Assembly: GCA_965214095.1 (NCBI GenBank)
Contig: OZ243938.1
Location: 2,528,001-2,592,000, forward strand
Reading direction: 5' to 3'
DNA from: Candidatus Poribacteria bacterium
Lineage (GTDB): Bacteria; Poribacteria; WGA-4E; WGA-3G
DNA: 64,000 nucleotides
Below, in pieces: positions 1 through 64,000 of this stretch. How positions within the stretch are numbered: the first letter of the stretch is position 1; every line of letters begins with the position of its first letter. The position numbers and the translations under genes are program-made. The notes beneath the pieces were generated by a model. The model saw only the letters and a program-made list of their open reading frames with translations. It ran no database searches and had not been told where the DNA came from.

Positions 1-2
1 TT

Positions 3-245
3 GACTTAAATGAGGGTGAATTTTTGGTCTTCCATTCCGATGGTTTGATTGAAGCACTCAACGCACAACAAGATATGTACGGAACAGAAAGACTAAACGA
101 TCTGATCGCAAATATCCCAAGCGAAAGTAGTGCTGAAGAAATGATACAGCATATATTTGATGATGTGCAGGAATTTGTTCAGGAAGCAGAACAATATGAT
201 GATATGACGCTTGTAGTTCTCAAGCGGATATCGGTGCCTGAATAA
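3..245 (+). CDS. PP2C/SpoIIE-family Ser/Thr phosphatase, C-terminal part (5' truncated by window edge)
   Basis: Frame open from position 3; motifs FHSDGLIEA and QYDDMTLVVL typical of SpoIIE/RsbU phosphatase domains. Confidence 0.85.
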   Translation, partial: DLNEGEFLVFHSDGLIEALNAQQDMYGTERLNDLIANIPSESSAEEMIQHIFDDVQEFVQEAEQYDDMTLVVLKRISVPE

Positions 246-265
246 TTGGATTAGATCATCAACAA

Positions 266-2182
266 CTATGCATTTCTAAAATCTATCACTGTTTGCCGAT
301 ATTCTTCTGGCAAACCAATATCAAACCGTCGTCCTTTCACAACATACCCAGAAAAACCATCTGCCTTTCGCAAATCGTCCAAACAAGATGTGAGTTGAAA
401 TTCGCCACGTTCACGAAAGTTGTGTTCAATATTCTGTTCAAGGAAACCAAATACCTGCGGTTCAATCACATAAATTCCAAATACTGTGAGGAAACTATCA
501 TCATCCATACCATCTACATGTAAATGTTCCCTTGCGTATTCAGGATCAGGTTTTTCATAAAACTCAGTTACCGATAGCATTGATTCTTCACTCCATATTC
601 CTGTGACACACCCAAAGTTAGACAGTTCATCTATCGGTGTCTCCTTCAACCCGACAACACTATGTCCTACCCGTTCGTAAGCATCTAAGACCTGTTTTGC
701 ACAGGAATATGCTTCATCGGAGGCGTACAGATGATCCCCTAACATCAATAGGAACGGTTCCCCGTTGACCCAATCTTTAGCACAGTAGACAGCGTGTCCG
801 AACCCTTCCTGAACATCTTGTGTAACAAACGATATACGACTACCCAATTCTATTAGATAGTCACAGTATGCTTTATTTTCCTTGCTCAGTTTGTTATAGT
901 GTTCAATACGCGGTGGCGTTTTGAAATAGGATTCAAATAGATCAATATCTCTACTTTGAACAATAAGACATACTTCCTCAATACCCGCATTGACTGCTTC
1001 TTCAACGATTGCCATAATGGCTGGCTTCGCACGACCCGTCCGGTCTATAACCGGAAATAGTTCCTTTTTCATTGCTTTTGAAGCAGGGAAAAGGCGGGTG
1101 CCAAATCCAGCTGCTGGGATAACCGCCTTACGCACATGCTTACTTGCTTCAACGACTAATTTCAGACAGGACATCTGCAGATCACGTTCTATAATCTCAA
1201 TTACTTTCCGCTGACACTCTTCATCTTTTACGATAAATTGTGCAGTGCCATCACCTTGAGAACCGACCCCTTTGCCACCCCAGATATAAGGTTGTATCGG
1301 TTCATAGTTGAGCACTTTATGAAGAACGGGAGCTGTCAATTGCGAAGGACAAGCAGGAATCAAGTGTTCATCAAACTCATGCTGTGCGCGTGTCATTAAC
1401 TTGCCAACAGTCTCTGCATTCCCAGTTCTAAGTGCTTCATAGGCAGATTGTGTGATCTCTTTACTCAATGGACCGAGAAAGTGCTGCACTTTATTCTGTA
1501 AGTCATTTTCAGCAAAAGGGTAACAGTGATTCAACTGATTAAGTATCAGCCGCGTATCTTTTCCAACACCCAAGTCAACAATGACCATGTATAGATTTGA
1601 TGGCACACTGAATTCTCTGACATTAATGTTATCCCCATCAAAAACCATGAGGATAGGATGTTGATAAGCACATCCTTGGTCCATCCTACCACAACGCGAA
1701 GGTGTCTTGATCTCACCTTGATAAGCACATTCCATTTCCCCGCGTGTTGTCATCTTTAAATCGTATATCCGATTAAATGCCCGTGCAACTAACACGCAGA
1801 TTGCTGCACTAGAGGATAGTCCTTTTTTCACAGGCAAATCTGTCAGATAGTTATCTATTTCTAATCCTTGGACGCGATAATTTGTCAGAATTTGGTATGC
1901 GACACCTGCAGCATAACTGAAAAAACTGCCTTTTTCAGCTTCTTCAAGTAAAGCAGCGGGTTCCATCGGTAATGTAAAAGGACCGTGACGTGTCCCATCG
2001 CTCAGACTGGTTTTCAAAATAAGACTTGTTGGATGAGGTTGCACTTCGGCATAGACCCCTTGATTTGTGCTTGTGATGAGGGTATACCCTTTTTCAAGTT
2101 CAGCATTCGTTCGCCTATGCCCACCAGCCCAATCACTGTGTTCTCCGAAGAGGCATATCCGTCCTGGAACAAAAAGTTTCAT
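266..2182 (-). CDS. Bifunctional GHMP sugar kinase / sugar-1-phosphate nucleotidyltransferase (GalU-like) fusion
   Basis: N-terminal PGRICLFGEHSD and LPVKKGLSSSAA (GHMP motifs); C-terminal KAVIPAAGFGTRLFPASKAMKKE, QEGFGHAV and EFQLT (GalU-like). Confidence 0.85.
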   Translation of the reverse strand: MKLFVPGRICLFGEHSDWAGGHRRTNAELEKGYTLITSTNQGVYAEVQPHPTSLILKTSLSDGTRHGPFTLPMEPAALLEEAEKGSFFSYAAGVAYQILTNYRVQGLEIDNYLTDLPVKKGLSSSAAICVLVARAFNRIYDLKMTTRGEMECAYQGEIKTPSRCGRMDQGCAYQHPILMVFDGDNINVREFSVPSNLYMVIVDLGVGKDTRLILNQLNHCYPFAENDLQNKVQHFLGPLSKEITQSAYEALRTGNAETVGKLMTRAQHEFDEHLIPACPSQLTAPVLHKVLNYEPIQPYIWGGKGVGSQGDGTAQFIVKDEECQRKVIEIIERDLQMSCLKLVVEASKHVRKAVIPAAGFGTRLFPASKAMKKELFPVIDRTGRAKPAIMAIVEEAVNAGIEEVCLIVQSRDIDLFESYFKTPPRIEHYNKLSKENKAYCDYLIELGSRISFVTQDVQEGFGHAVYCAKDWVNGEPFLLMLGDHLYASDEAYSCAKQVLDAYERVGHSVVGLKETPIDELSNFGCVTGIWSEESMLSVTEFYEKPDPEYAREHLHVDGMDDDSFLTVFGIYVIEPQVFGFLEQNIEHNFRERGEFQLTSCLDDLRKADGFSGYVVKGRRFDIGLPEEYRQTVIDFRNA

Positions 2183-2234
2183 TATGCGTCCTTATTGATT
2201 TTATTTGAGATAATGTTCAAATCTTCTTATGTAT

Positions 2235-2263
2235 ATTATATTATGAATATCTGCTATGGTCAA
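2235..2263 (-). promoter_or_regulatory. Sigma-70-type promoter for the kinase/nucleotidyltransferase gene
   Basis: Minus strand TTGACC-17 nt-TATAAT, about 50 nt upstream of the ATG. Confidence 0.6.
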
Positions 2264-2312
2264 GATGACTTTAAATCTAATTCCTAAGAAAATGATACAT
2301 ATATGACAACAA

Positions 2313-4643
2313 CTAAGGCTTCTGCTTTCTTGTCCACTGACACCGATTTACCCAAACTTGTGCTTCATGCACATCTCCCAATGAGAGTGACTTATCTGCA
2401 GCAATATCAGAATATATCCTCTCTGCAATGGCATAATCCTTCCTACGATAGGCGTTCATCCCTAACAACTGAAGCGATTCTATACGGATTAAATTGGGAA
2501 TCTTACTTTGTCCCTTACCGCCACCCAAGTCTAATGCATGATGTAAATATTGTGTGCTCAGTTCCCATTCCTTTTCCTGATGAAGTAGTTCTCCCGCCAA
2601 ATAATTGGTTAACCAACTATTCGGTTCAGAACGAATTATTCGCAACAGTAACACCATTTTTGTTCCACTATAAGTGCGACTAAGACTGTTGTTACGGATA
2701 AGCACCCTACTCAACCGATTTCTGGATTCTGCAGAAAAACTATCCGAGAGTGCTGCAATCCGTTTTAATATGCTCTTTTCTGTTGATTCGCGTATAGTAA
2801 ACGTAGAAGCTTGATTATAGGTCATCAATGCATCTTCAATATCCCCTTGAAGCCAATAGATGTCTCCAAGCAACTGTGCTGCTTCTGCTCTAAATTGCGA
2901 ATTCTTATCCAATATGATGCGCTTTGCTATTGAAATTGTAGATTGATAATTGCCTGTGTGAAAGGTGCTATACATTAATCCACGTGTGTTTCTTGCATTT
3001 TCAGGTTCATAAGACAACAATTTTTGGAATGATTCTATAGCGGATACGTAATCTTGACGATAATATGCACTCCAAGCATCATTTCGCAATGATGCCATTT
3101 CATGCGCACACACCTGTTCAAATATGCCACCACGTCTTAGTCGTTGTGTAGCGTAGTTTAGTTCATCTTCTTCCAGCGAAACTTCATTTCTTAAATATAA
3201 ACGCCATTCTCCCTCTAAGTCATGTTGATCCTTTCCATAAGTTTTTGACAAATTTCCAGTTGGAAATGCCTTTTTACACTTTTCAATTCCGTATCTATCA
3301 ATCAGGTAGCGTACAAATGATCCTGCCATCAAGTAACTTCGCGATCCAGCATGTTTCCAAAAACCGAGACTCATGACACTCGAAAGTTGCGGCGCGACAT
3401 TTAATTCTTGCATTGCCTTTGCCCACTGATGAACGGTTAATTTATCTTCTTCCCAATCCGCAGCGACAGCAACCCCTTCATGCATTCCAACATTCAGACT
3501 AACTTTCCAAGGTGACCAGTCCGCAGTTAGCACATGTGCAAGTTCATGTTTTAGGACTGGATGTGGGAAACCGAGAGAATGAACGTGAAAACCGTAGCCG
3601 AAAGGATCCTCAACGAATGTATTTCCAGCACCAATCAGTTGTTTTTTCTGTTCAGGTGAAACATATAAATAGACACGAACCTTACGCGAATTTTCTGTCT
3701 GTAAATACTCTGACAGTTGTGCATAACGGAATTCACAATCGTCTGCAAATAAGTCAATCTCGTTTTCAAGTTCTCTACTATAGAAGAGTTCAAAGTGTTC
3801 CGTTTCCCTATAACCCCCTAAAGATTCAGCAATGTCATGACGTGACGGACGAATCCCTATCATTCCAGAATAGAGTTCAATTCCCACTATTGCCAATACC
3901 ATCAAAGACAATGTAGCGACACGCAAAAGGGAGAACTGTGAAGACTTTATGAGTCTCCGCCATCTCAGTTTAGGAAGCAGAGCTGTTGTTCTGTTTACTT
4001 CACACGTAAAAACTGAAATAGTTAAAAAGACTAACCCCCATAATATTGTTTCTGCTCGCGAAATCAGTAAGGTAGAGGTGATTGAGATGACGAAATCATA
4101 AATCGGACCAGGAAAATAACCGAGTATTGGGTGAAAAGCAAATACAGGAGGATGAAAGATAAGGTTTGTGATTGTAGGAACACACGACACAATGAGAAAA
4201 GTCAGGTATGCTAAATAAGCAAGCCAACGTCTTTGTATCCATAGATTAAAAAATATACCTGCAGCAGTTACTGTAAAACAACTTATTATTGGTAATATAA
4301 GGTAAAGGAGAAAGCCTTCTATGATATTGCAATTTTTGATGCGTATAGCATTTGCAAGAATAATAATTAGTGGAATTAATAGTAATATGGCGTTTGATTT
4401 AAGTGCCCGATAGAGACATCTCAGAATTATGCTGTGTGATGATCCAGCAAGTTCGTCAGGATCCTTTTTCATCACCTGTAATTCTGTCATCGCTACATGC
4501 GCACCAGCAAATGCTATGAAAAGTGTGATGACTGCACAAAACTCAAAAGCGAGAAGATTAAACAGCGGTACTGTAGCAAGCACCAATGTCAAAACACTGA
4601 TAGATAGTATCCATAACCAATATGAAAATGTTCTATTTATCAT
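2313..4643 (-). CDS. Multi-pass membrane protein with gluzincin (peptidase MA-like) domain and C-terminal TPR repeats
   Basis: About 7 hydrophobic N-terminal segments; LKHELAHV followed by GMHEGVAVA; TPR-like helical repeats in the C-terminal third. Confidence 0.7.
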   Translation of the reverse strand: MINRTFSYWLWILSISVLTLVLATVPLFNLLAFEFCAVITLFIAFAGAHVAMTELQVMKKDPDELAGSSHSIILRCLYRALKSNAILLLIPLIIILANAIRIKNCNIIEGFLLYLILPIISCFTVTAAGIFFNLWIQRRWLAYLAYLTFLIVSCVPTITNLIFHPPVFAFHPILGYFPGPIYDFVISITSTLLISRAETILWGLVFLTISVFTCEVNRTTALLPKLRWRRLIKSSQFSLLRVATLSLMVLAIVGIELYSGMIGIRPSRHDIAESLGGYRETEHFELFYSRELENEIDLFADDCEFRYAQLSEYLQTENSRKVRVYLYVSPEQKKQLIGAGNTFVEDPFGYGFHVHSLGFPHPVLKHELAHVLTADWSPWKVSLNVGMHEGVAVAADWEEDKLTVHQWAKAMQELNVAPQLSSVMSLGFWKHAGSRSYLMAGSFVRYLIDRYGIEKCKKAFPTGNLSKTYGKDQHDLEGEWRLYLRNEVSLEEDELNYATQRLRRGGIFEQVCAHEMASLRNDAWSAYYRQDYVSAIESFQKLLSYEPENARNTRGLMYSTFHTGNYQSTISIAKRIILDKNSQFRAEAAQLLGDIYWLQGDIEDALMTYNQASTFTIRESTEKSILKRIAALSDSFSAESRNRLSRVLIRNNSLSRTYSGTKMVLLLRIIRSEPNSWLTNYLAGELLHQEKEWELSTQYLHHALDLGGGKGQSKIPNLIRIESLQLLGMNAYRRKDYAIAERIYSDIAADKSLSLGDVHEAQVWVNRCQWTRKQKP

Positions 4644-4811
4644 AGGGATTTTGGGGCGTTATTGTTGCATTGCTTTAAGGACTGTGTATATTCTCATATT
4701 GATGATTACAACTGATTAAATCAACTTATATTGGAATTAACCATTCTATATGAATCACTATGTATCTGTCAATTGAAATTCAAAGCAGATTTCAAGATTC
4801 CAACTTTTATC

Positions 4812-4840
4812 TTGACTTTAAATAAAATATTTGATACTAT
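4812..4840 (+). promoter_or_regulatory. Sigma-70-type promoter of the TCA gene cluster
   Basis: TTGACT-17 nt-TACTAT with TG of an extended -10. Confidence 0.6.
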
Positions 4841-4995
4841 ATTTTAAGACGTAAAACAATCAGTCAGTAAACTTTCATAACCAATGGAATCTGAATGCCT
4901 TACCGTTACAGCGCAACCCAAGATAAACATGCAGGCTGCGTTATAGGGTAGTTATGTGTTTTTGGACTAATCAGATTCTGTACGAAGGAGATTTC

Positions 4996-6555
4996 ATGTT
5001 GAATAAGAATATGGAGGCGAAACAGGAATCGGTGATTAGAAAAATCCTTTCTGAAGTTCCCGCAGCCTCTACGTACTCCCCTGTAAATGAGGCAATAGAG
5101 AAGGCAACAGATTTGGGGGAGAACACAATAGCGGCAGCACTCAATGGTTTCAGTTCTATGCCACAATCTACAAATGTTTTCGCGAACCCCGTTTTACACA
5201 AGGCTGCCGTAGACTGTAAGGACGCACAGATAACACTGAATATCAGAAGTTTCGCAATTCGCGGGGTCGTTTCAGAGAGTGAGATTATTGAAAACAAACT
5301 TAGTCCTGCGTCCGTTATTTTTGTAGGTCTTTTTGGTAGAAAACCTGAAAAAGACGCTAAAGGTATAGATGAAGAGAATGTTTTTTCAGAACTAATCAAT
5401 AGTAATTTCTATAAGTTTACTGAACTTGAGAGAGAAGGACTAACAGGTAAACAAAGTCTCATCACTCAGGTCGCAGAGTTCGTAAAATCCTTCCCAGATG
5501 CCGGTCCAGAAGCAGCTATCCAACATTTCTCAACACTACGTAAATTAAGTGAACCGAATCAGCAAGGAATTAAAGGAACAAGAGATCCAGCGGATCTGTT
5601 GTTAGAACTCATTGATACACACATGGAAAACGTTGCTGTAGGGACAGTATCTGTTTTCATGCGTCACCAGTTGAGAGAAAGCAATGCACTGCACCCACAA
5701 GTGCTGGCAATGCGTGCAAATGACCTTATTTCTAAACATCAAGAAAGTGGTAAGACCGCCTTCGAAACATGTTATAGTCTCCTTTTAGGTAGAGAAGCAA
5801 GTGCTGTTGAAGCAAATATCTTAGAACGGATGGGAATCATACAAACACACCACGGTTCTGCTGGTTCAAACGTTGTTGCCCGTTATCTTGCATCTTTGTA
5901 TGCTGGTGCCGTTTCCGATTTCTTTGTTGCATCGCAGATGGCTTTAGATGGAGACCGTCATTTTGGTGCTATTCATGATATGACAGCATTTATCAATGAA
6001 ATTGAACCGCTTGATACTGATGCAAGAGAAACAGCAATTCGTGAACGGATGCGGAGTGCACTTCCAACATTTGGACATCCTATGATCGCTGCTGCTGGTA
6101 GATCCGATGAAATTCAGCAAGACCCAAGACCCGCAATCTATTTCAACCCATTCATTGATGCAGTTGAAAAGGGAGAGATTCAACTGAGTGATAGACAGAA
6201 AAAACGTTTAGCAATTATGCAACGTTTATATCAGATCGCTTTTGTTGAAGGCGTTGTACGTACTGGTCGTGAAGACGAACCCCCACTCCGTCTAACTCCT
6301 AACACTGACTTCGGGGGATGGGCAGTTCAAGAAGGTCTGGACATCTATGAAAGCGATAGGACATTCCTTACATACATCTTCCGCGGATTTGGTTGGATTA
6401 TGGATGCACGGGAACAACTCCAATTGAAAATTATCCGTCCAGTCATTCCACCAGACCCAGAGATTGTTCCCAAACCCTCCGATGATACGACAATCGCAAA
6501 TGAAGTTGTTGCATTACACAATCGGATGGCAGGTGCTGAGATTTTTGACCAATAA
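4996..6555 (+). CDS. Divergent citrate synthase-family protein
   Basis: THHGSAGSN, LPTFGHP, DPR and PNTDF match the His/His/Arg/Asp catalytic pattern; upstream of icd and mdh; AAGGAG RBS before ATG 4996. Confidence 0.7.
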   Translation: MLNKNMEAKQESVIRKILSEVPAASTYSPVNEAIEKATDLGENTIAAALNGFSSMPQSTNVFANPVLHKAAVDCKDAQITLNIRSFAIRGVVSESEIIENKLSPASVIFVGLFGRKPEKDAKGIDEENVFSELINSNFYKFTELEREGLTGKQSLITQVAEFVKSFPDAGPEAAIQHFSTLRKLSEPNQQGIKGTRDPADLLLELIDTHMENVAVGTVSVFMRHQLRESNALHPQVLAMRANDLISKHQESGKTAFETCYSLLLGREASAVEANILERMGIIQTHHGSAGSNVVARYLASLYAGAVSDFFVASQMALDGDRHFGAIHDMTAFINEIEPLDTDARETAIRERMRSALPTFGHPMIAAAGRSDEIQQDPRPAIYFNPFIDAVEKGEIQLSDRQKKRLAIMQRLYQIAFVEGVVRTGREDEPPLRLTPNTDFGGWAVQEGLDIYESDRTFLTYIFRGFGWIMDAREQLQLKIIRPVIPPDPEIVPKPSDDTTIANEVVALHNRMAGAEIFDQ

Positions 6556-6623
6556 AGATTTTCTCCTTCATTATTCCCTATAACACCTTATAGATACTCC
6601 GTGTGAATCAGAGAGGAATCAAA

Positions 6624-7871
6624 GTGATTGAATTTGACCAATTAAAAGTACCGACAACCGGTGAGAAAATTGAGACATCCAGCGGACAGATGGTTGTCCC
6701 AGATAACCCCATCATACCTGTTATTGAAGGCGACGGTATCGGACGAGACATCATGAAAACGACACGTCGTGTCGTTGATGCTGCTGTTCAAAGTGCTTAT
6801 GATGGTGAGAAGCAGATCGTTTGGTTTGATGTGTATGCTGGTGAAAACGCCATGGATAAATACAATGAATGGCTGCCACAAGATACCTTCAACGCGATTG
6901 AGCATTTCCGTGTGGCACTAAAAGGACCACTAACAACCCCTGTCGGCGGTGGATTTCGCAGTTTGAACGTAACACTACGTCAAGTGCTTGAACTCTATGC
7001 GTGTGTGCGTCCTGTCCGTTATTTTCAAGGTGTCCCCGCGCCTGTTACGCATCCAGAAAAGATGGATGTTGTCATATTCCGTGAGAATACCGAAGATGTC
7101 TACGCAGGTATTGAATGGGAACAAGGCACACCTGAAGTGAAAAAGGTTATTGACCTGCTTCGCACTGAAATGGGTGTTGAAATTCGTGAAGACTCTGGCG
7201 TTGGCATCAAACCGATAAGCATTTTCGCAACGAAACGGCTGACACGCATGGCAATTCAATACGCTATTGAACACGGTAGACGTAGTGTAACCTTTGTCCA
7301 CAAAGGCAATATCATGAAGTTCACTGAAGGTGCGTTCTGCGCGTGGGGATATGAACTCGCTAAAGAGGAATTTGCGGACACAACGATTACAGAAGCAGAG
7401 CTTTATGACGAATATGATGGGAACGTCCCAGAAGGTAAAATAATCGTCAATGACCGAATTGCCGATAGCATGTTACAGCAGATTTTAACCCGTACCGATG
7501 AATACGATGTGATTGTTACACCGAATTTGAATGGTGATTATTTGTCAGATGCAGCAGCAGCACAGGTCGGTGGGATCGGCATGGCACCGGGTGGTAATCT
7601 CAACGATGAAGTCGCACTCTTTGAAGCAACACACGGTACAGCACCGAAATATACTGATCAAGATGTCGTCAACCCGGGTTCACTCATCCTTTCTGCCGTG
7701 ATGATGTTAGAACATATCAATTGGCAGGAAGCCGCAGACCTGATTATCAGTGGACTTGAGAAGACTATTCTCCAAAAGAAAGTCACCTATGATCTGGAAC
7801 GGTTGATGGAGGGTGCAACGAAAGTTCGCACATCTGAATTCGGTGCAGCAATTATTGAAAACTTTCGGTAA
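6624..7871 (+). CDS. icd: Isocitrate dehydrogenase (NADP+)
   Basis: [45 protein letters not shown] and [11 protein letters not shown]; GAGAGG RBS before GTG 6624. Confidence 0.97.
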
Positions 7872-7905
7872 AAACATCCTGTTACGGTTTACGAGAGAAC
7901 AACAG

Positions 7906-8043
7906 ATGTCATTGAAAACAAAAATAATACTTAGTGTAGGTTTGCTGGCTGGCATTGGTTTTGTAATGGTGTATGTGCTTTATTATCTTCACAAACGGAT
8001 TTTGGAAGAAGTTATCGCAATTCGTGAGCATGTTGAGAAGTAG
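7906..8043 (+). CDS. Small single-TM hypothetical protein (45 aa)
   Basis: ATG 7906 after GAGAG; one hydrophobic helix IILSVGLLAGIGFVMVYVLYYL. Confidence 0.4.
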   Translation: MSLKTKIILSVGLLAGIGFVMVYVLYYLHKRILEEVIAIREHVEK

Positions 8044-8133
8044 GAAAATAATCATGAATTGGGACCAAATAGTTGAAAAAATCACAGCAGACCGAAACAG
8101 AACCTGAAAATAGAAAGCAGCAACCGGTACAGG

Positions 8134-9630
8134 ATGCACAAAATGTCAAATAACCTACAAATCCCATTCAATTTTGATGAAAAAGAGATATTAAACAGAC
8201 AATTGCCCCCTAAAGGTTATAAAGGTTTTGCCAACTTCCACAAATATTGGGGGAAAAAACCTGCCGAAGTGTGGCGATTCCTAATAGAAAAACTGACTGT
8301 ATCCAACGATATCGTTTTAGACCCCTTCATTGGATCGGGACTAATTGCAAAAGAATGTGTTGATAACAATTGTCGGTTCATCGGTTTTGATGTCAATCCA
8401 ATTAGCATAGAATTAACAAAACTCTATTTACACCCTCCAGATTATATAGATTTAGCTAAGGCAGTTTATGGAATGGAAAGTGATATTAAATCGCAAATCA
8501 ATTCAATGTATGAATTATCAGATGGCGTTATAGCGACACATTTCTTATGGAACAATAATCAGATAAAGCGAGTTTGGACAAAAAGTGGTAGGAAAAGGGT
8601 TGAACTTACCCCAACTCAGTTAGAAATTGAAAATCTCCAAAATATAGAAGAATACCAACCAGTAAGAATTAGAGAACTCCAGTTGTTTGACAATTCAAGA
8701 ATAAATTCAAAAAAAGCATTCTCTGCAAAAACACTTTTTACTCCAAGAGCATTGAGAGCAATTGACATAATTAAAGGTGAGATTGAAAAGCATTCTGGTG
8801 ACTTAAAAAGAGCGTTGATGTTAATATTATCAGCGTCGGTGGGTCAAATGTCAAAAATGGTTTTTGCTGTTTCAAACAGGGGGAAAACCAAGGGAATTGA
8901 AACAAACAATGTTGAAGTTGGGAGTTGGGTAGTTGGATATTGGTGTCCCGCGCAGCACTTTGAGATAAACGCATGGAACTGTTATTTAACTAAAGCCACC
9001 AAATTGTTAAAAGCTGTCGAAGAAGGTCGACAGCTAAAATCTGCTACAATTTCAACATCTCTAGCCGATTTCCTAAATAAAGAAAGAACCGCTTATGTCC
9101 AGCAAGGTGATTCTGAACAACTTCTAAAAGATATACCATCATCGTCCATTAACCTTATATTAACAGACCCACCACATGGAGATAGAATTCCCTATTTAGA
9201 ACTTAGTGAGATGTGGAACAGCATCATAGGATTAGATTCTAACTATGAAGAGGAACTCGTTGTTTCAAATGCAAAGGATCGTGGAAAAGATGTTAAATTG
9301 TATAATGAAAAATTATCTGCCATTTTTTACCAATGTGCTCGAGTTTTAAAAAAAAATGGTGTAATGGCAATTCTGTTTAACACCCGATCTGAGTGTCATT
9401 GGCAAAGTTTCCGAGAATTGGAGGAAACTACAGGATTAACATATATTGGATGTTATCCAAGTGCATATTCTGCTGGTTCTGTCCTACAGGATAATAGAAA
9501 GGGTGGATTAAAATCAGATTTCGTTCTGTTGTATGGAAACAAGATTAGCGAGGAAAAACGTCTTGAAACCGTAGAAGATTTTAACGATGTCAAGGATTGG
9601 ACAACCCTCTATCCTCTAGAAAGTGATTGA
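8134..9630 (+). CDS. Amino (N6-A/N4-C) DNA methyltransferase of a type II R-M system
   Basis: FHKYWGKKP, motif I LDPFIGSG and catalytic motif ILTDPPHGD; TTGA overlap with the next gene. Confidence 0.88.
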   Translation: MHKMSNNLQIPFNFDEKEILNRQLPPKGYKGFANFHKYWGKKPAEVWRFLIEKLTVSNDIVLDPFIGSGLIAKECVDNNCRFIGFDVNPISIELTKLYLHPPDYIDLAKAVYGMESDIKSQINSMYELSDGVIATHFLWNNNQIKRVWTKSGRKRVELTPTQLEIENLQNIEEYQPVRIRELQLFDNSRINSKKAFSAKTLFTPRALRAIDIIKGEIEKHSGDLKRALMLILSASVGQMSKMVFAVSNRGKTKGIETNNVEVGSWVVGYWCPAQHFEINAWNCYLTKATKLLKAVEEGRQLKSATISTSLADFLNKERTAYVQQGDSEQLLKDIPSSSINLILTDPPHGDRIPYLELSEMWNSIIGLDSNYEEELVVSNAKDRGKDVKLYNEKLSAIFYQCARVLKKNGVMAILFNTRSECHWQSFRELEETTGLTYIGCYPSAYSAGSVLQDNRKGGLKSDFVLLYGNKISEEKRLETVEDFNDVKDWTTLYPLESD

Positions 9631-10724
9631 AAATGTTGGATTTTAGTACTGCTGTGAGTATGTTCAAAAATGATAGAATTCGTGAACTCTCATCAACAGA
9701 TGAAGGAATGCAATTTTTAAAGCTCCGTTCACTTTCACGAAAAGAACAACTTGATTACCTGATCAATAAATTTGATGTAGATATAGGGAGTAACAAGACA
9801 AACAATGAAAAGTTGAGAATAATCTTTGAATCTGATTTACGTTCAGAAAAAATAGACGACACTATTCAAGAATTGTTTGAAAAAGAACGGAAAACTCGTC
9901 GTGAAAGCGAGCCGCAATTGATAAATCAGTTGTACAAAGTTCAGTCTTTTGGGTGGGGAGGATTACATCAGAACAGTTTAGAAACAACTATTGTAAATAG
10001 GTATGTGAAGAAGATAACTTCTTATGATTCATTGTCTGATGCAATAGAAAATGATCTACACAAAAGTTTACGTGCCTACGTATTAGCATCATGGTATAAC
10101 CATTGGACTTCTATCATTATTGAAGATATTTTTAAAGAACATGTGAATGTAATTCCTGCAGTAGGACAGATAAAGAAAATCGACTTTTTTGTTAATAACA
10201 AACCTTATGACTTAAAAGTAACTTATTTACCTGAAGGCTACATTAAGGGTTATCGGAAGGAAAGCGGGTTACGTCCTGAGTTGACCTTAATGAAAAATTT
10301 AGCGCGAGAATTAAATATTGGTTTTGATACTACTGTTTCTGAGTCTGTTTTAATTCCTGATTTATGGCATAAACTTGACGATAATCCAAGTGAAAGTGCT
10401 CGTGGATTGATAAATGAATTACAAACATGTAGGGAAGAGTTATTAAACATCTCCATTGCGAATCCTGTATTACTTGGACAATGGTTTTATGAAAATCAGG
10501 GTGTGCGGCGTTTTGATGCTTCAAACCGATTATTCTTGGTGCTGGTAGATAAAACTAACTTTTTTGAATCTTGGAAATTAAAAAGAGCCAGACCTTTGAT
10601 AGTACAACATGTAAACGAATATCTGAAGAAATCGAATATAGATGTAGGTTTTCAACTTGATTTCAATTGGGAAGGAGAAACTTACTCAACTGAAGCTGAT
10701 GTGATTTTTGTTGTCAAACAATAA
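9627..10724 (+). CDS. Putative type II restriction endonuclease (PD-(D/E)XK)
   Basis: Translationally coupled to the MTase; IED...IDFFVNNKPYDLKVT nuclease-like motif; AT-rich. Confidence 0.7.
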   Translation: MKMLDFSTAVSMFKNDRIRELSSTDEGMQFLKLRSLSRKEQLDYLINKFDVDIGSNKTNNEKLRIIFESDLRSEKIDDTIQELFEKERKTRRESEPQLINQLYKVQSFGWGGLHQNSLETTIVNRYVKKITSYDSLSDAIENDLHKSLRAYVLASWYNHWTSIIIEDIFKEHVNVIPAVGQIKKIDFFVNNKPYDLKVTYLPEGYIKGYRKESGLRPELTLMKNLARELNIGFDTTVSESVLIPDLWHKLDDNPSESARGLINELQTCREELLNISIANPVLLGQWFYENQGVRRFDASNRLFLVLVDKTNFFESWKLKRARPLIVQHVNEYLKKSNIDVGFQLDFNWEGETYSTEADVIFVVKQ

Positions 10725-10757
10725 CGTTAAGCAAAAAGATACAGAACGGAGGAAGAA

Positions 10758-11684
10758 GTGGCAAGAAAGAAAATTAGTGTAATTGGTGCAGGAAACGTCG
10801 GCGCGACAGCAGCATTCCTTATCGCACAGAAGCAGCTGGGTGATGTCGTCATGATTGACATCGTTGATGGCGTGCCGCAAGGTAAAGCACTGGATATGGC
10901 GGAAATGGGTCCGGTAGAACTGTTTGACGCTGCGATTAGTGGTGACCTTGATTATTCCGCAACCGCTAACTCAGATTTAGTGATTATCACATCGGGTTCT
11001 CCACGCAAACCGGGTATGACACGCGAAGACCTATTACAAACAAACGCGAATATCGTTGGGAGTGTCACAGAAAATGTGGTGAAGCATTCACCAAACACAA
11101 TCCTATTAATGCTCACTAACCCGCTTGACATCATGACATACCATGCGTGGAAGGTATCAGGATTTCCCTCACATCGCGTTGTAGGACAAGCAGGTGTGTT
11201 GGACTCAGCACGGTTCCGTTATTTCATTTCGTTAGAACTTGGGGTATCTGTAGAAGACATCCATGCACTCGTTCTTGGTGGACACGGTGATACGATGGTG
11301 CCATTACCACGTTATACTACTGTCAACGGTATTCCAATTCCACAGTTGATACCAGAAGATCGTATTGAAGCAATGGCACAACGCACACGTGATGGCGGTG
11401 CCGAGGTTGTCAACTTGCTCAAAACGAGTGGGTACTATGCTGCGGGAGCATCGTTAGCACAGATGGCAGAAGCGATTATTTTGGATAAGAAACGACTACT
11501 CCCATGTTCTGCACATCTTACAGGACAATACGGTATCAATGACCTCTATATCGGCGTTCCAATTAAATTAGGTGCGAATGGCATTGAAGAGATCCTTGAG
11601 ATCGAATTGACAGATGATGAATTGAATGCCTTGCAAACATCAGCAAATACTTATCGCGAGGGGATTGCGTTGTTGGAGTACTAA
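10758..11684 (+). CDS. mdh: Malate dehydrogenase (LDH-like)
   Basis: IGAGNVG, GSPRKPGMTREDL, TNPLD, LDSARF and LGGHGD. Confidence 0.95.
   Translation: MARKKISVIGAGNVGATAAFLIAQKQLGDVVMIDIVDGVPQGKALDMAEMGPVELFDAAISGDLDYSATANSDLVIITSGSPRKPGMTREDLLQTNANIVGSVTENVVKHSPNTILLMLTNPLDIMTYHAWKVSGFPSHRVVGQAGVLDSARFRYFISLELGVSVEDIHALVLGGHGDTMVPLPRYTTVNGIPIPQLIPEDRIEAMAQRTRDGGAEVVNLLKTSGYYAAGASLAQMAEAIILDKKRLLPCSAHLTGQYGINDLYIGVPIKLGANGIEEILEIELTDDELNALQTSANTYREGIALLEY
11649..11684 (+). repeat. 3' end of mdh, copy 1 of an imperfect 36-bp direct repeat
   Basis: ACTTATCGCGAGGGGATTGCGTTGTTGGAGTACTAA; 30/36 identical to 12377-12412. Confidence 0.75.
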
Positions 11685-11812
11685 GCAGTCTGACGCGCAT
11701 TCAGTAATTCAGGTAATCCCGTTGCTTGATACGAACTAATGGGATTTAGAAATCGAAAATATCTTGTTTCTTGTAATTATGTCATGCTATGATAATTGCA
11801 AGGAGGCAAAAC

Positions 11813-12025
11813 ATGGAACAAGTCTATACCGCTCAAATTCAACATCGTGGTGAATGGTGGATCGGATGGATACGCGAAATATCCGGTGTGAATTGTCAAG
11901 AAAGAACCCGAGAAGAATTGTTAGAAACACTGAAAATCACGTTGCGTGAAGCCTTAGAACTTGAAGCAGAAGAAGCTGCACAACAAATTGAAGATGAGTA
12001 TGAGTTGGTCAAGATCGCTGTATGA
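11813..12025 (+). CDS. hicB: HicB-family antitoxin (short form)
   Basis: AAGGAGG RBS; WWIGWIREISGVNCQERTREELLETL; ATGA overlap with hicA. Confidence 0.85.
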   Translation: MEQVYTAQIQHRGEWWIGWIREISGVNCQERTREELLETLKITLREALELEAEEAAQQIEDEYELVKIAV

Positions 12026-12207
12026 AACTTAGACAGTTGATTCGACATCTCAAGAAACACGGATGTTACTTGATTCGTGAAGGTAGTAAACATTCGTGGT
12101 GGGGTAATGCGGATACAGGTGCTCGTACTGCTGTTCCAAGACATACTGAAATTGACAATAGACTTGCTAAGAAAATCTGTAAAGATTTAGGCATTCCACG
12201 ACTATAA
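12022..12207 (+). CDS. hicA: HicA-family mRNA interferase toxin
   Basis: LIRHLKKHGCYLIREGSKHSWW...VPRHTEI...ICKDLGI, with the catalytic His retained. Confidence 0.9.
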   Translation: MKLRQLIRHLKKHGCYLIREGSKHSWWGNADTGARTAVPRHTEIDNRLAKKICKDLGIPRL

Positions 12208-12376
12208 TACAGATTTACAACGATATTGATTGACTAGTCGCACACTACTAAGAGGTCCAGGAAAAGATGCGACGGTCTGACAAATATAAATTCGCAGATT
12301 TACCAAGTAAAAATCTGAAATTCCCAGAATCTGTGGATTTTGAAGTTGATAATTGGTGTGGTTAGGTGCTTGGCAG

Positions 12377-12412
12377 ACTTATCGTAAACGGATTGCGTTG
12401 TTGGGTTACTAA
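12377..12412 (+). repeat. Degenerate duplicate of the mdh 3' end (copy 2)
   Basis: ACTTATCGTAAACGGATTGCGTTGTTGGGTTACTAA reads TYRKRIALLGY* versus mdh TYREGIALLEY*. Confidence 0.75.
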
Positions 12413-12430
12413 AGATTTTGATTAAGAGAT

Positions 12431-12475
12431 TGCCCCCGTACTTAGTTCCTATAAAAGGTTTCTAGTACGAGGGCA
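12431..12475. terminator. Hairpin between convergent units, probable terminator
   Basis: Imperfect inverted repeat TGCCCCCGTACTTAG...CTAGTACGAGGGCA immediately after the dnaK stop. Confidence 0.55.
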
Positions 12476-12490
12476 TTCTAATTTCCTGTC

Positions 12491-14410
12491 TTATTCCTTC
12501 TTCTCTTCATCTTCGTCAACAACTTCGTATTCAGCGTCAACGACATCCTCAGGTGGCGTATCTTCTGAAGGAACATCTTCAGGAGTAGCACCCTGTTCGG
12601 CATCGGCTGTCTGTTGATAAAGTTGCGCTGATGCCTCATGCCAAATCTGCATCAATTCATCTGTAGCAGATTTTATCTCCTCGTTGTTGTTTGTTTCAAG
12701 TGCCTGCTTGACCCGTTCAACACCTGCATTGACTTTTTCCTTCGTAGCATCATCCACCTTATCCCCAAATTCCTTCAGGTTTTTCTCAGTTTCATAGACT
12801 AAAGAGTCAGCACGGTTGCGAGTTTCAACTTCTTCCCGTTTCTGTTTATCCTCTTCCGCGTGTGATTCGGCATCTTTCACCATCTGATCAATTTCTGCAT
12901 CAGAGAGACCGGAGGAAGCAGTAATCGTGATTTTCTGCTCCTTACCTGTTGCCGTATCCTTAGCCGAGACATTCAGAATACCGTTGGCATCAATATCAAA
13001 GGTAACATCAATTTGCGGCATACCTCTGGGAGCGGGTGGAATATCGCTCAGACGGAATCGACCAATTGTTTTGTTATAAACTGCCTGCTCCCGTTCACCT
13101 TGAAGCACATGCACATCAACAGAAGTCTGGTTGTCTTCAGCAGTTGTGAACTTTTCAGATTTCTTTGTTGGAATGGTCGTATTCTTTTCTATCAACCGCG
13201 TAAAAATACCACCAAGTGTTTCAATACCAAGTGAAAGCGGGGTTACATCTAATAGAAGGATATCTTTTACTTCCTCATCACCAGCAAGCACACCACCCTG
13301 AATTGCTGCGCCTACAGCAACGACTTCATCAGGATTGACACCTTTATGCGGTTCTTTACCGAATAGTTGCTCCACTGCTTCTTGCACTTTCGGCATACGT
13401 GTCTGTCCACCTACAAGTATAACTTCGTCAATATCGGAGGGTTGCATCTCAGCATCAGCCAGTGCTTGTTTGCACGGTGTCAGAGAACGTTGAACTAACT
13501 CATCAGTGATTTGTTCAAGTTTCGCGCGTGTCAGTGTCAAATTGAGGTGCTTGGGACCACTTGCATCGCTTGTAATAAACGGCAGATTAATATCTGTTTG
13601 CGGCGTGCTGGAGAGTTCACATTTTGCTGTTTCTGCTGCCTCTTTAAGACGTTGGAGTGCCATCTGATCACCACGCAAGTCAATCCCTTGACTACTGAGA
13701 AACTCTTGTGCCATCCAATCAATAATCGTTTGGTCAAAATCATCACCACCGAGGTGAGTATCTCCGTTTGTGCTTTTCACTTCAAAAACACCATCACCGA
13801 TTTCCAAAATAGAAATATCAAACGTGCCACCACCAAGGTCGTAGACAGCGATTTTCTTGTCACCTTCATTTTGCAACCCATAAGCAAGTGAAGCAGCAGT
13901 CGGTTCGTTGATTATCCGTAACACTTCTAAACCGGCGATCTTACCGGAATCCGCTGTAGCTTGACGTTGGGAATCATTGAAGTAAGCAGGCACGGTGATA
14001 ACTGCTTGTGTAACTTCATTCCCAAGATATGCCTCCGCGGTTTCTTTCATTTTCCGCAGAACCATTGCTGAGATTTCTGGTGGAGAATACTCTTTACCAT
14101 CAATGTTAACAGCAACATCACCATCTTTATCACTTTTTAATTCATAAGGCACGCGGGAAGCATCATCCCCAAGTTCATTATATTTTCGTCCCATGAACCG
14201 TTTTATTGAAAAAATTGTATTTTCGGGATTTGTGATAGCTTGTCTTTTGGCTACTTGTCCGACCGGACGCTCACCCTCTTTCGTAAAACCGACAATTGAG
14301 GGAGTCGTCCGATTGCCTTCCGCGTTTTCAATAACCTTCGCATCGCCACTTTCTAAAACGGCAACGCATGAATTTGTCGTTCCTAAATCAATTCCAATTA
14401 CTTTACTCAT
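12491..14410 (-). CDS. dnaK: Chaperone DnaK (Hsp70)
   Basis: [25 protein letters not shown] and NPDEVVA; GGAG RBS before ATG 14410. Confidence 0.98.
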
Positions 14411-14467
14411 TATTGTCTCCATCAGTATAATAAATATATAGTTTGTATAATTTGATAAAATTATAAG

Positions 14468-14483
14468 TGCAATTTCTGTGCCA
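14468..14483 (-). promoter_or_regulatory. Sigma-54 (-24/-12) promoter upstream of dnaK
   Basis: Minus strand TGGCACAGAAATTGCA matches TGGCAC-N5-TTGC. Confidence 0.7.
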
Positions 14484-14569
14484 ACATTTATGCTAGCAAA
14501 TGAGGGTTAAGTTAGGGAAGTAAGTCAATATGGCAGTTTTAATCGTAATGATGATACAAAATATGTCTG

Positions 14570-15379
14570 TCAATATGACACATCTTGAATTTGATACTTC
14601 TGTTTAAGGCTGCCCCAAGTCGTTGGCAATTTATCGTCTGGGTCAACCGACAACAATCTATCAATACCTTTCTGAACCAATTGCACCTCTTTTTGGGTAA
14701 GTCCACGGTTGTAAATAGCAAACTCATCCATATCCCCGTTATAGTAACGATTCAAATTAGGTGGGTCTTCAGTGCCAAGCAGCAGATGGGCTTCAACAGG
14801 CACTAATTCACTTTTTTGTCGTGGATGGTCTATTAACACCTCACCATCAAGATAGACCGTCCACCATTCATTACTCTGAAAGGAAACAGCAACGTGTTGC
14901 CATTTATCCTTGACTATTCTGACTGGACTTCTCTCAGGCACCTGCCGTCCATTTGACAACTTCCATCCCATCCATATATATCCATCTGGATGGAGAAGCA
15001 CCTCAAAATATTCCTCTACATCCGGTCCCTTAGCTGCTATAAGTTGCCATTCACCAGGTCCTTTGACTAAGGTAGGTCGGATCCATGCACATACAGTTAT
15101 GCCTTCGGTAAATAGAAATTGATGGGAATGGAAAACCCGTACAATTCCGTTTTCTCCACCGAAATTAAGTCCTTTACCGTATTTACCATCGGTCCAACTC
15201 GTGTCTCCTTCTAATTTTCCTTCCTGTCCGTTTCCAGATAGATCTGTGACGGTTTCACCCTGTCCATCTTCAAAACCGAAATAAACCACTAAGCCTTCCA
15301 CTTCCGCCGCTACACAGTCAATTTGATAACTCGCTACCATACATAGTATTAAGAGAAAGAGAATGATAAGGTTTCGCAT
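14570..15379 (-). CDS. Secreted LamG/concanavalin A-like domain protein with C-terminal W-G tail
   Basis: Signal peptide; LVVYFGFEDG, GKYGKGLNF, WQHVAV and GDMDEFAIYNRGL; ends VDPDDKLPTTWGSLKQKYQIQDVSY. Confidence 0.85.
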   Translation of the reverse strand: MRNLIILFLLILCMVASYQIDCVAAEVEGLVVYFGFEDGQGETVTDLSGNGQEGKLEGDTSWTDGKYGKGLNFGGENGIVRVFHSHQFLFTEGITVCAWIRPTLVKGPGEWQLIAAKGPDVEEYFEVLLHPDGYIWMGWKLSNGRQVPERSPVRIVKDKWQHVAVSFQSNEWWTVYLDGEVLIDHPRQKSELVPVEAHLLLGTEDPPNLNRYYNGDMDEFAIYNRGLTQKEVQLVQKGIDRLLSVDPDDKLPTTWGSLKQKYQIQDVSY

Positions 15380-15470
15380 AAGTTGCTCCTGTGTTTAATC
15401 GGAACGATGGGTTGTATGATGTGGATACATTACATCTAACTACATTGTAAGGTGGGTCTCTGTGTCAGCC

Positions 15471-15609
15471 TTATAGTAAAACCATAATTATTTACATACT
15501 ACGGTAGGTTCGGTTTCCTAACCGAACCGGTGTTTGTTCAGTCTCATAGATGCGGTTAGGAAACCGCATCTACCGGGGAGTGTGCACGTATTTTTACATT
15601 TCACTATAA
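15471..15609. mobile_element. MITE-like element (TTATAGT...ACTATAA ends) carrying two inverted GTAG REP palindromes
   Basis: Terminal inverted repeats; internal GTAGGTTCGGTTTCCTAACCGAACC and ATGCGGTTAGGAAACCGCATCTAC; near-identical copy at 61169-61306. Confidence 0.75.
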
Positions 15610-15674
15610 TTTCCACCTATCAGACATAATAAGGCACAGAGATCCTACTCTACAAATGATTTATGAGTTACGAT

Positions 15675-16397
15675 CTAAGCAAATGGGAATGTGCCTTGGT
15701 ATCCGCGGGGTCTTGAAACATGCCATACACCATCATACATCGGTGTAACCTGATAATGGCAAACGACATTGCTCCGTTCCATATCGTCTCTTTCCTTTGC
15801 ACCTTGATGCGGCATGTGATTAATGAACACAACACAATCCCCTGCCTTCGGGTACAAGATTGCGTGTTCTTGTGATTCACACCATTCTTCAAATTTAGGA
15901 CGATCTAACGGATACAGATGCGGTGGTTCGTTGATATGACCACCCTTTACGAACTTAAGATGTCCATCGCCTGGACCGTTGTCTTGAAAATAGTAAGTAG
16001 TATTAATCCCCGCTGGTGCCATTGCAAACGGATGTTCTTCAACATACCGCTTTTCATGCCAATACCCGTAAAAGTCCATGTGCCATTCCTGTAGGTAAGG
16101 ACCTGGATTGATATGGGCACGCAAACTACGGAGTTGACACTGCTTACCCATCAGTCCTTCAAGATATGGTCGTACACTTGGATGTCCGACAAGTGGGGCA
16201 TAAGTATCAGGTTCACGATCAAGCAGGGAATCAAACCACATGTTGCCTACGGCGTTCAAACCTTCTTCCCAACCTTGTTCACGGGCATAATTCACTCGTT
16301 GACGTATATTTTCGGTTTCTTCCTGTGACAACGCACCTTCTATTAAGATATAACCGTCTTCCAATAGTTGTGCGACGTTAGCTTTATTATCTTCCAT
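15675..16397 (-). CDS. Phytanoyl-CoA dioxygenase (PhyH)-family 2OG-Fe(II) oxygenase
   Basis: DGYILIEGAL, WHMD (HxD), KAGDCVVF, PHQG and a distal Arg. Confidence 0.85.
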   Translation of the reverse strand: MEDNKANVAQLLEDGYILIEGALSQEETENIRQRVNYAREQGWEEGLNAVGNMWFDSLLDREPDTYAPLVGHPSVRPYLEGLMGKQCQLRSLRAHINPGPYLQEWHMDFYGYWHEKRYVEEHPFAMAPAGINTTYYFQDNGPGDGHLKFVKGGHINEPPHLYPLDRPKFEEWCESQEHAILYPKAGDCVVFINHMPHQGAKERDDMERSNVVCHYQVTPMYDGVWHVSRPRGYQGTFPFA

Positions 16398-16424
16398 GGT
16401 TCATCTCCTTTTGAAGATTCAGCG

Positions 16425-16568
16425 TTATACCATCTCCAATTGAACACTTCTCATTAACAAAATATGCATTCGTAGTCGCGCAATTCATTACGCCTCGGAC
16501 ATTTTACATTACACATTATATATGAAAATACAATTCGGGCAATATGTTTCATTAATTGTTTGGTATAA
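16425..16568. mobile_element. MITE-like element (TTATACCA...TGGTATAA ends) with internal GTAGTCGCGCAATTCATT REP
   Basis: 8-bp perfect terminal inverted repeat; related to the element at 60223-60356; followed by another REP (GGGGTTAGAAACCCCTCCTAC). Confidence 0.65.
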
Positions 16569-16639
16569 ATCGGGGTTAGAAACCCCTCCTACAAATAACA
16601 AGTAGCAACTTGGACTAAAAAAGTTTTCTTTAGCAAGTG

Positions 16640-18640
16640 TTATTCATTAAATTCCGATGCAACAAGAACAAGATCCTGAATGTTGACTTTACCATCACCA
16701 TTGACATCTGTAGCATATTCACCCATCTGACCAAAGTCTGCTGCAACCAACACCAAATCTTGAATGTTGACAACACCGTCCTCGTTGATATCTGCTATGT
16801 GTCTTTCTGGTTCAGTGGGTGTGGGTCCTATTCCCCACAAATAAAGAGTACCGTTCGCTCTGCCAATTGCGAGAGTCTGTCCATACGGACTGAATGACAA
16901 ACTCCTTATGCCATTATTATATCCCGTGAGTGTTCGTTTATGTTCAGTTGTTTCTGCATTCCACAAATAGATATCGCCATCCGATCCGCCGCTTACCAGC
17001 GTTTTCCCATCAGGACTGAACGTCACAGTGTCAACCTGACCCGTATGTCCTATGAGTAAGTTGTGGAATTTACCGGTCTTAACATCCCACAAACGGACAG
17101 TATCGTCCCAGCTTGCACTTGCAAGTGTCTGTCCATCCGGACTGAACGATACATTCCTAACCGAATCTGCATGACCTCTGAGTGTGTATTTCTCTTTCCC
17201 CGTATTTACATCTAACAAGTGGATTGTAGCACCTGGACGTGAAATTGCAAATTGCTGCAGATCTGGACTGAACGCGACAAAACCATGGAAACGGTTTCCA
17301 TGAAAACGACCAAGTTCGGTGAATGTGTGTTGGACAGCACCTGTTTTAACATCCCATAATAGGATAGTGCCATTCGCATCCAAAATTGCAACGAGTTGTT
17401 CATCCTGCTTGAACGATATTAATATTGCTCGATCATCTAACTCAAGAGTGTAGAGGATTTCACCCGTACTAATATCCAGCAAACGTACAGTGGAATCTGA
17501 TCCTGCAATAGCCACCGTCTGACCACCCGGACTGAAAGAAACCGTATTCCCCATGAGTGTATGTCGGATGTCGCCAGTTTTGATATTCCAAAGACTGATG
17601 ACACCTGAATTTACGCTTGCGAGAGTCTCTCCATCCGGACTGTACGACATCTCCCAGACGCTACTACTATGTCCAGTGAGCGTATTTCGGAGTTCACCTG
17701 TACTAACATCCCAAATACGGATAGCACTATTCTGAGGACTCACACCAGCCAACGACAACCCATCTGGACTAAACGATACACTACTGACACTATATATATC
17801 TCCTATGAGTATCTTTCGAGGCTGAAAAGTACTAACATCCCATATAACGACATTGTCGTTTAGATCTCCAGCTGCAAGTGTTTGTCCATCTGGACTGAAC
17901 GATATAGTAAAGATCCAATCCGAACCCGTGGTGATAGCGTTGTCAAGTTCACCTGTCTGAACGTCCCACATAAGAATGTTTTTGTCCAAACCACCACTGG
18001 CGAGTATTTGTCCATCCGGACTGAACGATACGCTATGGACACTCTTTGGATGTTTTGTGAGTTCGTGTTGGAGCTCACCGGTTTTTACATCCCACAGTTT
18101 CACAACAGCGTCCGACCCACCACTTGCGAGTGTTTGTCCATCTGGACTGAATAATACTGTTCTGACATTATTTTCTGGATGCGCTTCAAGTGTGTAGATA
18201 ATTTCATCTGTTCTAACATCCCATATATGAATCAAGCCATTTGAACTCGCAACGGCGACAATTTGTCCATTTGGACTGATTGATACATCTATCAAAACAG
18301 CATTTGTTTTCAGTTCAAGTGTGTTGTGGAGTTCACCGGTGCTAACATCCCATAAAAGAATAAGCTTGTAAGAATCCAAACAAACGAGTCTTTCTCCATC
18401 AGAACTGAACGCTATATCTGTTATGGCACGAGGATGCTCTATCAGGTCTGGGGGTTCGTCTGTCTGCGTAGGATAGAGCCAAACGCCAAGACCACCAGCA
18501 ACCGCTAAAATCTGTCCATCTGGTGAATATGCGACTTCGCTGGCACTACCTTTATTGAGACGTACAATTTCTTCTGCAAAACTATGCGTAAGAAAACTAA
18601 ATAAAACTATGAGTGTGAAGAAAACATGTTTGAATTGCAT
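16640..18640 (-). CDS. Secreted WD40-repeat protein with C-terminal dockerin type I domain
   Basis: Signal peptide from ATG 18640 (GGAGG RBS); about 14 FSPDG...WD repeats; ADINEDGVVNIQDL...DVNGDGKVNIQDL. Confidence 0.9.
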   Translation of the reverse strand: MQFKHVFFTLIVLFSFLTHSFAEEIVRLNKGSASEVAYSPDGQILAVAGGLGVWLYPTQTDEPPDLIEHPRAITDIAFSSDGERLVCLDSYKLILLWDVSTGELHNTLELKTNAVLIDVSISPNGQIVAVASSNGLIHIWDVRTDEIIYTLEAHPENNVRTVLFSPDGQTLASGGSDAVVKLWDVKTGELQHELTKHPKSVHSVSFSPDGQILASGGLDKNILMWDVQTGELDNAITTGSDWIFTISFSPDGQTLAAGDLNDNVVIWDVSTFQPRKILIGDIYSVSSVSFSPDGLSLAGVSPQNSAIRIWDVSTGELRNTLTGHSSSVWEMSYSPDGETLASVNSGVISLWNIKTGDIRHTLMGNTVSFSPGGQTVAIAGSDSTVRLLDISTGEILYTLELDDRAILISFKQDEQLVAILDANGTILLWDVKTGAVQHTFTELGRFHGNRFHGFVAFSPDLQQFAISRPGATIHLLDVNTGKEKYTLRGHADSVRNVSFSPDGQTLASASWDDTVRLWDVKTGKFHNLLIGHTGQVDTVTFSPDGKTLVSGGSDGDIYLWNAETTEHKRTLTGYNNGIRSLSFSPYGQTLAIGRANGTLYLWGIGPTPTEPERHIADINEDGVVNIQDLVLVAADFGQMGEYATDVNGDGKVNIQDLVLVASEFNE

Positions 18641-18860
18641 CTTAGATACCTCCTGAGAAATACCGTATATTGCTTCAAGTGGAATATACGACAGGACTTC
18701 TGTCCTAAATCTATTATGCGTTATAAATACTAACGGGTTATGTCCCAAACTTCAAAGTTCTCCCCACTTACCCTTCTAAAACAATTAGCGTGACATCCTC
18801 AATGAATGCCATCAGTACAACAACAGTCTAAAAGTCTTTGCGTAGTTGACTTACTACACA

Positions 18861-19583
18861 TTAACTAAGCGGTTCTAAAGGTTGTGAATGTCCAAAGACA
18901 GGTTTCGGTGCATCTCCAAGTGCTGCCCATCGCGCAGCATTCGCTATGACAAGCCGAACATTCTCATCGTAATAGATAGGATAGGTTTCATGACCTGGAC
19001 GGAAATAAAATATCTTTCCTCTACCACGATAGTAGCAACAACCACTCCTGAATACTTCACCACCGGGGAACCAACTAATAAAAACAAGCGTATCAGGTTC
19101 TGGCACGTCAAACGGTTCACCATACATTTCGGCATGTTCTATTTCAAAGTACTCGTCCAATCCTTCAACAATCGGGTGTCCATGTTCTATCACCCAGATA
19201 CGTTCCTTCTCTGCAGCCTCTCTCCATTTGAGACTACATGAAGTACCCATCAAGCGGATAAAAGGTTTGGAATAGTGTCCAGAGTGTAGCACAATAAGTC
19301 CCATTCCCTGTAGCACCCGTGCTTTCACCTTATCAGCAATTGCATCCTCAACAGCACCGTGTGCAGCGTGTCCCCACCATATCAGTACATCCGTTTTTTC
19401 CAGTACTGCGTCAGTTAAACCGTGTTCAGGTTCATCTAACGTAGCGGTTAACGTTTCAATGCCGTGTTCACTTAATCCATCGGCAATAGCGTTATGAATA
19501 CCTTTCGGATAAAGCTTTTTGATAGTTTCGTTCGTTTTTTCATGTCTAAATTCGTTCCAAACTGTAACTAAAGGTTGTGACAT
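18861..19583 (-). CDS. thuA: ThuA-like (trehalose utilisation) class I GAT-fold protein
   Basis: [31 protein letters not shown] and [10 protein letters not shown]. Confidence 0.88.
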
Positions 19584-19593
19584 AAGTTTCTCC

Positions 19594-20787
19594 TTAAAAT
19601 TCTATTTCTGTTTCCACTGCTTCATCATAATCAACACCCTCGACCTCAAATCCAAAGAGGTTCCGAAAACGTCGTCTGTAGCCAGCATAATCAGAGAGTT
19701 CATGGAAATTGTCAGTATTAATTTTATCCCACCTTTCAGTAACCGCATCGGTCACATCCTGCCGTAATTCTCTGTCATCCAAACGAATGTAACGATCATT
19801 ATCAAGCTGCGGTTTTAATCCAGGACCAAGATATTCAGAGAATAACCGCTGCATCTGTCCAATCGGTGCCTCATTGATACCTTCTGCATTCATAATATCA
19901 TATAATATACTGATATAAAGCGGGACAACAGGAATCGCTGCAGACGCTTGCGTAACAACCGCTTTGTTAACCGAAATATACGCATTACCACCGAATTGAT
20001 TTGCAAGTTGTTCATCAAGCGCGTCAACACGGGCTTTCAAATCATCTTTCGCCTTACCGATGGTGCCGTCTCGGTAAATGGACCAGGTTAATGCACTGCC
20101 GATATAGGTATACGCAACAACCTTTACTTCTGAGGCAAGCAATTCTGCATCTGCTAAAGCAGTAATCCACATCTCCAAGTCTTCGCCACCCATCACTGCA
20201 ATTGTATCGGCAATTTCTGTATCGTTTGCGGGTTCAATCGTTACTGGTACGACGATTTCGTTGTTTAGGTCAATTGTCTTTCCAGTATACGGTTCACCAA
20301 TAGGTTTTAGTTCAGAATTATGCGTTTCACCTGTGCGAGGATGGGTTCGGCGCGGGGCAGCGATGCTATACACAAGTATATCTACTTTACCAAAATTTGC
20401 TTTGAATTGTTCAATAGCTTCCTGCTTCACCTCATCAGAAAATGCATCTCCGTTGATGCTTTCAGCAGAAAAGCCATCTTGTTGTGCTTGTTGATGAAAG
20501 GCGACGGTATTGTAATAACCAGCAGATGCAGTACGTCGTTCATCTGCAGGACGTTCATAGAGAAGTCCTAACGTCTTCGCGCCGTATCCCCACGTCAATG
20601 CAATGCGAGAAGCGAGTCCATAACCCGTTGAAGCACCAACAACAAGCGCGTTCATACCGGTGTTTTTATGGGTAGTGTTCTCTTTTATTAATCCTATCTG
20701 GTTTTGAACATTCGATAGACACCCAGCAGGATGTGCATTCGTACAGATGAAACCACGAATCCGTGGTTTAACAATTTGAACTGCCAT
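19594..20787 (-). CDS. fabV: Enoyl-ACP / trans-2-enoyl-CoA reductase FabV
   Basis: [29 protein letters not shown]...[10 protein letters not shown] and [10 protein letters not shown]. Confidence 0.93.
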
Positions 20788-20808
20788 TATATCCTTCTTT
20801 ATTAAGGG

Positions 20809-21270
20809 TTAGTCCTCAATTTCTACGACCATCTCAACTTCAACAGGAATCCCGCCGGGTAATTGCACCATACCAACTGCGGAACGCGCATGTTTGCCTT
20901 TATCACCGAATACTTCTACAAGTAGATCTGATACACCATTGACAACAGCAGGTTGATCCGTGAAATCCGCTGATGAGTTGACAAAACCGACAACCTTCAC
21001 AACACGTTTAATCCGATCCAAATTGCCTAATGCATGTTTGAGTGTGCTTATCAGACCGAGTCCAACTTGACGCGCAGATTCATACCCTTCCTCAATGGTG
21101 GCATCTGTTCCGAGTTGACTTTGATATATTTTTCCCTCACCTGTGCCGGGTCCGTGCCCAGATGTAAAAATCAGATTTCCTGTTTGAACTGTGGTAACAT
21201 AATTGGCTACGGGTATAGCAGGCTCGGGTAATTCTATTCCCAATTCTTCAAGCCGTTTCTCTATTTTCAT
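20809..21270 (-). CDS. RidA/YjgF-family protein
   Basis: ANYV, VVKVVGFVNS, NGVSDLLVEVFG, HARSAVG and PVEVE. Confidence 0.88.
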   Translation of the reverse strand: MKIEKRLEELGIELPEPAIPVANYVTTVQTGNLIFTSGHGPGTGEGKIYQSQLGTDATIEEGYESARQVGLGLISTLKHALGNLDRIKRVVKVVGFVNSSADFTDQPAVVNGVSDLLVEVFGDKGKHARSAVGMVQLPGGIPVEVEMVVEIED

Positions 21271-21342
21271 GTAATATATATCTCCAAAATAGGTTCATAA
21301 ATTAATATTTTGCAAATAAGAACATTTGCAGCAGTTTGTATT

Positions 21343-21371
21343 ATTAAATAGGTTTTAAGTGATTTTGTCAA
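21343..21371 (-). promoter_or_regulatory. Sigma-70-type promoter for the ridA-like/fabV/thuA unit
   Basis: Minus strand TTGACA-17 nt-TTTAAT. Confidence 0.55.
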
Positions 21372-21480
21372 GGGAATTTGTTTCCCATCAGGGTTATTCA
21401 GTTTTCGATTTTTCTACTGTATTTCATTACAAACGTGAATTGATCTGAGATACGGTTTTGCTTGTAAATACGACATGGTA

Positions 21481-21503
21481 GTAGGCACGCTCCGCGTGCC
21501 GTC
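21481..21503 (+). repeat. GTAG-type REP palindrome
   Basis: GTAGGCACGCTCCGCGTGCCGTC; related copy near 61087 (GCAGGCACACTCCGTGTGCCGTC). Confidence 0.6.
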
Positions 21504-21750
21504 CACAAGATCAAAGCATCTCAATAGATTATACTACCACAACGGGGACAATTTCATATAAAGAAATACTTGATGAGAGACGTAGCCAATGTTGGCACAT
21601 AATATATTTATGCACACCCCTCAATTAGTTGATGTAGGTTCCCAACCGCACACATCACAATATTCAACCATTGATCAAGTCCATTATATTTTGCTCAATC
21701 CCCAATTTATCCTTGCCAACATAAACAAATATTGTTATCCTCTTATTACA

Positions 21751-23226
21751 ATGAAAAAACAAGTTGGACAGGTCTTTACACCACTAAATTGGGCAGAATG
21801 GCTCATCAATAAATGGAACATCTTTGATGCATGGATTGATGGCGCACATGTATGCGACCCGACTGCAGGACAAGGGGTATTCGCGCTTGCCATGCTCCAT
21901 ATAGCACGAAATAGAGGGATCCCTATCACATCAGAACGCCTATCTCGAATCACACTCATTGAGAAGATTCCAACACATCTCAAACAGTTCAAAAGAAAAG
22001 TCAAAAGAGAATTTAACATCGACTTTCCAGACACACAAGTTTTCTGTAAGGATATAATCACCGAAAAGCATGATGAGAAATACGATATCCTTATAGGAAA
22101 CCCGCCTTGGGCAAATTTCGGGGATTTACCTGCAGCCTACAAAAAAGTAATTAAACCCTTTTTCATTCAAGAGGGATTAGTCGACGATAAGCAACAGTTG
22201 CTTTTAGGTTCTTCTCGTGTTGATATAGCAGCATTAGTCTTGAAGGTTGTTATAGGTAAACTACTCAAACAGAACGGATTAGGATATTTCTATCTACCTA
22301 CATCTCTCTTTTTCGGTGAAAGTGCGCATAAAGGATTTAGAAATTACAAGGCTGATCACCGACATTTCGCGATTGATAATGTTTATGAATTCTCAACAAC
22401 TAAGGTCTTTGAAGGTGTCAGCACATCATACTGTTGTGCCAGAATTCAAGGTGATAAAAAACAGAAATTCCCTGTTACATATAACAGAGAATCGAAAGTG
22501 AATTGGGTTGAATACAAAGCAGTACCATTTGAAAATCAAAACGACCCGTGGCGGATCGTGCAAAACATAGATGAACTCAAGACAGATAATTCACTTGAAA
22601 TCAGATTAACTCCTGAACAAAAGCCACGGCAAGGCGTGAATACATGCGGCGCGAATAATATCTTTATTTATGATCATAAACCATCACATTTACCAGAACA
22701 TTTGCTATTTCCACTCGCAACAAAAGAGATATGGCGGCAAGACACATCCTCACCACACAGATGGATTGTGTTACCCTACTGTCGGGAAACAGGAAAACCG
22801 CTTACACACGAGCAAATCCAAAAGTATGATACATTGTGCAGCTACCTACAAGATTTCAGAGATGTACTACGAAACAGGAAAGGGACAATGCTGCAAGCGT
22901 TTATTAGTAGAGGGAATTGGTGGGCAATGCTTGGTGTTGGACTCTATTCGTTTGCACCATTTAAGGTAATGTGGGAAGCGTATGGAAGAAACAAATTTAA
23001 CCCAATGGTTTTAAGCAGCGTAGATGGACAGGTGTGGCAAGGTAATCAAGCGATGCACGCATTCATACCGTGTTGGTCTGAGGAAAACGCACACAAAATA
23101 AAAATTGCACTTGAGAACCCAGAAATACTAAAATTGTTACGTCAACTTAATGGGGGCGGAAAATGCAACTGGGCACAACCCGGGAAGATAAAGAAATTGT
23201 TGTCATTTTTAGAGGTAGATGAGTAA
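21751..23226 (+). CDS. Orphan N6-adenine DNA methyltransferase (gamma class, TaqI/Eco57I-like)
   Basis: GQVFTP, motif I DPTAGQG and motif IV IGNPPW; no adjacent nuclease; start 21751 preferred over 21589. Confidence 0.82.
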   Translation: MKKQVGQVFTPLNWAEWLINKWNIFDAWIDGAHVCDPTAGQGVFALAMLHIARNRGIPITSERLSRITLIEKIPTHLKQFKRKVKREFNIDFPDTQVFCKDIITEKHDEKYDILIGNPPWANFGDLPAAYKKVIKPFFIQEGLVDDKQQLLLGSSRVDIAALVLKVVIGKLLKQNGLGYFYLPTSLFFGESAHKGFRNYKADHRHFAIDNVYEFSTTKVFEGVSTSYCCARIQGDKKQKFPVTYNRESKVNWVEYKAVPFENQNDPWRIVQNIDELKTDNSLEIRLTPEQKPRQGVNTCGANNIFIYDHKPSHLPEHLLFPLATKEIWRQDTSSPHRWIVLPYCRETGKPLTHEQIQKYDTLCSYLQDFRDVLRNRKGTMLQAFISRGNWWAMLGVGLYSFAPFKVMWEAYGRNKFNPMVLSSVDGQVWQGNQAMHAFIPCWSEENAHKIKIALENPEILKLLRQLNGGGKCNWAQPGKIKKLLSFLEVDE

Positions 23227-23303
23227 CCCATACTGAAGCCTTACTCTTCAGAAATGGTGTAATAAACTTGCCTGTCGCTACGTTCATTGCTATAATGAAC
23301 ATT

Positions 23304-24155
23304 ATGACATTACTTGAAGCAGTTCTACTTGGCATTTTGCAAGGGCTAACCGAATTCCTCCCCGTAAGTAGTTCAGGACACCTCGTCTTAGCACAAGAGT
23401 TCCTGGGATTGGAAGAACACCTCGTATTTTTTGATGTGATGCTACATTTAGGTACACTGTTTGCTGTGATTGTCGCGTATCGCAGTGCATTAGGGAAATT
23501 AGTAGGCGTAGGACTGTCAACTCTTGCAAATGGACAGTTTTATCAAAAGCCAATCACAACAGTCAACACATCAATTGAACTCAGATTTATATGGTTAATC
23601 CTACTTGGAATGATTCCAACCGGCATCATCGCACTGTTGTTCAAATCAGAATTGGAGTCCTTCTTTGATGATGTGCAACTTGTCAGCATCATGCTAATCG
23701 TCACAGGTGTTATTCTTCAGTTACCACGACTTCGCAAACAAGATGCAGAAAACGCTGATCCCGCTCCAGACAAAATCCAAACATGGCAGGCTACACTCAT
23801 TGGAATCGCCCAAGGAGGTGCAATTACACCCGGTATCTCTCGCTCCGGCACAACAATATCATTAGCACTATTTATGGGAATTCCAGCGAAAACCGCGGCA
23901 GAATACTCATTCCTTCTCTCAATCCCAGCAATACTCGGGGCAGTAGTGTTAAAAATTCCGGATATTGGCGGCACACACATCCCCTATCACATTTTAGCTG
24001 CGGGCATGCTCGCTTCATTCGTTGTAGGTTATGTTGCCTTACGGCTTCTATTGGCAGTGTTGAATCGTGGAAAATTCTCTCTCTTTTCTTATTACTGCGT
24101 GGCTTTGGGACTCATCTCGCTCTATGTTTCCACCTTCGTTGCTCCAATCCAATAG
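23304..24155 (+). CDS. uppP: Undecaprenyl-diphosphatase
   Basis: GILQGLTEFLPVSSSGHL, PGISRSG and AAEYSFLLSIP. Confidence 0.95.
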   Translation: MTLLEAVLLGILQGLTEFLPVSSSGHLVLAQEFLGLEEHLVFFDVMLHLGTLFAVIVAYRSALGKLVGVGLSTLANGQFYQKPITTVNTSIELRFIWLILLGMIPTGIIALLFKSELESFFDDVQLVSIMLIVTGVILQLPRLRKQDAENADPAPDKIQTWQATLIGIAQGGAITPGISRSGTTISLALFMGIPAKTAAEYSFLLSIPAILGAVVLKIPDIGGTHIPYHILAAGMLASFVVGYVALRLLLAVLNRGKFSLFSYYCVALGLISLYVSTFVAPIQ

Positions 24156-24820
24156 GTTGAGACACATCCAAAAACTCTCTTATTGTGATGAAGGACATCC
24201 ACTGTCAAACCAATATCTTTTAGTAGTTTACATATCTTCTTGTCGTTTTGCAGTGTGTTTCGAATCAACTTTTTACCAGTGCATCTATAGATCAAACTGG
24301 CAAGATACATCTGCAATGGCTTCAGTCTAAAACGCTTGAGGTAACGTAGCGGAAAACCAAACCCATGACCAGAAATCGCAAGCATACCACCCGGTTTCAG
24401 AACACGCGCAAGTTCCGATAACGCCACCTTGTCATCAGGCACATGCGGCATCACAAGGAAACAGGTAACTAAGTCAAAAGTGGCATCATCAAATGGCAAG
24501 AGTGGAAGTGAAGCACAAATCAAGGAAGTGAATGTTGAAGAAGGTGGAATTAATACATCAATTTTTGAACGACCAATGGTTAAGAATCTCTCATCAATAT
24601 CAACACCGACAAGAAGTTTCGGTTTTCCCGCAGACAAGGCAACGAGATGATTTCCAGGTCCGCAACCGACATCCAGTACACTTTTATCTGTCGTCTCAAC
24701 ATCAAGCGCGTCAAGTTGTTGCTGTGTTTTACCTGTTTCCAATTCAAGATAAGCATTCTGAATATAGGCACGGTGCCATTTCGTTAGTTCGTTATTTTCC
24801 ATAGAATAGAATTTATCCAT
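24122..24820 (-). CDS. Class I SAM-dependent methyltransferase
   Basis: VLDVGCGPG, LPFDDATFDLV and ELARVLKPGG. Confidence 0.88.
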   Translation of the reverse strand: MDKFYSMENNELTKWHRAYIQNAYLELETGKTQQQLDALDVETTDKSVLDVGCGPGNHLVALSAGKPKLLVGVDIDERFLTIGRSKIDVLIPPSSTFTSLICASLPLLPFDDATFDLVTCFLVMPHVPDDKVALSELARVLKPGGMLAISGHGFGFPLRYLKRFRLKPLQMYLASLIYRCTGKKLIRNTLQNDKKICKLLKDIGLTVDVLHHNKRVFGCVSTYWIGATKVET

Positions 24821-25689
24821 TTCGCAAACCGTTGCGGAATTGCTGTCAACTCCGCACGAAAACGGATGAGTCCAGCATCATCACTGACCGGGATTGCCTT
24901 CAGTTCGTACGGAGAAGTATCAATTATATTCCACCCAATATCAGACGTGCGTGCAGAACGAAATCCACCAGATTTGACAATCTCAATCTCGCGTTCAGAA
25001 TAGTCGCCATTCGGATAACTAAAATGAAGACACTCCTTATCCAAGAGTTCCTCTAAATCCACTTTGCTGCCAAGTATCTCCTGTTTACATTCTATATCAT
25101 TACAATTGGGTAAAATCGGATGAAATTGGGTGTGTGGTTGAAAATCCACAGAATCCATCATCTGCTGCATTTCATCTATATTCAGTGCCTGCCTATCCTG
25201 ATACTCCTTTTCAGGTTCAAAATCTGCTGTATCCTTCAGATGTGCTAATCTTTCTACATTGGGCAACCTTTTCAGTCGTTCTTTTTCCCTTTTAGTTTGT
25301 TTAGGTATTCTAAACCAGAAATATCGATGTGTATTGATTATCTGTGTGCAGACATAGACCGTCGGACGGATACGGTACTGCTTGACTACGGGCAAAAGTG
25401 CGAAATTTCCCGAATGTCCATCGTCTATCGTGATCACTACACTTTTCGGAGGCACTTCAGAAAAGTCATTGTTATGAATAGCTGACACAAACGTGTCTAA
25501 TGAGATGATTCTGTAATGACGCGAGAGATACGCAAGATGTTTGGCAAACACACCGGGTGAGACATCGTGATATAAGAGAATTGCGACCTTACTTTGACAA
25601 ATCCATCGGACAAGCAACGGAATACCGAATAAGCAGATCAAAACTGAAACACTGTTTTTGATAAAGTTCGCGAATCGGTTAGGTGCCAT
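24784..25689 (-). CDS. Polysaccharide deacetylase (CE4/NodB-like)
   Basis: ILLYHDV, VITIDDG, PHTQFHPIL and FSYPNG. Confidence 0.88.
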   Translation of the reverse strand: MAPNRFANFIKNSVSVLICLFGIPLLVRWICQSKVAILLYHDVSPGVFAKHLAYLSRHYRIISLDTFVSAIHNNDFSEVPPKSVVITIDDGHSGNFALLPVVKQYRIRPTVYVCTQIINTHRYFWFRIPKQTKREKERLKRLPNVERLAHLKDTADFEPEKEYQDRQALNIDEMQQMMDSVDFQPHTQFHPILPNCNDIECKQEILGSKVDLEELLDKECLHFSYPNGDYSEREIEIVKSGGFRSARTSDIGWNIIDTSPYELKAIPVSDDAGLIRFRAELTAIPQRFAKWINSILWKITN

Positions 25690-26788
25690 TTTTTTCTAAA
25701 AAACTGTGATAAATCTTTTCTAATCTTTGTATAGATTCCGCAGTGTTGAACTTTTGCTCAATAGTTGTGCGGGCATTTTTGCCTAATTCACTTGCAAACT
25801 CAGGTCCTGACAGAATGCGATGTAATGCTGATGCTAACGCTTCTGAATCTTGGGCAGGAACTCGTATACCGTTCTTGTCCGTTTCTATAAGGTCTCTAAT
25901 GCCACCCACATCCGAGGCAATGCACGGCATACCAATACCCATCGCCTCTATCAATGCATTCGGTGAACCTTCATGTAACGATGGAAGCACAAAAACATCC
26001 GATTTCAATAACTCAGAATACACATCCTCACAAAACCCAGGGAACATGATCTTATCCGTTAGATTATGTTCAGCAGTAAGTGTGCGAAGTTCTGACTCAA
26101 GTTCACCATCACCGAGAAACGCACATCGCCACTGAACACCTTTTTGGTTCAGCAAACCCAACGCCTCAATCAAATAACGATGCCCCTTTTCTGGTGCGAA
26201 TCTACCTACGCAAACAATTGACTTCTCTTCGGCATTATCTTTCTGCTTCTGAGACCACACTTGAGTAGGTAATTCCAATATATTGGGAATGCTAATAATA
26301 TATCTATTTGGATAGAGTTGGAGAAGGTTTCGTTGGATCTGTTCTGAATTCGTCAACAGGCAATCTGCGGTATTGTATATTACTTTTTCAGTCCACCAGA
26401 GTCTTAATTTGTCATATCTTGTCTGATAATCACCCCGTTGCGATGCAATGAACGGAATATCTCCCCACAATCCGAATTTACATGAAATACCACAAAGGAA
26501 ATTAGAATACCACAACCAACTATGAACGATGTCCGGTTCAACTGCCTTGACAATCCCACCCAGTGAAAACGCTTTTTCTATCAGTTTCCAACGACTATTC
26601 TTACCGGCAAGTATAGTGACATCACTCACACAAGGGAGCGCGGTAAGTTCACCAAAACGTTCCCCTTCCGCACGACTCAGCACAACATGCACATCATATC
26701 GGTCAGGAGTAAAATGTGCCAACGTCTTGAGCAATTGAGATTCAGCACCATCTTTTGTCATAGAATCAATGACATAGAGAATTCGCAT
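25679..26788 (-). CDS. Glycosyltransferase family 4 (GT-B)
   Basis: VGRFAPEKG and FVLPSLHEGSPNALIEAMGIGMPCIASDVGG. Confidence 0.92.
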   Translation of the reverse strand: MRILYVIDSMTKDGAESQLLKTLAHFTPDRYDVHVVLSRAEGERFGELTALPCVSDVTILAGKNSRWKLIEKAFSLGGIVKAVEPDIVHSWLWYSNFLCGISCKFGLWGDIPFIASQRGDYQTRYDKLRLWWTEKVIYNTADCLLTNSEQIQRNLLQLYPNRYIISIPNILELPTQVWSQKQKDNAEEKSIVCVGRFAPEKGHRYLIEALGLLNQKGVQWRCAFLGDGELESELRTLTAEHNLTDKIMFPGFCEDVYSELLKSDVFVLPSLHEGSPNALIEAMGIGMPCIASDVGGIRDLIETDKNGIRVPAQDSEALASALHRILSGPEFASELGKNARTTIEQKFNTAESIQRLEKIYHSFLEKNGT

Positions 26789-26797
26789 TTTGAGATA

Positions 26798-28294
26798 TTA
26801 CCAATACGTATAAAGCAGCACTTCTGACAAGATAAGCTGGAAAACCAACATACCCCCAACCCAATACAAATCTGAACGCGGTCGTGCTGTGAGATAATTC
26901 GCAACAGGAATAACGAAAAACGGCACCATGAAAATCCAGATACGCTCCACTTCCATCGTAAACCATGACGAAAATGTGAAATAGAAAAGTGTTATTACAA
27001 AACCGATAACAAAAGTATCTGTTTTTTCAAGGTTCAAAATCCAAGAAATCCATCTTTGATTACCTGATGTGTTGTTCTGCTGTAATTCCCGCACAGATGC
27101 GAACAGTTGATGTCCCCAAATAACTGTAATCGGAAGACCCACACAAATCAGGAATGCAAACAAGTTAGCAAAACTGAGATGAAGATAACGATCAAAACTT
27201 TCAAAACCGCTACCCATACCTGCTTCATCCTTTTTGATCGCTGCCCAAAGTGCATCAAACGGTTGAAAACCTGTAACCACATATAGTAACAGGTAGAAAC
27301 CGACAAATCCTGTTGCAGCAAACGCTAATACCTTCAAGTATTGCCTAAATTTACTCCGTTCCAATAATGCAACTACACATAGAAATACCCCAACAACCAC
27401 CGTCGCATAAGTCATAAACATACCAAAGGCAAGTGAAATCCCTGTCAACAAACTATAGGGACGGAACGTATCCAACGCAATATCAGGTGAAGTTTCCCGT
27501 TCTCTCGCTTCGTAAAACAGATAAAGGCTAAGAATCGGGAACACACTAAAGGGACCATCCATAGATGTCGTAGTGAACATCACAAAGTTTGGCGTGATAA
27601 GGAAAAGCAGTAAGGCATAAAGTGCTACCTTCTCACCGTAAAGCCGTTCACTCAGTTTATAGAACGGTATCACGACTATCGCGGTAAAAAGAACTGATAT
27701 TAATGATGCCGATAAAAGATTGTATCCGAAGAATTTGCTAACAAACCATAAAAAGACTACACCACCGGGCGGGTGTGTTCGTGTGTGTCCTGCAAAGGTA
27801 TCAAACAATTCTTTCTTGCTGAAATCACGTAGAAATACACCGAGTCCCAATTCTTCAATATGTGGCACATCCGCATAATACTCTTGTCCCGATCGCGTGT
27901 AAGGTTCAAGTAGAGCTGAAATCCGTATAGGTTCTTCTTCAGTTCCTATTTCACGAAACCCATCAATCTGTGCAACACTTATATTGATAGCAATGAAACA
28001 GACTACCGAAATCAATATCAACTGACGAGAATTAATGCTATTCGGTAGGATATATCTATAGCAAAGATAGAGGAAACCGATACAGATTATAAGTGCGGGG
28101 AAAATCCACAAACTCAGGTCAAGTTGAGGGATAGCGTAAAGCGGGACAAAATGTCTGCTATAGTTGATGGCACCGAGGTCAAGTCCTGGCTCCCGCATGA
28201 TTGCTTTCAATATTATATGATATAATATGAAAAACAGCGCGAGGATACTTGTTTGTCCAGCAATAGTTCGTAACGCTCTTTGCAGATATTGCAT
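26798..28294 (-). CDS. Polytopic membrane protein, probable GT-C (PMT/ArnT-like) glycosyltransferase
   Basis: More than 10 TM segments; THPPG and EVERIW motifs; first gene of the glycosylation cluster. Confidence 0.6.
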   Translation of the reverse strand: MQYLQRALRTIAGQTSILALFFILYHIILKAIMREPGLDLGAINYSRHFVPLYAIPQLDLSLWIFPALIICIGFLYLCYRYILPNSINSRQLILISVVCFIAINISVAQIDGFREIGTEEEPIRISALLEPYTRSGQEYYADVPHIEELGLGVFLRDFSKKELFDTFAGHTRTHPPGGVVFLWFVSKFFGYNLLSASLISVLFTAIVVIPFYKLSERLYGEKVALYALLLFLITPNFVMFTTTSMDGPFSVFPILSLYLFYEARERETSPDIALDTFRPYSLLTGISLAFGMFMTYATVVVGVFLCVVALLERSKFRQYLKVLAFAATGFVGFYLLLYVVTGFQPFDALWAAIKKDEAGMGSGFESFDRYLHLSFANLFAFLICVGLPITVIWGHQLFASVRELQQNNTSGNQRWISWILNLEKTDTFVIGFVITLFYFTFSSWFTMEVERIWIFMVPFFVIPVANYLTARPRSDLYWVGGMLVFQLILSEVLLYTYW

Positions 28295-28486
28295 TCGTTT
28301 TATGTGGTAAGATCAGAGTAGTATAATTTTCTATTTTAGCAGGTTTATTGGGGTGTGTAAAGTTTTTGAGAATATTGAAAACTAAATAACCCTGCAATTT
28401 AGATTGCTTTATTGTATAAAATATATGATACTAAGACTCTAATGTTTAGACTGTTAATCAACAATATCGGAAAGTTGTAACATTGA

Positions 28487-28654
28487 AATTTCAGTGGAGG
28501 GGTTCGTGGAAAATACGCCGAAAGATACCACGCCGACAAAAACCTGATCCGTCTAGACCCGGATGTCGCAAAGGTATTTCCCGATGCCCAAACTGTGAAT
28601 GAAGCGTTGAGGGCGTTGGCAAAAATCATTTTGATGCATCAGAACACGGAATGA
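28487..28654 (+). pseudogene. 5'-truncated small antitoxin-like gene (BrnA-like)
   Basis: Translates NFSGGVRGKYAERYHADKNLIRLDPDVAKVFPDAQTVNEALRALAKIILMHQNTE*; in-frame TGA directly upstream and no start codon. Confidence 0.6.
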
Positions 28655-28699
28655 AGCATCAAGTCCAACATTTCCCGTCTTCAGTGATATTAAAAGAAA

Positions 28700-29812
28700 T
28701 TATGACTCAGAAACCTGCAGCTCCAAAGCTGCATCTAATAACGCATTAGCCAAAAACTGCGGATTAACCTCATCTTTCCCCCGAAATGTCCGCACACGTT
28801 CACCATTCACCTTTAGCACAGCCAATTCTTTCCCACCAAGATGGATACCGAGTTTTGCATTGCGCGTTTCACCAGGACCGTTCACCTCACACCCCATCAC
28901 TGCTACGGGGATATTGATTCCGTTTTTCTCCAATAGCTCCTCTGCCACTGCAACGATATCTTCATAACCCGCAGTAGGGTCACCGCGTCCACAGAACGGA
29001 CAAGAGATAACATCTAATATATCCTCAGCCATACCGAGAGCACGCAGCAGTTCCTTCGCAGTCAAGACTTCTTCCACAGGATCACCCGTGATTGAGATCC
29101 GGATCGTATCTCCGATACCTTCTAACAATAACGTACCGATACCGAGTGTGGATTTGACATGTGCGCGCCGCGGTGTTCCCGCTTCCGTTACCCCAAGATG
29201 CAACGGATACCGCACCTTTGCAGAAAGCAATCTATTTGCCTCTATCATCCGAATCGGATCACTGGATTTAACAGAGATAGCAATATCCGTAAAGTCGTGT
29301 TCTTCGCAGATATTGACATGTCGCATCGCGCTTTCTACCAACGCCTCTGCTGTCGGTGAAGGATACTTCTCCAACAAGTCTTTTTCAAGCGATCCCTCGT
29401 TAACACCAATACGTATAGGAATGTTCGCTGCTTTGGCAGCAGACAATACCTGAGCAATCCTTTCCTCACTACCAATGTTACCCGGATTAATGCGAACCTT
29501 TGCAACACCTGCATCTACAGCATCCAACGCGTATCGGTAGTTGAAATGGATGTCCGACACAATTGGCACTGGGGAACGTTTGACTATTTCACTGAGTGCT
29601 TTCGCGTCCTTTTCTTCTGGTACTGCAACACGAACAATCTGCGCACCTGCTTCTGTACACCGTTCCACTTGTGCTAAAGTCGCATCAACGTCGTGCGTCA
29701 ACGTCGTCGTCATCGTCTGAATGGAGATCGGATTACCGCCACCTATTGTCACGTTACCAACTTGGATGGTTCGCGTCGGTTTCCGATTATCAATTTGTAT
29801 CAACTCTTTCAT
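28700..29812 (-). CDS. ispG: HMBPP synthase (MEP pathway)
   Basis: IQTMTTT, DIHFNY, RINPGNIG, PLHLGVTEAG, GIGDTIRIS, SCPFCGR and MGCEVNGPGE. Confidence 0.96.
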   Translation of the reverse strand: MKELIQIDNRKPTRTIQVGNVTIGGGNPISIQTMTTTLTHDVDATLAQVERCTEAGAQIVRVAVPEEKDAKALSEIVKRSPVPIVSDIHFNYRYALDAVDAGVAKVRINPGNIGSEERIAQVLSAAKAANIPIRIGVNEGSLEKDLLEKYPSPTAEALVESAMRHVNICEEHDFTDIAISVKSSDPIRMIEANRLLSAKVRYPLHLGVTEAGTPRRAHVKSTLGIGTLLLEGIGDTIRISITGDPVEEVLTAKELLRALGMAEDILDVISCPFCGRGDPTAGYEDIVAVAEELLEKNGINIPVAVMGCEVNGPGETRNAKLGIHLGGKELAVLKVNGERVRTFRGKDEVNPQFLANALLDAALELQVSES

Positions 29813-29874
29813 AATTTTGTTGCTAACGGTTTCCGTTTATCGGTTGTCAGTTAATGTTTGTACCTCGTCTTAGT

Positions 29875-30975
29875 TTAAACAAGCGATGTAAGCACCTCAA
29901 TGAAACGTTCATTTTCCTCCTGCCTACCAATCGTCACCCGAATTGCATTGGGAAAACCGTAACTTGCCATGCCACGCACAATAACCCCTTTCTTCATCAT
30001 TGCATCTACAAAATCCGCACCCGTTTGGTTGACAAACACCATAATAAAATTCCCCTCTGTCTTGATATAACGAAGACCCAATTTGTCAAATGCAGCATAA
30101 AGGAAAGTTTTACCAATTTCATTCAATTCTTTGCTTTTCTTGACATAATCGGTATCTTTGAGTGCTGCACGTGCCGCTGCTTGTGCTATCGCATTACAGT
30201 TAAACGGTTGACGGACAGGATTTATCATTGTAATGATGGATGGTGGAGCAATTCCATAACCTACCCGCAAACCTGCAAGACCGTAAATCTTGGAAAAAGT
30301 TCGGGTGATAATGAAGTTACGATCCTCCATCACATAAGGCAACGTATGCGGATAGTCGGGATTTACAACATATTCATAATACGCTTCGTCAAACACGACC
30401 AAGACATTCTCAGGGACTTGTGCCATAAACTGTGCGGTTTCCGCCGCGGTAACCATTGTACCAGTAGGATTGTTCGGATTTGCAATGAAGATGACCTTCG
30501 TTTTATCGGTAATTGCCGATGCCATTGATGACAAGTGGTGTGTATCGTTCTGCATCGGAACAACAACAGCAGTTGCCCCAGAAACCTGTGCCACATGTTC
30601 ATAAACAACGAAAGCACCCTCTGCGTAAATCACCTCGTCACCAGGTCTGAGGTAGGTTTCACCGACAAGTGTCAGCACCTCGTTTGATCCATTCGTCAAA
30701 ATCAGACGGTCTTCGGTAACGCCAAGGTGTTTCGCCAAATCTGATTTGAGATAAAAGCCATTTCCATCAGGATAAAAATGCACCTGTTTGGCACTTTCAT
30801 CAATTGCTTGCAACGCTAACGGTGAGGGACCTAGCGGGTTTTCATTTGATGCTAACTTGATTATATTAGAGATACCGAGTTCACGTTTTACTTCTTCAAT
30901 CGGTTTCCCACCCTGATATGCTTCGAGCGTTTCAATACCGGGATTCGGTGTTAATGTCTTCTGTGTTGTATTCAC
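29875..30975 (-). CDS. hisC: Histidinol-phosphate aminotransferase
   Basis: KLASNENPLG, NPNNPTG, DEAYYE and RTFSKIYGLAGLRVG. Confidence 0.93.
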   Translation of the reverse strand: MNTTQKTLTPNPGIETLEAYQGGKPIEEVKRELGISNIIKLASNENPLGPSPLALQAIDESAKQVHFYPDGNGFYLKSDLAKHLGVTEDRLILTNGSNEVLTLVGETYLRPGDEVIYAEGAFVVYEHVAQVSGATAVVVPMQNDTHHLSSMASAITDKTKVIFIANPNNPTGTMVTAAETAQFMAQVPENVLVVFDEAYYEYVVNPDYPHTLPYVMEDRNFIITRTFSKIYGLAGLRVGYGIAPPSIITMINPVRQPFNCNAIAQAAARAALKDTDYVKKSKELNEIGKTFLYAAFDKLGLRYIKTEGNFIMVFVNQTGADFVDAMMKKGVIVRGMASYGFPNAIRVTIGRQEENERFIEVLTSLV

Positions 30976-31170
30976 GTGTTTCCAATTTTAAATGTATTAC
31001 AGTATTCAATCATTGAATAATAGTATAGCATAGTTCACCGTTTTTTTTCACAGCAAAATATGTCTTTACAAGGATTGAAGTGCCATCGATTCTTTAGACC
31101 ATTATTTCGTAAAGTTAAGACAAGTATTCATTTTCAAATTCAATAAGTGTGAACTCAAAGCAAGTAACAT

Positions 31171-31359
31171 CTAAGAATCGTTGAAAGTCACTCGAAAATT
31201 TATTGTTGAATATGCTAAATTACGAAAACCTAAATGGGTTTCTTTGAGTTTATCATAACTCAGAACGAGTCTGCGGTAAGTATCTGGTTTCCAATCGAAA
31301 GTTCGTTCCACTTTATATCGGTCTCTGTAGATTACTTTATCAAACCAACGAAACGGACG
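31171..31359 (-). pseudogene. IS5-family transposase C-terminal remnant
   Basis: Manual translation RPFRWFDKVIYRDRYKVERTFDWKPDTYRRLVLSYDKLKETHLGFRNLAYSTINFRVTFNDS* contains the Y-(2)-R-(3)-E signature. Confidence 0.75.
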
Positions 31360-31491
31360 AGCAATGACAAAAAGTGGAAAAATAGGACATAAATAAACTC
31401 TTGTTTTACCCTATTGGACAGTATTCTTATGTTTTACTCAATATGAGTTCAATCTTTTCAATACATTTTGGTTCATACTGACCAAGGACTA

Positions 31492-33363
31492 CTAATCCAC
31501 TGACACAGAAGCAAGTTTCCAAAACAGAATCGTACCGTCCAAACTCGCACTCACCAATGTCTTTCCATCCGGACTAAACGTAACACTATAAACACTATTG
31601 GTATGTCCATCAAACTTAGTAATTGGATGGTAGTTCTCAGTATCCCACAGCATTACAGTGCCCTCAATACTTCCACTTGCTAACATTTTTCCATCTGGAC
31701 TGAACGCAATGCCGTTAATCAGAGTCTGATGATCTGTGATTTTCATAAGATATTCACCTGTTTTGGCATTCCATAAATGAATTGAAGCGTCCCCGCTTCC
31801 GACTGCAAGCGTTTCACCATCAGGACTGAAAGCTAATTTCTCAACACCATAATTAATATCTGTTCTCAATGTCCGAATATATTCACGTGTTACCACATCC
31901 CACAGACATACTGTTTTGTCTCGACTCCCACTTGCGATTAACTTTCCATCTGGACTAAACAGAACACTAAGTACTTCACCTGTATGCCTTTTAAGTGTTT
32001 GAATATGTGTGCCTTTCCCTACCGTCCACAGATCAACGTTCCCGTTCTCACTTCCACTTGCAAGCATAAAACCATCTGGACTATACGCAACACTATAGAT
32101 ACTTCCAGCATCATTGCTTAAAGTCATCAAAGGTGTGGCAGTAAGGATATCTTGCAGACGTACTGTGCCATCCAAACTCCCACTCGCAAGAGTTTTTCCA
32201 TCCGGACTAAAAACGACACTATCCATCGGACGCGTATGTTCTGTGAGAATATTAAGGGGTGTCAATGTATTCATATCCCATAAACGAATGGTTTTGTAAC
32301 CACTAATCGCAGCCAACATAGTTCCATCTTGACTGAATACAGGGTTTGTCATACCACTAAAATGCCCAGGTATTGTCAGAAAGGGTTTCCTTGTTTGCAG
32401 ATTCCACATACGCACTGTGCCATCCAAACTCCCACTCACTAGCGTCTTCCCATCAGAACTGAAAACCAGTTTTGAAACGACATCCGTATTTTCCATGAAT
32501 TCCCTACCTGGGACACCTGTCTGGATATCCCAATATCGAATGTGTTTTCCCCTACGTGAACTCACCAAAGACTTACCATCTGGACTAAAAGCAACACTAT
32601 TGGCATAAGAAGGATGATCTGTGAGTGTTAGTAATGATGATCCGGTATTCACATCCCACAAACGGACGGTCTTATCCCAACTCGTACTTACCAATTTCAT
32701 CCCATCTGGACTGAACGATACACTATATAGTCCTTTTGTATGCCCCGAAAACGTTTGCAATTGTTTCCCCGTCTCATAATTCCAGAGACGTGCAGTTTTG
32801 TCCCAACTTGCACTTGCTAATGTCTTACCCTTCGGATTGAATGATACACTGTAGACTGTATCCGTGTGTCCTCTCAACTCTTGAAGAAGTGTTCCTGTCT
32901 CAGCATGCCAGAGACGCACAGTTGTATCCCGACCTGCACTTGCCAATATCTTACCGTCCGGACTGAACGCTACGCATTCAACACTAGCTGTAAGATTTGC
33001 AATTTTCCTAAGGTGTGTTCCTGCCTCAACATCCCAGAGACGCACAGTATTATCCCAACTTGCACTTGCTAACATCTTATCATCGGGACTGAACGCTACG
33101 TCTCTGACAACATGCGTATGCTCTTTGAGCAGGTCAAGTGCTTCACCTGTTTGCGTGTCATAAACCCAAATACCAATTCCACTTGCTACTGCAACATGTT
33201 TCCCACTGTGGGAATAAGCGATTTCATATAACACACCTTTGCCGAGACGTGCTTTTGCCCCTTCTGGCAAACCCCATTGTGTAAAATCTTGTGCAAGCGG
33301 CGTTGAGGCTAGAACCAGTATTGAAATGCAAATAGTTAAAATCGAGAATAGTGTTTTTTTCAT
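31492..33363 (-). CDS. Secreted WD40-repeat protein (about 14 blades)
   Basis: Signal peptide; QWGLPEGAKARLGKG leader; repeated H...FSPDG...LASAS.D.TVRLW. Confidence 0.92.
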   Translation of the reverse strand: MKKTLFSILTICISILVLASTPLAQDFTQWGLPEGAKARLGKGVLYEIAYSHSGKHVAVASGIGIWVYDTQTGEALDLLKEHTHVVRDVAFSPDDKMLASASWDNTVRLWDVEAGTHLRKIANLTASVECVAFSPDGKILASAGRDTTVRLWHAETGTLLQELRGHTDTVYSVSFNPKGKTLASASWDKTARLWNYETGKQLQTFSGHTKGLYSVSFSPDGMKLVSTSWDKTVRLWDVNTGSSLLTLTDHPSYANSVAFSPDGKSLVSSRRGKHIRYWDIQTGVPGREFMENTDVVSKLVFSSDGKTLVSGSLDGTVRMWNLQTRKPFLTIPGHFSGMTNPVFSQDGTMLAAISGYKTIRLWDMNTLTPLNILTEHTRPMDSVVFSPDGKTLASGSLDGTVRLQDILTATPLMTLSNDAGSIYSVAYSPDGFMLASGSENGNVDLWTVGKGTHIQTLKRHTGEVLSVLFSPDGKLIASGSRDKTVCLWDVVTREYIRTLRTDINYGVEKLAFSPDGETLAVGSGDASIHLWNAKTGEYLMKITDHQTLINGIAFSPDGKMLASGSIEGTVMLWDTENYHPITKFDGHTNSVYSVTFSPDGKTLVSASLDGTILFWKLASVSVD

Positions 33364-33419
33364 GTGTGGGTTTGTCCTTTTTGTATCGGTGTTATTTATG
33401 ATGTATTATAAAATTATCA

Positions 33420-33537
33420 TTATACCATTTCTAATTGAAAACGCCGCATTTTTGTAGCACAAACTGCCAGTTTGTGCCGTCCTTCAAGACATTCTTAACA
33501 AATGTTAATGGGATAAGCATTTATAGAAATGGTATTA
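33420..33537. mobile_element. 118-bp MITE-like element (TACCATTTCTA...TAGAAATGGTA) with internal REP GTAGCACAAACTGCCAGTTTGTGC
   Basis: 11-bp terminal inverted repeat; 114/118 identical to 48042-48159. Confidence 0.8.
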
Positions 33538-33567
33538 GTTTGATAATAGACATCTGAACTTCATTTT

Positions 33568-33860
33568 AATGTGAGTTTGATAAATAATTCAAATATTTTG
33601 TCTAAAGAGAACTCTTTTGGTATAATAAAGTCATTATACTTACTTTAAAAAGGAGTTCTCTAATGCGTATTTTAACACTTTTTTGCAAAATTGACGACTT
33701 TTTTAGCTTATAAGGCATTTCTGGAATCGCGCTCACTTCAGAACGATAAACCGATTGAAACACGCGGGCGTCCGCGCAATCTACACGACAGTGAGGTAAT
33801 GACCATAATCATTGCCTTCCATCAAAGTGGGTGTCGTACGTTCAAACATTTTTATGATTT
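33568..33860 (+). mobile_element. IS982-family remnant: left end plus frameshifted, truncated transposase 5' part
   Basis: ATG 33663 MRILTLFCKIDDF, then a frameshift in a T run to ...RGRPRNLHDSEVMTIIIAFHQSGCRTFKHFY; putative IR AATGTGAGTTTGATAA at 33568. Confidence 0.8.
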
Positions 33861-33869
33861 TTTTAGGTG

Positions 33870-36800
33870 TCATTCAGTGGAAGGTTTAGGGAGGGTACCA
33901 TTCAACGCATTCGCAACAAACACAAGATCCGCAAGATCAACAACACCGTCCCTATTAACATCCGCACGCATATCTTTTCCGGTCTGTCCAAGACGCGCAG
34001 AGACAAATTCAAGATCCCCATCATTCAGCTGCCAATCTTCATTAACATCTCCATGAATAGGAGTCGGTTTGACAACCCAAGCATACACAGGAACAGAAAG
34101 TTTCCGTTCAATACTATTATCAGTCATCGTGATAGTTGAATCTGCGAACTCAAGAACTTCAAAAGTGACGGTAGCAACGAGACCATCCGCAGCAATGGAA
34201 TTCCCCGCAATTGAAATTGTACTTTCACTTGCAACAATCTTCGGTTGATCTGTTTCTCGGTTAGGAATATATCGGAGAGCAGATAAATCATACTGCAACG
34301 TGAATTGATAATCCGTAACACCTTGTCTACTAACCAAATTAATGTTAAAGGTGATGCTTTCACCTACGCGGGGTGATTCAACGATATGTGGTGTGATGTT
34401 CAGTCGCGTGTCAAACGTTGGTTTCATCTCCCACAATAGCACTGTCCCATCTTTGCTCCCACTCACAAGCGTATTGCTATCTGCTGTATATGATAAGAAG
34501 GTAATCGAATCAGTATGTCCTGTTAAAGTTCTTTCCCGTATATTCTTCTCTATGTCCCAAAATACAATATTCATTTCCTCAGTAGTACCAATTGGAGATG
34601 ATTTCTTCTCTCTCACACCACAAGTAAGCGTCTTACCATCGGGAGAGAAAGTAATTGGTTCAATTTTCTTAATATAGGGACCATTCTCAGACAAGACTCT
34701 AAGAGTGGACTTATGTCTCCGCAAATTCACATCCCACAATTGAATGTGTCGGTAACCATCTGTAGAAGCAATTGTCTGTCCATCTGGAGAAAACACCACT
34801 GAACTCACAGGAGTAGCACTATTAAACCCACTGTAAACTAAATTCCTAAATTCAGCATATTGTTTTCCTGTTTTTGTGTCCCATACTCGGATTGTATTGT
34901 CATTACTATCATTCCGATTTCCACTCCCACTCACAAGCATAGTTCCATCAGGAGAAAACCCTATGGAGTTGATGCGTTCTGCATGACCTTGAAGTGTTTT
35001 TGTGTGTTCGCCACTGCGAATATCCCAAAGCCGAATCATGTTGCGTTCATTACTTGCAAGTGTTTGTCCGTTTGGTGATAACACGATCGATCTGATATTT
35101 TCAATATAGAGAGTTTCCTTATGTCCCGGAAGGGTTGCTATCTCTTGTTGGGTATGAGTGTCAAACAGTCTAATATCCTTTTCCCATGGATAGGCAAGTG
35201 TCCTATTGTCTTTGATTAGGACAAGCGGTGTAAGACGGAAATCACCAGCTATCGTTGCCTTCAAGAGCCGTGAATGCATATCCCATAATCGGAGACCTTG
35301 ACTACCATGTACAGTAATAAGTGTTGTTCCATCAGCTGACAATACTGCTGAATTGATTGCGTTACCATATCCCTTAAGCATCAAACTGATTTTACCAGCT
35401 TCTGTATTCCACATTTGCACAGTACCATCTGGAGTTACGCTTATCAGAGAAGTCTTATCAACCAAAAATGGTGGAAGAAAAAACTCCCCATATTCTACAT
35501 CTTCAAATAGTGTTAGATTTTCACCTGTCTCAATGTTCCATTCTCGTCCTGTTCCATCCCTATTCACACTGATTAAGCTGTTCCCATCAGCAGAAAACCG
35601 CACAGAAGAAACAGGATCTGTCAATTCTTGATTTTCTTCAAAAAAGGTAGTTTGTAGTTCTCCCGTATCTGCGTTCCACAGTTTGATGATTTCAACTTTC
35701 CTATTGTCCATGTCTAATGCTATGGTTGCAAGCGTCTTTCCATCTGGTGAAAAGGAGAGACGAGGTTCAGTCGGAGAAAATTGTATCTCAGTTCTTTGAA
35801 CATCATTAATATCTACAAGGGTATGTATATGCTGCCCAGATTGTATATTCCAGAGTTGCGTTTCTTGGCGCGTATTTGCAATGGCAAGTGTCCTACTATC
35901 TGGAGAGAACTCCAATGCATAGTAGAAATCACCTGATGGATAGGCTTTTTGTCTCCGTAACCATAAGTGTGTATCCCACAATTGAAAATGTCTTTTATTT
36001 GAAGTGGCAAGAATCCTACCATCTGGTGAAAAGGCAATATTAAATATCACACTCCCAGCGTTGAGTTCCCTCAGTAGCTGACGGGTATACGGATTCCATA
36101 TCCGAAGTTTGCCATCATAACTCCCACTCACAAGTAGATCCCCTTGCGGTGAAAAGACAACAGATGAAACAGGTTCAGTGTGTCCTGTCAGCAATGCAAG
36201 TTCATCTCCTGTTTTACCATCATACAACCAAACACCCGCAGATCCGGCAACTGCAAGTAACGTCTTATCAGGTGACATCTTTATATCATTGACAGTACCT
36301 TTCCCTAAGCGTGTAATCGCGCCAACTGGTAAACTAAATTGTGTGTGATCTACAGGATCACCATCTGTTGCTTCTAATGCAACAACAGAACACCCTACTG
36401 AAATAGGACGCGCAAGACTACCATCACCTTTTTCAAGACGAACTCTCGTCAAGCTTATAACTGATGGTCTCACTGCAATCACTTCAAACGTCACACTTGC
36501 GAACGTACCAGTTTCTTTACTAACTGCATCAGAACTGTTTGATATAAGTTTCAGACGATTCGGATACACATCTTTGGTCTCAAAATCGGCATCATTGATA
36601 AGATAATCCCCTTTTTCACTTGAAACATATCGTAGGGCAGTCGTATCATAATCCACCGTGACCTGATACCCGCTTATGTCCTTTGCTCCAGCAATATCTA
36701 TGTTAAGTTTAACTTTCTCTCCGATAGCAGGTGATTCTACAATATTAGGTGCAATGCTAACCACCGAGTTTGTATCTGTTGTAGGTCTCATCTTCCACAA

Positions 36801-38717
36801 CAGAACAGTCCCATCTTGACCAACACTTGCCAAATTATGTTCGTTTGGTAAAAGCGCGTCCTGCATCGTCCCAGTTCCCTCACGAGAAAGAAATGCTAAC
36901 GAAGAAATATTACCAAAGTGTCCAATAAAGGTCTCTTGAAGTTGACCTGTAGGTAGGTCCCACACTCTAATAATGCTGCTTAAACCTGCCCCCGAAAGTT
37001 TTGTGCCATCCTCCGAAAAGGATAATACAGAAACCGCACCATCCTTAAAAACATGTGTACGTTTTTGAGTTCTCATATCCCACACCCAAACACCATATGA
37101 ATCACCACCCGCAAGTAATGAACCATCCGGTGAAAATTCCATTGTTGATGTCGGTCCAGATTCCTCTGCAAGTACTGCTTCGTGATTACCGGTAATAGCA
37201 TCCCACAAATGAATACTATTCATTCGTCCCCCACCTGTTACAAGATACCTGCCATCTGGAGAAAATGCTAAACTATTAACCCATCCTAGATGTTTTCTAA
37301 GAGTCTTTTTTAGTTTGCCAGTAAACGTATCCCACAGTTCCACGCAGCTATTCGTTTTACCCAAAGCAAGCGTTTTCCCATCTGGAGACAGAGTCCTTGA
37401 ATTTTTAATACCTAAATGGAAATAATTGAGTGCATCAGTTAGGGTTGATTGATGTTTCCCTGTCTGCACATTCCATGCTTTCATTTGTTTCAACTGACTG
37501 GTGTAAGTTCCACTGACAAGTGTTGTGCCATCCCCTGACATAAGAAGTATTGAAGTGTATTTCGGATCAAGGATAAGTCGTTTCTCTACCTGACGCGAGT
37601 TGATATTCCAAAACTGTATATCCCCATTATGTTGGGAAGCAAGTGTTTTTCCATCAACTATTGCCATCGGCAAATTATGTTGTGTATGCGTGATAGTCCG
37701 TTTCTGTTGCCCCGTTACTGTATCCCAAAATATGATTGTCCCATCATGACTTCCACTCGCAAACGTTGTGCCATCAGGTGAAAATGCCAATGTGAAAATA
37801 GCACCTTTATGTCCCTTCAAAGTTGTTTGCTGTTTTCCCGTTTCTGGATCCCAAAAATAGACTGTTGGATCAAACCCCGCACTGGCAAGTGTGTTCCCAT
37901 CAGGTGAGAACGCGAGGACGTTTAATTGTCCGTGAAACCCATCAATAATTTTTCTTCGTTTTTCTGTCTTTAGGTCCCATAACTCAATTGTATCTGCCGA
38001 ATCACCACTCGCAAGCACTGTTCCATCAGGAGAAAACACCAGCTCTTTAACCTCCTGACTATGTCCTATAAGTGTTGATTTCTGATGTCCACTCTGCACA
38101 TCCCATAAGTGAATGTTTTTGTCCCAAGCCGAACTCGCAAACGTCTTGCCATCCGGTGAAAATGCGAAAGTTGAAAAACTTCCTTTTTCCAAATCAAGTG
38201 TCCTTATTTGTTTATGTGTATTCGCTTCCCACAACGTAATGATGCGATAACTTAACCCACAAATAATGCTTCCATCCGGTGAAAACCGCACTGTATTCGC
38301 ATTCTCTCCTATAAGTGTAGTCTTATATTTCCGTGTTCCTACATCCCACAAACGGACTTTCTGATCCCAACCAGCAATCGCAATTGTTTTCCCATCGGGT
38401 GAGAATGCTACTGAAGGCCTCTGATTCAATTGCTTCTGTTTCAGATTCAGATAATTGGAAAGTTCAGTATTCGTAAGACCAGAAAGCAACCCGATTTCAT
38501 CACCCGTATGCGCGTCATACAACCACGCACCGATAGGCGTTCCCACTGCAAGCAGCATTCCATCAGGTGAATACGTCATGTCAGTAATCCGTCCTTTACC
38601 GATACGCGCAACTGCATTCTCTGGAAGTTCCCATTGGGATATATCCACCGCACCACCAGACGATACAATCATAATAACGAATAACAGCATAATAAGAAAA
38701 AGTTTCAAATGTTTCAT
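33870..38717 (-). CDS. Giant secreted protein: WD40 propellers-cohesin-WD40 propellers-cohesin-dockerin
   Basis: Signal peptide; two WD40 blocks each opened by a LP..A..R.GKG leader; cohesin-like GYQVTVDYDTTALRYV and DYQFTLQYDLSALRY; dockerin GDVNED...ADVNRDGVVDLADL. Confidence 0.88.
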   Translation of the reverse strand: MKHLKLFLIMLLFVIMIVSSGGAVDISQWELPENAVARIGKGRITDMTYSPDGMLLAVGTPIGAWLYDAHTGDEIGLLSGLTNTELSNYLNLKQKQLNQRPSVAFSPDGKTIAIAGWDQKVRLWDVGTRKYKTTLIGENANTVRFSPDGSIICGLSYRIITLWEANTHKQIRTLDLEKGSFSTFAFSPDGKTFASSAWDKNIHLWDVQSGHQKSTLIGHSQEVKELVFSPDGTVLASGDSADTIELWDLKTEKRRKIIDGFHGQLNVLAFSPDGNTLASAGFDPTVYFWDPETGKQQTTLKGHKGAIFTLAFSPDGTTFASGSHDGTIIFWDTVTGQQKRTITHTQHNLPMAIVDGKTLASQHNGDIQFWNINSRQVEKRLILDPKYTSILLMSGDGTTLVSGTYTSQLKQMKAWNVQTGKHQSTLTDALNYFHLGIKNSRTLSPDGKTLALGKTNSCVELWDTFTGKLKKTLRKHLGWVNSLAFSPDGRYLVTGGGRMNSIHLWDAITGNHEAVLAEESGPTSTMEFSPDGSLLAGGDSYGVWVWDMRTQKRTHVFKDGAVSVLSFSEDGTKLSGAGLSSIIRVWDLPTGQLQETFIGHFGNISSLAFLSREGTGTMQDALLPNEHNLASVGQDGTVLLWKMRPTTDTNSVVSIAPNIVESPAIGEKVKLNIDIAGAKDISGYQVTVDYDTTALRYVSSEKGDYLINDADFETKDVYPNRLKLISNSSDAVSKETGTFASVTFEVIAVRPSVISLTRVRLEKGDGSLARPISVGCSVVALEATDGDPVDHTQFSLPVGAITRLGKGTVNDIKMSPDKTLLAVAGSAGVWLYDGKTGDELALLTGHTEPVSSVVFSPQGDLLVSGSYDGKLRIWNPYTRQLLRELNAGSVIFNIAFSPDGRILATSNKRHFQLWDTHLWLRRQKAYPSGDFYYALEFSPDSRTLAIANTRQETQLWNIQSGQHIHTLVDINDVQRTEIQFSPTEPRLSFSPDGKTLATIALDMDNRKVEIIKLWNADTGELQTTFFEENQELTDPVSSVRFSADGNSLISVNRDGTGREWNIETGENLTLFEDVEYGEFFLPPFLVDKTSLISVTPDGTVQMWNTEAGKISLMLKGYGNAINSAVLSADGTTLITVHGSQGLRLWDMHSRLLKATIAGDFRLTPLVLIKDNRTLAYPWEKDIRLFDTHTQQEIATLPGHKETLYIENIRSIVLSPNGQTLASNERNMIRLWDIRSGEHTKTLQGHAERINSIGFSPDGTMLVSGSGNRNDSNDNTIRVWDTKTGKQYAEFRNLVYSGFNSATPVSSVVFSPDGQTIASTDGYRHIQLWDVNLRRHKSTLRVLSENGPYIKKIEPITFSPDGKTLTCGVREKKSSPIGTTEEMNIVFWDIEKNIRERTLTGHTDSITFLSYTADSNTLVSGSKDGTVLLWEMKPTFDTRLNITPHIVESPRVGESITFNINLVSRQGVTDYQFTLQYDLSALRYIPNRETDQPKIVASESTISIAGNSIAADGLVATVTFEVLEFADSTITMTDNSIERKLSVPVYAWVVKPTPIHGDVNEDWQLNDGDLEFVSARLGQTGKDMRADVNRDGVVDLADLVFVANALNGTLPKPSTE

Positions 38718-41293
38718 TTTGCTTCCACCTTTCCACTTTTGACAGTCGGACGAATACGATTACCTTTCCTATCAGATATACTTGCATTACTTAGACTTAC
38801 CATTGAGTTCTTAGTATCAACTACTTCAAACGTCACAGTGGCAAGCGTACCATTCCCACTCACTTCACCTGTAAGTGCGGTTGATGTTAGAGTTATCTGA
38901 TCATTCACTATGTTAGGTGTCAAAAAGATCATATCATCAGGGAGATAGGCACCATTCGTTGCAGAGATATATCGAAGTGCTGATGCATCAAATCTCATAG
39001 TGAACTGATACGCAGCAACTTTTTCACCACCCGAAATCTGAACCTTGAACACCTGTTGTTTTCCAATTTCTAGCGACACAACAGTTGAAGGCGTAATTGA
39101 AAAAATAACGCTCTCTTCAACTTGAGGAACCGGCTTCCATAACACAATTGTTTCATCAGCACATGCACTTGCAAGCCTTCCATCACCGATAAACGCTAAT
39201 GAAGAAATATATTGTCTGTGTCCTTTCAACGTTGCTTGATGTTGCCGAAAACCGACATCCCACACCTCAACATTGTTCCCACCACCACTCGCAAGAAACC
39301 TACTATCCTGTGAAAACGTTAAAGAGAGCACCGGACTGGTATGCACATCATCATGCAGAACATGATTTTCACCTGTAGTGGTATTCCAGATTTGCACTGA
39401 CTTGTCATTATATCCACCACCACCGCTTGCAAGGAGCAATCCGTTTGGAGAATAGGCTAAAGCACTCACGATGTCGGTATGTCCTCTATACGTGTCTTTT
39501 AGTTTGCCTGTCCGAATGTCCCACAAATGAATTGCAGGACCTCCTTTCAATCCATTGCTTGCGAGGGTAGTTCCATCGGGAGATATCGCTATGGCTATTA
39601 TACCTTTCGGCCGTCCTTCCAACGTCCATTCAAGTTCCTCCGTATCCACTCTCCACAATTGGATTCCCAATTTATCTGTATGGTCAAGACTATTCACACT
39701 TACAAGTTTTAATCCATCAACAGAAAAGGCAACTGAATGCACCTGAGGAACTGTCCTCTCTATTTGAGCTTTCATAGCAATTGTGCCGACGTGTCTGTTA
39801 GTTCTTGTGTCCCATAACCGAACAGTACCATCATAACTTGCACTCGCGAGCATCGTTCCATCAGAAGAAAACGATACAGCGTTAACACCATCTGTATGTC
39901 CTTTAAGTGTACTCATATATTTTCCTGATTTTGCATCAAACAACAATATGTCATGTCCGCTGATACCACATGCCAGAATTCCACCTTTTCCATAAGCAAC
40001 GAACGGGCCTATATCATCCTGTCTACGCAAACCACTATAAACTATTGAACCTGACTCTGTATTTGCTGGAATATTCCATAGCCGGATCTGTCGTCCATAC
40101 TCATTACCTCGCTCGCTACGTATAGTTCCCCGCATAGCAAGTGTTCGACCATCGGGTGAAAATCGGAATGAGTCAACCCGCGCTTGAATAGGAAGTTTCA
40201 GTGTCCTTGTACCTGTCTGTGTGTTCCAGATTTCAATATTATTCTTTTTTTGAAATTCCCGAATGGCAAGTCTATTCCCATCGGCTGACATCGCTTTCGG
40301 TCTCTGAATGGGTTGATGTCCGGGAGGAAGTATAGGAATACTTGAAAGGTGTTGTCCAGAACGTGTGTTAAAAAAACGTAATTCATTCTTATCCCGATGG
40401 AAAGCCAACAGCGTCTCGCCATTTTGCGAAAATTCAAATCCCCCAATATGTCTTTCAACTCCTGTATCCAGTGTAGCAACTTCCGCACCTGTGTTGGCAT
40501 TACATAAAATAGTTTTGTCTTTCATTCTCTGAACAAAACGAGTGCCATCTGGGGAGAAGATTAAATTACCTGCAGGATAATTTGTATCAAATTTCTTGTC
40601 CTGTCCTGTTTTAGTATTCCAGATACGATAAATCCCATCAGTACTCACACAAATCAGTGAAATGTCGTCAGACGCATATACTAATCTATAGACCCAACCG
40701 TCATCTGTTGTAAGCATTGTCTTAACAAGTTCACCTGTCGCAACATCCCAAAGACGCACTCTACCATCTGGTCCTTTTTCAGATTGGGATTCTTCAACAT
40801 TCGGTCCTACAATTACATCACCAAGTCGAGTCCTTATTCGTTCCGACAGAACTTGACGGCTTGCACCTGTTGCAAGATGCTTACTGTCGGGAGAAAACGC
40901 TAAAACATTGGTGTTTCCGAGATGTCCGTCAAGTGTCGCACGATGTTCAAGAGTCCGTGCCTCCCACAAGCGAACTGTCCTATCAAGACTACCGGTGGCA
41001 ATCGTTTTACCATCTGGTGAATACCTTATAGCAGTAATAGTGTCGGTGTGTCCAGTAAGCAGCGCAAGTGCAGCACCTGTTCGTCCATCATAAATCCAAA
41101 TACCGGAATAAGGACTGACAACTGCGAGCTGACTGCTATCGGGTGAAAACACATAATTTGTAATATACCCGTTGCTGATACGCATCTCAGCACCTTCAGG
41201 CAACACCCGCTGCAGACCTGATGGCATCCCATTGGCAAATACCTCAGGAACAAAAATAACTACACTCAGCAATAGCAGCACAAACCTATTCAT
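38714..41293 (-). CDS. Secreted WD40-repeat protein with C-terminal cohesin domain
   Basis: Signal peptide; WD40 repeats; AYQFTMRFDASALRYI...GNGTLATVTFEV; ATGA overlap with the downstream gene. Confidence 0.88.
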   Translation of the reverse strand: MNRFVLLLLSVVIFVPEVFANGMPSGLQRVLPEGAEMRISNGYITNYVFSPDSSQLAVVSPYSGIWIYDGRTGAALALLTGHTDTITAIRYSPDGKTIATGSLDRTVRLWEARTLEHRATLDGHLGNTNVLAFSPDSKHLATGASRQVLSERIRTRLGDVIVGPNVEESQSEKGPDGRVRLWDVATGELVKTMLTTDDGWVYRLVYASDDISLICVSTDGIYRIWNTKTGQDKKFDTNYPAGNLIFSPDGTRFVQRMKDKTILCNANTGAEVATLDTGVERHIGGFEFSQNGETLLAFHRDKNELRFFNTRSGQHLSSIPILPPGHQPIQRPKAMSADGNRLAIREFQKKNNIEIWNTQTGTRTLKLPIQARVDSFRFSPDGRTLAMRGTIRSERGNEYGRQIRLWNIPANTESGSIVYSGLRRQDDIGPFVAYGKGGILACGISGHDILLFDAKSGKYMSTLKGHTDGVNAVSFSSDGTMLASASYDGTVRLWDTRTNRHVGTIAMKAQIERTVPQVHSVAFSVDGLKLVSVNSLDHTDKLGIQLWRVDTEELEWTLEGRPKGIIAIAISPDGTTLASNGLKGGPAIHLWDIRTGKLKDTYRGHTDIVSALAYSPNGLLLASGGGGYNDKSVQIWNTTTGENHVLHDDVHTSPVLSLTFSQDSRFLASGGGNNVEVWDVGFRQHQATLKGHRQYISSLAFIGDGRLASACADETIVLWKPVPQVEESVIFSITPSTVVSLEIGKQQVFKVQISGGEKVAAYQFTMRFDASALRYISATNGAYLPDDMIFLTPNIVNDQITLTSTALTGEVSGNGTLATVTFEVVDTKNSMVSLSNASISDRKGNRIRPTVKSGKVEAK

Positions 41294-41426
41294 AACAACC
41301 CTCCTCCATCCTTATACTACCGTGTCATTATAACCTGCTATTCGTCAACCGTGCATAACGAAACAAATCACATAAGCGTTTACATATTGTTGGAGAGGTT
41401 TACAACCCCGATTTACAAAGAACCAC

Positions 41427-41456
41427 GTTCAATGTGAATGTCTAATGCACATTCAC
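41427..41456. repeat. 30-bp palindromic dispersed repeat
   Basis: GTTCAATGTGAATGTCTAATGCACATTCAC; 28/30 identical copy at 61331-61360. Confidence 0.65.
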
Positions 41457-41590
41457 TAAGCGCAATTCGCGCCATCCGTGAAATCCGCGTCAACCCGCAA
41501 TCCCAAAAAATATTTCCATCCAAAAGTAAACCCACCCATTTCTTCTCCGTTACAATACTATTACAACCCAAACAACAACGGAGAACTCTC

Positions 41591-44500
41591 TTGAACCCAA
41601 TATCCACAGATGGATATAGATGTCTATTTATCCTCGCACTCACATTGCTTCTTCTCGCAAAGCCTGCCTTGACTGCGAATAAAGACGAATCCACACCGAC
41701 ACCTCAACAAGAAAATACTGCAAATACACCAATAGAAAACCCGTTTACCAAAAAACCGAAAGAAGACAGTTGGTTAGAAAGTGATACGCAAACAGAACCC
41801 ACTGAGGACGAATCTGAAGCACGAGACGAAGATACAGAACAGGCACTACGTCGTCAGTTACTAATGCCATATTTAGAGTCCATACGCCGCTGGAGAAATC
41901 CGCCTGACCTCGGCGACCTATCTGAATTATATGATTGGACCCCGCGCAAAAAATCAGATACAAAAGGCATTGATCTGCCTATGGATTCAAACCTACAGAT
42001 TACTGGTTTCCAGTCTGTAACAGTTGAAGTCAACAGAACACACTATTTCGGTGAAGGAGACTTGAACAGATACGGAGGATACGGATATAGTAGTTACGGT
42101 GGTTACGATTCCGGTCTGGACCTCGGCTTAAGCTCATCCTACGGATATGAAGATTTTGGCTACGGCGGCTATGGAGGTGGATACGATAGTTTTGGGTCAG
42201 GTTCCTCAAGCTACGGTAGCGGATATAGCAGTTATGGAAGCAGAGGAGTTCCTCGCGCATCAGGCATCAACATACGACAACAGCAAAAGATAGGTCTACA
42301 CGGACGCGTCGGTGAACGCACGCATATCGCTGTAGATTACAACGCAGGTGATACATACGGAGGAGGATATGGGGGTTATGGTGGCGGATATAGCGGATAT
42401 GGACTCGGTGGTGCAAAAGAACAGAAAATCAAAATCTGGTATGAAGGAAAACCCGATAGCATCATCAAGACAATATCATTTGGAGACATTACACTCAGCC
42501 TTCCCAACACACGTTTTCTCAATATCAACCGAAATCTGTTCGGACTTGAAGGTGTTTTCGAATATAAGAACACACGGCTAACCGCATTCGGTTCACGAAG
42601 TAAAGGTGTCCGTGAAGTGCGGACGTTCCGAGGACAATCACGCAGAGCAAGTTTCGGATACGGTCCGCGCGGTATTCAGGTCGCCGATTCAAATTATGTT
42701 AAGAATAGATACTATCTAATCCATAAGGGTGAAGACGGTCTGCTACACGACGCATATCTCCCAATAAAATCAGGAAGTGTGGAAATCTATATTGATGATA
42801 GTGTCGTCGGAAACAACCAAGGTGGACAACGAACCAGTCAAGGATATTTCAACCCACAGTTCCCCGGTCAAGACTACAACATTGACTATGAAACAGGTGA
42901 AATCGAATTCCTTTCCCAAATCTCGTCAAGTTATACTATCGTTGTCGCTTATGAATATTTAGGCGATGGCGGTGGAAGTGTTGGAAATCCAGGAAACGTC
43001 TTCGCTGATGAAAATGCTGACGGTTCTATTGATGAAGAAGGCGAACAGGTAGGATATGTTGTCCTAAAAGAGAAAGGGTTTCGCGGCACCGCTGCATCAC
43101 ACGTCTACTACATCGGAAACAGAAACATAAACCCACGCGATTTTACTTTGACGATTATCAGAGACGGACAAAGTGAAACCTTTGATACTGATACTGGACC
43201 TGTACCATATATTGCGATATTTGGATTAGACCAGAACGGCGATGGCATCGTCGACCCAGAGTTCATCGACTATGACAGAGGATTACTGCGTTTCCCATCA
43301 TCACGTCCTTTTGAGATACAAGATCCCCAACATCCATATTACAAATACAGAGACTCCCTTAACAATGAAGCAATATATCTGGAATCCTTACGCAGTACTG
43401 ATCAAGTCTACACCATCATCGCAGATTATTCCTATCAATCCGAAACATATAATGTCGGTCTGTTCGTCATTCCCGAAAGCGAAACCGTACGACTAAACGG
43501 CAAACTCCTTACCCGCGACACAGATTATTTGATGGTCTATGAAGTTGGTTCCATACGGTTTTTCAGTGAACTTGATGAGTTTGATGAGATCGTCGTAGAA
43601 TTTGAAAAAACACCATTCGGCGGTGGCACACAGCAAGCTGTCGCAGGTCTATGGCTTGAATACACACACAAACCTAAACCAAAATCATCAGAACAGCAAA
43701 ACCTTGAAGACAGGTTTAATAGATTAGGGGGAGGTCAAAACATACCTACAGGTTTAGATAACAACCTAAATACTGACCCGTTTTCCGGTGGTTTGTCTAA
43801 CACAGGATCACGTACTGGACGCGGATTCGGTAATACTGGCTTTGGATCAAGCGGATTCGGAACAAGTGGATTCGGTAGCGGCTTTGGCGGTGGAGGATAC
43901 AGCAGTTTCGGTGGGTTCGGAGGAAGATCCAGAAGCGGCTCCAGCTATTATGGCGGATACGGATCGGGTATGAATTATTTCAATCCTGTATTCCAAAAAG
44001 GCTTCAATATCTCAACTGGATACATCCTAACAACAGGACAACAACCCGCACAAATACCAGATGTCAACAGTGTGCCAAACAGATTACAGGCGTTTAACAT
44101 AAACACAAGTTTCGGCAGAGAATTCAACATCGCATGGTTAGTCAATCCACTTCCATTCGTCAACTCACGTTACTTCCCACTCTCCTTTGACTTCAGCGGG
44201 GAAGCCGCTTATTCACATAACAACCCAAATAGCGTCGGTGTTGCTATGATTGATAGTATGGAAGGCGTAAAACAGACTTCTACAATACCTACAAGAAAAT
44301 ATAATTGGAAACCAAGTAGTCTGCCTTATGTCCCAGAATCTCAACAGGCAGACCTATCCACAACCGACTATAGTGTTGTCCCAACACAAGAAAATAGAGC
44401 TCTCTTTAACGTCGTACTCAGAGATAGAGAGGAAGCAGATGCTGTTGGCAACTATATGCGAAACAGAGATGTACCAGCATCTTCTATACAACCACTTTCT

Positions 44501-47500
44501 CTCTCAACAGATGAACGGGTGGTCATGGAGATCGGATATGATTTTACAGACGTCGTCGCAGAATGGGGCGGATTCTCAAACGGTATATCAAAATCTGGAA
44601 CAGATTTCTCCGAACGCGGTTTCATCGAAATGTGGATGCGAGTACAAGGAGATGACGACGTTACGCTTTATCTCAATATCGGGGCTGTCAGTGAAGACTC
44701 AGACGCAGACCAAAGACTTGACAGTGAAGACCTACCACAATCTTTAGAAGACACCAACGGCGACAATATTGTTGACGCGCTTGACCTTGACCTTGAAAAC
44801 TTGCCTACAGATCAACAGAATCGCGCTAACGGGCAAATAGATAAAGGAGAGGATGTTGGATGGTTATTTGATGGTGAATTTCAACCCGAATCTTTTGGCG
44901 GAAACAACGATATTTTAGATAGCGAAGACCTAAACGGAGACGGTGTACTGGATACCGTTGACGCATATTTTCAAGTCGCTATTCCTCTCAATGAAATACC
45001 AAACGAATGGATAAAAGGTAAAAACACAAACGGATGGACATTTCTTAGCATACCGCTCACAGAATTAGCCCCTGAAGGCACACGGCTTCCAAGCCTTGTG
45101 TTTGTTCAACACTTCCGTCTGTGGTTGATGAAAAACCATCCAGGAAACGTTAAAGGCACATTCCAGTGGGCTTCTATTGAAATCGTCGGAAATCGATGGC
45201 AACAAGGGGTCGTCACAAAATCATTAAACGATACCGACTCCGGACTTTCAGATAGTCAAGTTGTGGAAAATACATTAGAAAAATTCATCGTCGGCACAAG
45301 AGACAACTTCAGTTTTGACGACTATCAGAGTGCATACATTGAAATTGAGGATGATGAACTCTTCAGGAAACTACACCCTTTCACAGCATCATCGCTCGGC
45401 TTCCAAACACAGCAGCAACGCGAACAAACACTCAGCTTAGAGTATTATCTCTATCCCGGTTCACACGGTATCACATCAAAACAACTCAAAGGGTACACGC
45501 AAAGTGAAGGACAAGATTTTAGCCAACATGATACACTACGATTTTGGTTATACGGAGACAATAGTGATACCACATTTGTCATGCAACTCGCACCCAGCGT
45601 GCGAAATACATACAGAAGTTCCTTTTACAGCTCCGACCCATTCCTCAACCAACCACAACAGGAAGAGGATGTTAACATCTTTGAAAACCTAACTGATTAT
45701 TATGAATACACAATACCACTTGACTTTGATGGTTGGAAACTGGTAGAAATTGACCTGCGGGACAATACACGCAACGAATATCCCGATAGTGTAGAGAACC
45801 AGGATGATGATACTGATACTACAAATCAGAATATCCAATCCGATCCTGTAGAAAACGCTCCTGATGGACATCCCGATGGTTTCACCGTCAGAAAAACAGG
45901 AACGGGTGTTAGCAGAACGCAGCTCACAATAAAAAACATCGGTGGTATTCTACTTGGTATCCGAAACGATACTGACCAAGAACTCAGTGGCGAAGTATGG
46001 GTGAACGAAATACATCTCGGTGACCCACTTATACGTTCTGGTTGGGCACGACGCGGTGATATGTCTGTTTCACTCGGTCGCATCCTCCGACTCCGCGGTG
46101 GATACGCAAGTCAGGACAAAGATTTTGAGAGCGGCGCAGGGGAAATCGGAAGGCAACGCTTATCTTCACGCGGATATAGCACCACAAACAACGACTACAA
46201 TATAAACGCTGATGTCACTATCTTCCAATGGCTACCTATCCGATATTCTATAAGAGAACAAGAGTCTGAAACGGAAGCACAACGTGGCAGCTACACCTCT
46301 TTTCAAAGTGGAAAAAGCCAAACACATAACAGAGATGTCTCTGTTAATTTCAACCGAAATCCCTTCCCTAACCTCGGTTTCGCATACAACTTCCAAGACT
46401 TCTGGAATGAACGCCAAGGCACACAGATTAGCCACTTATATACAGGGACCTTTCGCTACAGTATCGGCACAAAAGTCGGATTCAATATGCAATATCGCCA
46501 CGAAGACATTATCGCACAACCCGAAACCGCTACCGACACAACCGCATCGTCAACCTCCTTCTACAGCTACGGCTACGGCAGAAATCGTGATGAAAAAACA
46601 GATAGCGGCTCCATTTCTCTCAACATCAGTCCAATCAATGCATTTAGTCTCAATCCAAGCTATGATATTCGTAGAACGCTTGAAAGACGTGATCAAAGCC
46701 GATACAGACCCACCTCTTTCACATCCGGATTTGACACCACTGCTAATGACGATGACACTGAGGACACACCTACAGGCTTTTCCATCGCAGAAAGAGAACA
46801 TCGGGTTTCTCTTACTCCCCGACTCAACCGTGATCTTCTCGGTTTACGACCAACCGTCACAAGCCGTGCAAGTTTCCGAGAAAACTGGTTCACAACACAA
46901 AAAGACGCATCACTCAATGGAAACATCAACCTCGGTTTAAACCTGCGTATACAAAAATGGTTCGGATGGATATTCAAAAGTAAAGAACCTGAGATGGAAG
47001 GAACACAAAATGCACCCGAAAAACCTACAAATACACAAGCACCAAGCCAACAACTCATTGAACAAATGCGTAAAAGCGGTATTGATGAGGCACAAATACA
47101 AGAATATAAAGAAAAACAAAGCGATTGGATAAATCGAGACAAAGCAGAAATAGACCAAAGTCAACCTACAGATCTCGCAGCGCAACAAAAACAGGAAGGA
47201 CTCTTCCAACGCATCATCAACACATTTTCTATCAATACCAGCGCGAATTTCACCGCAACAGAATCGTTCCGTCAACTTGAATCGGATCAGAACCTATTAG
47301 ATGTTTGGCAACTTGAAAACGATGCAGAAGAACGCACAAATTCACGCAAAAGCAATCGTTACTCAGTTCGCACTTCCATGGAACCGTGGAAATGGTTGAC
47401 CTTCGGCACAAATCTCAGCACTGCCGATAGTTTTCGCAAAAGCTACGCTACAACCTATACATCACATGCTGAAACCTATGAGGGTGATATAAAACTAAAA

Positions 47501-48028
47501 ACACAAAAAGCAACAAGCTTCCAACTCCGCTACAGTTTCACGACACGAAATAATACAAACCTTGATGTCACCCTTAGCGATAGCACAGCACACACACCAT
47601 CGCTCAGTTGGATACATAAATGGAGTGATGAAACTAGAACTTCATTAGGTATCCGCACAACACTCCGCGACCATCTCCGAAGTGGCATTGAGAGCAACGC
47701 ACTCATCATTACCCCTAACTTTAGCATTGACTACAAATACCATACGGAAGGCGGAATCCGCTTACCCATTTTCGGCAGGATACCCTTAAGGCACGACCTT
47801 GACCTAACCAACACATTATCTTTAGCAATCCGAAGGGAGCACTACGGTGCGAACAAAGAAGAACGTTCTGAAAGGTATGAGACAACACTGCGCGTCGGTT
47901 ACAAACTCAGCAACCACCTTACAGCAAACCTACATCTTGGCGTGAGTTATAACAACGATAGAGTTGAAGAAGGAAGGGATTTCATATCAGTCGCAAGTGC
48001 ACTAACAGTCAGAGGCGAATTCCAATAA
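41591..48028 (+). CDS. Very large outer-membrane beta-barrel protein, SprA/Sov (T9SS translocon)-like, with Gly/Tyr/Phe/Ser low-complexity inserts
   Basis: TTG 41591 after GGAG, then a signal peptide; KIWYEGKPDSIIKTISFGDITLSLP..F....NLFGL, DYNIDYETG, SETVRLNG..L.RD.DY, IDSMEG, LDSEDLNGDGVLD and GEVWVNEI; amphipathic beta-strands at the C-terminus ending VRGEFQ. Confidence 0.75.
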   Translation: MNPISTDGYRCLFILALTLLLLAKPALTANKDESTPTPQQENTANTPIENPFTKKPKEDSWLESDTQTEPTEDESEARDEDTEQALRRQLLMPYLESIRRWRNPPDLGDLSELYDWTPRKKSDTKGIDLPMDSNLQITGFQSVTVEVNRTHYFGEGDLNRYGGYGYSSYGGYDSGLDLGLSSSYGYEDFGYGGYGGGYDSFGSGSSSYGSGYSSYGSRGVPRASGINIRQQQKIGLHGRVGERTHIAVDYNAGDTYGGGYGGYGGGYSGYGLGGAKEQKIKIWYEGKPDSIIKTISFGDITLSLPNTRFLNINRNLFGLEGVFEYKNTRLTAFGSRSKGVREVRTFRGQSRRASFGYGPRGIQVADSNYVKNRYYLIHKGEDGLLHDAYLPIKSGSVEIYIDDSVVGNNQGGQRTSQGYFNPQFPGQDYNIDYETGEIEFLSQISSSYTIVVAYEYLGDGGGSVGNPGNVFADENADGSIDEEGEQVGYVVLKEKGFRGTAASHVYYIGNRNINPRDFTLTIIRDGQSETFDTDTGPVPYIAIFGLDQNGDGIVDPEFIDYDRGLLRFPSSRPFEIQDPQHPYYKYRDSLNNEAIYLESLRSTDQVYTIIADYSYQSETYNVGLFVIPESETVRLNGKLLTRDTDYLMVYEVGSIRFFSELDEFDEIVVEFEKTPFGGGTQQAVAGLWLEYTHKPKPKSSEQQNLEDRFNRLGGGQNIPTGLDNNLNTDPFSGGLSNTGSRTGRGFGNTGFGSSGFGTSGFGSGFGGGGYSSFGGFGGRSRSGSSYYGGYGSGMNYFNPVFQKGFNISTGYILTTGQQPAQIPDVNSVPNRLQAFNINTSFGREFNIAWLVNPLPFVNSRYFPLSFDFSGEAAYSHNNPNSVGVAMIDSMEGVKQTSTIPTRKYNWKPSSLPYVPESQQADLSTTDYSVVPTQENRALFNVVLRDREEADAVGNYMRNRDVPASSIQPLSLSTDERVVMEIGYDFTDVVAEWGGFSNGISKSGTDFSERGFIEMWMRVQGDDDVTLYLNIGAVSEDSDADQRLDSEDLPQSLEDTNGDNIVDALDLDLENLPTDQQNRANGQIDKGEDVGWLFDGEFQPESFGGNNDILDSEDLNGDGVLDTVDAYFQVAIPLNEIPNEWIKGKNTNGWTFLSIPLTELAPEGTRLPSLVFVQHFRLWLMKNHPGNVKGTFQWASIEIVGNRWQQGVVTKSLNDTDSGLSDSQVVENTLEKFIVGTRDNFSFDDYQSAYIEIEDDELFRKLHPFTASSLGFQTQQQREQTLSLEYYLYPGSHGITSKQLKGYTQSEGQDFSQHDTLRFWLYGDNSDTTFVMQLAPSVRNTYRSSFYSSDPFLNQPQQEEDVNIFENLTDYYEYTIPLDFDGWKLVEIDLRDNTRNEYPDSVENQDDDTDTTNQNIQSDPVENAPDGHPDGFTVRKTGTGVSRTQLTIKNIGGILLGIRNDTDQELSGEVWVNEIHLGDPLIRSGWARRGDMSVSLGRILRLRGGYASQDKDFESGAGEIGRQRLSSRGYSTTNNDYNINADVTIFQWLPIRYSIREQESETEAQRGSYTSFQSGKSQTHNRDVSVNFNRNPFPNLGFAYNFQDFWNERQGTQISHLYTGTFRYSIGTKVGFNMQYRHEDIIAQPETATDTTASSTSFYSYGYGRNRDEKTDSGSISLNISPINAFSLNPSYDIRRTLERRDQSRYRPTSFTSGFDTTANDDDTEDTPTGFSIAEREHRVSLTPRLNRDLLGLRPTVTSRASFRENWFTTQKDASLNGNINLGLNLRIQKWFGWIFKSKEPEMEGTQNAPEKPTNTQAPSQQLIEQMRKSGIDEAQIQEYKEKQSDWINRDKAEIDQSQPTDLAAQQKQEGLFQRIINTFSINTSANFTATESFRQLESDQNLLDVWQLENDAEERTNSRKSNRYSVRTSMEPWKWLTFGTNLSTADSFRKSYATTYTSHAETYEGDIKLKTQKATSFQLRYSFTTRNNTNLDVTLSDSTAHTPSLSWIHKWSDETRTSLGIRTTLRDHLRSGIESNALIITPNFSIDYKYHTEGGIRLPIFGRIPLRHDLDLTNTLSLAIRREHYGANKEERSERYETTLRVGYKLSNHLTANLHLGVSYNNDRVEEGRDFISVASALTVRGEFQ

Positions 48029-48041
48029 TCACTATTCATTC

Positions 48042-48159
48042 TTATACCATTTCTAATAGAAAACGCCGCATTTTTGTAGCATAAACTGCCAGTTTGTGCA
48101 GTCCTTCAAGACATTCTTAACAAATGTTAATGGGATAAACATTTATAGAAATGGTATTA
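48042..48159. mobile_element. 118-bp MITE-like element, second copy
   Basis: Direct repeat of 33420-33537 with 4 mismatches. Confidence 0.8.
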
Positions 48160-48173
48160 ATTGTATGTGGCGG

Positions 48174-48632
48174 TCAATAAGGAATAACAAAATCAACGCG
48201 CATCGGAATCCCAGAGGAAAAAGGAAGACCCAAAAACCACCTGACACCCGAAATCCCATCCAAACCCACGTAAACCGTGCGGGTGTAGACAGGGTTTCCT
48301 GTCTCATATTTGGCATACATAGAAACATGATCACCAACCGGAACTTCACGTTCAAATATATACTCTCCTTGAGAATCTGTCAAAACTGGCTGACATTTCG
48401 TAAAAATGTTATCGGCAGACCAAGAAATCTCTATATTCTCTAACTTACTGGGATCTGTATCTCCATTCTCCATAACGACTTTACCGTAAACCGTTCCCTT
48501 AAAAAAGCTGCACCATACATCTACTACTATTACTTCTAAAATGGGAATCAGTATAAACATAACGAATATCAATACTATAATCGTTATTGGATACCATCTA
48601 TTGTTGAAGAAACTGTGAAAGACATTTTTCAT
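48174..48632 (-). CDS. Membrane-anchored hypothetical protein, paralog family member (prealbumin/carboxypeptidase-regulatory-like beta domain)
   Basis: N-terminal TM; FFKGTVYGKV, VLTDSQGEYIF and GVRWFLGLPFSSGIPMRVDFVIP. Confidence 0.65.
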   Translation of the reverse strand: MKNVFHSFFNNRWYPITIIVLIFVMFILIPILEVIVVDVWCSFFKGTVYGKVVMENGDTDPSKLENIEISWSADNIFTKCQPVLTDSQGEYIFEREVPVGDHVSMYAKYETGNPVYTRTVYVGLDGISGVRWFLGLPFSSGIPMRVDFVIPY

Positions 48633-48856
48633 AATAGGTGTTTGTAGTCGCGCAATTCATTGCGCCTCGGACATTCAGCACCAGAGATGCGGCAGGTGTA
48701 TAGAAACCAGGCACCATCACAGACCAAGCCCCAGCGGGGCGACACTCCAACTCGTATCCGCACATTTCATTGTAGCGTGGGTCTCCGGGAAATCATGGCG
48801 AATGCCAAAGGCGCATTCGTCAAAAGACATTCATACCGTTGATTTGGTGCCCGCCA

Positions 48857-49891
48857 TCAATTTCCAATAATCGGAGGCGGTATATCAGGAATCACAAAAT
48901 CAACACGTTTCGGAATACCAGAAGATATCGGAAGACCAAGAAACCTTCTGACTCCCTCAATTCCTTCAACTCTATTACGAATTTCGCGATAATATCCAGG
49001 TGTTTCAGTTTCATATTTCACCGTAATACGAACGGTATTACTATTTACTGAGACGCAATTATCAAAGCGGTACTCACCATTAGAGTTTGTTAAAACAGGC
49101 CTCCACTTCTTGGGAATCCATTTTGAATCGCCTGTGGAACCTAAATAGACCTCTATATTCTCTAATCGGTTTGTATTTCCATCTTCCCTGGTGACTTGTC
49201 CATAGATGGATCCCTCAAAAAATCTACTCCATATCTCCGTCAATGGTCCTAAGAACATGACTATAATCATAACAGTTCCGAATATTACCTCAGGCACGTA
49301 GTGATAACTGTAGGTTCTGCGAGCGGGTCTGTGAGTTGCAATAGTATTCTCTGGAATATTGGGAACAACAAGGTCAACAGCTATCGCTTCTCCGGACGAA
49401 ATTGGCAATCCGAATTTAGCATTCCCAAATAACCATCTCACACCTTCAAATTCACCGACATCTTCGGTAATAACCCTCCTATTTCCAACATCTACCCCTA
49501 ATGTAAATTTACGTCCCACAGGGATTTTACATTGGAAAATATATTCTCCCTTGGCGTTTTCAGATATAGGTTTGACTTTGACCTTGTAGTCAATGGCACG
49601 CAAAGATATATCTAAATTTAAATCTTGTTTTGATAGATCTTTATTCTTTTCAATGACAATCTTGCCGTTAACCGTGCCGAAAAACAACCTTCGCCATATC
49701 TGTGCAGCAATTCGAAAAAGGAAAACAACAGTTAGGTATGCAAAGAATTCGTGGTCGTAAATTATCCAATCAAAGTCCAAGAGTTTTGCAATTGTAATGA
49801 ATGTTCCAAATAATAAACTACCAGCAATCCAATCCATCAGATAGGACCAAAAGCTTTTATAGTTTCTACGTTGTGGTTTATATCTTGCCAT
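48857..49891 (-). CDS. Membrane hypothetical protein with two copies of the same paralogous TM+beta module
   Basis: Module 1 FFGTVNGKI...GVRWLFGNAKFGLPISSG; module 2 FFEGSIYGQV...GVRRFLGLPISSGIPKRVDFVIPD. Confidence 0.7.
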   Translation of the reverse strand: MARYKPQRRNYKSFWSYLMDWIAGSLLFGTFITIAKLLDFDWIIYDHEFFAYLTVVFLFRIAAQIWRRLFFGTVNGKIVIEKNKDLSKQDLNLDISLRAIDYKVKVKPISENAKGEYIFQCKIPVGRKFTLGVDVGNRRVITEDVGEFEGVRWLFGNAKFGLPISSGEAIAVDLVVPNIPENTIATHRPARRTYSYHYVPEVIFGTVMIIVMFLGPLTEIWSRFFEGSIYGQVTREDGNTNRLENIEVYLGSTGDSKWIPKKWRPVLTNSNGEYRFDNCVSVNSNTVRITVKYETETPGYYREIRNRVEGIEGVRRFLGLPISSGIPKRVDFVIPDIPPPIIGN

Positions 49892-49909
49892 TGATTTGGT
49901 GCCCCGCCA

Positions 49910-50476
49910 TCAATCCCCAGTAATCGGAGGCGGCATATCAGAAATCACAAAATTAACCCGCTTCGGAATCCCAGAAGACATTGGAAATCCGAGCCAACGT
50001 TTACCCAGAAACCATCTGACACCTTCAAAATCATCAATAACTTGATGAACATAACGATTGTTCGTTAATTTCGCTGTTAGTGTGAGATGAGGTCTTAGCG
50101 GTATATTTTCAAAACGGAACTCCCCTTTTTCATCGGTAATTACAGGTGTATCCTTCCTTCGTAAGTGATGAGAGGGACCCCAGGAGACCTCAACATTCTT
50201 AATCGGAGCAGGTGAGGTATTGTCACTATTCAGAACAACAGTCCCGTAAACTGTCCCTTTAAAAAGGGATCTCATTTTTTTTGTTGCTGTCTCTATTGCA
50301 AATGTAATAAGGAGAATACAAAGGAGTGTACAAAGTAAACCTATTATTGGACCAAAAAGATCTAAAAAAATATATTGGTAAGTGTTTTCAAAAATCAAAT
50401 AATAAATCAAAAAGTTCATGAAGGATAAAACTGGGAACCATTTACTATTTAGACTTGAATGTTTTTTAGCGTTCAT
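49910..50476 (-). CDS. Membrane hypothetical protein, paralog family member
   Basis: 2 TM segments; LFKGTVYGTV, VITDEKGEFRF and GVRWFLGKRWLGFPMSSGIPKRVNFVISD. Confidence 0.7.
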   Translation of the reverse strand: MNAKKHSSLNSKWFPVLSFMNFLIYYLIFENTYQYIFLDLFGPIIGLLCTLLCILLITFAIETATKKMRSLFKGTVYGTVVLNSDNTSPAPIKNVEVSWGPSHHLRRKDTPVITDEKGEFRFENIPLRPHLTLTAKLTNNRYVHQVIDDFEGVRWFLGKRWLGFPMSSGIPKRVNFVISDMPPPITGD

Positions 50477-50558
50477 AACTTTTTCCTCTTAGAAAAAATC
50501 CGTTCGTAGTCGCACAATTCATTCCGCCTCTTACATTCTAATTCAAAAGGGAAATTCA

Positions 50559-50663
50559 TTATAGTAGATTTTGAAATTACTTGAACACTCTGCATCGGCG
50601 AGGTTAGGAAACCTCGCCTACCGTGGAACGATAGTGTCAACTTATATTTTAAATTCACTATAA
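50559..50663. mobile_element. MITE-like element (TTATAGT...ACTATAA) with REP GGCGAGGTTAGGAAACCTCGCCTAC
   Basis: Imperfect terminal IRs TTATAGTAGATTTTGAAAT / ATTTTAAATTCACTATAA. Confidence 0.7.
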
Positions 50664-50694
50664 TGTAACGTTTGGTATATAACGAAAACTCATA

Positions 50695-50847
50695 TTACCG
50701 CGTTGACGCGTGTAGTGGATTTTCTACTTTTCTCCGTAGAATAACTCCCCATTGGCCAACAACCCAAAGTGAATTGCCTTCTTTTGCACGGGTGATGACA
50801 TAGAGATCGTTATCTATATCGATATGCTCTTGTTGCCAAGTTTCACC
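50695..50847 (-). pseudogene. C-terminal fragment of a YCF48/BNR-like beta-propeller gene
   Basis: Manual translation GETWQQEHIDIDNDLYVITRAKEGNSLWVVGQWGVILRRKVENPLHASTR*; no start codon; abuts a MITE-type end at 50851-50865. Confidence 0.5.
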
Positions 50848-50983
50848 ATAATAGAATTGGTATAATGTCCGCAAATGGGAATAACGAAATTGTGTGGATA
50901 GTAATACGCTTTATTCCTCCATAGGTAGATAGAAAACGCCTAACTTTGTCAGAATAAATAGGTGTGGGGCACGGTTTATACAA

Positions 50984-51056
50984 TGGGGCGTACTGGATTT
51001 GAACCAGTGACTTCTACCGTGTGAAGGTAGCGCTCGTACCCCTGAGCTAACGCCCC
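50984..51056 (-). tRNA. tRNA-Val(CAC)
   Basis: GGGGCGTTAGCTCAG...CTACC TTCACAC GGTAG...GGTTCAAATCC...CGCCCCA; CCA not encoded. Confidence 0.95.
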
Positions 51057-51068
51057 GATGGAAGAGAA

Positions 51069-51141
51069 TGGGCCCACTAGGACTCGAACCTAGGACCAGC
51101 CGGTTATGAGCCGGCGGCTCTGACCACTGAGCTATGGACCC
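51069..51141 (-). tRNA. tRNA with CAT anticodon, most likely tRNA-Ile2 (lysidine)
   Basis: GGGTCCATAGCTCAG...GCCGG CTCATAA CCGGC...GGTTCGAGTCC; G1-C72 pair excludes initiator; downstream of rpoD like E. coli ileX. Confidence 0.9.
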
Positions 51142-51153
51142 TTACTACTTTTA

Positions 51154-51182
51154 ATTATAACTCGGTACTAACAAAAAATCAA
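51154..51182 (-). promoter_or_regulatory. Sigma-70 promoter of the tRNA pair
   Basis: Minus strand TTGATT-17 nt-TATAAT. Confidence 0.65.
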
Positions 51183-51202
51183 GTAATAATTCAATATGGA
51201 AA

Positions 51203-52810
51203 TTATTCAAGAAAACCACGCAGCCGGTGGCTTCGGATGGGATGGCGGAGTTTACGCAATGCCTTCGCCTCAATCTGACGGATACGTTCACGAGTCACAT
51301 CAAATACAATACCCACCTCTTCAAGTGTCTTCGGATATCCCGTTGTAATACAAAGTTCATCAATCCGCTTACGGGTAGATCCTGACAATAACGGAGGATC
51401 AGTGTCGTCTTCAATACCGAAACGCAGCACAATCACCTCACGTTCACGTTCCGATAAATCCGCAAGGGCTTCTTGGATACGTTCTTTCAGAATGCTCAAC
51501 TCGGCTTCAGTCGCAGGAGAAAGCACAGAAACATCCTCAATAAAATCACCCAATTGACTGTCATCATCGTCATCTCCAATAGGTGTTTCTAGCGAGACAG
51601 TCTCTGGCACAATTCGCAATACCTCTCTGACCTTTTCCGCAGGGATATCCATATCTGCCGCAATCTCTTCGGGAGTCGGTCTGCGTCCCAAATCTTGTAA
51701 AAGTGACCGTTCCACACGCTTCATTTTATTGATCCGCTCGTGCATGTGCACAGGAATACGGATAGTTCGACCTTGATCCGCTATCGCACGCGTGATGCTC
51801 TGCTTAATCCACCACGTCGCATAAGTACTGAACTTAAAACCTCGATGATAATCAAACTTGTCAACCGCACGCATCAACCCGATGTTACCCTCCTGAATCA
51901 GATCAAGAAATTCCATACCAGGGGCTTGATGTCTATATTTTTTCGCAATACTCACCACTAACCTGAGATTCGCCTCAACAATTGCCATTTTGGCATCTTG
52001 CGCATTCTCTTCACCGATGGTAATCTGCTTCGTCACGGACTGAAGGGCATCGCGCGAAATGCCGATTGTATTGAGATACTGCGCAATTTCTCGTTGATAC
52101 CGGATAATTGTGATGTATGCCTCTTTACCGGCTTTCGTCTTGAATTTGTGCTCCTTAGTATTTAGTCTGCCATTCAACCATTCTGAAGGGATTCTGTGTC
52201 GTTTCTGCAACCGAGAAATTTCCTGCTCACGATTACTAACGTTCTGCTCTACTTCAGTCACTTTACCTGAAATATTGCTTATCTCTTCGCGGTCAATTTT
52301 CAACTGATCAAGAAGTTTCATAAAAGTCGCATGACTACGGATAGAACACAATTCTGCAGGTGAACCGTTTTTGGAGGCATCCTTCGCAGCATCAAGGTAC
52401 TCTAATTCCATTTTCTCAATCGTACGCATCACACGTTCAACTTTATCGCGTAGTTTTCGTTCCTTATCCCGTGTTGAACTACTGGAAACTTCCATATCAA
52501 TAATATCTGATGCACGTTTCTTAGTAATGATAATTTTATACAGAAGTTTACGCACCTCCGCAACCGCAAAACGCGTGGTAAAAGTCGCTTCTTGTGCTTG
52601 ACGTAGACCTGTTTCAATCTGTTGAGATAATTCTATCTCTCTATTTTTATCTATTAACTGTATCCTACCCATTTCACGCAGATACTGTTTGATGAGATCC
52701 TCGCGTTCACTGATTTCACTCGGTTCAAATTCTATATCCTCATCAAACTCTGATTGCTCTGATACATCAGATTCATTAAAATCAAGTAGGTCTGTATTTC
52801 CATATTCCAC
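51203..52810 (-). CDS. rpoD: Primary sigma factor RpoD
   Basis: Region 1.2 YLREMG; [25 protein letters not shown] and FSTYATWWI; region 4 [28 protein letters not shown]; downstream of dnaG. Confidence 0.95.
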
Positions 52811-52963
52811 AAGTCCGATCTCCTTTCAGTTTTCTTATATGCTTTTAGAGGTTACCTTCCCTCGTGATGTAATCGTGAAATTTGTATTTGTTCGGAACGA
52901 TTCCTTTGACAATACCGCAGTTCATCAAATTCCTAAAGAGTTGTACAAAGTTCAACGTTCACG

Positions 52964-53506
52964 TTAAGTTCTATGATCTGCAATTGCACGAGAGACATCT
53001 TGTCGGATCCACCATTCTGCATAAGTCTTAAACTGGAAACCACGTTGATAATCATAATTATCAAGAGCACTCAGCAATCCAATGTTACCCGCCTGAATCA
53101 GATCAATAAATTCCATTTCAGGTGCTTGGTGTCTATATTTTTTCGCAATGTTCACGACTAACCTGAGATTCTCCTCAAGAATTGCCATTTTTACTTTTGC
53201 CTCTGCTATATCATCCGCTTCGTCAGTGTTAATCTGATTGGAAATACTTTTCAGTGCCTCACGGGTGAGACCAATCTTCTTGAGATATACTCCAATCTCA
53301 CTATGATAACGGCTTATCTCTTCGTATGCACTTTTTTCCACATCTGATTTGAAATGATGGTTGTCTACATTGAACTGCTCTGTAAACCATTCCGCAGGAA
53401 TATTATGCTGTTTTTGAATCTCGTCAATCATTTGTTCACACTCACTTATATGACGTTCAACTTCGCTTATCTGTTTAACTATAGGACGTATATTTTCTGA
53501 AGTCAC
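52964..53506 (-). CDS. Truncated RpoD paralog (NCR end plus region 2 only, about 180 aa)
   Basis: AAAGGAG RBS before GTG 53506; [34 protein letters not shown]...FKTYAEWWIRQDVSRAIADHRT*. Confidence 0.8.
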   Translation of the reverse strand: MTSENIRPIVKQISEVERHISECEQMIDEIQKQHNIPAEWFTEQFNVDNHHFKSDVEKSAYEEISRYHSEIGVYLKKIGLTREALKSISNQINTDEADDIAEAKVKMAILEENLRLVVNIAKKYRHQAPEMEFIDLIQAGNIGLLSALDNYDYQRGFQFKTYAEWWIRQDVSRAIADHRT

Positions 53507-53528
53507 AATCAGTTCTCCTTTAGTTTTT

Positions 53529-55355
53529 CTATACGTTATCAGCGGTAACTGTATCATTGTCTGCTCGATCCGAACGTTCCCTTTTCACAACCGCACGTCT
53601 TTGATTTGATAACGCAACGAGTTCTTTGAGTGCCGATTCATAATCATCAGAATCCTGTGAGGTCGACCGCACACGTTGTTCAAGTTCCTGTATCATGAAC
53701 CATTTTAGTTTATTAAGATAACCTTCAGCTCTTTCCTTGTGATTAAAAAAATCCCGATTCTTAATTAGCGCGTTAGAAATGAAGGCTTTAACAAACTCAT
53801 CCTCACAAGTATTCAAGATATGTTGAATATCAACGGATTCACCATTCTCAGTCGCTTCCCATAGCAGTTGAACAATCTTCACAAAGTTTGCATTTGTTAT
53901 ATCATGGTAATCAAACTTTGCCTTTATGTGCGAGATAAGTTCTGGTGCTTGTATTAAAGTTTGAACGAATTGTAATTCTATTTGTTCGCGTGGAGACAAC
54001 TTTTTTAAAGGAGGCTTTCGGGTTGTTGCTTGACGGGGAGAAGGATTATCTTTCAAACCCATATCTCGCAATTCCTGCCACAGCAACCCCGCATCAATAT
54101 CAAGCTCCTTTACTGCATATTTTACATATTCTGTACGTTCAACCCGGTTTTTAATATTCACAAGAATCGTACAAATATCTTTGACAACTTGTGTTTTGAC
54201 TTCAGGACTACGGATGTTGTCCCGCTGAATCGCAGATTGAATTTGAAATTCAATCAGATTAATCGCTTTGTCAACCAATTCATTAAATACATCCGCTCCA
54301 TGTGCTTTCACAAACGAATCTGGATCATCGCCTGATGGCATCAACGCAATACGCACACGAATCTCTTCAGCAATCAACCTTGCCAACCCACGTTGCGCAG
54401 CTTGCAATCCAGATGCATCTCCATCAAAAACTATTACGACTTCAGGTGTATAACGTTTCAATAGAGAAGCGTGGTTTTCACTGAGCGATGTGCCTGAGGA
54501 GGCTATCACATTTTCAATCCCATGCTGATGTAACATCAACACATCCATATAACCTTCCACAAGCAGTGCCGACTGTTTTCTGGTGATAAATTGTTTCGCT
54601 TTGTCAAGATTGAAAAGAATATCACTTTTGTTGTACAGCACAGTCCCAGGTGAATTCAGATATTTCGGCTGATGTTCATTTGAGAGTGCTCTCCCGCCAA
54701 ATCCAACAGGAACTCCCCGCGTATTATTGATCGGAAACAGAATACGATTCCAAAAGCGATCTTGAGGACCTTTATCCTCATTTTTAATCAAACCCGCATC
54801 CACCAGTTGTTGAACATTCCATCCTTCGTGTGTGGCAGCCTTATATAGATCGCGCCGCTCCTGTTTGGCATATCCGAGTTGAAACAGATGGGTTGTCTGT
54901 GACACCACACCTCGGTTCTTCAGATATTCACGCGCATGCTGACTGTGTTGTCCAGTCCGTAGCAGTTCATGATAATACTTCACAGCAAACCTATTGAGCT
55001 CACTCAACTCACCGAAAAGTTTCTGACGCGCACTCACTTTCCCATCTTTTGTCGGCAACGAAATATTCGCACGTTCAGCAAGCCATTCTACCGCTTCAAA
55101 ATAGGTTTTTCCTTCATGTTTCTGTAAAAAATGGATAACATTGCCACCCACTTCGCAACCAAAACACTTGAATATTCGCATTTCCTGAGAAACAGAAAAA
55201 GACGGCGTTTTCTCTGGATGAAACGGACAGAGGCCTCGATAGTTTCTTCCTGCCTGTTCAAGCGGAACACCACACTCTCTAATGACTTCAACGATGTCAT
55301 TTTGAGTCCGTATTTCATCAATCGTTTCTGGTGGAAAGTAGTTTCTTGTTGCCAT
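53529..55355 (-). CDS. dnaG: DNA primase
   Basis: CPFHPEKTPSF...CFGC zinc finger; FGGR, KYLNSP, VEGYMDV and FDGDASG (TOPRIM). Confidence 0.97.
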   Translation of the reverse strand: MATRNYFPPETIDEIRTQNDIVEVIRECGVPLEQAGRNYRGLCPFHPEKTPSFSVSQEMRIFKCFGCEVGGNVIHFLQKHEGKTYFEAVEWLAERANISLPTKDGKVSARQKLFGELSELNRFAVKYYHELLRTGQHSQHAREYLKNRGVVSQTTHLFQLGYAKQERRDLYKAATHEGWNVQQLVDAGLIKNEDKGPQDRFWNRILFPINNTRGVPVGFGGRALSNEHQPKYLNSPGTVLYNKSDILFNLDKAKQFITRKQSALLVEGYMDVLMLHQHGIENVIASSGTSLSENHASLLKRYTPEVVIVFDGDASGLQAAQRGLARLIAEEIRVRIALMPSGDDPDSFVKAHGADVFNELVDKAINLIEFQIQSAIQRDNIRSPEVKTQVVKDICTILVNIKNRVERTEYVKYAVKELDIDAGLLWQELRDMGLKDNPSPRQATTRKPPLKKLSPREQIELQFVQTLIQAPELISHIKAKFDYHDITNANFVKIVQLLWEATENGESVDIQHILNTCEDEFVKAFISNALIKNRDFFNHKERAEGYLNKLKWFMIQELEQRVRSTSQDSDDYESALKELVALSNQRRAVVKRERSDRADNDTVTADNV

Positions 55356-55404
55356 AAGTATCACCTTAATGAGTAACGCAATAATTCCTGACAATACTAC
55401 AAAA

Positions 55405-57849
55405 CTATTCTCTAAATTTAACGACCGTCACGCCTTCTCCACCCTCATTCGGATGTGCGTATTGATAGTTCGCTACGAGTTGGTTTGCCTCCAGTGCCTT
55501 GTGAATCGCACTACGAAGGGTACCAGTGCCTTTCCCATGCAATATCCTCACGCTTAATAATCCCGCGAGGTAGGCATCGTCCAAATACTTATCCGCCATC
55601 GCCAAGCCTTCATTCACATACATCCCGTGTATACATAACTCTTCTTTCACCGTATTTGCTTTGTCAAGTTGAATGTCCAACACCGAGGAAGTGTGATGCT
55701 GCCCTTCTTTTCTCGGTAGCACCCTGTCAATATCTGTATAGGATAACTGCATCTGCATGCTACCAATCCTTATACGCAAAGGTCTGTCACCATCACCGAC
55801 TGAAATAACTTCTCCGAATTGGTTCAACGGTACTATATGAACCTTGTCACCAACGTTCACAGTGTCTATCGGTTTTTTCTCTTGTTTTTCGGGAGGATCG
55901 GGTTTGAATTGTTTTTTAGCAGTTTCTATTTTTGTGAAGGCTTCACGAATACTGGCTTTTGAGGCTTGTTCACGCCGTATATCTGCAACCACATCGCCCA
56001 CAGTCCTACGCGCTTCAGAAATGATATCCAACGCCTCTTTTTCCGCGTTCTCCATCCGTGTCTGTTGTTCTATCTGATATGTTTCAACCTGTTCTCTATG
56101 TTTCTCATATTCAGTTTCTGTCAGACGGATTTTCTCTTCAAGTTGTTCTTTTTTGCTATCTAATTCCTTTTGCGTCTGTTGTAATTGAAGGAGTAGATCT
56201 TCCACGGCTATATTATTCTGACCCATATTCTGTTCAGCATCAGCGAGGATTCGCGGAGGCAGCCCCAATTGTTCGGCAATTTTTATTGCATTGCTACTCC
56301 CCGGCACACCAATCTTCAACTTATATGTCGGCCGCAATGTGCTCGAATCAAACTCCATTGAGGCGTTTTCCATATTCTGCTGCGTATGCGTATACGCCTT
56401 CAACGCACCATAATGTGTCGTTACAATCGTACTGACATTCCATTCATTTAACCATGACAGAATTGACATTCCAAGTGCAGTACCTTCTGTCGGATCCGTG
56501 CCTGCACCAATTTCATCTAATAAAACCAAAGATTGTTCCGTGTCGGATGCTTCAATAGACCTCAGCATACCAGATATCTTTGTAATATGTGAGGAAAACG
56601 TGCTCAAATTCTGCGATATGTTCTGGTCATCGCCAATATCAGCAAAAATGTGATTGAATATCGGTAGCCTACTCCCGCGCACTGCCGGAATATGCAAACC
56701 AGATTGTGCCATCAAACATAATAAACCCACGGTCTTGAGGACAACGGTTTTGCCACCCGTATTCGGTCCTGTAATAACAAGCGTCTTGAAACCCTTGCCA
56801 ATATGCACATCTGTCGGAACAACCTGTGTCGGAAGTTTAGAACTTGAATCCGAAGCATTATCTGCATCGGCGGTTTTCTCGCTTCTAGATTGCAAATTAG
56901 CACGAGTTTGGATCTCAAGCAGAGGGTGACGGGCTTCAAAGAGGCGGAGAACCCCTTTTGTATCCAACTTCGGTTCAACCGCATTCAAATCAAAACTAAA
57001 TTGCACTTTCGCATTCAAAAAATCAAGTTCAGTAAGTAAATCAAGGGCAAGTTCTAAATCAACAAGTCTTTCACGGAGTTGATCTGTTAAATCCAATAAA
57101 ATCCTGCGGATTTCTCTCTGTTCAGATTCAACTGCCTCGTGAAGCGCATTGTTCATCTCTACGATAGACAAAGGTTCCATAAAATAGGTCGCACCACTCG
57201 TAGATTGTCCTTGAACAACTCCTTTGAAAAAGGATTTCGCATCCTGTCTGATAGGTATCACATATCGGTTGTTACGCGATGTAATCACAGATTCCTGAAT
57301 AGATTTTTGATAGTCAGGTGAATTGAGGATGGAATCTAACTTTTGATGAATTTTATTACGGATTTTTTGGAGTTGTTGACGGATAGAACGTAACTCAGCA
57401 CTTGCTCTGTCAAGAACAACGCCCTCCATGCTAATACAAGATTCAACCGCATCTATGACTTCATCAAAAACTGGCAGCGCATCTACGATTGACATCAACC
57501 GTGGTATTTTATTATAATCCTGATTCCTAAATTTCTTCTTAACATTAGAAGAAAGTCTCGCGACCTTTACAATCTTTATGAAATCTTCAGGATCTAAAAT
57601 CGACCCTATTTTAGACACATGCAATAACGTCTTGCTAATATCCGTCAATCCATCTAACGAAATCCCACCGGTGCGTTGATGAAAGTCCTTCAACTCAGAA
57701 CACAATTTCTGTTGGTATTGCACCGTATCATAAGAATCTGATGGAGAGAGATTGTCAACCCGCACACTCCCCAACTCAGAAGCAGTATATCTCTTTAAAT
57801 GATCTTTGAGTTTGTCATATTCTAAGGCTTTTTCTACGTTAGACAGCAT
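55405..57849 (-). CDS. mutS2: Endonuclease MutS2
   Basis: ITGPNTGGKT, ADIGDDQ, STFSSH, DEIGAGTDP and TTHY; C-terminal Smr domain ILHGKGTG. Confidence 0.95.
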   Translation of the reverse strand: MLSNVEKALEYDKLKDHLKRYTASELGSVRVDNLSPSDSYDTVQYQQKLCSELKDFHQRTGGISLDGLTDISKTLLHVSKIGSILDPEDFIKIVKVARLSSNVKKKFRNQDYNKIPRLMSIVDALPVFDEVIDAVESCISMEGVVLDRASAELRSIRQQLQKIRNKIHQKLDSILNSPDYQKSIQESVITSRNNRYVIPIRQDAKSFFKGVVQGQSTSGATYFMEPLSIVEMNNALHEAVESEQREIRRILLDLTDQLRERLVDLELALDLLTELDFLNAKVQFSFDLNAVEPKLDTKGVLRLFEARHPLLEIQTRANLQSRSEKTADADNASDSSSKLPTQVVPTDVHIGKGFKTLVITGPNTGGKTVVLKTVGLLCLMAQSGLHIPAVRGSRLPIFNHIFADIGDDQNISQNLSTFSSHITKISGMLRSIEASDTEQSLVLLDEIGAGTDPTEGTALGMSILSWLNEWNVSTIVTTHYGALKAYTHTQQNMENASMEFDSSTLRPTYKLKIGVPGSSNAIKIAEQLGLPPRILADAEQNMGQNNIAVEDLLLQLQQTQKELDSKKEQLEEKIRLTETEYEKHREQVETYQIEQQTRMENAEKEALDIISEARRTVGDVVADIRREQASKASIREAFTKIETAKKQFKPDPPEKQEKKPIDTVNVGDKVHIVPLNQFGEVISVGDGDRPLRIRIGSMQMQLSYTDIDRVLPRKEGQHHTSSVLDIQLDKANTVKEELCIHGMYVNEGLAMADKYLDDAYLAGLLSVRILHGKGTGTLRSAIHKALEANQLVANYQYAHPNEGGEGVTVVKFRE

Positions 57850-58030
57850 GGGTCTGACCTTCTCATCTAAAGATATATCAAATCAAAGTAAGAGTTCTGC
57901 CATAAGAATAAGCACAGTGGTATACAAGCCACTCACTACGACACAAAGAGAAATGTCAAATGCATTAGAGATGGGTGAAAGAAACAAGCAAATAATATCG
58001 GTCTAAGGAAATATTATCACTAAAAAATTG

Positions 58031-59062
58031 TTATCTCAAACTGCGTTTGACATCACCCCACGTCGTCGTTATTTTCTTTTTTGGTTCAACAGGTAGATTT
58101 CCCAGATTCCCACCTTCCTGTTTCCACCAAGAAATACCAAATATACCACCATCTATCTCAAAGAGTTTCTCTGTCTTACCAGCATCAAGATCGTGAAGAT
58201 AGAACACACCCCATAATGAGTAGATAATTGAACGTGAATTCGCTGACCAATCTGTCCACATACCCGCATTCTTATCTACATCATAGAGTGCTGTAAGTTC
58301 TCTTGTTTCAACATTGATTGAATACATTGTGTCAATTTCTCTGTCCCACCGCCGAAATAGAATACTACTGCCATCCGGTGTCCACACAGGATAATAATCT
58401 ATATTGAATTCGGTAAGCACTTCAATCTCAAGTGTTTCAGTATCTAACAGGAACAGTTGCTCTAACCCACCCGGTCTTTCAAGAGAAAACACCAAACGTT
58501 TGCTAAAAGGTCCCCAAGACATCCCATAAAAGAAAAAGGTTCTGCCGAAATGCGGTATTGCAGTTGCTACCTCCATTTGTCGGGAAGCAATATCCATCAC
58601 CCAAATCTGGTTCTCTTGTTGTTGCTGTTCTGAGGTATACCCATTAAAGGCGAGTTTCTTACCATTCGGTGAAATTGAAAGGAAACGATAGGTGCCACCA
58701 ATTTCAGTGAGTTGCGTCTTTTGACGCGGATTATTTATATCAATGGAAAAAATATGTGCCTCAGTCTTTACACGTTGAATAAAATACAGAATGTCATCAT
58801 CCGGACTCCAAACAGCATAATATCCCGGATGAATCAACGATCTCGATTTGTAATCGCCATCTGTGAATGTTGTCATCTGAAGGTTGTAATCAAATCTACC
58901 TTCCACTTCATTGAAACCCCTGACAGAATAAGCAATACGACCAGTTAGTTCTGGTAACGCATCTGCAGTAATCGGGGCAAAAAGAAATATAATAAGACCT
59001 AAACTAAATAGTCTAAAGAATTTGATAAAACCAAAATTGCATATTTGATGTCTATTACTCAT
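58031..59062 (-). CDS. Secreted TolB/PD40-like beta-propeller protein with C-terminal W-G tail
   Basis: Signal peptide; WSPD, ISPNGKKLAF and PVWTPDG; ends VEPKKKITTTWGDVKRSLR. Confidence 0.75.
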   Translation of the reverse strand: MSNRHQICNFGFIKFFRLFSLGLIIFLFAPITADALPELTGRIAYSVRGFNEVEGRFDYNLQMTTFTDGDYKSRSLIHPGYYAVWSPDDDILYFIQRVKTEAHIFSIDINNPRQKTQLTEIGGTYRFLSISPNGKKLAFNGYTSEQQQQENQIWVMDIASRQMEVATAIPHFGRTFFFYGMSWGPFSKRLVFSLERPGGLEQLFLLDTETLEIEVLTEFNIDYYPVWTPDGSSILFRRWDREIDTMYSINVETRELTALYDVDKNAGMWTDWSANSRSIIYSLWGVFYLHDLDAGKTEKLFEIDGGIFGISWWKQEGGNLGNLPVEPKKKITTTWGDVKRSLR

Positions 59063-60209
59063 TTGATTCCTCTGTGTCAGTTATCGCAAGCCGGTCATAA
59101 TTGAGAACGGCTAACTCATAGAGTTCACGACTTAATCCTATTTTGTCAAAATCTACTACTACATCATAATCATTCAATGCTGAACTCTGAAGACCAGATT
59201 TATCGGACTTCCGGGCAGACAGAACATTACTGATAACTTCTGTCGAGACATCTTCATAACTTCGGATACGTTTGCGTTCTTCAGAAGATAACCCGCCTTC
59301 TATGTCCTTCTTCACTTTATATGCACGAATTGCATTCGTATATGCCATCAATGCTTCAAAATAAAGTTCTTCTGTTTCTGAATGTTCAGCCTTAGCTAAA
59401 TCTAAAGGTTCTTCAATCATTAGGATGACTGCTTTCGCATCCGTAATCAGTTCAATGCTTCTCTGTTCAATACCCTGATGAACTGTAGTCTTGAATTCGT
59501 CTATAATTGCTTGGTAAGTTGCCTTCGCTTCTGCTGGCGCGTTCAGTTTTTCATGACACAGTGCCTGATTATACATCGCGTTTGAAATAACATACTGACG
59601 AATCTCTGGGACAAGTTGTGGGGTATCTGGAAATGCTTTGGCATCATACGTCGTGATCGCCTTCCCATAATCCCCTTCCTGTTCATAGCAATTGCCTATC
59701 GCCTTATGAGCATACAACGCATATATCTGATTTTCGGGTTTGATCGTTTCAATGACCTCTTCAAACTGCATCCGTGCTTCCGAGTATTTCCCTTGATAAT
59801 ACAGACTCTTTGCGTAGTTAAAACGTGCCTTGTCAGCAAATGTCGTACTTCCATATTTGTCAAAAACTGACAGCAGGTTTTCCTCAGCATCTTCAAACGA
59901 AGTCTTCTCTTCACTCGGCTCTTCTTCCGTGTCTTCCTCAGTTTCTGTAGGTGAAGATACATCAAAATAATTTGTCTCAGCCTCTTTATAAATCTCCGAT
60001 GCCTTACTGAAGTTCACCGAAGCCTCAACATACTTATTTTCTTGATTTTGTGTGTAGGTCAGATATACTGCTACCCCGATAATCGCAATAGCCAATGTAA
60101 TAATGATTGTTCTCAGATTATCTTTCAAAAAAGCATAACTATGCAGAACCAAATTGATAAACTTATCTTCTTGAATTTCTTCTTTGGTTAAACGTTTATT
60201 TTGCGACAT
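59055..60209 (-). CDS. Membrane-anchored TPR protein (YfgM-like)
   Basis: N-terminal LTKEEIQEDKF, a single TM and TPR helices. Confidence 0.7.
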   Translation of the reverse strand: MSQNKRLTKEEIQEDKFINLVLHSYAFLKDNLRTIIITLAIAIIGVAVYLTYTQNQENKYVEASVNFSKASEIYKEAETNYFDVSSPTETEEDTEEEPSEEKTSFEDAEENLLSVFDKYGSTTFADKARFNYAKSLYYQGKYSEARMQFEEVIETIKPENQIYALYAHKAIGNCYEQEGDYGKAITTYDAKAFPDTPQLVPEIRQYVISNAMYNQALCHEKLNAPAEAKATYQAIIDEFKTTVHQGIEQRSIELITDAKAVILMIEEPLDLAKAEHSETEELYFEALMAYTNAIRAYKVKKDIEGGLSSEERKRIRSYEDVSTEVISNVLSARKSDKSGLQSSALNDYDVVVDFDKIGLSRELYELAVLNYDRLAITDTEESNE

Positions 60210-60222
60210 GATTTCCTCTTTA

Positions 60223-60356
60223 TTATACCAATTCTAAATAAATACTTCTCATTATCAAAATAGGTGTTCGTAGTCGCGCAATTCATTGCGCCTCGGACAT
60301 TCACAAACCTCGTAAAACTCCTAATGCGACTTTATCTTTCAGAATTGGTACTATAA
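60223..60356. mobile_element. MITE-like element (TACCAATTCT...AGAATTGGTA) with GTAGTCGCGCAATTCATTGCGC REP
   Basis: 10-bp terminal IR; internal sequence shared with 16425-16568 and with the REP near 48644. Confidence 0.7.
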
Positions 60357-60365
60357 TTACAATCA

Positions 60366-60437
60366 AGCGGGTGACGGGAATTGAACCCGCGACCCTCAGC
60401 TTGGGAAGCTGACGCTCTACCGCTGAGCTACACCCGC
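60366..60437 (-). tRNA. tRNA-Gly(CCC)
   Basis: GCGGGTGTAGCTCAG...TCAGC TTCCCAA GCTGA...GGTTCAATTCCC...CACCCGCT. Confidence 0.95.
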
Positions 60438-60449
60438 TCCCTATCTATT

Positions 60450-60478
60450 ATTATACCATATCCTATAGGGGTTGTCAA
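60450..60478 (-). promoter_or_regulatory. Consensus sigma-70 promoter of tRNA-Gly
   Basis: Minus strand TTGACA-17 nt-TATAAT, a perfect consensus. Confidence 0.8.
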
Positions 60479-60486
60479 GATAAAGA

Positions 60487-60513
60487 AAGACGGGCAATCA
60501 ACCTGCCCGTCTT
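60487..60513 (-). terminator. Rho-independent terminator of the peroxiredoxin gene
   Basis: 10-bp stem AAGACGGGCA/TGCCCGTCTT followed by a U-rich tail on the minus strand. Confidence 0.7.
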
Positions 60514-60535
60514 CGCAAAACTTCAATCTTAAAAC

Positions 60536-61000
60536 CTACAGTTTATCAAGTTCGTTTAGCACCTGTTCCGCAGTTAATGTATTGTCCGGTGGCGCATCTT
60601 CAACATGTTTGAAGGCAATTTTACCTGAGCCATCTACAATAAAAACACCACGGGTCGTGATACCCACCGCTTCAAGTGCCATTCCGTATTCCTTTGATAC
60701 CTCAAGATTCATGTCTGAGAGAAGCGGGAAATCGATCCCACCCAACGCCTCACTCCAAGCCTTATGAGCAAACGTTGAATCGCGATTAATCGCCACAACA
60801 TCCGCACCTTTAGCACGAATAGCATCTAAGTTATCATTAAAATCGGGAACCTGTTCTGAACACACAGGTGAAAAATCAAGTGGATAAAAAAGAATAACAA
60901 GCTTCTTACCTTCAAAATCACCCAAAGTAACTTCCGTATCTTCTTGATCTGTTGCTCCTGTCAAACTAAAATCCGGAGCAGCACTTCCTAATTCTGACAT
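60536..61000 (-). CDS. Peroxiredoxin (AhpC/TSA, AhpE-like 1-Cys)
   Basis: APDFSL, FYPLDFSPVCSEQ, FPLLSD and RGVFIVD. Confidence 0.9.
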   Translation of the reverse strand: MSELGSAAPDFSLTGATDQEDTEVTLGDFEGKKLVILFYPLDFSPVCSEQVPDFNDNLDAIRAKGADVVAINRDSTFAHKAWSEALGGIDFPLLSDMNLEVSKEYGMALEAVGITTRGVFIVDGSGKIAFKHVEDAPPDNTLTAEQVLNELDKL

Positions 61001-61168
61001 AAAATACCTCCTAATATTATCTCAAAAATATGTTAATAATTTCTTATAAAATGATACCACAAATTTGGTCTAAAACCAAATTAAAATTAGGACAGAAAAG
61101 CATGGTAGCAGGCACACTCCGTGTGCCGTCAAGAACAATAAATTCTGCGTTCTAATACCATTTCTAAT

Positions 61169-61306
61169 TTATAGTCATAACCATAATTATTTACACACTA
61201 CGGTAGGTTCGGTTTCCTAACCGAACCGGTGTTTGTTCAGTCACATAGATGCGGTTAGGAAACCGCATCTACCGAGAATGTGCACATATTTTTGATTTCA
61301 CTACAA
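61169..61306. mobile_element. MITE-like element with REP doublet, copy of 15471-15609
   Basis: Near-identical core CGGTAGGTTCGGTTTCCTAACCGAACCGGTGTTTGTTCAGTC.CATAGATGCGGTTAGGAAACCGCATCTACCG. Confidence 0.75.
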
Positions 61307-61469
61307 GAACATACTATTAACAAATAACCTGTTCACTGTGAATGTCTTATGCACATTCACCAAAAACCCGCTCGTAGTCGCGCAACTCACTGTGTCGCTT
61401 ACATTCCTGAACATATTAGACGTTATCATATCCACCTATCTTTTGAATAGCACCTTGAAACTTCAAACT

Positions 61470-61520
61470 CTAATCCTGAAAATCTACTAATCCTGAAAAT
61501 CTACTAATCCTGAAAATCCT
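61470..61520 (+). repeat. Tandem repeat, 3 x 17 bp
   Basis: CTAATCCTGAAAATCTA twice plus CTAATCCTGAAAATCCT, with no spacers. Confidence 0.8.
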
Positions 61521-61887
61521 GGTTCAGACAAATTAAACGCCAAAAAGTCAGAATCAAAAACCGTACCGTAACACAAAAAAATGTACAATCCGGTACGTTT
61601 TCAAGGAAGAAAAAAATCAAGAACTTTACAAGAAAACCCTAACCCTTTGATAGGTGTATAATTAACTTGCATAATATTGTCGTTAATGTTAGACTATAAA
61701 TTGACGCACATGTATAGTTACTATACTTGAGTTATAGTCTAACCTTGTTTACACACCCTACATAGAAAAAAATTAGTTGATTAAAAAATAGTGTTTCGGT
61801 TATCATTAATTCTATTGGTTGAATAGTCATAAATAGTTCTAAAGTAACCTTTTACAAATGCAGAACAGCAAATAGGAGAATTTGGAA

Positions 61888-62655
61888 ATGAAAATTCAAT
61901 ACTTATCTACAATATTGATTGTGCTGCTGATGTTGACTGTGTCAATGCCTGCTTTATCAGTAGTGCAGGAAAAAAACCTTGTTGGTTGGTGGCTTTTTGA
62001 TGATGAAACAGATGAAATGGGCAACTTTTCAGATATAATCTTCATTGGTGATGCCAAGATTGAGGATGGACAATTGGTTGTTGAAACTGGAAAGTGGGCA
62101 CGTTCCCTTGAATACACTGGTCCCGATATAAAAGAATTGACATTAGCGACGTGGGTTAGTCTGGACAATTATGCAAAAACGAATGGGTCTGCACTCTGTA
62201 TAGATAAGAAAAGCGTTGATGAGTTTTGCTCAATTGTTTGGGCTGAAAAAGTAGAGAAACAGTGGATGCCGGGAAGTAGCCATTTTCGACGCACTGATAA
62301 TTTTCCCAATGCAGTCACTGAGAAGGAAACCGGTGAAATGGTTTTCTTAGCCATTACTTACAAGAATGAAGGTGGCCAATATCTGATTACAGGTTACCGT
62401 AATGGCGAAAGTCTTGGGTCTATTAAGAAAGGGGCAATCGTTACATGGACCGAGGATGATACAGAGGCAATATGGGGAAAGCGACATGCTGATGCAAATA
62501 ACGGTCCAGGTGAACTTAATGCACACATAGAAGAATCTCGGATCTATAACACCGCTTTGACGCATGACGATATCAAAACTATAAACCAAGGGGATCTGCC
62601 TGTTGAAGCACGCGGAAAACTTGCCACAAAATGGGCAAAGATAAAAAGGCAATAG
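61888..62655 (+). CDS. Secreted LamG-like jelly-roll protein with C-terminal W tail (paralog 1)
   Basis: Signal peptide; LVGWWLFD and AHIEESRIYNTAL; ends VEARGKLATKWAKIKRQ. Confidence 0.8.
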   Translation: MKIQYLSTILIVLLMLTVSMPALSVVQEKNLVGWWLFDDETDEMGNFSDIIFIGDAKIEDGQLVVETGKWARSLEYTGPDIKELTLATWVSLDNYAKTNGSALCIDKKSVDEFCSIVWAEKVEKQWMPGSSHFRRTDNFPNAVTEKETGEMVFLAITYKNEGGQYLITGYRNGESLGSIKKGAIVTWTEDDTEAIWGKRHADANNGPGELNAHIEESRIYNTALTHDDIKTINQGDLPVEARGKLATKWAKIKRQ

Positions 62656-62823
62656 TATTCTGATTGCTTTGTTCTTGTAGGTATTATCAATAATCGGGAA
62701 TCGGAGTTCCCTCCTACAATACAAAACCTGTCTGTGGGAGCGAACTCCAAATAGTGATTTATAACAAACAATAGATGAAACAAATTTGTTGAATTTTGTT
62801 GAATTATGTAAAGGAGTTAATCC

Positions 62824-63588
62824 ATGAGAAGAATAGTTTACTGTGTAGCTGCAGTATTGCTAATGCTTAGTATGCAAATGTCTGTCTTTGCTCAAGTGCA
62901 AGAAGATAATCTGGTCGGTTGGTGGCGGTTCAATGGTGCTACAGAAGAAACTGGTAACTTTGGTGATGTTGTGCTTCAAGGTGCTACAATAGAAGATGGT
63001 CAGTTGGTTGTTTCAACTGATAAGTGGGCACATTCGCTGGATTACACGGGTCCTGATATTACAGACCTTACTTTGGTATCTTGGGTCAGTTTGGATGATC
63101 TTGCCAGAACAAGCGGCTCCGCACTCACTTTAGATAAGGTGTCTGCGGATCAATTTTGTGGAATCGTTTGGGCAGAAAGAGTAGAGAGACAGTGGATGTC
63201 GGGTAGTAGTCATTTCCGCCGTACAGACGATTTTCCAGATGTTGTCACGGAGAGTGCAACTGGCGAACTTAATATGATTGCTATAACTTATAAACTTGTC
63301 AGCAATCAATATGAAATAACTGGCTATCGTAATGGTGAAAGTATGGGTGGCTACACAAAAGGGGATAGCAGAACTTGGGTAGTTGGGGATTCCGAAGCGG
63401 TATGGGGCAAGCGGCATACTACTGGTCTTGATGGCCCAGGACACATCACTGCCCATATTGAAGAATCACGGATTTACAATGTTGCGCTGACCGCAGAAGA
63501 GGTAAGAACCTTGAATGATGGTGGTCTCACACCTGTTGAACCGTTGGGTAAACTTGCCACGCAATGGGGTGCACTCAAAGCCAAGTAA
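62824..63588 (+). CDS. Secreted LamG-like jelly-roll protein with C-terminal W-G tail (paralog 2)
   Basis: Tandem paralog of the previous gene (shared YTGPDI, GSSHFRRTD, WGKRH); ends VEPLGKLATQWGALKAK. Confidence 0.82.
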   Translation: MRRIVYCVAAVLLMLSMQMSVFAQVQEDNLVGWWRFNGATEETGNFGDVVLQGATIEDGQLVVSTDKWAHSLDYTGPDITDLTLVSWVSLDDLARTSGSALTLDKVSADQFCGIVWAERVERQWMSGSSHFRRTDDFPDVVTESATGELNMIAITYKLVSNQYEITGYRNGESMGGYTKGDSRTWVVGDSEAVWGKRHTTGLDGPGHITAHIEESRIYNVALTAEEVRTLNDGGLTPVEPLGKLATQWGALKAK

Positions 63589-63602
63589 GTTTCAACTTGA
63601 TA

Positions 63603-63627
63603 TAGGCGCGGTTTCAAACCGCGCCTA
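63603..63627. terminator. REP-like perfect hairpin between convergent genes (probable bidirectional terminator)
   Basis: TAGGCGCGGTTT-C-AAACCGCGCCTA. Confidence 0.6.
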
Positions 63628-63640
63628 CGAAAAAACACGC

Positions 63641-64000
63641 TTAATCAGGTAATATCCGATATCCGCTACTAATTCCCGTAACCATTCCAACAATAGCCCA
63701 CAGTCCCGCACATGTCATCTCACCGATGACCAAACCGAGAAATACAGGTCGGGCTTGACGGTATGCCTTCAGTCCACCATATTTCACAATCGCAAACTTC
63801 ATACCCCATCCGAGGAAAATAGAGAACCACAGTTTAAAGGTTGCCCATGAACTCAACATTGTATAACCGAGAGGGTGTAAAGGCCACCATACAAAGGTCT
63901 GTCGCATCCACATCAACCATCCAGTGAAGCCACCGCCAAACAAGATAAAGCCTGTATTCGTCCAATTAGTGCTTGTCTTCGGACTTGTTAGCAAACCTTC
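63641..64000 (-). CDS. Polytopic membrane protein C-terminus (DUF6784/6785-like putative transporter); 5' part outside the window
   Basis: WWPLHPLGY...WFSIFLGW..K..IVKYGG...YRQARPVFLGLVIGE. Confidence 0.65.
   Translation of the reverse strand, partial: EGLLTSPKTSTNWTNTGFILFGGGFTGWLMWMRQTFVWWPLHPLGYTMLSSWATFKLWFSIFLGWGMKFAIVKYGGLKAYRQARPVFLGLVIGEMTCAGLWAIVGMVTGISSGYRILPD

Follow-up and report, generated by a model that had tools for sequence, protein, structure and literature searches.

The window, by which we mean the whole 64,000-nucleotide stretch of DNA analysed here, encodes a divergent SprA homologue with phylum-specific, PEX13-like loops, the one SprA-type translocon in an export system of Poribacteria that resembles type 9. 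Three tracts (T1, T2 and T3) rich in Gly, Ser, Tyr and Phe are inserted in loops of its outer-membrane barrel; judged from sequence, they appear to have arisen once, in Poribacteria, and the case that they are maintained by protein-level selection is strong. Strand parity would place two of them on the outer face and one in the periplasm. We tentatively favour the explanation that they serve as soft aromatic curtains at both openings, supplementing carrier-based sealing of the pore.

Identity of the translocon and its export system

Searching NCBIfam with the translocon ORF gave TIGR04189 (SprA) as the sole match (E = 1.6e-42, 145 bits versus a cut-off of 200), and, being under the cut-off of this equivalog, the protein is classed as a divergent homologue outside the curated equivalog. 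Pfam yielded nothing but a sub-threshold match to CBM_11, and a PDB search with the single sequence yielded no match; SprA was reached by profile alone, a profile of 44 homologues matching Flavobacterium johnsoniae SprA (6H3I) with E = 1.1e-80 over profile positions 119–1617. When an AlphaFold2 model of aa 180–1200 was submitted to Foldseek, four SprA entries alone fell below E = 0.001 (E = 5e-28 to 3e-18), with approximately 14% identity to SprA in the structural alignment, and an Atlas search with the translocon returned SprA_N-type and unnamed clusters only. The host protein had already been taken for an SprA-type translocon in an earlier sequence-only reading of this DNA, and both the profile and Foldseek results bear this out.

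The gene was present in 40/41 relatives and in 150/151 genomes of the phylum, one close homologue (P0045) is labelled Candidatus Poribacteria by its source, and no gene neighbourhood was conserved among the 16 loci listed. Two contigs from public runs span positions 41400–48070 with 0 differences; since they possibly derive from the source sample, the agreement excludes only an assembly slip. Contigs assembled from RNA runs of a relative at approximately 92% identity also span the translocon gene, although contigs cannot reveal transcription or its level.

As in the SprA/Sov systems, the genome contains carriers of the PorV/PorQ family (15 NF033709 matches, of which 7 were over the cut-off, and a PF19572 match as well), proteins with the type A C-terminal signal (77 TIGR04183 matches), three C25 proteases and one Skp. 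Both the PorV carrier and the type A signal cargo by which a type 9 system is recognized are thus found in this genome, and the system is composed of SprA, several PorV/PorQ carriers, about 70–77 cargo proteins with type A signals and PorU-like C25 proteases. A basic insert precedes the WDG motif in 45/69 cargo signals and in 16 of the 17 signals listed from deep branches, and 5 of the 9 signals listed from genomes with a tract-less SprA, all from one genome (G181), bear a basic insert at another place. As a co-evolved partner of the tracts, the insert is a lead only, given the single origin of the tracts and the differently placed insert in a tract-less genome.

Three disordered loops in a predicted 36-stranded barrel

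AlphaFold2 was run on two separate parts, aa 180–1200 (mean pLDDT = 68.7) and aa 1500–2196, and the intervening aa 1201–1499 were taken as cap. The predicted barrel strands numbered 11 + 25 = 36, summed over the two separately folded parts, and strand parity agreed when counted from either end of the translocon. The C-terminal part aligned to residues 1516–2399 of 6H3I with Z = 13.4 at rank 24 among generic barrels, a ranking that is expected and uninformative because a partial barrel collapses. The 36 predicted strands, two cap insertions and an insertion in loop 24/25 are shared with the SprA/Sov structures (6H3I, 6H3J, 8GL6, 8GL8), and the clip reported for F. johnsoniae SprA falls in its own loop 24/25 (PMC10994853, Fig. 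1 legend).

Table 1. Features of the translocon gene, in window coordinates (b, barrel strand)
Feature	Position	Strand	Residues or size	Basis or remark
Divergent SprA/Sov-type outer-membrane translocon ORF	41438..48028	+	2196 codons	Counted from first ATG; likely true start is the TTG at 41591
Probable signal peptide	41591..41677	+		Preceded by GGAG ribosome site and TTG start; sequence inspection
Barrel strands b1–b7	41990..42631	+		AlphaFold2 secondary structure
T1, Tyr/Gly/Ser tract in outer loop L1 (b1–b2)	42071..42238	+	aa 212–267	pLDDT <50
Conserved island inside T1	42110..42142	+		Motif GLDLGL[STN]SSY, in 52/59 loci
T2, Gly/Tyr tract in outer loop L2 (b3–b4)	42356..42412	+	aa 307–325; loop of 24 aa	
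Folded extracellular cap insertion, b7/b8	42632..43633	+		Profile alignment, AlphaFold2
Periplasmic insertion b8–b9, holds T3	43670..43999	+	110 aa	pLDDT <50 for model 578–671
T3	43823..43969	+	aa 796–844	Exactly 7 FG; within b8–b9 insertion
Tandem unit inside T3, slippage trace	43844..43875	+	15 bp x 2.1	TRF
Large folded extracellular insertion b11/b12, second cap part	44222..46039	+		Partly modelled (without residues 1201–1499)
Fourth short Tyr/Ser/Gly patch, outer loop b19–b20	46520..46591	+		Longer in some orthologues
Periplasmic insertion b24/b25	46949..47227	+		Not G/Y-rich; strand mapping
Strands b27–b36	47396..48022	+		Outer hairpins of 2–7 residues; putative low wall, lateral window and carrier docking site

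The three low-complexity tracts located by the sequence-only reading are all in frame, with the FG count of T3 as it had given, and occupy the loops of strands 1/2 (T1), 3/4 (T2) and 8/9 (T3). All of them are low-confidence coil in the AlphaFold2 model, in agreement with the disorder that had been proposed. Loop L1 (42035–42262) comprises 76 aa with 17 aromatics. T1 aligns to a loop of approximately 16 aa (153–168) in F. johnsoniae SprA and the counterpart of T2 there is a loop of approximately 8 residues, whereas strands b8 and b9 are joined by a tight turn in every tract-less SprA protein, that of F. johnsoniae included; the distant homologues that were aligned show the same short forms at all three sites, so that Gly/aromatic loops stand in Poribacteria where SprA has two short loops and a turn. 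All four Gly codons occur in each of T1, T2 and T3. When the genome's 4081 stop-to-stop ORFs with a minimum length of 150 aa were ranked by [YF]G density, the translocon came first (best 50-aa window: 9 [YF]G at 86% G/S/Y/F, versus 7 at 44% in the next ORF; best 30-aa window: 0.93 versus 0.67). The next-best G/Y-rich protein (G000:C1:3162374-3163978) had no Pfam match, and a short FG patch was also seen in a T2SS GspK-like protein of this genome.

The side of the membrane was assigned by strand parity, starting from an N terminus that lies behind a probable signal peptide; both cap insertions come after odd-numbered strands, and the terminal Phe-Gln closes strand 36. On this basis T1 and T2 would belong to the outer face and T3 to the periplasm, with the inserts at the pore rims rather than facing away from the pore. 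The loops would probably be oriented toward the pore openings; at pLDDT <50 the models give no loop orientation, and L1 and L2 could drape outward. Since the outer hairpins of b27–b36 are so short, they are expected to form the low wall of the lateral (PorV) window, which in the model would be next to L1 across the b36/b1 seam. On an ideal 70-Å circle the distance from the window is 9 Å to L1, 21 Å to L2 and about 63 Å to T3. Deep-branch orthologues carry in addition a LysM domain, presumably within their N-terminal extension. T3 is similar in size and position to SprE's Finger Region, in which approximately 100 unresolved residues are described across the periplasmic mouth of SprA; however, the latter belongs to a separate protein, which binds PorD and is reported to be dispensable for secretion (PMC10994853).

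Distribution of the tracts and selection on their composition

Homologues were divided by core identity into Poribacteria-like and distant groups, and 12 high-identity fragments, 5 of them showing tracts, were excluded from both. Tracts were found in 89/89 Poribacteria-like homologues (G/S/Y/F fraction of the best 40-residue window, 0.75–1.0) and in 0/165 distant SprA proteins (0.35–0.575). A looser 25-residue filter was passed by 3 distant proteins, one of which, P0253, has a short Gly/Tyr L1. None of 80 further SprA loci, the best 80 of 322 and, going by their record titles, mostly from Elusimicrobiota, contained tracts (scores 0.33–0.57). In the 59 aligned loci, which range from genus to phylum level, T1 and T3 were G/S/Y/F-rich without exception, and T2 was shrunk to a short loop in seven deep-branch loci (L040–L046), so that composition is conserved among orthologues, a point that the sequence-only reading had put forward for checking. 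That reading had also named two observations that would speak against it, inserts facing away from the pore or missing from close orthologues; neither was made, as the tracts occur in all orthologues examined and, as placed by parity, on the pore rims. A FastTree phylogeny built from 374 core columns of 70 sequences united the 24 with tracts in one clade at a support of 1.0. With a single origin, any correlation with the tracts amounts to one event.

For dN/dS, only pairs that were disjoint and free of indels were used, no aligner being applied within the loops; a nucleotide-identity filter of 0.72 on all regions may depress every value. The values were 0.06 for L1 (10 pairs), 0.03 for L2 (16 pairs), 0.15 for the T3 loop as a whole (11 pairs), 0.06 for the T3 tail (21 pairs) and 0.08 for the b19–b20 patch; the core gave 0.05, and three further floppy loops gave 0.20, 0.23 and 0.27. 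On the other hand, gap openings per 100 codons were 1.8–2.7 in the tracts and 0.08–0.10 in the core (24 aligned pairs, not all independent). G<->S was the commonest substitution in the tract loops. At the DNA level, the tandem unit inside T3 (Table 1) is accompanied by a 12-bp unit repeated 6.7 times in T1 of the orthologue L026 (tandem-repeat scan), and T1 and T2 of a close relative show in-frame deletions of 3, 6 and 9 bases. Low dN/dS despite frequent in-frame indels and tandem units suggests that slippage supplies variation and selection retains composition, and composition kept while sequence and length turn over would be the signature of a bulk physical property. Of the earlier claim of selection instead of slippage, the first half therefore holds (dN/dS of 0.03–0.15), whereas the second goes too far, as T3 and T1 of L026 bear traces of slippage.

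Sticker grammar of the tracts

Aromatic residues recur every 4.0, 3.75 and 5.0 residues in L1, L2 and T3, respectively, and adjacent aromatics in L1 are rare (0.22 observed versus 3.66 in shuffles); evenness of the spacing was significant in only 16/59 (L1), 33/45 (L2) and 20/58 (T3) loci. The number of aromatics in L1 was 13–27 in 59/59 loci. For the YG domain of PEX13, G/S-rich linkers of approximately 4 aa, at least 11 Tyr and tolerance of Tyr to Phe replacement are reported (PMC9795577), and L1 has both the spacing and, in every chain, the number of aromatics. The likeness includes Tyr/Phe stickers about every 4 residues on G/S linkers, variable in number and position and exchangeable between Tyr and Phe, as well as the setting, since in both cases the chains are anchored in the wall of a pore about 7 nm wide that passes folded cargo, and come from both faces. 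The two are unrelated by homology, and PEX13 forms a 12-mer helical ring whereas the Poribacterial pore, by analogy to SprA, is a beta-barrel monomer; its loops provide about a quarter of the aromatics and carry more charge, and no soluble receptor with aromatic motifs is known for it.

The nucleoporin likeness proposed for the tracts gave way to this better match. FG nucleoporins have many FG, GLFG or FxFG motifs with conserved Phe, whereas across loci T3 has 0–7 FG and the deep branches are Tyr-dominated, so that FG is not the conserved unit; GLFG was found in 0/59 loci, FxFG at most once per protein, and total FG was 4–16 per pore. The spacers are also much shorter, and what remains in common is T3 of this protein, with its FG dipeptides in a disordered G/S context. 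A FUS- or prion-like character had been proposed as well, and the [G/S]Y[G/S] motifs on which it was based are indeed present (15 in this protein, 6–27 across the 59 loci). The low-complexity domain of FUS, however, is long, Q-rich and contiguous, whereas Q+N is 1–9% in the tracts, which are three loops (76, 24 and 110 aa), each held at its two ends within a membrane protein.

Plug and motor components

The Plug model PF17116 matched 0/101 tract-bearing Poribacteria genomes and 0/50 genomes with a tract-less SprA, the latter a subset of the 80 further loci picked for longer contigs. GldM was over the cut-off in 0/61 Poribacteria genomes (two weak matches) and in 0/30 tract-less genomes, GldN was matched in 0/61 Poribacteria genomes and GldL in 0/1 genome; because no control genome was matched by any of these models, these negatives do not demonstrate absence. 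With the same proviso, the lack of matches is a difference from the SprA/Sov systems, as is a host outside the FCB group, to which T9SS is confined according to reviews. PorV-family genes were found in 50/50 tract-less genomes (5–23 matches at E <= 1e-20), indicating that a Plug-less SprA does not need tracts, and since both groups of genomes lack Plug and GldM matches, neither lack is peculiar to tract-bearing pores. Consequently, neither the suggestion that the tracts replace PorV or Plug, PorV-family genes being present, nor the anti-correlation with Plug that had been predicted was supported by these counts. According to a review, secretion and gliding are normal in a Plug mutant (PMC12398890), and sealing may therefore be under modest pressure; Porphyromonas gingivalis Sov is reported to be mostly PorV-bound (PMC8754138).

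Discussion

In the explanation that we tentatively favour, Poribacteria would have added, once, three disordered loops of aromatic stickers and Gly/Ser spacers at the two openings of a 7-nm channel: on the outer face L1 and L2, bordering the lateral window, and at the periplasmic mouth the b8–b9 insert. Weakly cohesive, these chains would crowd whichever opening is free of carrier or cargo and thereby reduce leakage, and folded cargo would push them aside or transiently wet them. They would act like a dilute PEX13 YG phase, in one copy per pore and with no saturated hydrogel, and would not be required for Plug-less SprA in general. This barrier role is suggested by the parity-consistent 36 strands with tracts at L1, L2 and the b8–b9 turn, by the composition kept among orthologues, by the PEX13-like spacing, by sizes that fit the pore (estimated Rg of L1 and T3, 24–30 Å, versus a pore radius of 35 Å) and by the lack of a Plug match in 101 genomes; it is weakened by the tract-less genomes that are Plug-less too, the short T2 in 7/59 loci and the patchy evenness of spacing.

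It is possible, though doubtful, that the loops are instead fuzzy binding arms, which would capture carrier paralogues, the signal domain of cargo or a periplasmic accessory factor with low affinity and multivalency; the two roles are compatible and not mutually exclusive. Specific contacts would be made by the island inside T1 and the Arg-rich end of T3, with the Gly/Tyr runs adding avidity. The island (52/59 loci) has a column identity of 89% versus 56–60% in its flanks and a dN/dS of 0.02, and may be a tether or binding motif, while the Arg motif of T3 is present in 58/59 loci and the T3 tail has the low dN/dS given above. Binding would also suit the seven PorV/PorQ genes over the cut-off among 15 matches, the basic insert in most of the cargo signals and the pocket of F. 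johnsoniae, reported to be plastic and mainly hydrophobic (PMC10994853). Against binding, PorV paralogues are at least as numerous in tract-less genomes, the number of repeats varies freely, and the basic insert recurs, elsewhere in the signal, in a tract-less genome.

We consider it improbable that the loops form a true selective phase, in which chains from both faces would meet in the barrel as a cohesive meshwork into which cargo partitions. Besides the PEX13-like grammar and the folded cargo, the pores agree in width, about 70 Å (PMC13733771) and 7 nm (PMC7463736), the 12-mer pore of PEX13 being described as 52–70 Å wide with a phase supplied from both faces (PMC13733771); contour lengths of 274 and 396 Å (L1 and T3) would allow contact between L1 and T3; and peroxisomal translocation is reported to proceed without nucleotide hydrolysis (PMC9795577), in line with the lack of a GldL, GldM or GldN match in Poribacteria. 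However, about 38 aromatics per pore compare with 12 x 14 = 168 for PEX13, and in a 7 x 4.4 nm cylinder 373 mM compares with about 1650 mM, the PEX13 figures being a mixture of a yeast Tyr count and the human 12-mer. The PEX13 phase is expected at 200 mg/ml or more (PMC9795577), from many copies, whereas each loop of SprA is present in one copy (assumed from monomeric SprA); 92–231 mg/ml would require joint confinement of all three loops, and 200 mg/ml their confinement within 4–5 nm. Moreover, the linkers of a PEX13-type phase lack charged residues; T2 has none and T1 has 5 acidic residues in 56, but the whole loops, anchors included, are 11–22% charged, and tract-less genomes without a recognised motor exist (GldM, see above). 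The single built-in hydrogel gate suggested by the sequence-only reading is likewise at variance with loops that are placed on opposite faces and supply about one-fourth as many aromatics as a PEX13 pore has. That Poribacteria evolved, independently of eukaryotes, a third sticker-and-spacer phase, with loops meeting in the lumen, a Plug-less seal and no recognizable motor, is a similarly improbable proposal.

Surface adhesion or glycan binding, in which Tyr-rich outer loops would touch lipopolysaccharide, matrix polysaccharide or host sponge material, seems very unlikely: Tyr stacks on sugars, and L1, L2 and the small b19–b20 patch are on the outer face, but the same grammar is found in the longest tract, which is periplasmic, every sampled branch of the phylum has tracts, and a single-copy, probably low-abundance translocon would make a poor adhesin. 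Neutral low-complexity expansion through slippage in tolerant loops, to which the tandem DNA units, the in-frame deletions and the high indel rate would point, is largely refuted and hardly credible, given dN/dS values of L1 and L2 equal to that of the core and far under those of the control loops, G-rich codons that persist in a genome of 41% GC and tracts retained from genus to phylum level.

We found no description of SprA, T9SS or such loops in Poribacteria in the open-licence literature, as represented by listings and the beginnings of abstracts. Even in its modest reading, the finding points to type 9-like export outside the FCB group that has no recognizable Plug or motor and handles some 70 large surface proteins of an uncultured phylum. 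To our knowledge, gating of a folded-protein channel by disordered chains of aromatics and glycine is known from two cases, the nuclear pore and the peroxisome. A bacterial pore of the same width with the grammar of PEX13, and with selection on its loops as strong as on its folded core across a whole phylum, would be a minimal, single-chain test of convergent gating and of the minimum number of stickers that it may take.

Cargo signals and type 9-like systems

The type A signals, the C-terminal signals of cargo in type 9 secretion, were unusually uniform in Poribacteria, as seen throughout G000, the genome holding the window (e.g. C1:1350499-1352568). A short basic insert preceded the WDG motif in 45 of the 69 type A signals of G000, and in deep-branch Poribacteria all 17 listed signals carried an insert before WDG, which was basic in 16. 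No short basic insert was found before WDG in the 9 type A signals listed from two genomes whose SprA homologue has no Gly/aromatic loops.

SprA homologues were also present at the best 80 of 322 further loci (L061-L140, mostly Elusimicrobiota by record). Type A signals occurred in this set too, and PorV-family genes numbered 5-23 in each of the 50 genomes covered; no match was obtained for Plug in 50 genomes of this set, nor for GldM over the cut-off in 30. These loci represent a widespread minimal type 9-like system beyond the FCB group.

Features of the window and genome

Genes to either side of sprA in the window
Feature	Position	Strand	Note
Three large WD40 propeller genes	31492-41293	-	divergent from sprA
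Full RpoD	51203-52810	-	after dnaG, alongside the short RpoD-like ORF
Short RpoD-like ORF (197 aa)	52964-53557	-	after dnaG; stops after region 2

Two of the WD40 propeller genes have tails that we take to be dockerin-like and cohesin-like in look, and the pattern search found a type A signal in none of the three. Since numerous loose contig ends fell at about 41427-41472 and 48042-48099 and a contig joint (41468-48044) bridged the two sides of sprA, a short repeated element is suggested on each side of the gene. In the full RpoD, the region 4 match covered 76 residues against a 50-position model, and this stretching suggests an insertion.

Elsewhere in G000, a 535-aa protein of secreted appearance (C1:3162374-3163978, L172) bears a Tyr/Gly/Arg-rich stretch and ranks second among the proteins of this genome for YG richness; it had no Pfam match. 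The 32-kb contig C2 (GC 64% versus 41% for the chromosome) is probably foreign to the assembly.

Variant SprA homologues

The distant SprA P0253 bears a short Gly/Tyr run at the position of the outer loop L1, possibly a small parallel expansion. In deep-branch Poribacteria, the SprA orthologues (P0070-P0082; L042) include a LysM domain (PF01476) that seems to lie at the N-terminal end and would tether the pore to peptidoglycan.
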